A stretch of 64,000 nucleotides of DNA. Origin: Eledone cirrhosa. Its lineage: Eukaryota. A program made the translations under genes and the position numbers. The notes under the pieces were generated by a model. The model was given only the letters and a program-made list of their open reading frames with translations, was not told where the DNA came from and did no database searches. The stretch lies in contig OZ024741.1 of assembly GCA_964016885.1 (NCBI GenBank), positions 395,436,001-395,500,000 on the forward strand. The letters run 5' to 3'. Positions 1-64,000 of this stretch are shown piece after piece (the stretch's first letter is position 1; every line of letters begins with the position of its first letter).

Positions 1-127
1 GGAGAGCATCTACAAATGTTAACACTGTATACAGGACTGCCACTCCCACATGCCCCTGCAGCGCCATCAGCAGCTGACACAAAATTCTCCAGGCACAGAT
101 CCATGGTTTTTGAGACTGACGGATACC
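1..127 (+). mobile_element. 3' end of a decayed RTE-clade LINE
   Basis: Remnant zinc-knuckle-like codons (CIQDCHSHMPLQRH), then CCATGG...GACTGACGGATACC and an (AAT)n tail, as in RTE 3' ends. Cut by the window edge. Confidence 0.4.
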
Positions 128-138
128 AATAATAATAA

Positions 139-303
139 TTGTTTCTACTTTTGGCACAAGGCCAGCAATTATCCAGTATATTACTGATACTTTATTTTAT
201 CGAGCAAAATTAACCTCGGCGGGATTTGAACTCAGAATGTCAAGGGCCATAACTCTATGCATCAAAGCATGGCGTCCGACCCTCTACCGATACTGCCAAC
301 CCA
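139..303 (-). mobile_element. tRNA-derived SINE (Meta-domain-like family), partial
   Basis: Clearly the same family as 27603-27788 and 61071-61256; B-box GAGTTCAAATCC on the minus strand; (TTA)n tail. Confidence 0.7.
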
Positions 304-442
304 ATAATGATAATATATCATCAACACCATTTACCATCCATCTTTCCAACTAAAGTTTGGAAGAAACAATTGTCAGCGATTAAATGATTTGAACATAACT
401 TTGATATTTGTGTAATTTACATATATATATATATACATATAT

Positions 443-3400
443 ATGATGGCTGCAAACTCTGCCAAGAGTTTTGCAATCATTTGTCAGATTCAGATGTGTG
501 ACGCTCGAATATGGCTTTTCAAGCCTGCTAGAGACTTGCACTCCTTCGCACACTGACAACAACTATGGATCTCCCTGGCTTGAGGTCCTGCATCAGGTTG
601 CCCGTGAACCCTCACAACACCATGGAGATCATAGTTCACTGGTTCTCTTTGAACATGGCTGCGACTGTGGCTCCTGAGACTAGATTTGCTCAAGCAAATC
701 TTTCCACACTCAGGGAACTTCAATTCAATGGAGACACCGATTGTTATGAGAGATACACCAGGGCATTGCTTACGCACATCCCGTTTGATCTTCTCATGCT
801 CTATGCGTCTGTCCTCAAAATTATGGACCCCATCATTCACCAGTCCACACCAAGTTTCTCTTTCAAGAGCTTCTATCTCCCAGTCAGCCATCATCAAACC
901 AGTTTTTTTCAATGAATCCTTTACAAAATCCTTGAATCGGAGCCTTGGCTTGTGAAGTGGTCTCTTACCCTCACAAAGCTCGCCATACAAGAGTTGTTTT
1001 GGGATTCAATCATCCTCCATTCTGCAGAGGTGTTCGGTCCATCGCGAACGCCGTTGGTGGATGATAATTTCAATGCTCCGACACTCACTTCTCTCAAGGA
1101 CCTCAACATCACTCACATGCATCTGCCACTTGATACTGGGCATCTTTCTGAGACACTGCTGGTGAAAACGTTCCAGTCTGTGGATATGCCGTTTGTAGGC
1201 AACCCATGTCTCACATGCATACAGCAAAGCTGACAGTACACATGCAGCACACACTCTCACCTTAGTCCTCATTGTGATTCCTCGCCTGCACCAAAGTCGG
1301 TCGTTGAGCCTTCAAAATGACTCGCTTGCCTTACTAACACGTAGACTAACTTCTGCATCCAGAGAGCAGGCCACACTCAGAGTACTCCCCAAATACACAA
1401 ATGTGTCAGCAGCCTTCAGCTTTTGACTGTATACGTACATGGAGAGTTCATTGAAAACTTTATCCGGAGCAGGTTGGTAGATGACGTCAGTCTTCTTCAG
1501 ACTGATTGTCAGTCCCAAAGCACTGCACACATTGGAAAAAGAATCCATAAGGTGTTGCATGTCACTCTGTGAGTGTGCAAAAAGATCACAATCATCTGCA
1601 TATAAAAATACTCTGATCAAAGTACTCAGTACCTTAGTGTTGGCAGTGAGACACCTAAGGTTAAACAGCTTGCCGGAAGTGTGATATCAGAGATGGATAC
1701 CGTGTTGACAACCCCTGAAGGCCATGAAGAACACCATTGCGAAATACAAGGCAAACAAAGTTGGTGCAGGTATATCACCCTGCTTGACATCATTTTCAAC
1801 CAAGATTGGCTCAGACAGTTTACCTCCAACATCCACCCATCACTGCATGTCATCGTGGAAGAGTTTCAGAATGTTCACAAACTTTTCAGGACAGCCCAAT
1901 CTCTCCAAAATAACCCACAAAGCCTTCCAATTAACGGTGTCAAATGCCTTGGTCAGATCAACAAAAACTTGGTATAAGTCCATGCACTGCTCAATGCATT
2001 TCTCTTGAAGTTGTTTGGCTGAGAAGATCATGTCAACAGTGCCTCTGCCATTCCTAAAGCCACATTGGGACTCAGGAAGTACCTCAACAGCAATGTGCTG
2101 TATCAATCTGTCCAACAAAATGCACAAGATCTTCCCAGCCACAGATAGCAGTGAGATACCTCTGTAGTTGCCACAGTCATCTTTGGCTCCCTTTCCTTTG
2201 TAAAGTACCACCATCAATGCATCTTTCCAGTCCTGTGGTACATCTTCATTCCAAACATTCACAAAGAGATCAGTGAGGCAGTTTAAGAAGTTATCACCAG
2301 CACACTTGAAAATCTTGACACTCAGTCCATCCATTCCAGGTGACTTGCCGCTGTTTAATTTGGCAATGGCCTTTGCCACCTCATCAAATGAAGGAGGATC
2401 AGCCATTGCCAGCTTTGTAGGTCTGGATGGAATCAACCGGATGAACTTATCATCAATTTCTGATGGTCTGTTGAGAAGCTCACCAAAGTGGTCATGCCAC
2501 CTGATCAGGATTCCCTTCGGATCTCTGAGCAATTCCTTGCTGTCCCTGGAGTGAAGTGGTGATATTTGTGGACTGGTTAGACCATACACCTCCCTGAGCA
2601 GACTGCATAAGAGCTTTGTATCATGTCTATCTGAGGCCTTCTGGATTTCATCAGCCTTTTGGCTCCACCAGGTATCCTGCATGGCTCTCAATCAATGTTG
2701 CACATGTGCCTTGATCTGCCTGAAGGTCCGGTCACCCCTGTCAGAACGTGTCTCACACAACAATGATGTCAGCACTTTTTGTTTCTCTTCAAGCAAGGTC
2801 TGGATCACTGCATCATTTTCATCGAACCAGTTTTTATGCTTTCTATTGGTATGACCTAAAACTCCAGCACTAACATCATAGACGGTTTTTTTCAATGATT
2901 CCCATGTGTTTTCACATTCTATGGACTCAAGAGACTTCGACAACTCGTCTCTGGCTTCTTCTGTCTTCAAACGAACCACGTTTAGTTGTTTTGGAAGTGC
3001 AACCTTCTTCCCCCTTACTTTGGGCTTCACAACAAATTGAAATTTGATGTGCACCAGACGATGGTCAGTCCAACAGTCTGCGCCTCGCAATACACGAACC
3101 AATGTGATATCCCTGATATCACGTTTCCTCATTAAAACAAAGTCAATAAGGTGCCACTTGTTGGAACCTGGATACATCCAAGTTGTCTTATATTTGTCTT
3201 TCTACTGAAAGAGCATGTTCCCAACAACAAGATCCATCTCAGTGCACATCTGCAACAGAAGTAGGCCATTGTTATTGCACTTACCTACTCCATGCTTGTC
3301 CATCACACTCCAAGCTTCCCAGTCATTACCAACACCTGCATTAAAATCACCAAGGATGGCAATCTTGTCTGCATAAGGTATACCATGGATGACCTCTCCC

Positions 3401-4402
3401 AAAGACATGTAGAAACTTAGTTTTTCATCATCACTGGTACACACAGTAGGAGCGTACACACTAACCAGAGTCACAAAGCGGTTTTGAATCAGAGGGACTC
3501 TCATGGACATTATCCGATCATTGAATCCACAAGAAAGATTTTCCAGCTTTGAGACGATTCCATTCCTGACAGCAAATACGACCCCTGCCTCTCTGCTTCA
3601 CCACTCCAATAGAAGGTATATCCTCCCTTCTGTTCTGTGAATTGACCATCACCTGCCAATCTCATTTCTGAAAGGGCAACGTTGTCCATGCTATAGCAAT
3701 TGAGTTCCCTCGATACCAAATCAGATCTTCTTTCATGACGAGTTTCACTGGACTGGGAATCAAGTAAAGTTCTTACATTCCAGCATCCAATATTCAGAGG
3801 TTTGAACTTCTTTGCAGTTGCTGGATGACAACAGGGCCCACGCTGCGGTGCCATGGGACACCTGCCGGACCAGACCTCTTCACAATAAATTCCAGAGCCA
3901 TTACTGCCATTGACTTCAAGGTTATCATCTGTCATCATAGAGTTTGGTGCACTTTTAGGCTACAGCCAGCCACACGAACCTGTAACAGATCCTGAACAAG
4001 CAATGCCTGTGCTTTGAAGGTTTTTTAAGTGGGGAAAGGCCTTGTACGCGACCAATCCCACTCTCTAAACATCGAAAACACTACCCGAAAAGAAGAACTG
4101 GTCAACATCATCGGATGCTTCCGAAGCTGCAGGTTTTTTTTCAGAGTTTCCCTCTCCTAGAAAGGTGTTGTGACAACAACTGGGGGCCCCTTCACTCCCA
4201 GGTTAGAAAAAAAAAAAAGTACTATTTGGATGGCCGTTAACTCTGCTGAGTTCCTCCGCCCTTTGCCGGGTCTTGTATTTCATTCCGCAGAGTGTCCAAA
4301 TATCACCCTCCTCACCAAGCTAGGTTTGTGGGGTTGCCGGTTTAGTCGCCAATGACCCGACCATGAGACAGGTTGTACTGGGTTACATGTTACCAGTTGC
4401 AC
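443..4402 (-). mobile_element. Near full-length decayed RTE-clade LINE (family D): APE + RT + two C-terminal C2H2-like fingers
   Basis: Successive frameshifted ORFs give IGCWNVRTL, VSVYAPT, ILGDFNA, LIDFV, TDHRL (APE); NYRGISLL, FVDLTKAFDTV, FLYADDC (RT); ECGKICLSKSSLRSHSRSH and CQCAKECKSLAGLKSH. About 450-bp 5' UTR; flanked by (TA)n. Confidence 0.93.
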
Positions 4403-4657
4403 TATATATATATACATATATATATGTGTATATATATATATATATATAGTGCAACTGGTAACATGTAACATCTATTTAATTCTCTTTAACTCACTACACT
4501 CCACGACATGATGTCTGCTATCAAAAAACTGACCAAAGAATCCTTCCACCTCTACCTCCACCTCAGTTTGTCATTCTACTTCCTACCTCTTCCCCCTTCC
4601 TCTCTCTCTATACTATGCCATCTGTCCCCTCACCTCCTGATTCCTCTCTCTCTATAT

Positions 4658-7600
4658 TCATCATCACCGTTTTACGTCCGTTCTTCCACGCTAGCATGGG
4701 TTAGACGGGTTGTCCTGTTGTGGGCAGTGTCCAGTCGGCTGACCTTGTCTTGCTCATACGGGAACTGATTCTGACTTAATTTCTACAGCTGGATGCCCTT
4801 CCTAACACCAACGTCATTTACAGTGAGTGCTGGGTGCTTTTTCGTGGCGCCTACACGTCCACTTTACAGTGTGGGCTGGGTGCTTTTTTGCCGTGGCACC
4901 TCCACGACCACCTTGCGGTGGGGGGAGTGGGGGCATATTGTTTATATGCTTCAGCATGTACCCATGGGAGGTCGGGTACCCTGTATTACTGCGTGACGCC
5001 AGAAGTCACAGTCGTGTGTCATTGTCTTTGAGAGGTGTAGTTGGGTAAGGTCGGCTTTTATCACCTCGTCCCAAGTCATCTTGGGTCTCCCCACTCCGCG
5101 GTTTCCATCAACTTCTAGTGCTCTGCACCTTTTTATGCAGCTGTCATCCTTCATACGCATCACATGTCCATACCAGCGTAACCGCCTCTCCTGCACGCAG
5201 CATTTGATTCCTCTTATGCTCAGTCTCTCTCTCAATTCATTTATGCTTTGTCGTTCACGTATATTACTGTTACACATCCATCGGAGCATGCAGGCTTCCT
5301 TTCTCTCTAATCTACGTAAGTCTTCCACCTTCAGCGCCCAGGTCTCACTACCATGCAACATCGCTGTTTGGATACACGCATCATACAGTCTGCCTTTCAT
5401 TCTGAGGGAGAAGCCTTTTGCAGCTAGCAGTGGTAGTAGTTCCCTAAACTTCTTCCATCCCGTTCTTACCCTAGTTATTGTACTTTCTGAGCACCCACCT
5501 CCGTTGCTAATTCGGTCACCTAGGTAGCAGAAGCTGTCTACTGTTTCTACAGGGCCCTCCCAGAGATTGGTGGTACTTGTTTCCTGTGGCTGTTTGCTTG
5601 CTGTTTCAACACAGCTGCTGCATGTGAATCCTACATTCTTAATTAAGCTTCCTGAGATCCCGCTACATCTCTTGTGTACCCATTGTTTGCATTTGGGGCA
5701 GAGAATGGAGTTCCTACCTACACCTTTCCTACATACTGAGCAAGGCCATTTCCCTGAGGGGATCTGGGTTCTGTTTTCTCGTCTACTTACAAGGACCTTA
5801 GTCTTTGTCATGTTGACTTTGAGGCCCTTTCTCTCTAGTCCCTGCTTCCAGGTTTGGAATTTATTCTCTAGTTCTACCATAGATTCAGCTATGAGTGCGA
5901 GGTCATCAGCATACAGGAGTTCCCATGGGCATCCGGTCTTAAACTCCTCCGTTATTGCCTGCAGGACTATGATGAACAGGAGAGGGCTAAGAACAGAGCC
6001 CTGGTGGACCCCAACCTGTACGCTAAATTCCTCGCTATACTCATTGCTAATCCTAACTTTGCTGACTGCTCCCCTATACATGGCTTGTACCGCTTTCACA
6101 AGCCATTCATCTATTCCTAGTTTTCTAAGAGCCCACCAGATTACCGCACGTGGAACTCTGTCAAAGGCTTTCTCAAGGTCGACAAATGCCAAGTAGAGTG
6201 GCTTACTTTTAGCTAGGTACTTTTCCTGTTGCCTCACAAGGAAGAGGGCATCAGTGGTGCCTCTCCCTGGTACAAACCCAAATTGCATCTCGTCTATATT
6301 CACCCGGTCCCTAATCAGCTGTGCTATAACTCTTTCTGTTACTTTCATGACCTGGTCCATCAACTTTATACCTCTATAGTTTCCTCTATCTAGTGCATCG
6401 CCTTTACCTTTGTAGCAGTTGACAATGATGCTACTGCACCAATCTTTTGGTATGGCCCCTTCTAGTATTACCTGGTTAACGATACGTGTGGTTATAGTGT
6501 GACCTACAGACCCAGATGCCTTCAGCATCTCGGCAGCTATACCCGATGGACCGGTTGCCTTCCCCATCTTCATATCTCTGATTGCCTTACTTACTACGCT
6601 GCCGCTGACTTGTACTGCTGGTCCCTCTATAGGGTCTACATGGGGTAGGGTCTCTTCTTCCCATGCATTCTCCTCATTTAGTAATCTATCATAATGACTC
6701 TTCCATGCATTTTTCTTCTCAGCACTTGTGAGGGCAAGCTCACCTTTATCATTCCGGATACACTTCTCTCCAATGACATCACAACTATCTCTGACACACT
6801 GCCTCGCAATCTTGAATACCTCCTGTTTCTGGTCCTCACGTTGTAAAACATGCTTGAATTTTCTATCCTCTGCTTCCCTCCTAGCTAAGTATACTTGTCG
6901 CCTAGCTTCCCTCTTGGTCTCTATGTAATGTACCCTGCTCCCCCCGTTCTTCCATTCTTTCCATGCCTGTCTCTTGGCCTTGACTGCTTCATCTACCTTA
7001 TTGTTCCACCACCAAGTCACTCTCCTCCTGCTTGAGGTCTTACTCCAGCCACAAACCTCATCCGTTGCCTCTAGTAAGTTATTTTTTAGGAACTCCCAGT
7101 TCTCTTCTACGTTAAATGTCTCTATATGTTCTTCTTTACTGTCGTAGGCGTTGAGTAAAATATCTTTAAATCTGTTACTGGTTGAGGGGACTTTCAGCTT
7201 CCAGATCTTTCTTCTCCAGGTTGGCCTCTGTTTCCGGGTTCGTCTAGTTCTGACCGTGAGGTCGCTGACAACTAAGCTATGTTGGGATGTACATTCCTCA
7301 CTAGGGAAGGCTTTTGTGTTTACGACCGTCCATCTGTCACGTCCTCTGATGAGGATAAAATCTGATTAGAGTGCTCCCCTGATCTATAGGTGATCAGGTG
7401 GTTGTCAGGTTTTTTAAAGTTTGTGTTACATATCGACATGTCATTGGTGTCGCAGAATTCTAGAAGTCTGAATCCTTCCTCATTCCTTGTGCCAACTCCA
7501 TGGCCTCCATGTACTCTATTGAAGCCATCGCAGTGTCTACCTACGTGTCCATTAAAATCTCCTGCAATGATTAGGAAGTCCTTGTCGTCTGTTAGAGCAG

Positions 7601-7721
7601 TAGTGTGTATTAGGGACTCGTAAAACCTATCCTTAAGTTCGTCTGGCAGCCCCGATTGGGGTGCGTAAGCTGATATTATTGTGGTAATTGTCTTATTCAG
7701 GACTAGTCTGAGTTTAATGAT
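4658..7721 (-). mobile_element. RTE LINE family A, 5'-truncated copy
   Basis: Near-identical to 19211-22631; (GAT)n tail at 4658; APE part disrupted near 7366. Confidence 0.95.
4951..7020 (-). CDS. RTE family A reverse transcriptase with internal PHD finger (partial ORF)
   Basis: NYRGIKL, QFGFVPGRGTTDA, FVDLEKAFDRV, GVHQGSVLSPLLF, LYADDL; C4HC3 motif between GLKVNMTKTK and FCYLG. Confidence 0.9.
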   Translation of the reverse strand: MTWWWNNKVDEAVKAKRQAWKEWKNGGSRVHYIETKREARRQVYLARREAEDRKFKHVLQREDQKQEVFKIARQCVRDSCDVIGEKCIRNDKGELALTSAEKKNAWKSHYDRLLNEENAWEEETLPHVDPIEGPAVQVSGSVVSKAIRDMKMGKATGPSGIAAEMLKASGSVGHTITTRIVNQVILEGAIPKDWCSSIIVNCYKGKGDALDRGNYRGIKLMDQVMKVTERVIAQLIRDRVNIDEMQFGFVPGRGTTDALFLVRQQEKYLAKSKPLYLAFVDLEKAFDRVPRAVIWWALRKLGIDEWLVKAVQAMYRGAVSKVRISNEYSEEFSVQVGVHQGSVLSPLLFIIVLQAITEEFKTGCPWELLYADDLALIAESMVELENKFQTWKQGLERKGLKVNMTKTKVLVSRRENRTQIPSGKWPCSVCRKGVGRNSILCPKCKQWVHKRCSGISGSLIKNVGFTCSSCVETASKQPQETSTTNLWEGPVETVDSFCYLGDRISNGGGCSESTITRVRTGWKKFRELLPLLAAKGFSLRMKGRLYDACIQTAMLHGSETWALKVEDLRRLERKEACMLRWMCNSNIRERQSINELRERLSIRGIKCCVQERRLRWYGHVMRMKDDSCIKRCRALEVDGNRGVGRPKMTWDEVIKADLTQLHLSKTMTHDCDFWRHAVIQGTRPPMGTC

Positions 7722-8084
7722 ATTAGTAAATACAATTCCAAATAAATGTTTTTCTCTATATATTAAGAATTATTTCAAGAGTAACTCACTATTTTGAAAA
7801 TTTGGACTGTGAACAACAATTATAATTGAGTGGCTGCTATTTGCAGTATAGCAATATAAGGTTGCACTTACCAATGAAACGGTCGTAAATACCTGGATTA
7901 AATCCTTCTCTTAATGCTTACCTGTGTTTTCTCTTTTATACTTTATACTCCAAGATTGAACGGAATTCTTACAAACTTGTGGAGTTACCCCTAACCATAC
8001 GTTGAAACCATCCATGAAACTGGCTTTCTTAACCAAAAACTGGATCACAATAAGCAATTTTTTGCTTCTCTAACTATATATATA

Positions 8085-8257
8085 TCATCATCATCATCAT
8101 CGTTTAACGTCCGTGTTCCACGCTTGCATGGGTTTGCATAGGTGTGTGTATTTATATATATATATGTATACATATATATATAAATACACACACCCACATA
8201 TATATATATCTAAACCCATGCTAGCGTGGAAGATAGACATTAAACGATGATGATGGT
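8085..8257. repeat. Two RTE 3'-tail stubs in inverted orientation around a palindromic TA-rich spacer
   Basis: (CAT)n-CGTTTAACGTCC...CATGGGTTT and AAACCCATG...TTAAACG-(ATG)n flank GTGTGTATT(TA)nTGTA|TACA(TA)nAATACACAC. Confidence 0.7.
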
Positions 8258-8293
8258 AATATATATATATACATATATATTTAATATAGAAAA

Positions 8294-8344
8294 GGCTTCT
8301 ACAGGACTAGAACTGTTTCATTCAGGAGAAATCATCAGGAAGCC
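8294..8344 (-). ncRNA. Type I hammerhead ribozyme motif
   Basis: GGCUUC-CUGAUGA-uUUCuccuGAAu-GAAA-CAG(uucuaguc)CUG-UA^-GAAGCC: 6-bp stem I, 4-bp stem III, GUA triplet, weak stem II. Confidence 0.75.
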
Positions 8345-8815
8345 GACTGTCCAAGTAATATGGCAGTATTTATATCTTTTCTGGTGGTAGGAGAGGGTGG
8401 TGATTGGGATGGGTGGAGGTCATTGGTTGATGGGTTTAAAGAAAAGGGAATTCTTTAAAAACTATATTTAGAGTAACAAAGGCAGTAAGAATTCTATATT
8501 CAGGTTCACCCTGGGGGTGCCACTCCTGATTTTTAAGGTTCTCTTAAGCTAACAATGGCAAATGGTCAGGTGTCTACAAACACACACACACATATAAGCC
8601 CTCACACCCACACAATCGCACAAACACACACTCTTATACTTATATATACACACACAATATATATATATATATACACATATATATATACATATATAGACAC
8701 ACACACACACATATTTATATATTTACATAGTAACCCACATACACACACACACATACACAGGGAAAAGCAGACGTAAAATGAAAATGAGGATATATATATT
8801 CATATATATATATAT

Positions 8816-9150
8816 CATTTCATTTCATTTTACGTCCGCTTTTTCCCTGCTTGCAAGGGTGGGATGGGAACTGATTCTGGCTTGATTTCTACAGCTGGAT
8901 GCCCTTCCTAACACCAATCTCATTTACAGTGAGTGCTGGGTGCTTTTTTGTTGTGGCACCTCCACGACTACTTTGCAGTGGAATGATATGGACCCCAGTC
9001 CCTATCATCTCATTTCTACAGCTGAGTAAACTGGAGCAATGTGAAATAAAGTGTCTTGCTCAAGGAAACAACACATCACCCGGTCTGGGAATTGAACTCA
9101 CAACCTTTCGATTGCAAGGCCAATGCTCTAACCACTAAGCCATGTGCCTT
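8816..9150 (-). mobile_element. tRNA-derived CORE-like SINE with RTE tail, near full length
   Basis: A-box TGGCTTAGTGG, B-box GAGTTCAATTC, CORE-like TTCCTTGAGCAAGACACTTTA, and a tail nearly identical to the family C LINE end; matches 59401-59743. Confidence 0.85.
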
Positions 9151-9195
9151 ATATATATATATAACCACTAAGCCATGTGCCTTATATATATATAT

Positions 9196-9334
9196 AAGGC
9201 ACATGGCTTAGTGGTTAGAGCATTGGCCTTGCAATCGAAAGGTTGTGAGTTCAATTCTCAGACCGGGTGATGTGTTGTTTCCTTGAGCAAGACACTTTAT
9301 TTCACTTTATTCCAGTTTCCTCAGCTGTAGAAAT
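9196..9334 (+). mobile_element. Inverted head of the same CORE-like SINE
   Basis: Reverse complement of about 9028-9150 with a few mismatches, across a (TA)n tract. Confidence 0.8.
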
Positions 9335-9360
9335 GATATATATATATATATATTTTATAT

Positions 9361-10998
9361 ATATTTCGTTTCTGAATTTGTTTAGCAAGATTCTTTATCT
9401 GAAATCGTGTGTTGAAACCGATATTGTTATACTTTGGGAGGGTCATGTTGCCAATAAGAAACACACGCACCAGTTGCTTTCACTTCAAATTATTATATAT
9501 TTATAAATTTATAAATTCACAAATCTACAAACTTATAAATTTCTGGTTGGTTGGTTGGTTCCACAACCAGGTAGTTGTTTATATATAGTCATAGTCCTTT
9601 CGTCACAGACACTGTGACCTCTTCAGTGACTGGGGATTCCTTTCTTTGTTTCTGTGCCTTTCCTTTCTTCTATCCTACGCCATTTTGTTTCTGTGTGTGT
9701 GTTGTGTGCTCAGTTTGCGCATGCGCCACATCCGGGTGTCTGTGTGTGTTTGTGTTCATTTATCTATTTGTTTATTTATTTATTGTTGGTTGGTTGTTTG
9801 TTCTATGTGTGTGTGTGTTTTCATTTTGTCCTGTGTGTGTTTTCATTTTGTCCTTAGTTGTAAGTTGTTTGTTCTATGTGTGTGTGTGTTTTCATTTTGT
9901 CCTGTGTGTGTTTTCATTTTGTCCTTAATTGTAAGTTGTGATGTTGCTGTTCCACTCATATTTTCTATTTAATTTTGGTTGTAATTCTTTTTTCTTACTG
10001 CCTCTGTAATTTGCCTAAACATTGCATCTTTTCTGTGTGTGGATTCTATTTTTATTTCTATGTTCTCTAATCTACCCCTGTGTTCTATCTTAGCATGTTG
10101 GTAGAGCACAGATGATTCTTTATTATCTTGAAGGTCTCGCCAGTGTTCATTTATTCGTTCCCCTATACTACGAGCTGTCCCACCTATGTACACTATATTT
10201 TTGTTTCTACATTGTCCTTCAGTACATCTTATGCTATACACTACATTTCTAGTTTTACAGTTAATATGGGGGCTTATTTTACAGGTTATACATTTCTTAT
10301 CTATACATGAGGGTCTTTGGAACGGGTATGTCTTGCTAATAAGTGTTTTTACGGAGGTACCTGGTCTTTCTACTATCTTAATATTGAGTTTATGTTTATT
10401 TAGGGCCCTTCTAAATTTGTAGGCTAGTTCGCCTCTAGGGGTTGTATTGATGAACATTACACTCTGGTATTTATTGCTATCATACCATGAGTTTATTCTA
10501 TTGGCCTTGTTCCTAGTTCTTTCTATTCTATTCCAAAATGTGCTCCTATACAAGGGGTAGGTCCCATTTATGTCATTATTTACCATTTTTTCCCATTTGG
10601 TTCTGGCTCCTTTATACACTCTGATTCTATCCCTCTGATTGTAGCCAGAGAACTGCATACGGTGGATGAAGTGTTGTATGTGTCTCTCTAGTTCTTTGGG
10701 GTTGCACATGCGGGACACATTTCTCATCACCCGTACCAAATCCGCAATCAGTATGTTGATTTTGGTATGGTCCGAAATGGCCGAGTTTCGGTGGATCAGA
10801 TGTTTGGAAGTCATGGGTTTGGCATAATGGGAATGGAGGATTTGTTTTTGGTTGTTAATGGTATCTAACCAGAGCTCTGTGTCTAGTACAGGTAATCGAT
10901 GGTTGGGGTGTCTACTTGGGTAGTCTATAGTAACTCTAATGCTCTGGTGGATGGAGTTTGCTATTTGCTGGATGCTTTCCATTGTGTTTTTCTGGGGC
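9361..10998 (-). mobile_element. Penelope-like element (Neptune-like), 5'-truncated: RT thumb + GIY-YIG endonuclease + pseudo-LTR
   Basis: ORF 9969-~11000: LPVLDTELW, HYAKPM, Cys linker CIDKKCITC...C, NVVYSIRC...YIGGTARSIGERINEH, RQITEA. Homologous to 51868-54311; hammerhead in the 3' region. Confidence 0.9.
9587..9631 (-). ncRNA. Minimal type I hammerhead ribozyme in the PLE 3' region
   Basis: AGUCA-CUGAAGA-g-GUCACAG(ugu)CUGUGAC-GAAA-G(ga)C-UA^-UGACU: perfect stems I and II, minimal stem III, CUA triplet. Confidence 0.85.
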
Positions 10999-11084
10999 AT
11001 TTTCAATCGGCTTATTGCAAATAACAACCCGCAAAATAACACTTCATATAACAGATTAATGCTATAGACATATGAATCGGAATG

Positions 11085-14000
11085 TAACCCGTGAACTTTT
11101 TCCTGGGAAAAATTATTCAAACAGACATGACCTCATTGCCAGGGTGTTCAGACTGAAACTGGCTAAACTCATGGCTTTAATCAAAAAGGTCAGGTATTTG
11201 GAGCTGTAAAATGTGACATGTTCACCGTTGAATGGCAAAAACTAGGGCTGCCACATGCTCACATTTTGATTTGGTTAGCTGATAAAATCAATTCAAATGC
11301 CATAGACAGCTTCATTTCGGCTGAAATCCCTAATCCAGCAACTGACCAGGAATTACATGACATCGTCAAAGCTAACATGATTCATGGTCCGTGTGCGTCG
11401 AGTCCTAATGAGCATCTTCACATATCTGAAAGGGGGGGAGGGGGGTCGTGCAGTAAGGGATAGCCCCAAAAATTTGTTGACTAGACTCAGACTGGTGGCG
11501 ACAGGTAACCCCCTGTACAGGCGGAGACGGCCCGAGAACGGTGGCTTCACCACAACAGTAAAGGGGAGGTCAAGTCGACAATAGATGGGTGGTCCCTTAC
11601 TGCCCGCTTCTCTTGAAGATGTTCAATGCCCACACCAACGTTGAGTTTTGCAACTCCGTCAAGTCGATAAAATACATATGCAAATATGTAAATAAGGGCT
11701 CTGATGCCGCAATGTTCGCATTTCAAGCTGAAAATAGGAGGGACGAGGTCACAGAATACATGGTAGTAGCAATGAAGGTTTTTGGCGCCTATTTGGTTTA
11801 CCCCAATACCAACGTCACCTCGCCATCGTACAGCTTGCGGTACATTTGGAAAATGGGCAAAGGGTTTACTTTATGGACCAAACCGCCTCCAAGTTGGCCG
11901 CCGATCCGAAAGAGATCACTCTGACGGGTTTCTTCAAACTTTGCGAGTTCGATACATTTGCGCAAACAATTGTGTACTCCCAGGTTTCATCCTATTTTAT
12001 ATGGTCAAAAAACACTTGGGTGCGAAGAAAGTCAGGTCAGGCTGCTGAAAGACATCCTGGTGTAAAATTTGACAGCTGTCTTGGAAGGGTTTACACTGTG
12101 CCCCCAAGTCAGCATGAGTGCTTTCATCTCCGCCTTCTTCTGCATGAAGTTGTAGGCCCACAAAGTTTTCAGGACATCAAAACTGTTGATGGAGAAATAT
12201 GTGATACGTACCGGGAAGCCTGCTTTAAGCGTGGTCTTTTGGAAGATGATTTGCAATGGGATTCCACTTTAGCAGAGGGTGCTTTGTTGAAATCACCTAA
12301 AGGTCTACGGGAACTCTTTGCTATTTTGCTTCAAAAGTGTGAATTGGGTGATCCCAAATTTTTATAGGTCAAGTACAGAGACTTCATGTCTGAGAACTTC
12401 CTGCGCTTGGCTCATCTGTAGTATACTTCAGTGGAAGTTGGTTACAGCGACATTATCTACAACAGGGCACTGATTGATATTGAGGCCTTCCTCCTTGACA
12501 TGGGTAGGAGTGACTTGTTGACGTATGCCTTGCCGTCAACCGTCAGAGAGGAAGCTAACACGATGGCCCCGGATTTGTTGCGGGAAACAGCATATGACAT
12601 TGAATCTCTTTCCCAATACTTAGAGGAAAATGAGCCCAAACTTCTGTCGGACCAAAAGTTGGCCTATTTAACTATCATTGACGCGGTTCAAAATCAGACT
12701 GGGGGTATTTACTTTCTTGATGCTCCTGGGGGTACCGGAAAAACTTATGTAATGAAATTGATTCTCGCTAAGATTCTTCAGGAGAAAAAAATTGCGTTGG
12801 CCGTTGCATCGTCCGGGTTCGCTGCTACTTTGCTGCCGGGAGGCAGGACAGCACATTCAACCTTTAAACTTTCCTTGGATTTAGTAAAAACTGAGACACC
12901 AACATGCAATATCAGCAAGAGTTCACTCGAAGCTCTGGTTCTCAAAAAATGTTGCCTCATTGTTTGGGATGAGTGCACAATGGCACATAAGGGTGCACTT
13001 GAGGCATTGGACAGGACCCTGAAAGACATTAGGAATTCTACGGTCCTATGGGTGGCGTAACCCTTCTGCTATCAGTGGATTTTCAGCAAACGCTGCCTGT
13101 CATCCCCAAAGAGACAAGAGCTGATGAAGTGCGTGCCTGTCTTAAGTCGTCCATGTTGTGGCTCCAGGTGAAGAGTTTGTACCTGAGCACAAATATGCGT
13201 GCTCATTTGCATGGTGACAACATGTCTGCAGCATTCGCTCAGAATATTTTAGCACTTGGTGAGGGCAAGGTCCCTGCGGATGACAAGGGTGGCATAGCAA
13301 TCGACTCCCTGTGCAACATTGTGAGCAGCCCTTCTGACCTTTGGGAAGCAGTTTTTCCTAATGTCTCATCTAACTTTAAAAACCTCGATTGGCTCAGCGA
13401 AAGAGCCATCTTGCTCCGAAAAATACCATGGTTAATTTTATTAACGAGCAGCTGATTTAGAAAATTCCCGGTAAAGAGCACATCTTCAAATCTATCAACC
13501 GGACGTCAGACCCCGACAATATCGTTAATTATCCGGTTGAGTTATTAAATTCCCTTAAGCCCCCAGGGCTCCCACCTCACATTCTTAAGCTTAGGGTTGG
13601 CTGTCCCATTATGCTAATAAGGAACTTGCGTCCACCAAAGCAGTGCAATGGTACTCGCATGGTCGTCAAGTCACTGACGCCCCACTTGATTGAGGCTACT
13701 ATTGTAACGGGGTGCGGGAGAAGGGAAAATGTTTTCATTCCAAGTATGAACCTTTTCCCCTCAGCGTCAGATATCCCGTTCGATTTCCGGCGATCCCAAT
13801 TTCCAGTGAGACCATGTTTTGCCATGTCCATTAACAAGTCACAAGGGCAAACATTGTCGGTGGCAGGCATCCATTTGGGGGAGCCATGCTTCTCCCATGG
13901 CCAACTTTATGTTGCCTGTTCCCGCGTAGGGAGCAGGAATAGACTTTTTGCTTAAACTCCTCAAGGGATGACACGCAATATCGTCTACAAAGAGGTGCTA

Positions 14001-14310
14001 TAGATGTTGGTGCAGGTGTTGGAGCTATGCCGTCTGGAAAACTGGTAGGGTCACCCATAGCTGACAGATCTGACACCCAGCGGCATCAGGGCCACCATCT
14101 GGCAACTTTGGTCTACTAAATTCGCTATTGGAAGATTATTAACCCATCCTTGATTGTCCAAAGTGCTAATTGGTTTGTAACTATTAATAACCGGTTCAAC
14201 TGCTTTATGCACTTAATTGATAAGCTTATGCGCTTTCAAGCAACGTTTACCTGTTTGTAACTTTTCATAGCAAATGAACAAACCCAAGCAATGCCGGGCT
14301 AAACTGCTAG
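11085..14310 (+). mobile_element. Decayed Helitron (Rep HUH + Pif1 helicase) with intact 3' end
   Basis: VEWQKLGLPHAHILIW (HUH), KYICKYVNKG (Y2), LDAPGGTGKTY, WDECTM, FAMSINKSQGQT, FSHGQLYVACSRV over several frameshifts; GC-rich subterminal hairpin, then CTAG at 14307-14310 followed by T. Confidence 0.95.
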
Positions 14311-15446
<1,136 letters not shown>

Positions 15447-15452
<6 letters not shown>

Positions 15453-17823
15453 TTTACTAGAGGCGACGGATGAGGTCTGTGGCTGGAGTAAGCCCTCAAG
15501 CAGGAGGAGAGTGACTTGGTGGTGGAACAATAAGGTAGATGAAGCAGTTAAGGCCAAGAAACAGGCATGGAAAGAATGGAAGAACGGGGGAGCAGGGTAC
15601 ATTACATAGAGACCAAGAGGGAAGCTAGGCGACAAGTATACTTAGCTAGGAGGGAAGCAGAGGATAGAAAATTCAAGCATGTTTTGCAACGTGAGGACCA
15701 GAAACAGGAGGTGTTCAAGATTGCGAGGCAGTGTGTCAGAGATAGTTGTGATGTCATTGGAGAGAAGTGTATCCGGAATGATAAAGGTGAGCTTGCCCTC
15801 ACAAGTGCTGAGAAGAAAGATGCATGGAAGAGTCATTATGATAGATTACTAAATGAGGAGAATGCATGGGAAGAAGAGACCCTACCCAAAGTAGACCCTA
15901 TAGAGGGGCCAGCAGTACAAGTCAGCAGCAACGTAGTAAGTAAGGCAATCAAAGATATGAAGATGGGGAAGGCAACCGGTCCATCGGGTATAGCTGCCGA
16001 GATGCTGAAGGCATCTGGGTCTGTAGGTCACACTATAACCACACGTATTGTTAACCAGGTAATACTAGAAGGTGTCATACCAAAAGATTGGTCTAGAGGA
16101 AACTATAGAGGTATAAAGTTGATGGACCAGGTCATGAAAGTAACAGAAAGAGTTATAGCACAGTTGATTAGGGACCGGGTGAAAATAGACGAGATGCAAT
16201 TTGGGTTTGTACCAGGAAGAGGCACCACTGATGCCCTCTTCCTTGTGAGGCAGTTACAGGAAAAGTACCTAGCTAAAAGTAAGCCACTCTACTTGGCATT
16301 TGTCGACCTTGAGAAAGCCTTTGACAGAGTTCCACGTGCTGTAATCTGGTGGGCTCTTATAAAACTAGGAGTAGATGAATGGCTTGTGAAAGCGGTACAA
16401 GCCATGTATAGGGGAGCAGTCAGCAAAGTTAGGATTAGCAATGAGTATAGCGAGGAATTTAGCGTACAGGTTGGGGTCCACCAGGGCTCTGTTCTTAGCC
16501 CCCTCCTGTTCATCATAGTCCTGCAGGCAATAACGGAGGAGTTTAAGAGCGGATGCCCATGGGAACTCCTGTATGCTGATGACCTCGCACTCATAGCTGA
16601 ATCTATGGTAGAACTAGAGAATAAATTCCAAACTTGGAAGCAGGGACTAGAAAGAAAGGGTCTCAAAGTCAACATGACAAAGACGAAGGTCCTTGTAAGT
16701 AGATGAGAAAACAGAACCCAGATCCCCTCAGGGAAATGGCCTTGCTCAGTATGTAGGAAAGGTGTAGGTAGGAACTCCATTCTCTGCCCCAAATGCAAAC
16801 AATGGGTACACAAGAGATGTAGTGGGATCTCAGGAAGTTTAATTAAGAATGTAGGCTTCACATGCAGCAGCTGTGCTGGGACAGCAAGCAACAAACAGCC
16901 ACAGGAAACAAGTACCACCAATCTCTGGGAGGGCTCTGTAGAAACAGTAGACAGCTTCTGCTACCTAGGTGACCGAATTAGCAGCGGAGGTGGGTGTTCA
17001 GAAAGTACAATAACTAGGGTAAGAACGAGATGGAAGAAGTTTAGGGAACTACTACCACTGCTAGCTGCAAAAGGCTTCTCCCTCAGAATAAAAGGCAGAC
17101 TGTATGATGCGTGTATCCGAACAGCAATGTTGGATCGTAGTGAGACCTGGGCGCTGGAAGACTTACGTAGATTAGAGAGAAACGAAGCCTGCATGCTCCG
17201 ATGGATGTGTAACAGTAATATACGTGAACGACAAAGCATAAATGAATTGAGAGAGAGACTGAGCATAAGAGGAATCAAATGCTGTGTGCAGGAGAGGCGG
17301 TTGCGCTGATATGGACATGTGATGCGTATGAAGGATGACAGCTGCATAAAAAGGTGCAGAGCACTAGAAGTCGATGGAAACCGCGGAGTGGGGAGACCCA
17401 AGATGACCTGGGATGAGGTGATAAAAGCCGACCTTACCCAATTACACCTCTCAAAGGCAATGACACACGACCGTGACCTCTGGCGTCACGCAGTAATACA
17501 GAGTACCCAGCCTCCCATGGGTACAAGCTGAAGCATATAGACAATATGCACCCACACCCCCCACCGAAAGGTGATCGTGGAGGTGCCACGGCAAAAAAGC
17601 ACCCAGCTCACACTGTAAAGTGGACGTGTAGGCGCCACGAAATGCTCCCAGCACTCACTGTAAATGAGGTTGGTGTTAGGAAGGTCATCCAGCTGTAGAA
17701 ATCAAGCCAAATCAGTTCCTGTATGAGCAAGGCATGGTCAGCCGACCAGACACTGCCCACAACAAGACAACCCGTCTAACCCATGCTAGCGTGGAAGAAC
17801 GGACGTAAAACGGTGATGATGAT
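15447..17823 (+). mobile_element. RTE LINE family A, 5'-truncated and pseudogenised
   Basis: RT and PHD motifs as in other A copies; internal deletion near 16092, in-frame stops, (GAT)n tail, (TA)n on both sides. Confidence 0.95.
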
Positions 17824-17830
17824 ATATATA

Positions 17831-17873
<43 letters not shown>

Positions 17874-17889
17874 ATATATTATATATATA

Positions 17890-18343
<454 letters not shown>

Positions 18344-18406
18344 TATATATTATATATATATATATTATATATATTATATATATATATATATTATATATAT
18401 ATATAT

Positions 18407-18438
<32 letters not shown>

Positions 18439-18454
18439 ATATTATATATATATA

Positions 18455-18541
<87 letters not shown>

Positions 18542-18542
18542 A

Positions 18543-18600
<58 letters not shown>

Positions 18601-18606
<6 letters not shown>

Positions 18607-19108
18607 GTCCACGCTGTAATGTGGCCGTGTAGGCAACATGGTAAAAACCTCCCAGCCCCACACTGTAAATGTGGTTGGTGTTAGGAAGGGCATCCAGCTG
18701 TAGAAAACCCGCCAGACAGTCCTATGCGAGCAAGACAATCACTCTTGCCTCAAGTGGGAAAACCCCCGTCCAAACCCATGCAAGCGTGGAACACGGACGT
18801 TAAACGTTGATGATGATAATGACATATTATATATATATATATATATATATATTAATATATTATATATATATATCCGCCAGACAGTCCATGCTGTAATGTG
18901 GCCGTGTAGGCAACACGGTAAAAACCTCCCAGCCCCACACTGTAAATGTGGTTGGTGTTAGGAAGGGCATCCAACTGTAGAAAACCCGCCAGACAGTCCT
19001 ATGCGAGCAAGACAACCACTCTTGCCTCAAGTGGGAAAACCCCCGTCCAAACCCATGCAAGCGTGGAACACGGACGCTAAACCTGATGATGATGATGATG
19101 ATGATGAT
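18601..19108 (+). mobile_element. Two tandem 3'-UTR fragments of RTE family B (18601-18818, 18874-19108)
   Basis: Match the family B 3' UTR; (GAT)n tails; embedded in (TA)n. Confidence 0.85.
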
Positions 19109-19210
19109 ATATATATATATATAATATATATATATAATATATATATATATAATATATATATATAATATATATATATAATATATATAATATATATATATAT
19201 AATATATATA

Positions 19211-22200
19211 TCATCATCATCATCATCATCACCGTTTTACGTCCGTTCTTCCACGCTAGCATGGGTTAGACGGGTTGTCCTGTTGTGGGCAGTGTCCAGT
19301 CGGCTGACCTTGTCTTGCTCATACGGGAACTGATTCTGACCTAATTTCTACAGCTGGATGCCCTTCCTAACACCAACGTCATTTACAGTGAGTGCTGGGT
19401 GCTTTTTCGTGGCGCCTACACGTCCACTTTACAGTGTGGGCTGGGTGCTTTTTTGCCGTGGCACCTCCACGACCACCTTGCGGTGGGGGGAGTGGGGGCA
19501 TATTGTTTATATGCTTCAGCATGTACCCATGGGAAGTCGGGTACCCTGTATTACTGTGTGACGCCAGAAGTCACGGTCGTGTGTCATTGTCTTTGAGAGG
19601 TGTAGTTGGGTAAGGTCGGCTTTTATCACCTCGTCCCAAGTCATCTTGGGTCTCCCCACTCCGCGGTTTCCATCAACTTCTAGTGCTCTGCACCTTTTTA
19701 TGCAGCTGTCATCCTTCATACGCATCACATGTCCATACCAGCGTAACCGCCTCTCCTGCACGCAGCATTTGATTCCTCTTATGCTCAGTCTCTCTCTCAA
19801 TTCCTTTATGCTTTGTCGTTCACGTATATTACTGTTACACATCCATCGGAGCATGCAGGCTTCGTTTCTCTCTAATCTACGTAAGTCTTCCACCTTCAGC
19901 GCCCAGGTCTCACTACCATGCAAAATCGCTGTTCGGATACACGCATCATACAGTCTGCCTTTCATTCTGAGGGAGAAGCCTTTTGCAGCTAGCAGTGGTA
20001 GTAGTTCCCTAAACTTCTTCCATCCCGTTCTTACCCTAGTTATTGTACTTTCTGAGCACCCACCTCCGTTGCTAATTCGGTCACCTAGGTAGCAGAAGCT
20101 GTCTACTGTTTCTACAGGGCCCTCCCAGAGATTGGTGGTACTTGTTTCCTGTGGCTGTTTGCTTGCTGTTTCAGCACAGCTGCTGCATGTGAATCCTACA
20201 TTCTTAATTAAGCTTCCTGAGATCCCGCTACATCTCTTGTGTACCCATTGTTTGCATTTGGGGCAGAGAATGGAGTTCCTACCTACACCTTTCCTACATA
20301 CTGAGCAAGGCCATTTCCCTGAGGGGATCTGGGTTCTGTTTTCTCGTCTACTTATAAGGACCTTAGTCTTTGTCATGTTGACTTTGAGGCCCTTTCTCTC
20401 TAGTCCCTGCTTCCAGGTTTGGAATTTATTCTCTAGTTCTACCATAGATTCAGCTATGAGTGCGAGGTCATCAGCATACAGGATTTCCCATGGGCATCTG
20501 GTCTTAAACTCCTCCGTTATTGCCTGCAGGACTATGATGAACAGGAGAGGGCTAAGAACAGAGCACTGGTGGACCCCAACCTGTACGCTAAATTCCTCGC
20601 TATACTCATTGTTAATCCTAACTTTGCTGACTGCTCCTCTATACATGGCTTGTACCGCTTTCACAAGCCATTCATCTACTCCTAGTTTTCTAAGAGCCCA
20701 CCAGATTACTGCACGTGGAACTCTGTCAAAGGCTTTCTCAAGGTCGACAAATGCCAAGTAGAGTGGCTTACTTTTAGCTAGGTACTTTTCCTGTAATTGC
20801 CTCACAAGGAAGAGGGCATCAGTGGTGCCTTTCCCTGGTACAAACCCAAATTGCATCTCGTCTATATTCACCCGGTCCCTAATCAGCTGTGCTATAACTC
20901 TTTCTGTTACTTTCATGACCTGGTCCATCAACTTTATACCTCTATAGTTTCCTCTATCTAGTGCATCACCTTTACCTTTGTAGCAGTTGACAATGATGCT
21001 ACTGCACCAATCTTTTGGTATGGCCCCCTCTAGTATTACCTGGTTAACGATACGTGTGGTTATAGTGTGACCTACAGATCCAGATGCCTTCAGCATCTCA
21101 GCAGCTATACCCGATGGACCGGTTGCCTTCCCTATCTTCATATCTCTGATTGACTTACTTACTACGCTGCCGCTGACTTGTACTGCTGGTCCCTCTATAG
21201 GGTCTACGTGGGGTAGGGTCTCTTCTTCCCATGCATTCTCCTCATTTAGTAATCTATCATAATGACTCTTCCATGCATCTTTCTTCTCAGCACTTGTGAG
21301 GGCAAGCTCACCTTTATCATTCCGGATACACTTCTCTCCAATGACATCACAACTATCTCTGACACACTGCCTCGCAATCTTGAATACCTCCTGTTTCTGG
21401 TCCTCACGTTGTAAAAACATGCTTGAATTTTCTATCCTCTGCTTCCCTCCTAGCTAAGTATACTTGTTGCCTAGCTTCCCTCTTGGTCTCTATGTAATGT
21501 ACCCTGCTCCCCCCGTTCTTCCATTCTTTCCATGCCTGTCTCTTGGCCTTGACTGCTTCATCTACCTTATTGTTCCACCACCAAGTCACTCTCCTCCTGC
21601 TTGAGGTCTTACTCCAGCCACAAACCTCATCCGTCGCCTCTAGTAAGTTATTTTTTAGGAACTCCCAGTTCTCTTCTACGTTAAATGTCTGTATCTGTTC
21701 TTCTTTACTGTCGTAGGCGTTGAGTAAAATATCTTTAAATCTGTTACTGGTTGAGGGGACTTTCAGCTTCCAGATCTTTCTTCTCCAGGTTGGCCTCTGT
21801 TTCAGGGCTCGTCTAGTTCTGACCGTGAGGTCGCTGACAACTAAGCTATGTTGGGATGTACATTCCTCACTAGGGAAGGCTTTTGTGTTTACGACCGTCC
21901 ATCTGTCACGTCCTCTGATGAGGATAAAATCTAACTGACTAGAGTGCTCCCCTGATCTATAGGTGATCAGGTGGTTGTTGGGTTTTTTAAAGTTTGTGTT
22001 ACATATCGACATGTCATTGGTGTCGCAGAATTCTAGAAGTCTGAATCCTTCCTCATTCCTTGTGCCAACTCCATGGCCTCCATGTACTCTATTGAAGCCG
22101 TCGCAGTGTCTACCTACGTGTCCGTTAAAATCTCCTGCAATGATTAGGAAGTCCTTGTCGTCTGTTAGAGCAGTAGTGTGTATTAGGGACTCGTAAAACC

Positions 22201-22631
22201 TATCCTTAAGTTCGTCTGGCAGCCCCGATTGGGGTGCGTAAGCTGATATTATTGTGGTAATTGTCTTATTCAGGACTAGTCTGAGTTTAATGATTCTTGC
22301 ATTTACCCTGTACACTGAGATTACTTCATCTACCCACTTGTCAGCTAATAGTATACCTACACCACCCATCCTATCGTCATTTCCCACCCAGAAAAATTTG
22401 TAGCACTGGCTTTTTCCTACAAGGACTCTAGCAGACCCTCCTCTCCATCTAGTCTCTTGCACACAGCATACATCAACTTCCTTTCGCTCTAGCATTTCTA
22501 CGATTTCTCCTGCTCTTCCTTTCATTGAGCCTACATTGATGGTACCAACTCGGAGTTTTGGGCATTTGTCGACACTCGTAGGGGAGGGTCTCTGGGTTGG
22601 CGCTTCACGTGGGTGCTTGGTAGCTCGCAGA
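19211..22631 (-). mobile_element. RTE LINE family A, longest copy (APE-RT-PHD) with one frameshift
   Basis: ORFs 21404-22525 (APE: VQETRW, AYAPQ, GDFNGH, LDFIL) and 19516-21420 (RT+PHD) are separated by one extra A near 21413-21417 relative to the other copies. Confidence 0.96.
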
Positions 22632-22839
22632 TAATATATATATATATAATATATCTATCTATATATATATATATATATATACGTGTGTGTGTGTGTGTGT
22701 GCTGCTGAACAGAACCCGTTCAACCCATGCAAGCATGGAAAAATGGACATGATGATGACGCACATAAACATACATATATACATACATGGATATATTATAT
22801 GCATCAACAGAGTTTAAAATTATAAAAGAAACTACTTAC

Positions 22840-22941
22840 TACTCCAAGATTCTTCCAATCTAGCAGTTCACTAAGGCGTTCAGTTCGATTTCTTTGGATA
22901 ATTCTTTGACGACGAGATAAACAAGTAAAGTCGAATAAAGT
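22840..22941 (-). CDS. GYS: Glycogen synthase internal exon (G6P-binding arginine cluster)
   Basis: ttttcag|[34 protein letters not shown]|gtaagt; 102 bp, phase 0/0; continues in frame from the exon at 35275. Confidence 0.96.
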
Positions 22942-23153
22942 CTGAAAATAAATGAATACAGTATATTTTAAATTCTCCTCTACTTACTGATGTCTATCAA
23001 ACAGAACAAAAGAGATTCTTACCATAAATGATCATAATTATAATACAATTTATAATACAAACTGAACGATGACTTGGCTGATTATGAAAGATGGGAATAC
23101 AGATAAGAAACTAATTAACTGACTCAGCATATTGCCCTAGTGTAACAAGGCCA

Positions 23154-23231
23154 GGGGAACTGAGCCCAACCTCTCCTCTATGCAGTAATCCCTGGCAAGA
23201 CATTTCTTATGATGCTTTGCTAATAGGGTTC
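23154..23231 (+). ncRNA. Possible degenerate HDV-like ribozyme
   Basis: P1 GGGGA/UCCCU with G.U at position 1, P2 GAGCCC/GGGUUC, L3 UCC, GG, P4, J4/2 CUAA in the correct order; P3 and distal P1 mismatched. Confidence 0.35.
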
Positions 23232-23455
23232 TATGTATGAACAAATATATTTATGAATGTTAATGATGTGCATGCGCACATTTTTTGTCACTTATCAGAC
23301 ATGTTAAAAGGAGGAGGGAGAGACCAAAGTCAAGCGAAGATGAGTTTTTCTGGGCTAGATGAAAAAGTAGAAAAAATATGAAGATGAAGAGAGAGATGAT
23401 GAAGAAGGAAATAAAGAAAAATAAATGACAGAAAATAGAAAATGTAGGAGATATA

Positions 23456-23790
23456 TCTATATAATAAAGCTGACGGCCGTATGTATGTAACAAACTTTTC
23501 GCCAAACGGCTGGACCAAACAGCACCAACTTTGCACCATAGATGTAACTTTTTCCAAGTAAGAACGTGAGGGTTTCTTTGTCTACTAAATTTGGTTAAAA
23601 GATTAAAGATATTTTATTGTTTATTTAAATATTCACTTCTTTAAAATGTTTAAATGTAAACACTTCCAGTTAGCGATCTCTCTCTTTCTTAGTCTGTCTT
23701 TTTAGATAGATACATAGTTATAACGTCATGCCCTTATAATATCTGTCTGTATGTCTGGCTGTCTGCATTCTGTACATTGACTTCGTTATC
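23456..23790 (+). mobile_element. Probable non-autonomous Helitron 5' part
   Basis: A|TCTATATAATAAAG start, AAACGGCTGGACC motif and (CTGT)n-like tract; 23675-23788 is repeated at 24930-25035. Confidence 0.45.
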
Positions 23791-23818
23791 TGTGTGTGTG
23801 TATATATGTATATATATA

Positions 23819-23850
<32 letters not shown>

Positions 23851-23852
<2 letters not shown>

Positions 23853-24530
23853 GAAAAAGTGAGTCCTTCATCAGTGACCCTCCAACCGTCCTCGGCATTT
23901 CATCGCTTTAAGGGCCATATGCCTCAGGTTGGTGCGAACAACGGCTAAAAAAAGTCGTTGGGACACGTAAATAAAGGGGGACGCTAGAGTAACAACGAAA
24001 GGGTTTAAGCAACGGAAAGTGAGTAGAAATAGACAAGTCCCAGATCTCTATGAATATAAACTCTGTGAAATCGTGAACAAGAGACGAAAGACCATCGAAC
24101 CTGGTAGAAATGTGAGCGAGGAAAGAATTTCGCCCAAGTTTGACGGGGGGGAAAAAAGAGAGAGAGAGAGAAAGAAAAAGGAGAGAAGAAGAAGAAGAAG
24201 AGGATAAGGTGGTCTGGTCTACGAATTCGGTAAACGCAAGTTTTGTGAAGTCGCAGACGAAAGAGAGAGAGAAAAAAATTCCATACCAGCTCGGTTAAGA
24301 CTGCGCGAGAAAAGAATTACACACAGGTCAAACTTGAAGGAGGAGGAGGAAAGAGGAGGAGGAGAGGTAGTGACAGAGAATGAGTGAGAGAAAGTTGAGG
24401 AGAGGGTAACAGAGAGGGAGACTGCTAGAAGTGGTAAAGATACAAGGAACGAAACAGACAGGCAGCATGGAAAAGTAATATGTGTAAATATGATGATAAT
24501 AATGGAGCTGCGGCGTTGCAAATGGGATAC

Positions 24531-24534
<4 letters not shown>
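23851..24534 (-). mobile_element. Non-coding ~680-bp element, one unit long, circularly permuted relative to 60220-60533 (retrozyme-like)
   Basis: Its two ends (...CTTTTTCATAT and ATATGTATCCCATTTGCAACG...) are contiguous in the 60.5-kb copy; (TA)n on both sides; no recognisable ORF. Confidence 0.7.
23856..23932 (-). ncRNA. Candidate non-circularly permuted hammerhead ribozyme, copy 1
   Basis: GGCAU-A^-UGGCCCU-u-AAAGCGAU-GAA-AUGCC-linker-AGGGUCA-CUGAUGA-A(ggac)UCACUUU. Confidence 0.55.
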
Positions 24535-24584
<50 letters not shown>

Positions 24585-24654
24585 TTAGTATCATAAATAA
24601 GAGACAGTTTAATTTGTACATTTTATTACACCATTCCTTTATACGTATATATAC

Positions 24655-24826
24655 ATTGTAAATGTGGTTGGTGTTAGGAAGGGCATCCAACTGTAGAAAA
24701 CCCGCCAGACAGTGCTATGTGAGCAAGACAACCACTCTTGCCTCAAGTGGGAAAACTCCCGTCCAAACCCATGCAAGCATGGAACATGGACGTTAAACGA
24801 TGATGATGATGATGATGATGATGATA
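24655..24826 (+). mobile_element. RTE family B 3'-UTR fragment
   Basis: Matches the family B tail; (GAT)n. Confidence 0.85.
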
Positions 24827-25109
24827 CAGTTGTATAAAAAATTATAATTGCTTCTACTTTTGGCAGAAGGCCAGCAATTATTCCAGTACATTACTGGTAC
24901 TTTATTATATATAATATATATAATACGATATTCCTCTCTCTTTCTTACTCTGTCTTTTTAGATAGATACATAGCTATAACGTCGCGCCCTTATAATATAT
25001 GTATATATGTCTGCCTGTCTGCATTGACTTCGTTTCTAACCAACTTTTAATTAATTATATATATATATATATATTCGTGTACATATTTTCAACAGTAATA
25101 CTGTACTAT

Positions 25110-25402
25110 TGTGAGTTCAATTCTCAGACCAGGTGATGTGTTGTTTCCTTGAGCAAGACACTTTATTTCACATTGCTCCAGTTTACTCAGCTGTAAAAAT
25201 GAGATGATAGGGACTGGGGTCCATATCATTCCACTGCAAAGTGGTCGTGGAGGTGCCACGGCAAAAAAGCACCCAGCACTCACTGTAAATGAGGTTGGTG
25301 TTAGGAATGGCATCCAGCTGTAGAAATCAAGCGAAAATCAGTTCCTGTCCCACCCTTGCAAGCAGGGAAAAAGCGGATGTAAAATGAAATGAAAAAATGA
25401 TG
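25110..25402 (+). mobile_element. 5'-truncated CORE-like SINE inserted in the minisatellite
   Basis: Matches 59450-59740; possible ACTAT target duplication; minisatellite units on both sides. Confidence 0.85.
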
Positions 25403-26690
25403 ACTATATATTTTCAACAGTAATACTGTACTATATATTTTCAACAGTAATACTATACTATATATTTTCAACAGTAATACTATACCATATATTTTCAATA
25501 GTAATACTATATTATACTATATATTTTCAACAGAAATACTGTACTATATATTTTCAACAGTAATACTATACTATATATTTTCAACAGTAATACTGTACTA
25601 TATATTTTCAACATTAATACTATACTATATATTTTCAACAGTAATACTATACTATATATTTTCAACAGTAATACTATACCATATATTTTCAACAGTAATA
25701 CTATATTATACTATATATTTTCAACAGAAATACTGTACTATATATTTTCAACAGTAATACTATACTATATATTTTCAACAGTAATACTGTACTATATATT
25801 TTCAACATTAATACTATACTATATATTTTCAACAGTAATACTATACTATATATTTTCAACAGTAATACTATACCATATATTTTCAACAGTAATACTATAT
25901 TATACTATATATTTTCAACAGAAATACTGTACTATATATTTTCAACAGTAATACTATACTATATATTTTCAACAGTAATACTGTACTATATATTTTCAAC
26001 ATTAATACTATACTATATATTTTCAACAGTAATACTATACTATATATTTTCAACAGTAATACTATACTATATATTTTCAACAGAAATACTGTACTATATA
26101 TTTACAACAGTAATACTGTACTATATATTTTCAACAGTAATACTATACTATATATTTTCAACAGTAATACTGTACTATACTATATATTTTCAACAGTAAT
26201 ACTATACTATATATTTTCAACAGAAATACTGTACTATATATTTACAACAGTAATACTGTACTATATATTTTCAACAGTAATACTATTCTATATATTTTCA
26301 ACAGTAATACTGTACTATATATTTACAACAGTAATACTATACTATATATTTTCAACAGTAATACTGTACTATATATTTTCAACAGTAATACTATACTATA
26401 TATTTTCAACAGTAATACTGTACTATATATTTTCAACAGTAATACTATACTATATATTTTCAACAATAATACTATACTATATATTTTCAACAGTAATACT
26501 GTACTATATATTTACAACAGAAATACTATACTATATATTTTCAACAATAATACTATACTATATATTTTCAACAGTAATACTGTACTATATATTTACAACA
26601 GAAATACTATACTATATATTTTCAACAATAATACTATACTATATATTTTCAACAGTAATACTATATGTATTCAACAGTCATACTATACTA
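25403..26690. repeat. 27-bp minisatellite (TATATATTTTCAACAGTAATACTRTAC)n with a 194-bp higher-order repeat
   Basis: About 47 units. Near-identical ORFs at 25507, 25701 and 25895 are spaced 194 bp (7x27+5). A Helitron-like end GCGAAGCTAGGTACGTCAGCTA follows at about 26720-26741. Confidence 0.95.
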
Positions 26691-26890
26691 CACAGATGGC
26701 TTATCGTCTGTTTATCCAAGCGAAGCTAGGTACGTCAGCTATATATATATATGGATGCCGTAGAACACGCCAATGGTAGCCGGGCACCAGTCAACTTAGA
26801 AAATACTAAGAAAGAAAAAAAATTCAACCTTCATTCGCAACCTTTCTAGAGCTTGTTTTTTTAACAAAGCAATGGAAATTAATTAATAAT

Positions 26891-27290
26891 GGTTTCTACT
26901 TTTGGCACAAGGCCAGCAATTATCCCAGTGTATTACTGGTACTTTAGTTTATTGACCCCATAAGGATGAAAGGCAAAGCTAAGCTCGGCGGGATCTGATT
27001 TAGGTGGAAGGCCAACAATTTTGGGGGAGGGGAAAATCAACTAAATTGACCTCAGTGTATTAGTGGTACTTTATTTTATCGACCCCGTAAGAATGAACAG
27101 CAAAGCTAACCTCGGCGGGTTTGAACTCAGTCCGTAAGGGACGTAACTACGCTGGAAAGCATGGCGTCCGACTCTCTACCGATACTGCCAATCCACCGCC
27201 CTTATATCAATAATAATAATGATTTCTAATTTAGGCACAAGGCCAACAATTTGTAGGGAGGAGAAAGCCCATTACATTGACACCAGTACA
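26891..27290 (-). mobile_element. Cluster of Meta-domain-like tRNA SINE copies and fragments
   Basis: Repeated TTTCTACTTTTGGCACAAGGCC, GGTACTTTATTTTATCGACCCC and CTCGGCGGG(A)TTTGAACTC blocks. Confidence 0.75.
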
Positions 27291-27602
27291 AAGCACTTTG
27301 TCCAAGGCTCTAATTATAGTTGAATGACCTAGATCTGAAAAAAAGTTAGGAAGAAAGTAAAGTTTAAACTAATTGCTGTAGGAACCTTAAGTAATATGGA
27401 AACAACATTGTAGTCAATAATGATAATAATTGTATCATCTATTTCCTGAAACAATATACCACATTGTATCAGTGTGTCTGACATTGACTCTAAACAAAAT
27501 ATATTGGAAATATTGGGTCATCAAGTATGAAATTTGTAGAAATTTGGGTTTTTTTTCTACAAATTTCTACAAACTTCATACGTGACAACACAATATAATA
27601 AT

Positions 27603-27788
27603 TGTTTCTACTTTAGGCACAAGGCCAGCAATTACCCAGTGCATTACTGGTACTTTATTTTATCGACCCCCGTAAGGATGAAAGGCCAAGTCAACCTCGG
27701 CGGGATTTGAACTCAGATCGTAAAGGGACGTAACTATGCTGGAAAGCATGGCGTCCGACCCTCTACCGATACTGCCAATCCACCGCCC
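27603..27788 (-). mobile_element. Full-length tRNA-derived SINE (Meta-domain-like) with TSD
   Basis: A-box TGGCAGTATCGG, B-box GAGTTCAAATCC, GCCTTTCATCCT...GGTCGATAAAATAAAGTACCAG body; flanking direct repeat AACACAATATAATAAT (27587-27602 and 27789-27804). Confidence 0.88.
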
Positions 27789-29024
27789 AACACAATATAA
27801 TAATGTAACATAGATATGCTATAAATGTCTAGCTAACATGCTTCAGCTCAGAAAAATCTCTGTAGAACTCATATAAAATTACATTTGTCTTAGAAAATGG
27901 CAATATTATAGAACATACAGACAGACTACCAGATAGCATATAATAAACCTATCATCATTTTTCACAACAAAAAAAAAAACGATAAAAGTCTTTTCAGGCC
28001 ATTTTCCTTGCTAAAGCAAGGGTTAGCCTTGTGGGCCACATGACAAGCTTTTCCATTTTGTCCTATTGTCTGCACTCCTCACCAATCCCCTGACTTTCAT
28101 TTCCTCTGTCATCTTTAATGGTCTTCCCCTTCCTTCCACATTCATTCCCATTACTCTTCAGGAGGAAATAAGTTGCAGTGCATAAATACAACCTACTGAT
28201 CATATGATGCACTCCAGTATCCATTAATTTGTGAATTTGGCCAAGATGGATATCACTTTGGTATCAAACAAACAGATCTTAAAACAAGAGCTCCTGCACT
28301 GACAAAAACAGTAAGCTGCGTGGAATTCTAAGCTTACCTTTTCATGTTAAGAGAGCAAGATTTTAATTTTCTTCATCACTTCCTGAGCTCTTCCAGCAAT
28401 TTGCAGTTGATATGTATGCAAAAATTGAGGGAGAAAGGCTTCTTTATATTAGAACACATCAGAAAGATCTCTGTACATTCAACTGAAAGATGCAATCAGT
28501 AATGAAGGAGCATTGGCTGCTGATAACATCAGACAGCTTTGCAATGTCTATCAATAAAGCTAAAGGTCAGACTTTGAAATCTACTGGCTTGCACATAAGT
28601 TAACCTTGCTTTTCTCATGGTCAACTTTACGTTGGTTGTTCCAGGGTGGGTAGTTTACAAGACTTATTTGTCTATACTCCGAAGCCAAAAACAAAGAATG
28701 TTGTTTAACCAGAAGCACTTACGTAATTTCCTTCAACATATGTGATAGAATTTATCTCCCCTCATAAAAGTGATAGATTTTGTATTTTCATTATTCATTT
28801 TTGTATTATGAATTCAGAATTGATTTCATCATTGATTTCAAATTGAGGAATAAATGAAATTTAGAATAACAAATTTCTATACACCATATTTTGCTTTCTT
28901 CTAATATATAAGGAACACTTTCATTCCCAGGCAAGGCCGGGTGACTCTGTTAGAGGGCCTGCAGTTGGCCCTTTATTTATTTGTCTGTACGCCTGTCTGT
29001 CATACAGAGCACAAAGAGCTTTGT

Positions 29025-29290
29025 TGTGGTAACCTGTCTTGCTAAAAATGACAGCGAAATAAAACCTTAGCTTCTACCACACACATCCAGATTGAGTTGT
29101 ATTTATTTATGTATTACACTTTCTGTTTCTATGTATTCCTATCTATCTATCTATCGCCATTGTGGTAACTAGTTTTGCTAGAAATGACAGCGAAATAAAA
29201 CACTAGCTTTTACAACACACACAGACACATTGATTTGTACCTATCTTTGTATTACTCTTTCTGTCTCCTATCTATCTATCTATTGCCATG
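29025..29290. repeat. Diverged tandem duplication of about 135 bp
   Basis: TGTGGTAAC...AAATGACAGCGAAATAAAAC...CTATCTATC occurs twice. Confidence 0.6.
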
Positions 29291-29590
29291 TACAGAAAGC
29301 ATTCTCCAAAGGAGAATCATCTGGATTTGTGTAGTATATAAATAAAAGATGATTATGAAGAATTAAGAAAAAGAAGACAAAAAAGAGTGATGTTATTTTG
29401 ACAACTGGAACACTACCATTTGTCAAAATAACATCTGGAACACTACCATTTAACACCTCATGAAAATAAGTTAAGCTCCAATGTAATGAACTTTTCGGCT
29501 TAAGACACACTTTAACACTTAACATCCTGTACCACATGAAACTGCATTAGCAACACACTGAAAAGTACAAAACAGCACTAAGATGGCAAC

Positions 29591-29915
29591 ATCATCATCA
29601 TCATTATCATTATCGTTTAACGTCCATCTTCCACACTAGCATGGGTTAGACGGTTTTGTTCTATTTGATGCGGGACTGGTCGGGAGGCCGTGTCTCGCTC
29701 GTACAGAAGTGTCTCTGGCAGGTTTTCTACAACTGGTTGCCCTTCCTAACACCAACCACCTTTACAGTGTGGACTGAGAGCTTTTTTACTGTGTCTCCCA
29801 CACGACCACTTTACAGTGTGGACTGGGTGCTTTTTGTTGTGTCACCGTGGACGGAAATGGGAGGATGGGGTAGGGTGTGTGGGGTGGGGTGTATATTGGG
29901 TTAAGAGGTGCCTAC
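29591..29915 (-). mobile_element. Older RTE A/B-type 3'-UTR fragment
   Basis: (CAT)n tail and CCCTTCCTAACACCAACCAC motif, diverged from A and B. Confidence 0.7.
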
Positions 29916-31319
29916 TGACTGTAGGTTTCTATGCAACACATTAAAAAATTAGTCTTTACTCTAAAAATACAAATGTTCACAATGGTCTGTCTACAATTAA
30001 GGTTGCTATAAATATTTGAATTAACAGTCATTCTTTTTAGAAATTTTTGGCTAAATAATGTATGTAAAAAGTTAATGTTCATGTTCAAATCATATTTATC
30101 CATACTTCAACATTTTCTAGCATCAGATTATCAGTGTTAAGTTTCTTTGAAAGGATGCTAGAGCTGGTGCAGTAAGACTGGGAAGGGGAACCAGATGGCA
30201 TCAGAGTCTTCTTTTTCTGCGATAGTAAGCCCCACATCTGGGATATGATATGGAGCAACATTTATTCAAGTGGCAACCTGGTGTATTTGGTGATGGATCC
30301 AGGTTTTATTGCCTAATAAGGTGAATATTTGAAAGCTGTTGAAGTACTGGCCGCTTTCAGATAGATTTGTCACTGAATCTATAGTGGTGGAAACTCCTGG
30401 CTTTCCTGGTCCCTGAATACCCCTACTTCTACTCACTGCTATTGAGGAAATGGTCACCTGCACAAGTGAGCCCTACATATTGGAATGGCCAGAGAGTGTG
30501 TTCCTGGCATATATCATTGAGATAGTGATTGTATAAATTGCTGCTATTTATGCTTATGCACTCACATACAATAGGTAAACACCTAGGCAAGCAAGTAGAA
30601 TAAAAAGAACCCGTTTGTGTACTTATATGAACTTATTACTGTGTAGCCTAACCTAGACAAAATGCTCTCATAGATTCTCATACCCTCATGCTTTGTTTAT
30701 AATAATAAATTCAAGGTAAAACTGATTGTATTTTGCTATCAAAGTTGCTTACTATAGCATCTCATCTATTCATCTCAACACTTGTGGCTCTCTACCATGC
30801 TCAAAAACTACTGAATATACTTGTATATAAGTCTAGAAATATGTGACTAAAAAACAAAAAAATCGATGGTAAAATGGGGGGAAGGGTTAGCTTATATTTG
30901 AGGTCAATATTTTGCTGATTTTCCCCAACTTCGAAATTCTACATAAATGAGGTACTAAAATATTTTCTTTATTACACCAGTTTCATTTTGGACATGAAAT
31001 TCATATTTCTTATTGTTTTTTATGTTTTAAGTGAATATGGCCTTCAAAATTATTAGTAATTGGTAAAAATTGATACGTAATGGAGTTGTGAAACAAAACC
31101 TATACTTTAAACGACACTTAAAACATTTTAAATATCAAAATATTAAAACTTCATTAATATACTCTTCCATTCACAAGAATTTCAAAACCACACTATCTAA
31201 ACATAATGTGTTGATTACCTGCCTCAGTTAAATCAACTTGCTTTTCTACTGACTTCAATTCAAATAAGAATAGATGTCTCTTCAATCAATTAACATAATT
31301 GATAGCTTTACAATCAACC

Positions 31320-34300
31320 AACATGGCTTGGCTTCATGAATGAAGATTATAAAAGGTGTGGTCCACGTTGACTGCAGGGACACTCGTGGCTGTTCAGGTC
31401 AATGCAGGACAGGCAGACATGACTACAGCAGCTGCAGCTGAAGGTTTGGTTAGGGTTTGATGACTTGGTCTTGTGATTTTACCTCCTGTGCCTTTTGTCC
31501 TTGAGGGTGGTTCTGCGGGTGCTTTTGAAGGAGGAGACAGCATGGTTGATGCTGAGATGCCAGGCATCACGGTTCTCAGCTAGGATGAACTACCAGCAAT
31601 GGTTGATGTGACAGGTACCAAGGGATTTTTTCAAACAGTTCTTGTATCACTTCCTTGGTGCCCCCCAGTCACAATGGCCCATGGAAAGTTTGCCGTACAG
31701 TGTGATCTTGGGCAGGCGATGATCCTTCATCCTAGAAATGTGCCCTGCCCAGTGTAGTTGGGAATTCATTAGTATGGCCTTGATGCTGTTGACCTCTGCC
31801 TGTTCAAGGACTTCAATGGTGGCAAAGTCTCTCCAATAGATGTTGAGGATGGTGCGGAGGCAGCTCTGGTGGAAGTGCTCGAGGAGTCAAGGTGGTGGCA
31901 GTAAGTGACCGATGACTGAGCCATATAAGAGGGTGATAAGGACTATGGCTCTGTACACTCTGATCTTAGTACCCTCCTTCTGGTGTTTATTGTTCCACGC
32001 ACATTTGAACAGTCAGCCAAAGGCACTGCTCACTTTTGCCAGTCTGTTGCTGATTTCCCTGTCGATTATGGCATCTGATATGATGGTGCACCCCAGGTAG
32101 GTAAACTGATGGACTGTTTTCAGTTCAGGTTTGGTAATGGTGATATGGGGAGAGATGCAGACTAGTGGAGTACCTCCATTTTCTTTAAGCTGATTTCCAG
32201 CCCAAAGAGCTGGGCAGCTTCTGTGAAGCAGGAAGTGAGGTGCTGTAAGGCTCTTTCTGTGTGGGCAACAAGAACAGCATTATCGGCAAAGAGGAGGTCT
32301 CGGATCAGTTGCTCCAGGGTCTTCATGTATGACTGTAGTCAACAAAGATTAAACAGGCTGTCATCTAATGTAGACTCTATCCTCGTCATCAAGATCTTCT
32401 GTGACCTGCTTGAGCATCATGCTGAAGAAGATGGTGAACAGAATTGGTGTCAGGACATAACCTTGCTTCACTTTGTTGATGATTGGGGAGGGCTCTGAGA
32501 GGTCATTGTTGAGTCTGACTTGGTCACGCTGGGCTTCGTGTAGCTGAATGACCATGTCCAGGAACTTTGGGGGACAGCCAAGTCATTCCATGATTGCCAC
32601 ATTCCTTTTCTGCTCACTGAATCAAATGCTTTAGTCAAGTCAACGAATGCAATGTACAACCCTTTATTTTTCTCTCGGCACTTCCCTTGGAGCTGCCTGA
32701 AAAACAAACACCATGTCTGTGGTGCTCCTGCTGACTGAAGACACACTGGCTCTCTGGAAGGTGTTCTTCTCTGATTGTAGGTACCAGTCTGTTTAGCAAC
32801 ATCCTTGTGAGGATTTTTCCTGCAACAGTGAGCAGAGTAAATCCCCAGTAATTTGAGTAGTCTGACTTTTCCCTTTTGTTCTTGTACAGGGCAATGATGA
32901 CTGCATTGTGGAGATCTTGTGACAGATTGCCCTGCTCCAGCAACATAAGAAGAGCTTGTGGAGTTCCATGTGTAGTGCTGGGCCCCCATGCTTTCAATCT
33001 TAGATGTAATTCCATCAATTCCTGATGCTTTGCTACTCCTTAGATGCTCTATGTCTTTGGTGGTCACTTCATTGATGGGCAACTCATCCAGCTTCCCTTT
33101 TACTGGTTGTTGGGGAATGCAGGGAATTGCTGATTTCTGGACAGTACGGTTAGTGCTGAAGAAGGCCTGGAAATGTTCTGTCCAACTTAAGATGGATACC
33201 CTGTCTGTGGGGAAGGCCTGGCTGTCTGCACTCCACAAAGGACTCTGGATCTGATATTTAGGGCCATATACCATCTTTAAGTATTCATAGAAGCCCCTAA
33301 AGTCTCCAGTGTCAGAGCATAAATGAGTTCTATCATCGCGGTTGGTCCACCACTTGTTCTGGATCTCTTGAATCTTACACTGGAGGTTACTGGTTATGAG
33401 GCAGAATGCAGCTTTCTTCACAGGACAAGATGGCTGAGCGAAGTGAGCCTGGTAAATGGATCTCTTTTTCACCAGCTTGAATTTCCTTGTTGCTTTCATC
33501 AAACCAGTCTTTGTTCTTCTTTAAGGAACCCCAGATGTCTGAAAAATGACATTTTTCAGATGTTCCCAATGTGTTTCTGGAGAGGGATCTGTGGGAATGA
33601 TCGCATCTTCAAGTCAAAACTGAAGGGCTGCCCAGAAGTCAGCTTTTACTTCAGCTGACAGGAGACTGCTAACCTTGAACTTTTTCCTGGGAGTCCCTCC
33701 TTTTTTTTTTATTTGGGTTTTGAAATTAGAGCATCACTCTAGATGTCTTTCAGGTCACACCAGCACACCAGTAGATAATCAATGAAGTTCCAGTGTTTGG
33801 AACAAGGATGCATCCAGGTTGTTTCCAACTGTCCCTCTGATGGAAGATGGTGTTCATGATGATGAGTTGATGTTCTGCACAAAACTCCAACAGCAAGAAC
33901 CCATTGTCATTGCAGTTACCAATGCCATGTCTCCCAAGAACTCCCTCCCAAGTTACAGAATCTTGGCCCACTCTGGCATTGGAATCACTAAGAATTATTA
34001 TCTTGTCATCAACAGGGGTGCCCTGTAAAAGACTGTGCAGATCAGAGTAAAACTTGTTCTTTTCCGCGGGATCTGCTTGAAGAGTAGGTGAGTACACACT
34101 GAAGAGTGTGGAATATTGTTGATTACTCAGTTGGAGCTGCGTAGAGATGATGCAGTCAGAATAACCTGTTGGAAGGTTTTCAAGCTTGGAAGTGATAGAG
34201 TTCTTAACCATGAAGCCCACCCCCGAAAGGCATCTCCCTGCTGCTGACCAGTAAAGAGTGTATCCGGTGCCATGCTCTTGAAAGCAGACATCACTAAGAG

Positions 34301-34930
34301 CAGCGATGTCAGCATTCAGTCTTGACAGCTCATGTGCAATTAGACATACTGGACAACTGCTTTTGACGGTGTCTAGCATGGTTCTGATGTTCCAGCATGT
34401 GATTTTCAGTCTTTTCACATCCTTAGAAGTGGTGGAGTACCTTTTCTTCCTTGATGTTTTTCCACTGCATAAGAAGATGCCCATTGACCATAATTTACCA
34501 ACTAGGAGACAAGCTTTGTTTAGGCCACCTTTTCTAGATCCCTCTCCATGTGGAGCAAGCAGTGCTGTCCCTAGAGAAGGCTGCTTAATCATTCAGGGTG
34601 TGCCGAACGTTGTTGTCATTCCCAAGTCACATCAGACGACAAAATCCCTGAACTGTCTGCATACAGGATTGGGATTACGGCTTCCAGTATCATCTTACAC
34701 CTGCCGATTTCACCCCTTTCCCATCGTTACAGGGCTTCAAGTAGTTCATGGTCGTGAATATGTCCTTTGAGCATGCACAGTGGAGTTTTTAGGTGAAGTG
34801 CAGTGTGTGCTGAACTGACCCCACCCTTTACACCTTGGGTTCATCTGTCCTGGCCTAGCAAGCTGGGACTGAGACAGCGAAGTTCTTGGGTCATAGGTTT
34901 TATGTCAGAGTGACCTTTTCCTACCTTTGG
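31320..34930 (-). mobile_element. Decayed near full-length RTE/BovB-like LINE (family E)
   Basis: ITCWNIRTM, SVYSPT, GNCNDNG (APE); FVDLTKAFDSV, VKQGYVLTPILF (RT); many frameshifts; 3' end AATCTTC...GAAGCCAAGCCA. Confidence 0.9.
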
Positions 34931-35274
34931 CTCAAAAACCTTCCTTGGGGGCACTGAGGCAGTTATCTAGGCTGGGGTGTGGCTGCTGGATACAAACAAA
35001 TATGTTGCTAGATTCAGTGTCTTGGAACAAGCCTTGCCACTAATACTATTCAATCTATAGGTAGGACCCTAAACAAGTACTACCGCCACAGGCCAGAGTA
35101 GACCTGGGAGTAATGGTGACTAAGGGGTAATGCCATACTCCCCAGAACTCTTGAACTGGAGCCTCACCACAGGATGCAGATTAGTGTCTCATGCACGATA
35201 TATCAAAATCAAAATACTGCAACCATAGATTTTGGTCTTATTGTAACAATAACAACAAAAGAAAAAAGAATTAC

Positions 35275-35432
35275 TTGTGTCAACTGTTGTACCGATTCTT
35301 CTGGATTTTTGTAGCGTCGATCAGTGATATATATGCCGTAGGATTTGGGATCCACAATATGTTCTTGCATGAAGCAACCAAATCCAGAAAGATTTGTTGT
35401 AACACTAGGGATGCCCATGACAGTACATTCAG
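35275..35432 (-). CDS. GYS: Glycogen synthase internal exon
   Basis: tttcag|(A)[52 protein letters not shown]|gtaatt; 158 bp; phase 1 start matches the upstream exon. Confidence 0.97.
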
Positions 35433-35690
35433 CTGAAATAAAATATTTAATATTTTAAGAAACTTAACAAAAATAGCATTTAAAAGAAAGACTAATGTAT
35501 ATCTCTAAATTTCAGTTCAAAACTCAATAAAATCACTAAAATTTGTGAAGCTTAATGGTAAGTTTATATTGGAAAAATATACAAGTAAAGAAAATGGAAA
35601 GATACTTGAACTATGAACTACACTCTAGCTGATAGAAAGATGGAGAGTGCCTTGCTAAATTGTGGGGTGATGTAATGACCTGGCAGGAAT

Positions 35691-36243
35691 TTTTTATGCT
35701 TGTTAAATTATGCCCAAAATACGGGGATCTTATTTAAACCTTAACCTTCTCGCTAACCTTAATTCTGTTGTATTTTTCAAAACAAATCTTCTTATATATT
35801 TTATATATATTTTGTTATGCTTGTTAAATTATGCCCCAAATACGAGGACTTTATTTAAACTCTTAACCTCTGCTCCCTCCTATCTTCACCCCCCCCCCCC
35901 TCTATATCATGCTGGTTCGCCTCCAATCCCTTCCGCTCTCTCCAAATATAAAATAAATCCTTTGCAAGTACGAAACTCAGAAATCGCCAACCCTATTTCA
36001 GGCTAGGCTGCACGCACAGTGAAATGTAACGTACTAATTGCTATTTCTTCACTCTTCTCTCCATTGTAATTCCCTAGTCCATTCATCAATCTGTATCATT
36101 TCTCCCAGAATCCAATCCTTGTTGCTTTTCTATTCGATAATTCTAGCGTATTTTTCAAAAGAAATCTTGTATTTCAAAACAAATCTTGCATTTTTTATGC
36201 TTGTTAAATTATGCCCAAAATACGGGGATCTTATTTAAACCTT
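35691..36243. repeat. Dispersed ~50-bp direct repeats
   Basis: TTATGCTTGTTAAATTATGCCCAAAATACGGGGATCTTATTTAAAC at about 35695, 35815 (variant) and 36195. Confidence 0.65.
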
Positions 36244-36433
36244 GATGATGGTCATAAGTAGGTATTTTGTTAAGAAGTTCTGATTCTAGGTATTTTGGGA
36301 AATTTAATCCATGTAAAGAGCAATAAATGTGGTGAAGCCAAAGTTTTTAATAACAACATACCATTAACATGCAAGGTTGGAGACAACATCCCCTACTATA
36401 TATGCTGAAATTATCACTAAGAATAAAAATACA

Positions 36434-37025
36434 TTCATCATCATTTTTACATTTGTCTTTCTATGCTGGCATTGGTTGGAGAGTCTGTTGCAGCAGTGTC
36501 TTTACATTAGCTTTGATCCTTCAACATTTCCTTTGTGAGATCCAGCATCCTAACATCAGGCTTCCATGCTTCTTCCCAAAGTTACCTATTCTTCAAGTTT
36601 TCCACACTTGGATTGCTTGACACTTTACTTAACTTTTACTTTCCATATGTGTCACATGTTTATAACAATGCAATCTTTTCTTTTGCACACTACAGCTGAT
36701 TCTTCTCATGACCATTTTTTAAAGCCAGTTCATCTGTAATCCATTGTTCATCATACTGATATACACAAAACAGCATGCTGACAACAATTTGTTCTAGCCG
36801 ATACACATTCTTCATATTCAGTGCCCATGTTTTGTAACCATGCAATATTGCACTTCCCTCACAAGCATCATACAATCTACCTTTTATTCAGAGAGAGAAA
36901 AAAATTGTTTGCAACAGATGCAATAATTTCTTGAAATTTTCCTACTATGTGCACTGTTTAGTACTATGCAAAACACCTTCCTCCACTGTTGACTAGGTTA
37001 CTTAGTTACAGAAACTGTCAACTAT
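36434..37025 (-). mobile_element. Old decayed RTE related to families A-C (3' part)
   Basis: YDACEGSAILHGYKTWALN homology and a degenerate (GAT)n tail. Confidence 0.7.
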
Positions 37026-37383
37026 GACTCCTCTACTTTTGTCTGTCATGAGGCATTGTCCCTTTCTACTTTCTCTCTCTAAATCTAGCTTCACTAGACT
37101 TCGGATTTCACCCCTCGTTTGGTCTTCCACCCTTAATTCTTCCTACATACTCTTTCATTTTATCACTATACATAAAAAATTTGAATATAAATAAGATAAT
37201 TATATAATAAATACCTAATTGTTAGAATTAAGATATGCAATTAGTGCTTAGTAATGTATGCTTATCTCTATAATGTAAACATGGTGGGGGAAAACTATCA
37301 ATTACTTATTCAGAATGCCAGAAAACATTTTTCTTGGCTTATAAATCAGAAACAGAGAAGAAAAAGTGAAAATAAAATATTAC

Positions 37384-37510
37384 CAGGAGTGTAGCCCCAA
37401 GGTTCATAATAAGATGGAAAGACACCAAGATGGCAACCTCGGACAAAGTCTTCATAATCCAACCCAAAAAGGGGATTTGTAGAATTCAAAAATTCAGGAT
37501 GAAATATGAC
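37384..37510 (-). CDS. GYS: Glycogen synthase internal exon (catalytic E-X7-E region)
   Basis: ttttag|[42 protein letters not shown](G)|gtaata; 127 bp; missed by the ORF track. Confidence 0.97.
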
Positions 37511-37699
37511 CTAAAATGTATTTCAAATTAAATAAAAATCTGAGGTATAGTAGTGTTATGTAAAAACTCAGTTAGATAAATAGATACACATATAGACATA
37601 TACATACACACACATGCACATATATAGATGATGGACTCTCTCTCATCATATATCAACGTTTGAGGGTTCAACAGTACTCTCAGTTCAATTATTTATGGT

Positions 37700-38690
37700 T
37701 ATATCTTAAATGTCCAACTGCTGCTATGTATATCAGGCTGCATTTAGTGCAGAAAACAGGTGTTTGAGCAGAGTAGAATGGAAGGTATGATTGGATCATG
37801 GTGATAGATCTTGGATCATGAAGATGGACCAGACGAGATTTTACTACTACGAGATAAGTACTTTATGCATTCATGGCAGACAGTTCTCCATTCTCCATGG
37901 TCAGCAGCTAGGGCTTCAAAAGAAATAAGGGGTATGTTCACAGATTTAAGATTGTACTTTAGTTTGCATTTATATCTGAGTTATGGTATGCCTACATTAC
38001 ATGCACCATTATGAAGTTGACTGTATAACAGTACCTTGGGTGTGCAGTCCTCAATCATCCATAGCACAGAACCAGCTCATCTGAGTTATGATTGCATCAT
38101 AAATTACTCAATCCCACTGATGTTGCACCTTGTGAAGAGATCATTGGAGATTCTGCCAGAATGTGCATAACCACAGACAGAGAGAAGACAATGTTTGTAG
38201 AAGACATTAAGCTTATAAATGTGGGTACAATTAAATGTCCATGACTGAATTATATAAGAGTGTTGTCAGGACCACTGCATGATAAACTGCAACTTTTGTC
38301 TTCTTAACGCTAATTGTTAAACCAAATGCTTTACAGGCTAGCGACAATTGGGTCATCAGTTCAGGGGATGTTGCAACAAGTGCAGCATCATCAGCAAATA
38401 GTAAATCATGAATAACACTTGTTCATGTAAGTGTTTTAGCCTTTAAGCACTGATGGTTGAATAACCCACCTGATGTATTCAAATCTAACACTACTGTCAA
38501 ATGCATACTGGAGCAGCACGGAGAAGAATAATGCAAAGATAACAGGAGTTATGAGACAACCCTTCTTCAGAGCATTTGCCATTTGACATAATTTATATTC
38601 TCATTCCCTCATGAAAAGACATGATAGAATTCATCAAATTGTCAGGTATGCCAAGCTTTTTAAGGATTTTCCATAGAGTTTTGCGATATA
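37700..38690 (-). mobile_element. Highly decayed RTE RT fragment
   Basis: Minus-strand remnants ILKKLGIP, KGCLITPVIFALFFS, DLLFADDAALVA, FGLTISVKKT. Confidence 0.7.
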
Positions 38691-38899
38691 TGTGTTTTAA
38701 AAGATGGCATTAGTCACATGCCTTCAAAAAACTGCTAGTTTTATAGATATTCTTGGTAAAGGTGGTTATCCTCCAATATCAGAGCTTGTATGTCCTGATT
38801 TAAAACATATATTACCTCTATGTTTACATATTGAGGGCTCGTTCTTTCATAATATAAAATCACACACAGGTAACTATATATACATATATATATATAGAA

Positions 38900-39765
38900 G
38901 TGGTTACACAACAGTTAGTTCACCATACCGAGAACAATTGTTTCACCTTTGCGGATGTTCAGCTCGGGATGTGTGTGGTTATAGGAACAGGAAGGACAAC
39001 CGTACGAACGCGCATGCGCAGAAACTCGGTCACTTCACACAGGCAATACTAGACTGCGTACGGGGGGTGTAACTGCGAAAGTCCGGAAAGTTTTTTGATT
39101 GAAAATAAAATAAAAAAATTAAAAATAAAATTAGAAAGAATCAGTCCGGAGCCTTGTAGTTATGCAATAGATGTTTGATGACGTGTGGACAACGTGTGAA
39201 AAATTCACTCCTCGTGTTTAGGCAATCACTATTGCGTAATCTCTTTAGGATAGTTATTCGTTCGTCAATACATAAGCCGCACGTCGGATTTCCCCTTGCG
39301 TATGGCTTGGAGTTAGTGATGGCTTTCTATTGAATGGAGTACCCTATACTTGAGTCCTTGAGGGACCATACGTGGCTTGCGAGTTTCATGGATGAACGTC
39401 TGTCCGGGTATCTGAAGGTAGACTGGTGGTTCAGGAAACGCTCCTTGAATCGGCCCTCCGCATGCCCACATTGGATTTGACCTCCTGTGGTTCGTTTGGT
39501 CGGTTGGAAGTGACCACAACTTCATAGATTACAGCTGGTGTGTTGCATTGTTGTTGAAGGGGGCAAGCTTCAGGCAAGAGCACCCTGGTGGGGTGTTGCT
39601 CCTAGGGCTGCTGGTGATGTGGGCTTTCATGTTCTTAGTGCAGGAGTATCCTAGTTTAAAGTTGTGTCGGTTAAAGATGGAGCGGTATTTATGACCTATG
39701 GGGAAGTGTCTATCTAAGAGGGCTAGAAATTTGTTTCCTACATTGGTTTTAACGTTGAGTGAGAA
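38900..39765 (-). mobile_element. Penelope-like element (Naiad-like) 3' fragment, frameshifted, not evident from the ORF track
   Basis: Manual translation: NVKTNVGNKFLALLDRHFPIGHKYRSIFNRHNFKLGYSCTKNM; CSC..CPLQQQC..VIYEV; FKERFLNH; LASHVWSLK; CGLCIDERITI; LNTRSEFFTRCPH. Confidence 0.85.
38928..38967 (-). ncRNA. Degenerate minimal hammerhead (G8C) downstream of the Naiad-like ORF
   Basis: CCGAG-CUGAACA-uCC(gcaaa)GGu-GAA-ACAAUUGU-U^-CUCGG; perfectly palindromic stem III. Confidence 0.65.
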
Positions 39766-39852
39766 GGGAGGAGAGAACCAGATAGTTTGTCTATTGATGC
39801 GCTTACTTTTCTTAATGGTGTTGTTGCTAGTGGGAGTGTAGGTGATAGGTTG

Positions 39853-40005
39853 TGAGAAGCTGTATAAAAAAGTGCAGGGCGATAAAAGTAGACGGTAGCC
39901 ACGGAGTAGGCAGACCCAGAAAAACCTGGGACAACTTGATAAATTCCGACCTCACACACTTACACCTCACCAAGACAATGTCATTGGACCGAGATATTTG
40001 GCGCT
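39853..40005 (+). mobile_element. RTE family B ORF-end fragment
   Basis: SCIKKCRAIKVDGSHGVGRPRKTWD...SLDRDIWRY. Confidence 0.8.
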
Positions 40006-40233
40006 ATATATATATATGTATTATATATATATATATATTCAGGTTTGAGGTTCACCACTGTATAGAGCTGGTCTATTCCGTATGGTCAATCGTAATGCAA
40101 TAATATAGAGAGTACTCAACGTAAGGCAGTTCAACCGTCTTTGTTTTTGTAGTTGGTGGTGCTATTACGGAGTTAAATATTATAATGAAATGACAGGAGG
40201 GTGGATTTATGTAAATCCTTAAAAGGTTTATTA

Positions 40234-40289
40234 TACTATGATCATTTCAATGACCGGGTTCCGTATGAATCCGGTGATATCATCAGGTA
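40234..40289 (-). ncRNA. Minimal type I hammerhead motif
   Basis: UAC-CUGAUGA-[ACCGG/CCGGU, UUC/GAA stem II]-GAA-AUGAUCAU-A^-GUA; palindromic stem III. Confidence 0.7.
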
Positions 40290-40378
40290 TTCGAAATATA
40301 ATACGTGAATGTAATAGATAAAATCCATGGGGCTGAAAATCGAGGACCCGAGGGCGACCGCTATTCTGTTCCTTCAAC

Positions 40379-40411
<33 letters not shown>

Positions 40412-40442
40412 TATATATATATACACACATATATATATATAT

Positions 40443-40483
<41 letters not shown>

Positions 40484-40492
40484 TATATATAT

Positions 40493-40657
<165 letters not shown>

Positions 40658-40668
40658 TATATATATAT

Positions 40669-40745
<77 letters not shown>

Positions 40746-40818
40746 TATATATATATACACATATATATATATATATATACACATATATATATATATATAT
40801 ATACACATATATATATAT

Positions 40819-40859
<41 letters not shown>

Positions 40860-40860
40860 T

Positions 40861-43800
40861 CATCATCATCATCATCATCAACGTTTAACGTCCGTGTTCC
40901 ACGCTTGCATGGGTTTGGACGGGGGTAGTCCCACTTGAGGCAAGAGTGATTGTCTTGCTCGCATAGGACTGTCTGGCAGGTTTTCTACAGTTGGATGCCC
41001 TTCCTAACACCAACCACATTTACAGTGTGGGTCTGGGAGGTTTTTACCGTGTTGCCTACACGGCCACATTACAGCGTGGACTGTGTGTTTTTTTGTCGTG
41101 ACACCTACACGATCTCATTTGTTTCGGCCTCGATGGCGCGGCACCAACATAACTTTACATAGAACGGGGTGGTGTGGATCGGGTGGGGGTGGGGGTGGTG
41201 GGACGGGGTGTATTTTGTTAGAGATGCCTACTGGCTGGAGTAGGTTTTACTATATATTTAGGTAAGGCGGGTCTTCTCTGTTACTGAGTACCGCCAAAGG
41301 TCTCGGTCCAGTGACATTGTCTTGGAGAGGTGTAAGTGTGTGATGTCGGAGTTTATCAGCTCGTCCCAGGTTTTTCTAGGTCTGCCTATTCCGTGACTAC
41401 CGTCTATCTTTATTGCCCTGCACTTTGTTATACAGCTATCGACTTTCATGCGCATCACGTGTCCATACCAACGTAGCCTTCTCTCGAGTAAACAACATCT
41501 GATCCCTCTTATCTCTAATTTTTTCCTTAGTTCGTTTATGCTTTGCCGTTCACGTATATTACTGTTACACATCCAGCGGAGCATGCAAGCTTCGTTCCTC
41601 TCTAGTCTGCGTATATCCTCTGCACACAATGCCCAGGTCTCACTGCCATGCAGCATTGCTGTTCGTATGCAGGCATCGTACAACCTGCCTTTCATTTTTA
41701 GTGAGAACCCTTTAGCAGCTAATAGTGGTATAAGCTCTCTGAACTTTTTCCAACCAGTTCTGACTCTAGCTACAGTACTTTCAGAGCACCCTCCCCCACT
41801 GCTGATTTTATCGCCCAGGTAACGGAAGCTGTCCACTATTTCTATAGAACCCTCTGCGCAATTGAAAGAGCTAGTAGTTTGTGGGCACTTGCTGCTACTT
41901 ATTGCACCAGAGCACCGGCCACATGTAAAATCTATGTTCTTAGTTAGCTTACCTGTGATCCCACTACATCTTTTATGCACCCATACTTTGCATTTAGGAC
42001 ATAAAATGGAGTTTCTACCTACGCCTTTCCTACACACCGAGCACGACCATTTCCCAGAAGGGACCGCCGCCTTGTTTTCTTTCCTACAAACTAGTACTTT
42101 GGTCTTAGCCAGGTTAATTTTAAGTCCTTTTGACTCTAGGCCGTGCTTCCATGTTTGGAATTTCTTCTCTAGCTCGGCCATTGATTCCGCTATGAGTGTC
42201 AGGTCGTCTGCGTATAGGAGTTCCCATGGGCAGCCTGTCTTGAACTCCTCTGTTATAGCCTGAAGGGCAATAATAAATAGTAGTGGACTGAGAACAGAGC
42301 CCTGATGGACGCCGACTTTTACGCTAAACTCTTCACTATATTCGTTGTTAATTCTAACCTTGCTGACTGTTTCTTTATACATGGCTTGTATAGCCCTCAC
42401 AAGCCATTCGTCAACGCCTAGTTTTCTAAGAGCCCACCAGATAATGGAGCGGGGGACTCTGTCGAAGGCTTTCTCCAAGTCGACAAAAGCTAAGTAGAGG
42501 GGTTTACCTTTAGCTAGGTACTTCTCTTGTAGTTGTCGTACTATGAAAAGAGCGTCTGTGGTACTTTTGCCTGACACAAACCCGAACTGCATTTCATCTA
42601 GGTCAATTCTCTCTCTGATTAGTTGCGCTATTACTCTTTCCGTGACCTTCATGACCTGGTCGATTAATTTAATGCCTCTATAGTTACTCCTATCTAGGGC
42701 GTCTCCTTTACCCTTATAACAGTTAACGATGATGCTGCTATGCCAGTCCTTCGGAACAACCCCGTTCTGTACGACTTGGTTAACTATGCGGGTGACCATG
42801 GTGTGTCCCACCGTGCCAGATGCCTTCAGCATCTCAGCAACTATTTCCGAAGGCCCAGCCGCCTTACCAGTCTTCATATCCTTGATTGCCTTACTTATTA
42901 TACTCCCCTCGACTAACACTGCTGGTCCCTCTATTGGGTCGATATGGGGGAGACTGCCTTTCTCCCAATTATTCTCCTCATTTAGAAGCCTTTCATAGTG
43001 ACACTTCCAAGCTACCTTCTTATCAGCGTCGGTGATGGCAAGTGTGCCATCGTCGTTTAGTACACACTTCTCCCCGACAATATCACGGTTTTCCTTGACG
43101 CATTGCCTAGCAATCCTGAACACCTCACGTTTTTGGTCATCGCGTTGTAGAACATGCTTGAACTTTCTTTCCTCAGCTTCCCTTCTTGCTAAGTACACTT
43201 GTCTCCTAGCTTCCCTCCTGGCCACTTGATAGTCCTCTCTACTTCCCCCATCCCGCCATACTTTCCAAGCCTGCTTTTTGGCCTTAATTGACCCCTCCAC
43301 CTTACTGTTCCACCACCATGTTACTCTCCTCCTGCCTACAGGCCTGCTCCAGCCACAGACCTCGTCTGTCGCCAACAGCAGGTTTGCTTTCAGAAATTCC
43401 CACTCTCCCTCTATATTGTCCGACTCTAAATGTTCTTCCTTACTGTCGAAAGCATCAAGTAATATGCTTTGAAATTTATTCCTGGCTGTGGGGTCCTTTA
43501 GCTTCCATATTTTCCTCCTGAGGATAGTCCTCTTCTGTTGTCGAGTACGTCTCGTCCTGACTATGAGGTCGCTAATTATCAGTCTATGTTGGGAGGTGCA
43601 TTCTTCATGGGGGAGGGATTTAGTGTTAACAACAGACACTCTGTCACGTCTTCTGGTAAGGATATAATCTACCTGGCTTGTGTGTTCCCCGGATCTATAG
43701 GTGATCAGGTGATTGTCACGTTTTTTGAAGTTAGTGTTACAGATAGTTAGGTTATTTGCATCACAGAATTCCAGGATTCTGGAGCCTTCCTCATTTCTAG

Positions 43801-44127
43801 TACCAAACCCATAGCCTCCATGGATTTCGTCGTAGCCGTCACAATGTTGTCCAACGTGACCATTTAGGTCGCCTGCGATAATTATATAGTCACTGTCGGA
43901 TATTTGGGAGGTAGTTAGCATCAGTGTCTCATAGAATCTGTCTTTTATAGTGCCGGGCAGTCCGGATTGGAGTGCGTACGCAGATATTACTGTCACCGTA
44001 GTTCTATTGAGGACAAGTCGTATTTTAATTATTCTGTCGTTCACTCTATTTACGTCTATTATCTTATCTGTCCACTTTTCTGCTACCATGATTCCTACTC
44101 CACCCAGCCCATCGTCGTTTCCCACCC
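40861..44127 (-). mobile_element. RTE LINE family B, 5'-truncated, ORF uninterrupted
   Basis: ORF 41258-~44127 with APE C-half, RT and PHD; ~390-bp 3' UTR; (GAT)n tail; the same (TA)nCACA array on both sides. Confidence 0.96.
41258..44127 (-). CDS. RTE family B APE-RT-PHD polyprotein (N-terminally truncated; the ORF-track start is microsatellite)
   Basis: GDLNGH, VDYIL, SQHRL, FVDLEKAFDRV, LYADDL, CSVC...CPKC...HKRC...CGRC. Confidence 0.9.
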
Positions 44128-44186
44128 ATATATGTGTATATATATATATATATATATACACATATATATATATATATATATATACA

Positions 44187-45612
44187 CATCATCATCATCA
44201 TCAACGTTTAACGTCCGTGTTCCACGCTTGCATGGGTTTGGACGGGGGTAGTCCCACTTGAGGCAAGAGTGATTGTCTTGCTCGCATAGGACTGTCTGGC
44301 GGGTTTTCTACAGCTGGATGCCCTTCCTAACACCAACCACATTTACAGTGTGGGGCTGGGAGGTTTTTACCGTGTTGCCTACACGGCCACATTACAGCGT
44401 GGACTGTGTGTTTTTTGTCGTGACACCTACACGATCTCATTTGTTCCGGCCTGGATGTTGTGGCACCAACATAACTTTACATTGAAAGGGGTGGTTTGGA
44501 TGGGGTGGGGGTGGTGGGACGGGGGTGTGTTTTGTTAGAGATGCCTACTGACTGTAGTAGGTTTTACTTTGTATTTAGGTAAGGCGGGTCTTCTCTATTA
44601 CTGAGTACCGCCAAAGGTCTCGGTCCAGTGACATTGTCTTGGAGAGGTGTAAGCATGTGAGGTCGGAATTTATCATGTCGTCCCAGGTTTTTCTGGGTCT
44701 GCCTACTCCGTGGCTACCGTCTATCTTTATTGACCTGCACTTTGTTATACAGCTGTCGTCTTTCATGCGCATCACGTGACCATACCAACGTAGCCTTCTC
44801 TCGAGTAAACAACATCTGATCCCTCTTATTTCTAATTTTTTCATTAGTTCGTTTATGCTTAGCCGTTCACGTATATTACTATTACACATCCAGCGGAGCA
44901 TGCAAGCTTCGTTCCTCTCTAGTCTTCGTATATCCTCTACACACAATGCCCAGGTCTCACTGCCATGCAACATTGCTGTTCGTATGCAGGCATCATACAA
45001 CCTGCCTTTCATTTTTAGGGAGAACCCTTTAGCGGCTAATAGTGGTATAAGCTCTCTGAACTTTTTCCATCCAGTTCTGACTCTAGCTACTGTACTTTCG
45101 GAGCACCCTCCCCCACTGCTGATTTTGTCACCCAGGTAACGGAAGCTGTCCACTATTTCTATAGAACCCTCTGTGCAATTGAAAGAGCTAGTATTTTGTG
45201 AGCACTTGCTGCTACTTATTGCACCAGAGCACCGGCCACATGTAAAATCTATGTTCTTAGTTAGCTTACCTGTGATCCCACTACATCTTTTATGGACCCA
45301 TACTTTGCATTTGGGATATAAAATGGAGTTTCTACCTACGCCTTTCCTACACACTGAGCATGGCCATTTCCCGGAAGGGACCGCCGCCTTATTTTCTTTC
45401 CTACAAACTAGAACTTTAGTCTTAGCCAGGTTAATTTTAAGGCCTTTTGATTCTAGGCCGTGCTTCCATGTTTGGAATTTCTTCTCTAGCTCGGTCATTG
45501 ATTCAGCTATGAGCGTTAGATCATCTGCGTATAGGAGTTCCCATGGGCAGCCGGTCTTGAACTCCTCTGTTATAGCCTGAAGGGCAATAATAAATAGTAG
45601 GGGGCTAAGAAC
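44187..45612 (-). mobile_element. RTE LINE family B, 5'-truncated
   Basis: ORF 44575-45612 from LSPLLF through the PHD to EKTRLT; tail at 44187. Confidence 0.95.
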
Positions 45613-45664
45613 ATATACACACATATATATATATATAATAAATAGTAGGGGGCTAAGAACATAT

Positions 45665-45722
<58 letters not shown>

Positions 45723-45731
45723 ATATATATA

Positions 45732-45782
<51 letters not shown>

Positions 45783-45845
45783 ATATATATATGTGTGTGT
45801 ATATATATATATATATATGTGTGTGTATATATATATATATATATG

Positions 45846-46247
45846 TAGGAGTGCAATGTCAACTCTGGATGTCGGTGAGCATGTCCTCACTCTCCTCTGT
45901 GTCACTTTTGAGCTGACTTTTGGGATGCTCCCATACAGCTCTGAGTTTTTCATCCTCAGTGTATACTGATTAATGTTCAGAGCCATCCTCAACATTCTCG
46001 TGTAGCACCCATCCACCATCTGAGTGAGTTTCTTGGTCAGTGTCCAAGTCTCAGACCCATACAGCAGCAGTGTCCAAGTCTCAGACTCCACTACAGCAAT
46101 GAAGAGGAAGACCAAGGTTAACGTATGTTGATGCCCTAAGGACAGACACTGGTCTGTTGGAGACGCAGGACATGGCAGCGATAATGAGGGACAGAGACCG
46201 CTGGAGAGAACTCGTCCATGGATCTCGGGAATTTTACCCGCCTTAGA
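45846..46247. mobile_element. Short RTE-type insertion with an inverted 5' segment
   Basis: Minus 45846-46115: [12 protein letters not shown]...[11 protein letters not shown]. Plus 46117-46247: [11 protein letters not shown]...[11 protein letters not shown]. Confidence 0.75.
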
Positions 46248-46278
46248 TAGAGATATATATATATATATATGTATGTCA

Positions 46279-46883
46279 GGTCACCAGTTGGTGCTACTGG
46301 TAACATGTATCCCAGTACAACCTGTCTCATGGTCGGGTCGTTGGCGACTAAACTGGCAACCCCACCAAGGTTTCTTGGCGAGGAGGGTGACTTTGGACAT
46401 CCTGCAGGACTAAAAATAAAACCTGTCAAAGGGCAAATGGGCTCTTAAGAGTCAATGACGATCCAAAATCACCGGGAGAGATGACCCCTTAGCCTTTGTC
46501 AAGGCAGAATTCTAGGAGAAGGAAAACTCTGATATAACACCTGCAACCCTGATGGTATCCAATGATGTTGACTTGTTCTTCTTTTTGGTAAATATCATCT
46601 TGGTTAAGAGAGTGGGACTGGCTTTATGCAGTGCCTTTGCTCACTATAAAAGCTTCACAGCACAGGCATTGCTTTATATCTGGAGATCTCTCTGCACTTG
46701 TCGTCACATGGTACCATGGGCCCAGCTCTATGTGTCAATAATTGTTACAGGTGTAGTGTTTGTACCAGAGTTTTCAAGTCGCTGGCTGGACTAAAAAGTC
46801 ACACTTGTTTAGCGCATCGGTAGGGGTTCTCCTACATGGATATAAAGTAGTGGCCGTACTCCAAAACGAGTTGGCAGCCACCA
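46279..46883 (+). mobile_element. Bipartite non-autonomous RTE derivative (5' UTR + 3' end of a family D relative)
   Basis: 5' part aligns with 4402-3990 (minus); 3' part encodes CSVCTRVFKSLAGLKSH and ends GAGTTGGCAGCCACCATATA like position 443-460; second copy at 59803-60221. Confidence 0.85.
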
Positions 46884-46925
46884 TATATATATATATATGT
46901 GTCTATATATATATATATATATATA

Positions 46926-46967
<42 letters not shown>

Positions 46968-47065
46968 ACATATATATATATAATACATACATACATACAT
47001 ATATATATATAATACATACATACATATATATATATAATACATACATACATATATATATATATATA

Positions 47066-47096
<31 letters not shown>

Positions 47097-47176
47097 ATAC
47101 ATACATATATATATATATATATATAATACATACATACATATATATATATATATAATACATACATATATATATATAT

Positions 47177-47643
47177 CGTGTAGGTGTCACGACAAAAAAA
47201 CACACAGTCCACGCTGTAATGTGGCCGTGTAGGCAACACGGTAAAAACCTCCCAGCCCCACACTGTAAATGTGGTTGGTGTTAAGAAGGGCATCCAGCTG
47301 TAGAAAACCCGCCAGACAGTCCACGCTGTAATGTGGCCGTGTAGGCAACACGGTAAAAACCTCCCAGCCCCACACTGTAAATGTGGTTGTTGTTAGGAAG
47401 GGCATCCAGCTGTAGAAAACCCGCCAGACAGTCCACGCTGTAATGTGGCCGTGTAGGCAACACGGTAAAAACCTCCCAGCCCCACACTGTAAATGTGGTT
47501 GGTGTTAGGAAGGGCATCCAACTGTAGAAAACCCGCCAGACAGTCCTATGCGAGCAAGACAACCACTCTTGCCTCAAGTGGGAAAACCCCCGTCCAAACC
47601 CATTCAAGCGTGGAACATGGACGTTAAACGATGATGATGATGA
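47177..47643 (+). mobile_element. RTE family B 3' UTR with a 112-bp unit triplicated
   Basis: Units start at 47205, 47317 and 47429, bounded by ACAGTCC. Confidence 0.9.
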
Positions 47644-47702
<59 letters not shown>

Positions 47703-47829
47703 AAAGTTTTATTTAAAATTGTTGGGTTACAACGAGTAAATATTTTATAACTGATATAAAGCACTCAACAAGTTTTGGAGTAGATATACGATATTAAACA
47801 AATGGAAATTATATTTATAAAACCATATT

Positions 47830-47894
47830 TATTTCATTATACATATTTCAGGGATACCATATTAAAAATATGCATGCCTTCTTCAGATAAAATA
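47830..47894 (-). ncRNA. Type I hammerhead, left-arm copy
   Basis: Reverse complement of 50002-50067 with a 1-nt deletion in stem II. Confidence 0.78.
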
Positions 47895-50001
47895 CAATAT
47901 ATAAGCAGTTTTATAAATAAATTTGACGTACCATAGAATTTTGAACAACTTCCATTTAAAAAAGTTGGTTTGGTAGTGAGATGTTTGTAAATATTTAGTG
48001 TTAAGTACAGTTAGAAAAGAAAGACGGAGAGAAGGAGTAAATGTATGTAAAGAAAAACAGAGAGAGATAGAGAGAGATATGGGAGAGAGAAAAATAGTGA
48101 GGAGGTGAAAAATGAGAGGCAGCTGAGGTAACAGATGAATAATAATAATTCAACATGCAAAATGAGAGATTTAGGGGGGGGAGGGAGTACTGTAATTATT
48201 TATTTATTTATTTAGTTATAGTGTTAAGGAGACGGAGAAAAATAAAAAATAACTAAAGAGAAAACAGCGATACATAGATTACATCATGTATAGAGGGAGG
48301 AGAAGAAAGCTATATCTAGATAGAAAGATGACAGATTTACAACTTTACGTTATGTTCTATCAATTTGAATTATAATAATCATAAGTATTCTTTCACAGAT
48401 CCAGGCAAAAAATCTTCAACTTCACTATCAGGCTTACTCTGGCAACTTAAACATGATAACGTTGGATATTCGTTGTTTTGGAATATAGTCTCAAGAGGGA
48501 TTCCTTTTAATTCCTCATCTGAGACATGTGACCTCTGCGTTGAGGAGATATTCTTTATATTAAAATCTAAAAATTCCCTTAATCTAAGGAGCAATTTATT
48601 CAGTTGCTGCAGACATAGATTGAACTCAACGTTTAAATATAAATATAAATTTAAAATGTAGTATATTTAGTTAAGATATTTATTTAATTAATTATGAAAC
48701 ATGACGATAAATCTTTCGATTCCTTCAACTTTTTCTTTTTTAAACCTTCTTCGTAATTAAACTACTCTTAAATGTTGATGCTCCCAATCTATTGAATAAA
48801 TTTTACGATAGATAAACTTCTATACTAAATATAAGAGCATCTGTAGAACAACAGGGTCTCCTAAATCTTTTAAATGATTTCTGCTAAATAAGTCTTGTTG
48901 AATAATTTTGGTTTTTTGTTTGCTTTTGATTCTGATTGCTTCTAATGAACTTGGCAATGTATTGTCAGATAAATTGGAAGGGTTGATTTCTGTGGTTGAT
49001 ATGGGGGGCATACTGTGTTTTTTAAAGCCCTAGACACTCTAGGGAGTGATGAAAGTATTCTTAGCGTTTTGATATATTGATATCTGTTGTCTATTCTATA
49101 CATGAACGATAATCATGTGTGGTAGGGCAGGAATATTAATATTAATATATATTATATTTTTATGTATGTGTATGTATGTATATATATATATATAGTAAAA
49201 TCTTTTATAACGCAAAGGAAAATTTTTTCATGTGAAATAAGAAATTACAGAGCTGATCACGTATGCTCACGTGTATATCTATAGTGTCAACTAGAACTTG
49301 AGATGACCTTCTCTTTTTCTCTTTCTTTCTTTTTCCGGAAAGTACATATATACTTATGTATTTTGAAGTTTTATCTCAGGTTTTTAATATATCGACCTAA
49401 GAATTTTTAAACTAAACATATGGTCATTATTTTTCACACATTATATATCTATGTCTCATTCATGAATATTGATATCTACAGTATAATACCCAATTCATAT
49501 AAATTGATAATTCAAATTGATAGAACATAACGTAAAGTTGTAAATCTGTCATCTTTCTATCTAGATATAGCTTTCTTCTCCTCCCTCTATACATGATGTA
49601 ATCTATGTATCGCTGTTTTCTCTTTAGTTATTTTTTATTTTTCTCCGTCTCCTTAACACTATAACTAAATAAATAAATAAATAAATAATTACAATACTCC
49701 CTCCCCCACAAATCTCTCATTTTGCATGTTGAATTATTATTATTCATCTGTTACCTCAGCTGCCTCTCATTTTTCACCTCCTCACTATTTTACTCTCTCC
49801 CATATCGCTCTCTATCTCTCTCTCTATCTCTCTCTCTGTTTTTCTTTACATACATTTACTCCTTCTCTCCGTCTTTCTTTTCTAACTGTACTTAACACTA
49901 AATATTTACAAACATCTCACTACCAAACCAACTTTTTTAAATGGAAGTTGTTCAAAATTCTATGGTACGTCAAATTTATTTATAAAACTGCTTATATATT
50001 G

Positions 50002-50067
50002 TATTTTATCTGAAGAAGGCATGCCATATTTTTAATATGGTATCCCTGAAATATGTATAATGAAATA
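50002..50067 (+). ncRNA. Type I hammerhead, right-arm copy
   Basis: UAUUUUAU-CUGAAGA-AGGcAUGCCAUAUU(uuu)AAUAUGGUAUcCCU-GAA-AUAUGUAU-A^-AUGAAAUA; predicted cut after 50059. Confidence 0.82.
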
Positions 50068-50107
50068 AATATGGTTTTATAAATATAGTTTCCATTTGTT
50101 TAATATC

Positions 50108-50161
<54 letters not shown>

Positions 50162-50293
50162 CATACATACATATATATATAATACATACATACATATATA
50201 TATAATACATACATACATATATATATATAATACATACATACATATATATATATAATACATACATACATATATATATATAATACATACATACAT

Positions 50294-51300
50294 CTCTATG
50301 CTGACGATCTGGCTCTTATGGCAGAATCAGTAGAGGAGCTAGAGAATAAATTCCGGCTATGGAAACAGCAGTTGGAAGCAAGAGGACTGAGAGTAAATCT
50401 AGCTAAGACAAAAGTGTTGATGAGTAGAAAAGAGGACAAAACCCTGATTCCGTCAGGGAAATGGCCATGTTCGATATGCAGAAAAGGAACTGGCATAAAT
50501 TCTATAAAATGCACACAATGTAGGTCCTGGGTACACAAGAGATGTAGCGGGATAGCAGGCAAACTAACAGGTAGGGAGAAATATGTATGCAGTAGATGTA
50601 CAGGGAAATTAGACAGTAGAAGTCGCACTGATAGACACATTTTTCAAATGCGAGAGGGCGCTATAGAAGTGGTGGATAGCTTCCGGTACCTAGGAGATCA
50701 GATTAGCATGGGAGGAGGGTGTTCCGAGGCCATAGTATCTAGAATAAGGACGGGTTGGAAGAAGTTTAGGGAGCTGCTTCCTCTGTTGACGAAGAAGGGT
50801 TTCTCCCTGCGTACGAAAGGCCGGTTGTATGATGCCTGTGTGAGGAGCGCGATGCTGCATGGTAGTGAGACATGGGCAGCTACCGCAGAAGATATGCGAC
50901 GGCTGGAGAGAAATGAGGCAAGCATGCTCCGTTGGATGTGCAGTGTAAATGTGCGTGAACGACCCAGCATAAATGTGTTGAGAGAGAAACTGTGTCTGAG
51001 AGGGATAGAATGTAGTGTACGGGAGAGGAGACTGAGGTGGTATGGACATGTGATGCGCATGGAGGATGACCGATGGGTGAAGAAGTGCCAGGAAATGCCA
51101 GTTGAAGGAAGACGTAGTAGAGGTAGACCACGAAAAACATGGGCAGAGGTGGTGAGAACAGACCTCAGATCATTGAAGCTCACGGTGGAGATGACGAGGG
51201 ACCGTGACGAGTGGAGAGATGCTGTGCTGAATAAGACCCGTCCCACCCTTGCAAGCAGGGAAAAGCGGACGTAAAATGATGATGATGATGATGATGATGA
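50294..51300 (+). mobile_element. RTE LINE family C, 5'-truncated, with PHD finger and essentially no 3' UTR
   Basis: LYADDL...CSIC...CTQC...HKRC...CSRC...FRYLG; the ORF stops at 51274 immediately before (GAT)n. Confidence 0.93.
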
Positions 51301-51822
51301 ATACATACATACATATATATAATACATACATACATATATATAATACATACATACATATATATAATACATACATACATATATATATATAATACATACATAC
51401 ATATATATATAATACATACATACATATATATATATAATACATACATACATATATATAATACGTACATACATATATATATATAATACATACATACATATAT
51501 ATATAATACATACATACATATATATATATAATACATACATACATATATATAATACATACATATATATAATACATACATACATATATATATATAATACATA
51601 CATACATATATATATATAATACATACATACATATATATATATATAATACATACATATATATATATATATAATACATACATACATATATATATAATACATA
51701 CATACATATATATATATATAATACATACATATATATATATATAATACATACATACATATATATATAATACATACATATACATATATATATAATACATACA
51801 TATACATATATATATATATGTG

Positions 51823-51860
<38 letters not shown>

Positions 51861-51867
51861 TATATAC

Positions 51868-54304
51868 CTTTGTATGGGCTCCGCAAAGACCACAAGACAG
51901 TCGACGACCCAACAACAGGACCACCAACAAGACCCGTATGCGGAGCTAATATAGCTAGTAACTACAGAATCTCCTACTTCCTCTCAATGGTTATACGTCC
52001 CATAATCAAGATGTCCCCGGATGTATGTGCCAGTACAGAGGACCTCCTCAGCAGAATCAGTGAGTGCAACAAAAACAGGAACCTATCCAACTGCATAATA
52101 GGTAGCATGGATGTAGTGTCACTGTACCCATCCATTAACATTGATTTTGCTGTGGAAAAATGTGTGGAGTTGATCATTGAGAGTGAGGTGGAGTTCTGCG
52201 ACGTCGACACAGCTGAACTGGGCCTCCTACTTAGACTTACCTACGACACTGACTACCTAGACAGCCATGACCTTAGACGTTTCTGCCCCAGTAGACCTAT
52301 AAGAGGTAGACCCCCACCATAACCTCAATGGCAAAAAAGACTCCCATGGGAAGGTGGATTGGGTGGACCAAAGCTATACGGACCCCCCAAAACAATGATC
52401 AGGTAAGAAAAATGGTCGCACATGCAATAGGGGCTAGTATCAAAACTACCCTCAAGGGCCACATATTTAAATTCAACGACAACTACACCCAAAATGAAGA
52501 AGCAGTCATTGGCGTCAGCATAGCTGGTGATGTTGCCAACCTTTTCATGGTATAGTGGGAAAGGAGACTTAAAGATCTCCTTAATGAGAACTCCATAGAC
52601 CTCATCATGTACTCTCTTTATGTAGACGATATCAATATAGTTATAAGAACATTCCCACTAGAGAGCACTAACAAGTTTGATTTAGAACGTAGCACAATGG
52701 AAAGCATCCAGTAGATAGCTAATTCCATACACCAGAGTATAACTGTAACTATCGACTTGCCTTCCAAACACTCTAACAATAGACTACCTGTATTAGACAC
52801 AGAACTCTGGATTAACACTATAGACGAGAGAGCCCAAATACTCCACTCACACTATGCTAAACCCATGGCCTCCAAATACCTGATACTCAAAAACTCAGCA
52901 ATGTCCAGTAGTGCTAAGTTTAATATTCTGATCGCAGATTTGGTACGAGTGATGAAGAATGTGTCCCGCATGTGCGACCCAACAGAAATGGAAAGACACA
53001 TCCAACACTTCATCAACCGCATGCAGTTTTCTGGCTACAACCAAAGAGACAGAGTCAGAGTATACGAAGGAGCCATGGAGAAGTATAAGACCCTCATAGA
53101 ACTGGACATGAAAGGAATTTGCCCATTATACAGGAGCAAATCATGGAATAGCTTAGATAGGGCTAGACATAAGATAGGGAAAGCCACCTCATGGTACGAC
53201 AACCAGAGATACCAGAGTGTCATGTTTGTGGACGCTACCCCTGGAGGGAAATTAGCTAACCAGTGTAGAAAGGCCCTGAGAAAGACCCACTTAAAAATTA
53301 AGGTGGTAGAAAAGCCAGGAACCACCATAAAATCCCTGATCAGCAAAACCTACCCTTTTAAGAAAACCCACTGTACCAATAGGAAATGTATCATATGTAA
53401 GGTAAACCCCTGGATAAACTGTAAAACTAGAAACGTAGTCTATAGCATAAGATGTAGAGAGGGTACCTGCAGAAACATGACAACAACATACATAGGTGAG
53501 ACAGCTCGTAGCATAGGTGAAAGGATAGACCAACACTGGGGGGGAACTAAAAGGACGAAAAAACGGGTCAGTACTATACGAACATGCCAGATAACAACAT
53601 GACGGTAACATAGACAACATAGAAATTAGAATAATATCTAAACATAGAAATGACCCAGCAGATAGGCAAATCAGAGAGGCCAGTGAAATAGAACTTAGAA
53701 GACCAAGACTAAACAGAAAGAATGAATGGAATAACAACAACACCCAAACAAACAACACTGACCTAAGAGAAGTATAAATAAGTAAATAAAATAAAATAAA
53801 ATAAAATAAAATAAAATAAATAAATAAATAAATAAATACATACATACATACACAAGCACAATAACAACAAACACATAAACACACATTAGTCACCCAATCA
53901 CGAACACACATCACACATCAAACAAAACACTATACACACACGCAAACGCATGCGCAAAGAGGACAAAATAAAATAAACAAACAAATAAATAAATAAATAT
54001 ATAGACAGACTGAATAAAAATGGCATAGCCATACAATTCAACAGGAGGAAACAATAGCACCACTGACGATGTTGCAGATGTGCAACGAAAGATTTATGAT
54101 AAACTATATATATGTGTTTGTGTCTATATTGTATCTGTATTATTTTTGACCGGCGGTCAGTCAATGGCAACATTGAGGACCGAGTATATTATATTATATT
54201 AGATTACTGATATAAAAGACACAGAAGCGAAAACCAACCAAACAGTGAGTGTGTTCTGTTATTAATTCTGACAATATTACACAAATATGACCCTCCCCAA
54301 GTAT

Positions 54305-54311
<7 letters not shown>
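51868..54311 (+). mobile_element. Penelope-like element (Neptune-like): RT + GIY-YIG + pseudo-LTR, disrupted
   Basis: [57 protein letters not shown]...YIGETARSIGERI; stops and frameshifts. Confidence 0.93.
54054..54107 (+). ncRNA. Minimal hammerhead in the PLE 3' region
   Basis: CUGACGA(54063-69)-u-GUUGCA(gaug)UGCAAC-GAA-AGAUUU-A^; imperfect stem I; same position as 9587-9631 in the related element. Confidence 0.68.
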
Positions 54312-54351
<40 letters not shown>

Positions 54352-54702
54352 TTAATTTAATATTATTCTTAACCCCTTTTTCTCTTCATCAACTTTTAAT
54401 TTCAAATTCTTTTAAATTATCTATTATCTTCCAACGCCTTTTTAACTTCTCTCTGTTAGACAATATATATTTTTCTCAGTTGTAAAGGCTATCTCTCTCT
54501 CTCTATCACCCATCTCTCCTCCTCTCTCATCCTTCCTTCTTATACCCCTCCCCCACCATTATTTACTCTCATCTCCTCCTCTTCCTTGCCTCCCCCCCAC
54601 ACTTTTTCCCAATCTCATACATCAATCTTAAATTATTTTTCATATGTTGATTTAAAACTTCACTATTCACAAGTGTTTTTTAACCTTCATATCATGTATC
54701 CC

Positions 54703-54773
54703 TATTTTATCTGATGAAAACGCAGATATCATCTCATGATAATATTTGTTTTTGAAATGCACATAATAAAATA
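54703..54773 (+). ncRNA. Type I hammerhead in an orphan PLE-like terminus (about 54350-54895)
   Basis: UAUUUUAU-CUGAUGA-AAAcGCAGAUAU...AUAUUUGUuUUU-GAA-AUG(ca)CAU-A^-AUAAAAUA; perfect 8-bp stem I. Confidence 0.82.
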
Positions 54774-54894
54774 CATGGAACTCTTTTAACCATCTTTTGA
54801 TCTTCTATAATTTATACTCCAGTCCCACAAACTGAAGATTGGTACTTATCCGATATTTGCATTGCTTTATTGTGCTACAATAAAACTCACCTTC

Positions 54895-54991
<97 letters not shown>

Positions 54992-55002
54992 GTATATGTA
55001 TA

Positions 55003-55048
<46 letters not shown>

Positions 55049-55320
55049 TATATATATGTGTATATATATATATATATATATGTGTTTATATATATATATA
55101 TATATATGTATGTATATGTATAACTATTTATATATGTGTATATATATATAAATAAATATATATGTGTGTATATATATAAATATATATATATGTGTATGGC
55201 CTCAGCCGGATGGCTGAAACAGGTAAAAGAGTATATGTGTATATATATATAAATATATATATATATGTATATATATATATAAATATATATATATATGTAT
55301 ATATATATATAAATATAGAT

Positions 55321-56233
55321 TACTGTAGATAGAGTCAGAACTGGTTGGAAAAAGTTCAGAGAGCTTATACCACTATTAGCTGCTAAAGGGTTCTCCCTAA
55401 AAATGAAAGGCAGGTTGTACGATGCCTGCATACGAACAGCAATGCTGCATGGCAGTGAGACCTGGGCATTGTGTGCAGAGGATATACGCAGACTAGAGAG
55501 GAACGAAGCTTGCATGCTCCGCTGGATGTGTAACAGTAATATACGTGAATGGCAAAGCATAAACGAACTAAGGAAAAAATTAGAGATAAGAGGGATCAGA
55601 TGTTGTTTACTCGAGAGAAGGCTACGTTGGTATGGACACGGGATGCGCATGAAAGTCGATAGCTGTATAACAAAGTGCAGGGCAATAAAGATAGACGGTA
55701 GTCACGGAATAGGCAGACCTAGAAAAACCTGGGACGAGCTGATAAACTCCGACATCACACACTTACACCTCTCCAAGACAATGTCACTGGACCGAGACCT
55801 TTGGCGGTACTCAGTAACAGAGAAGACCCGCCTTACCTAAATATATAGTAAAACCTACTCCAGCCAGTAGGCATCTCTAACAAAATACACCCCGTCCCAC
55901 CACCACCACCCCATCCACACCACCCCGTTCTATGTAAAGTTATGTTGGTGCCGCGCCATCCAGGCCGAAACAAATGAGATCGTGTAGGTGTCACGACAAA
56001 AAAACACACAGTCCACGCTGTAATGTGGCCGTGTAGGCAACACGGTAAAAACCTCCCAGACCCACACTGTAAATGTGGTTGGTGTTAGGAAGGGCATCCA
56101 ACTGTAGAAAACCTGCCAGACAGTCCTATGCGAGCAAGACAATCACTCTTGCCTCAAGTGGGACTACCCCCGTCCAAACCCATGCAAGCGTGGAACACGG
56201 ACGTTAAACGTTGATGATGATGATGATGATGAT
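55321..56233 (+). mobile_element. RTE family B 3' fragment
   Basis: Near-identical to the reverse complement of 40861-41775. Confidence 0.93.
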
Positions 56234-56437
56234 AGATATATGTGTATATATATATAAGTATATATATATATGTGTATATAACTTTGATAGGTTTCGGCCA
56301 GTATTGGCCCAGGCCATGTCTAACTTAATAGCACCACCTGGCGAAGTCTTACAAATCAGTGTTTGGGCACCATGGCCCAGTCGATGTGTATATATATATA
56401 CACATATATATATATATGTATACATATATATATATAT

Positions 56438-57331
56438 CATCATCATCATCATCACCATCATCATCGTTTAAACGTCCATATTCCACGCTTGCATGGGTTT
56501 GGATGGGAGTTTTCCCACTTGAGGCAAGAGTGGTTGTCTTGCTCGCATAGGACTGTCTGGCGGGTTTTCTATGGCTGGATGCCCTTCCTAACACCAACCA
56601 CATTTACAGTGTAGAACTGGGAGGTTTTTACCGTGTTACCTACACGGCCACATTACAGCGTGGACTGTGTTTTTTTGTCGTGACACCTACACGACCTCAT
56701 TTGTTTCGGTCTGGATGTTGTGGTACCATCATAACTTTACATTGAAAGGGGTGGTGTGGATGGGATGGGGGTAGTGGGACGGGGGGTGTATTTTTGTTAG
56801 AGGTGCCTACTGACTGTAGTAGGTTTTACTTTGTATTTAGGTAAGGCGGCTCTTCTCTATTACTGAGTACCGCCAAAGATCTCGGTCCAGTGACATTGTC
56901 TTGGAGAGGTGTAAGTGTGTGAGGTCGGAATTTATCAAGTCGTCCCAGGTTTTTATGGGTCTGCCTACTCCGTAGGCATCTCTAACAAAATACACCCCCG
57001 TCTCACCACCCCCACCCCATCCACACCGCCCCTTTCAGTGTAAAGTTACGTTGGTACCCCAACATCCAGGCCGAAACAAATGAGATCGTGTAGGTGTCAC
57101 AACAAAAAACACACAGTCCACGCTGTAATGTGGCCGTGTAGGCAACACGGTAAAAACCTCCCAGCCCCACACTGTAAATGTGGTTGGTGTTAGGAAGGGC
57201 ATCCAGCTGTAGAAAACACACCAGACAGTCCTATGCGAGCAAGACAATCACTCTTGCCTCAAGTGGGACTACCCCCGTCCAAACCCATGCAAGCGTGGAA
57301 CATGAACGTTAAACGATGATGATGATGATGA
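56438..57331. mobile_element. Two family B 3' fragments fused head-to-head (56438-56971 minus, 56972-57331 plus)
   Basis: Tails point outward; junction TGCCTAC-TCC-GTAGGCA. Confidence 0.88.
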
Positions 57332-57334
57332 TAC

Positions 57335-57365
<31 letters not shown>

Positions 57366-57366
57366 C

Positions 57367-57413
<47 letters not shown>

Positions 57414-57414
57414 C

Positions 57415-57557
<143 letters not shown>

Positions 57558-57660
57558 CATATATATATACATATATATATATATACATATATATATATAC
57601 ATATATACATATATATATATATATACATATATACATATATACATATATATACATATATAC

Positions 57661-57691
<31 letters not shown>

Positions 57692-57738
57692 CATATATAT
57701 ACATATATACATATATATATACATATATACATATATAT

Positions 57739-57771
<33 letters not shown>

Positions 57772-57859
57772 TATATATATACATATATATATATACATAT
57801 ATATATACATATATATATATATATACATATATATATACATATATATATATATACATATA

Positions 57860-58663
57860 GAAGAAGTTTAGGGAACTACTACCACTGCTAGCTGCAAAAG
57901 GCTTCTCCCTCAGAATGAAAGGCAGACTGTATGATGCGTGTATCCGAACAGCGATGTTGCATGGTAGTGAGACCTGGGCGCTGAAGGTGGAAGACTTACG
58001 TAGATTAGAGAGAAACGAAGCCTGCATGCTCCGATGGATGTGTAACAGTAATATACGTGAACGACAAAGCATAAAGGAATTGAGAGAGAGACTGAGCATA
58101 AGAGGAATCAAATGCTGCGTGCAGGAGAGGCGGTTACGCTGGTATGGACATGTGATGCGTATGAAGGATGACAGCTGCATAAAAAGGTGCAGAGCACTAG
58201 AAGTTGATGGAAACCGCGGAGTGGGGAGACCCAAGATGACTTGGGATGAGGTGATAAAAGCCGACCTTACCCAACTACACCTCTCAAAGTCAATGACACA
58301 CGACCGTGACTTCTGGCGTCACGCAGTAATACAGGGTACCCGACCTCCCATGGGTACATGCTGAAGCATATAAACAATATGCCCCCCCCCCCCCACCGCA
58401 AGTTGGTCGTGGAGGAGCCACGGCAAAAAAGCACCCAGCCCACACTGTAAAGTGGACGTGTAGGCGCCACGAAAAAGCACCCAGCACTCACTGTAAATGA
58501 GGTTGGTGTTAGGAAGGGCATCCAGCTGTAGAAATCAAGCCAGATCAGTTCCTGTATGAGCAAGGCATGGTCAGCCGACCAGACACTGCCCACAACAGGA
58601 CAACCCGCCTAACCCATGCTAGCGTGGAAGAACGGACGTAAAACGGTGATGATGTGATGATGA
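57860..58663 (+). mobile_element. RTE family A 3' fragment
   Basis: ORF end ...GTRPPMGTC*, A-type 3' UTR, (GAT)n tail. Confidence 0.93.
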
Positions 58664-58665
58664 TA

Positions 58666-58699
<34 letters not shown>

Positions 58700-58806
58700 C
58701 ATATATATACATATACATATATATATATATATACATATATATATACATATACATATATATATATATATATACATATATATATACATATATATATATATAT
58801 ACATAC

Positions 58807-58839
<33 letters not shown>

Positions 58840-58882
58840 CATATATATATACATATATATATATATATACATATATATATAC

Positions 58883-58929
<47 letters not shown>

Positions 58930-58942
58930 CATATATATATAC

Positions 58943-58977
<35 letters not shown>

Positions 58978-59002
58978 CATATATATATACATATATATAT
59001 AC

Positions 59003-59081
<79 letters not shown>

Positions 59082-59094
59082 CATATATATATAC

Positions 59095-59145
<51 letters not shown>

Positions 59146-59182
59146 CATATACATATATATATATATACATATATATATATAC

Positions 59183-59213
<31 letters not shown>

Positions 59214-59400
59214 CATATATATATATACATATATACATATATATATATACACATATACATATATATATACATATATATATACACATACATATATACATAT
59301 ATATATACACATATACATATATATATACATATATATATATACATATACATATATATATATACATATATATATACATATATATATACATATACATATACAT

Positions 59401-59743
59401 GGAGGCACATGGCTTAGTGGTTAGAGCATGGGCCTTGAAATCGAAAGGTTGTGAGTTCAATTCTCAGACTGGGTGATGTGTTGTTTCCTTGAGCAAGACA
59501 CTTTATTTCACATTGCTCCAGTTTACTGAGCTGTAGAAATGAGAAGATAGGGACTGGGCTCTATATCATTCCACTGCAAAGTGGTCGTGGAGGTGCCACG
59601 GCAAAAAAGCACCCAGCACTCACTGTAAATGAGGTTGGTGTTAGGAAGGGCATCCAGCTGTAGAAATCAAGCCAGAATCAGTTCCCGTCCCACCCTTGCA
59701 AGCAGGGAAAAGCGGACGTAAAATGAAATGATGATGATGATGA
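59401..59743 (+). mobile_element. Full-length tRNA-derived CORE-like SINE
   Basis: A and B boxes, CORE-like domain, AGGAAGGGCATCCAGCTGTAGAAA module and family C tail. Confidence 0.9.
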
Positions 59744-59802
59744 TATATATATACATATATATAGATACACATATATATATACATATATATATATACATAT
59801 AC

Positions 59803-60221
59803 ATGGTGGCTGCCAACTCGTTTTGGAGTACGGCCACTACTTTATATCCATGTAGGAGAACCCCTACCGATGCGCTGAACGAGTGTGACTTTTTAGTCCA
59901 GCCAGCGATTTGAAAACTCTGGTACAAACTTGTGACAATTATTGACACATAGTGCTGGGCCCATGGTATCATGTGACAAAACGTGCAGAGAGATCTCCAG
60001 ATATAAAGCAATGCCTGTGCCGTGAAGCTTTTATAGTGAGCAAAGGCACTGCACAAAGCCAGTCCCACTCTCTTAACCAAGATGATATTTACCAAAAAGA
60101 AGAACAAGTCAACATCATTGGATACCATCAGGTATTCTCCTAGAATACCTGATATTCTCCTAGAATTCTGCCCTGACAAAGGCTAAGGGGTCATCTCTCC
60201 CGGTGATTTTGGCTGGCCATT
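59803..60221 (-). mobile_element. Second, 5'-truncated copy of the bipartite non-autonomous RTE
   Basis: Reverse complement of about 46455-46883 with small indels. Confidence 0.88.
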
Positions 60222-60531
60222 CCTTGCTCACATTTCAACCAGGTTTGATGGTCTTTATTCTCTCGTTCACGATTTCACCGAGTTTATATTCATAGAAATC
60301 TGGGACTTGTCTCTTTCTTCTCACTTTCTGTTGCTTAAACCATTTTGTTTGTTCACCCTAACGTCCTCTTTATTCACGTGTCCCAACGACTTTTTTTAGC
60401 CGTTGTTCGCACCAACCTGAGGTATATGGCCCTTAAAGCGATGAAATGCCTAGGATGGTTGGAGGGCCACTGATGAAGGACTTACTTTTTCATATGTAAC
60501 CCATTTGCAACGCCGCAGCTCCATTATTATC

Positions 60532-60533
<2 letters not shown>
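60220..60533 (+). mobile_element. Partial copy of the ~680-bp non-coding element, spanning the unit junction
   Basis: 60220-60495 matches 24125-23851 (minus); 60492-60533 matches 24534-24494 (minus). Confidence 0.8.
60412..60488 (+). ncRNA. Candidate non-circularly permuted hammerhead ribozyme, copy 2
   Basis: Stem III 60421-25/60446-50; H17=A60426; stem I 60427-33/60463-69; GAA 60443-45; CUGAUGA 60470-76; stem II 60435-42/60477+60482-88. Confidence 0.55.
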
Positions 60534-60562
<29 letters not shown>

Positions 60563-61070
60563 CGCACACATATACAAAATACAAAACAATCAAATTCCTG
60601 CCCAATAAATTAAATACAAATGTATCAAACATAAATTTGACCGCTCCATATTTTTAATCTCTGCTCTGTAATAAATCTGATAATTTACATTGAACTTTTT
60701 CATATACATATATATATACATATAAACACATATATATATATATATATACATATATATTTATATATACACAGTTCAAGAGTAACCAATCATAAAGAGAGAG
60801 ATGGAGATAGTAGAGGAGATATGAGAGGAGAGATTGGTGAGTTAGTTAGAAGACGAAGCGTAAAGGCATGTGCTCAATGTGCAATATGCAGTAGAAAGCA
60901 GCGAGGTGGCTGGGTTCATGCATATATTAGGTGCGCAGAGCTGGAAATATTCATTAGTTAAGCAAAGCAAGACCACAAATTTCACAAGGAAGACATTATT
61001 AAAAGATTGTCAACATATTTTAGTTTGATGTAAGGAATGTAGAGAATAATAATAATAATATTAATAATAA

Positions 61071-61256
61071 TTGTTTCTACTTTAGGCACAAGGCCAGCAA
61101 TTACCCAGTGCATTACTGGTACTTTATTTTATCGACCCCGTAAGGATGAAAGGCAAAGTCAACCTCGGCGGGATTTGAACTCAGATCGTAAAGGGACGTA
61201 ACTATGCTGGAAAGCATGGCGTCCGACCCTCTACCGATACTGCCAATCCACCGCCC
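61071..61256 (-). mobile_element. Full-length Meta-domain-like tRNA SINE with TSD
   Basis: Almost identical to 27603-27788; AATAATATTAATAATAAT on both flanks. Confidence 0.88.
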
Positions 61257-61281
61257 AATAATATTAATAATAATAATGTCC

Positions 61282-61401
61282 ATTTACAGTTGTTTCGCTA
61301 CTCCATATAATATTTCTGGATCAGATGACTATATATCATAATTGATTTGGTTCAGTTGAAAATAATTAACATATTTAAAAAACAGAGTAGCTCATCGGAA
61401 C
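61282..61401 (-). ncRNA. Hammerhead variant with an 81-nt stem II insert
   Basis: GUU-CCGAUGA-GCUACUC[81 nt]GAGUAGC-GAA-ACAACUGU-A^-AAU; U4C core variant and weak stem I. Confidence 0.55.
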
Positions 61402-61649
61402 TTCAAAGGAATATAAATTAAAATTATGGGATGTTACATAATATAATGTTCCATATATTGGTTTATACTATGGTCTCTTGGTTGCATCAGCTGTCAGCCA
61501 TAGTCAAGCAGTATTCACCTGTCGAGGCTACATTGTGAGAGATTATTATTATTCTCTACGTTCCTTACATCAAACTAAAATATGTTGACAATCTTTTAAT
61601 AATGTCTTCCTTGTGAAGTTTGTGGTCTTGTTTTGCTTAACTAATGAGT

Positions 61650-62525
<876 letters not shown>

Positions 62526-64000
62526 CATCATCATCATCATCATCATCACCGTTTTACGTCCGTTCTTCCACGCTAGCATGGGTTAGACGGGTTGTCCTGT
62601 TGTGGGCAGTGTCTGGTCGGCTGACCATGCCTTGCTCATACAGGAACTGATCTGGCTTGATTTCTACAGCTGGATGCCCTTCCTAACACCAACCTCATTT
62701 ACAGTGAGTGCTGGGTGCTTTTTCGTGGCGCCTACACGTCCACTTTACAGTGTGGGCTGGGTGCTTTTTTTGCCGTGGCACCTCCACGACCACCTTGCGG
62801 TGGGGGGGGGGGGCATATTGTTTATATGCTTCAGCATGTACCCATGGGAGGTCGGGTACCCTGTATTACTGCGTGACGCCAGAAGTCACGGTCGTGTGTC
62901 ATTGACTTTGAGAGGTGTAGTTGGGTAAGGTCGGCTTTTATCACCTCATCCCAAGTCATCTTGGGTCTCCCCACTCCGCGGTTTCCATCAACTTCTAGTG
63001 CTCTGCACCTTTTTATGCAGCTGTCATCCTTCATACGCATCACATGTCCATACCAGCGTAACCGCCTCTCCTGCACGCAGCATTTGATTCCTCTTATGCT
63101 CAGTCTCTCTCTCAATTCATTTATGCTTTGTCGTTCACGTATATTACTGTTACACATCCATCGGAGCATGCAGGCTTCGTTTCTCTCTAATCTACGTAAG
63201 TCTTCCACCTTCAGCGCCCAGGTCTCACTACCATGCAACATCGCTGTTCGGATACACGCATCATACAGTCTGCCTTTCATTCTGAGGGAGAAGCCTTTTG
63301 CAGCTAGCAGTGGTAGTAGTTCCCTAAACTTCTTCCATCCCGTTCTTACCCTAGTTATTGTACTTTCTGAGCACCCACCTCCGTTGCTAATTCGGTCACC
63401 TAGGTAGCAGAAGCTGTCTACTGTTTCTACAGGGCCCTCCCAGAGATTGGTGGTACTTGTTTCCTGTGGCTGTTTGCTTGCTGTTTCAGCACAGCTGCTG
63501 CATGTGAATCCTACATTCTTAATTAAGCTTCCTGAGATCCCGCTACATCTCTTGTGTACCCATTGTTTGCATTTGGGGCAAAGAATGGAGTTCCTACCTA
63601 CACCTTTCCTACATACTGAGCAAGGCCATTTCCCTGAGGGGATCTGGGTTCTGTTTTCTCGTCTACTTATAAGGACCTTAGTCTTTGTCATGTTGACTTT
63701 GAGGCCCTTTCTCTCTAGTCCCTGCTTCCAGGTTTGGAATTTATTCTCTAGTTCTACCATAGATTCAGCTATGAGTGCGAGGTCATCAGCATACAGGAGT
63801 TCCCATGGGCATCCGGTCTTAAACTCCTCCGTTATTGCCTGCAGGACTATGATGAACAGGAGAGGGCTAAGAACAGAGCCCTGGTGGACCCCAACCTGTA
63901 CGCTAAATTCCTCGCTATACTCATTGCCAATCCTAACTTTGCTGACTGCTCCCCTATACATGGCTTGTACCGCTTTCACAAGCCATTCATCTACTCCTAG
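62526..64000 (-). mobile_element. RTE family A copy running off the window edge
   Basis: ORF 62831->64000 (RT C-half + PHD) uninterrupted; tail at 62526. Confidence 0.95.

Follow-up and report, generated by a model that had tools for sequence, protein, structure and literature searches.

How a non-coding unit of 682 nt came to be copied into (AT)n tracts of the Eledone cirrhosa genome, and whether a circular RNA served as its template, is the question raised by two related sequences within one window, the stretch of 64,000 nt analysed here (contig OZ024741.1 of assembly GCA_964016885.1, positions 395,436,001 to 395,500,000). A preliminary description of this window had taken the two for circularly permuted, unit-length copies of a candidate retrozyme, reverse-transcribed from a circular or concatemeric RNA at nicked (TA)n sites by an enzyme of a Penelope-like element (PLE) or of the RTE type.

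Two related copies of a tandem repeat

The copies and the tracts that receive the first of them are as follows.

23851..24532, minus strand: complete 682-nt unit of subfamily A; its ends share ATAT with the flanking (AT)n and its limits hold to within 2-4 nt
23801..23852, no strand: (TA)n target at the 3' end of the unit
24527..24581, no strand: (AT)n target at the 5' end of the unit
60220..60533, plus strand: copy of subfamily B that lacks its 5' part, carries the same motif and stops at the tail site in (AT)n

Read on the minus strand from 24534 to 23849, the first copy starts with ATATGTATCCC and ends with CTTTTTCATAT, and both ends run into (AT)n through a shared ATAT, as originally described. 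The absence of a recognisable protein domain is likewise upheld, as no Pfam family is found in any of the three long frames tested. In the second copy the two ends of the unit are indeed joined, at a plus-strand junction at 60492-60496 with the end of the element at 60533, and likeness to the unit extends to both sides (91% over 280 nt for the 3' part and 94% over 50 nt for the unit start). This copy is not, however, of unit length, as had been supposed: it measures 314 nt, lacks the 5' part of the unit, belongs to a sister subfamily, is 91% identical to the window unit and has its 5' end fused to an unrelated repeat. Nor is unit length the general state of the element, exact units being a minority of copies; among the 30 best loci, several of which overlap, only the window copy and one other (L013) amount to exactly one unit, with no further unit, partial or full, attached. 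The apparent permutation is the ordinary junction between head-to-tail units, and the window copy is exceptional in having its two ends at one and the same ATAT.

Other repeats share the window with the element. One of them (59802-60213 and 46454-46882) is non-coding, abundant and at least 600 nt long, with one of its ends fixed at (AT)n; it is matched in about 20 of the fetched loci, and no hammerhead was seen in it. Others are a 27-nt minisatellite of 47 copies at 25403-26690, and broken plus-strand frames at 11562-13955 that we take, from their motifs, to encode a Helitron-like replicase/helicase.

An abundant family with tandem arrays

The assembly searched comprises 3.0 Gb in 1,796 contigs. 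A pattern for the core of the motif described below matches 9,943 places in the genome, against 2 for a reversed control, and a second core pattern matches 1,003, against 20 in its control, for a combined count of about 11,000 matches against 22. A DNA similarity search with the unit itself returned 2,741 candidates, of which 40 were scored. Tandem units recovered from the loci measure 519-806 nt, and the 63 distinct ones fall into 11 clusters, several without BLAST similarity to one another; all have a GC content of about 44% and a motif strand that is 65-72% pyrimidine. Because the median identity of the window copy to its best relatives is 97-98%, subfamily A can be regarded as young.

A search for tandem arrays, suggested at the outset, revealed head-to-tail units with as many as nine cores in one array. 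Of 77 arms, 64 carry one core, 11 carry two, one carries three and one carries nine, so that the element displays the head-to-tail, non-coding tandems by which non-LTR retrozymes are recognised. Two contig runs of unrecorded kind cover a dimer in 29 of 30 and 22 of 30 bins; as X1 may be the assembly's own sample, this coverage is not taken as support for expression.

A hammerhead in the order cleavage site, GAAA, CUGAUGA

The rearranged hammerhead that had been noted in the element is confirmed as a predicted motif, with all of the hammerhead core bases and an NUH triplet present in three blocks in the order S-G-C (cleavage site, GAAA, CUGAUGA). Its parts in the window copy, together with the upstream strands discussed further on, are listed here from 5' to 3' along the minus strand.

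23961..23964, minus strand: extra strand 1 (GTCC), predicted partner, in replacement stem IIa, of the GGAC that follows CUGAUGA
23939..23960, minus strand: hairpin between the extra strands, present in local folds
23934..23937, minus strand: extra strand 2 (TCGC), predicted partner, in helix IIb, of the GCGA that precedes GAAA
23924..23932, minus strand: 5' strand of P0 (the extension of stem III) and GA of the kink-turn-like loop, present in the local MFE fold
23911..23923, minus strand: block S, with stem III strand, AUA triplet and stem I strand; predicted cut at 23918/23917
23889..23906, minus strand: block G, with GCGA-U-GAAA (GAAA at 23901-23898), stem III strand, 3-nt bulge and GA
23863..23887, minus strand: 3' strand of P0, then block C, with stem I strand, CUGAUGA (23874-23868), A and GGAC

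In the truncated copy the predicted cut falls after 60426, with GAAA at 60443-60446 and CUGAUGA at 60470-60476. No Rfam hammerhead is matched at the gathering score, matches by E-value being microsatellite noise only, and the type I hammerhead typical of retrozymes is not what the unit carries, its order being S-G-C with no GAAA after CUGAUGA.

Pairing in stems I and III can be judged without hand-picking: at least 8 of 10 pairing points are reached by 36 of 71 motif clusters and by 0.3% of shuffles, the remaining clusters including inversion junctions, truncated or decayed copies and chance matches. Covariation was assessed in 23 hand-picked intact rows, which are related by descent and retain one misaligned row (L153), and in which GAAA and CUGANGA are imposed by the search patterns. 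Within this alignment stem III is 95.7%, stem I 96.2% and P0 74.4% paired, with two-sided changes in 9 of the 11 pairs of stems I and III and in all 6 pairs of P0 (15 of 17 in total), and the covariation of these helices is 0.584, compared with 0.275 when shuffled (0 of 500 reaching the observed value) and at most 0.154 when slid. Although the rows are related, the distinct Watson-Crick pair types alone require stems I and III to have undergone two-sided change at least 11 times. The triplet of the intact rows stays NUH (AUA, AUC, GUU, GUC or GUA), and pair 15.2-16.2 covaries between A-U and G-C. The circular fold has a z of -2.9 against 25 shuffles, a modest value that is not counted as evidence.

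Between stem III and P0 lies a 3-nt bulge. Judged by eye, 9 of the first 14 rows accompany it with GA/GA and 3 with UA/GA, whereas rows of the L094 type have plain pairs. Bulge and GA/GA or UA/GA together resemble the kink-turn consensus; Rfam returned no kink-turn match. A kink-like loop at this place would allow stem III to bend back in the direction of stem I. No helix joining the free sides of stems I and II was seen by eye in the alignment, the strand in question pairing in P0 instead.

A proposed substitute for stem II

Direct pairing of block G with block C, the classical stem II, was considered in two registers and set aside, these being only 65% and 45% paired. Classical stem II appears instead to be replaced by two helices that involve an extra upstream strand. 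Over 25 rows, stem IIa is paired in 82% of cells with two-sided change in 2 of 4 pairs, the hairpin between the strands in 79% with two-sided change in 5 of 7, and helix IIb in 86% with two-sided change in 2 of 4. Covariation of the extra strands is 0.369, against 0.206 when shuffled (0 of 500) and at most 0.176 when slid, and an alignment-free count over 31 motifs places both helices above all 300 shuffles and swaps, the first by a small margin. For stem IIa, subfamily A offers a second candidate partner 18 nt upstream.

The published SGC descriptor fits none of 29 motifs and a relaxed version 8 of 29, the window copy fitting neither. Because the direct stem II fails and the descriptor fits no motif, any activity would hinge on a putative architecture, and it is with this architecture that the S-G-C fold is predicted to self-cleave.

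In several families (L113, L095, L106) the bases after CUGAUGA can also form, by eye, a small GGA...UCC hairpin like stem II of a type I hammerhead, possibly an alternative fold or a relic.

Insertion ends and target-primed polarity

Mapping of the copy ends, which the preliminary description had proposed as a check, gives different answers for the two ends, the 3' ends being nearly fixed, against permutation, and the 5' ends variable. The sample for the 3' ends consists of 61 loci that follow genome order among the first 100 core-pattern matches, two duplicated places and the diverged families being excluded. Measured from the G of GAAA, 36 of the 72 termini fall 45-60 nt downstream, 35 fall at 86-115 nt and one falls between, which places two ATAT 3'-end sites about 65 and about 110 nt behind the predicted cut. 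ATAT words occur in the unit at +49, +92, +102, -19 and -157, the last two being rarely used; that at -19, at the cut, forms the end in 2 of the 39 S blocks listed, among which such cases are over-represented. The sample requires a core and is thus biased against upstream sites, with long copies frequent enough to reveal equal use. Because 71 of 72 termini use two sites, despite ATAT at -157 and -19, the copies do not represent a circle opened at random, and the free circular permutation first envisaged has to be given up.

The 5' ends, by comparison, are spread along the unit as variable 5' truncations. No clear pile-up of these ends is found at the predicted cut, the (AT)n junctions in the first 100 of 417 and of 4,050 overlapping matches being scattered over AT/TA microhomologies. 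Arms that stop at the predicted cut, at an ATAT word, number 5 of 77, and in one inverted insertion (L090) both arms stop there. Fixed 3' sites combined with variable 5' ends bear out a target-primed polarity, and the characterisation of the element as non-autonomous, hammerhead-bearing, tandem and (TA)n-targeted stands.

Inverted insertions help to distinguish the two kinds of enzyme that had been put forward. In 14 of 15 such insertions the two arms use different sites, the short one for one arm and the long one for the other (P=0.0005), leaving a one-sided tail of about 45 nt. Partial tandems, an inverted truncated copy and a tail of 30-40 bp, often at one end only, are described for PLE insertions in the available text of PMC8557442, and the features expected of a PLE-mobilised element, namely 5' truncation, partial tandems, an inverted arm and a one-sided 3' tail, are all present here. 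Because the tail is confined to one arm in 14 of 15 inverted insertions, a PLE enzyme is favoured and an RTE enzyme disfavoured.

Taken together, the unit is probably a monomer within a young, non-coding tandem repeat whose copying into (AT)n is likely due to a PLE reverse transcriptase-endonuclease acting in trans, and it bears an S-G-C hammerhead predicted to self-cleave. Read-through transcripts of head-to-tail copies would be cut once per unit, with stem II supplied by the extra upstream strand and a kink-turn-like bend bringing stem III back to stem I. The enzyme would nick (AT)n, the target end would anneal to AUAU just behind the core, and reverse transcription would pass back through the cut site, sometimes many times, on a template that could be a re-ligated circle or an uncut multimer.

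Circle or multimer as the template

Sequence upstream of the predicted cut is kept, with no scar, in 63 of 77 arms. Because priming 65-110 nt behind the cut is followed by copies that extend past it, the template must have been a circle closed by ligation or a multimer left uncut, unless the enzyme made precise template jumps, and the proposed circular or concatemeric template is in this sense supported. DNA alone cannot separate a circle from an uncut multimer; we lean slightly towards a multimer still uncut and give a re-ligated circle somewhat less than an even chance.

A classical retrozyme cycle, with efficient self-cleavage, ligation to an abundant circular RNA of about 680 nt and rolling reverse transcription, is somewhat less likely than not. 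It would account for the scarless arms, for the 13 of 77 arms with at least two cores and for the infrequent use of other ATAT sites by 3' ends (2 of 39 at the cut), and circles have been shown for the retrozymes of coral, mussel and axolotl in the portion of PMC7229834 available; known retrozymes are stated to derive from PLEs in the accessible part of 10.64898/2026.07.22.740005. Such a cycle is at odds with the use of two 3'-end sites rather than the whole circle. The homogeneity of arrays also agrees with it, adjacent units of subfamily A differing by 1.7 substitutions per 146 nt (n=27) and units of different loci by 3.8 (n=299), where a few values are inflated by flanks and the comparison does not separate circle from multimer; in subfamilies B and C the gap is smaller, with few pairs. 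Equal homogeneity, however, would come from copying of linear multimers or from later duplication, the likeness of adjacent units fitting circle, multimer and template jumps alike, and non-autonomous Chlamys PLEs, of a group without canonical hammerheads as far as the available text of PMC8557442 goes, form head-to-tail multimers as well.

An unlikely alternative to the self-cleaving unit is that the fold acts as a structured binding or priming signal for the PLE enzyme, with cleavage in subfamily A lost or very slow. The fold has the same position relative to the 3' end as in the Naiad PLEs, the pair beside GAAA is weak in the A-F families, and copy ends bear no clear footprint of the cut, all of which would suit a binding signal; the NUH triplet and the covarying pair 15.2-16.2 are nonetheless kept, which a mere binding site need not do.

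The partner enzyme and a link to Naiad

A further check suggested at the outset, for an attached reverse transcriptase ORF, found no RT or endonuclease ORF contiguous with the motif in 260 + 22 loci, the matches within 1.5 kb being scattered neighbours. Fixed ends in all copies, or consistent attachment of the unit to a PLE ORF, had been named as observations that would speak against the original proposal; the former is nearly the case for the 3' ends, and the latter is not found.

ORFs of both PLE and RTE type are abundant in the window and the loci. Those that we take, from their motifs, for RTE-like LINE ORFs lie at 4951-7365, 15552-17309, 19516-22654, 41258-44188, 50231-51274 and elsewhere, one of these copies having an open frame of 976 aa. 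Two broken PLE ORFs in the window have a GIY-YIG-like C-terminal end and are followed by a type I hammerhead, one at 9972-11132 on the minus strand (hammerhead at 9626) and the other at 52715-53602 on the plus strand (hammerhead at 54063); neither has a Pfam match at E 0.01. The type I pattern matches 8,960 places in the genome, and a minimal type I family (L211-L240, about 9,000 matches) shares CUGAUGAAGGAC with the element and ends about 90 nt further on in (AT)n/(AC)n. It is improbable that an autonomous PLE has the unit as its pseudo-LTR, or that RTE-type LINEs move it: the abundance of both kinds of ORF is outweighed by the lack, in the loci examined, of any contiguous with the motif, by the ordinary type I hammerheads found, where readable, behind PLE ORFs with a C-terminal endonuclease, and by a one-sided tail of the sort described for PLEs in the consulted part of PMC8557442.

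For the trans-acting PLE of the preferred account, Naiad provides a link. The ends of Naiad_Obim and Naiad_Ovul show, by eye, the extra strands, hairpin, P0, GA/GA, site, GAAA and CUGAUGA in the same order, with the AUA-type site read as GUA and the fold about 70 nt before the terminal GATAT. Both elements target (TA)n, and one is marked HHR_half_core by the authors, in the available text of PMC8557442, which describes cephalopod Naiads as long-inactive remnants. Three pattern searches for the Naiad ORF, two of them with exact degenerate patterns, gave 3, 0 and 0 matches in the assembly, none of them a Naiad ORF, a result that does not in itself show absence, and none was found in 1.2 Mb of loci. 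The motif thus likely derives from the 3' end of Naiad PLEs, whereas its present-day enzyme may be a different PLE that targets (TA)n.

Old copies of the motif at L262:1500-1560 (minus strand) and L264 are nearer to the published Naiad end than are the tandem families, with no ORF seen upstream of either.

Relation to known systems

With the non-LTR animal retrozymes, as described in the available parts of PMC7229834 and 10.64898/2026.07.22.740005, the element has in common non-coding tandems from dimers to multimers, one hammerhead per unit, a GC content of about 44% and a link to PLEs. Those retrozymes carry a type I hammerhead in units of about 220-400 nt, whereas the element carries the S-G-C order in units of 519-806 nt, targets (AT)n and exists mostly as truncated single-core copies; their circles are demonstrated, whereas a circle of the element is hypothetical. 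The type-SGC hammerheads, HRIMA-1 and its variants (Eckert et al. 2023, PMC10085705, text available in part), show the same S-G-C order, a short linker after stem I and an extra base after CUGAUGA. They have a direct stem II and a helix linking stems I and II, whereas the element appears to use an extra upstream strand for stem II and to extend stem III over a kink-like loop. In the portion of that paper available, type-SGC hammerheads come from metatranscriptomes, and no genome of a known organism yielded one.

Naiad PLEs (Craig et al. 2021, PMC8557442, text available in part) share the (TA)n targets, partial tandems, inverted 5'-truncated arms and one-sided tail. They encode EN-RT over 3.4-4.4 kb, whereas the element has no ORF, the likeness being one of fold, as judged by eye; Naiads are reported there without canonical hammerheads, some being marked HHR_core or HHR_half_core. 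Non-autonomous Chlamys such as MRC1 are, by description, multicopy head-to-tail PLE partners like the element; they belong to green algae, and the same available text describes no hammerhead for them. Beyond the papers cited, no report of this motif in animals or Naiads was found in literature other than subscription journals and bioRxiv supplements; the words "ribozyme" and "retrozyme" are absent from a 2026 octopus repeat annotation (PMC13282606), and a 2026 ribozyme paper merely cites Eckert et al. (PMC13725137). The element works like a PLE-dependent retrozyme, yet it fails the type I test of retrozymes and the stem II test of type SGC.

Implications

Non-circularly permuted hammerheads have been published almost only from environmental RNA, and here one occurs at about 11,000 places in an animal genome. 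The S-G-C motif spans several unrelated repeat families, and the wiring of its stem II escapes standard descriptors. A bolder reading, which we offer tentatively and hold to be rather less than an even bet, is that the element belongs to a second class of animal retrozymes, composed of RNAs of 520-800 nt that descend from Naiads and would circularise by means of an active four-strand hammerhead outside the six published permutations, and that this hammerhead would be the missing Naiad ribozyme across invertebrates. If the motif cuts, it would explain the seeming absence of hammerheads from Naiad elements, and surveys of retrozymes built on type I models would undercount. It would also provide a young and abundant substrate for asking what role the hammerhead plays in Penelope-like elements, and whether PLE tandems and tails arise from circular templates.
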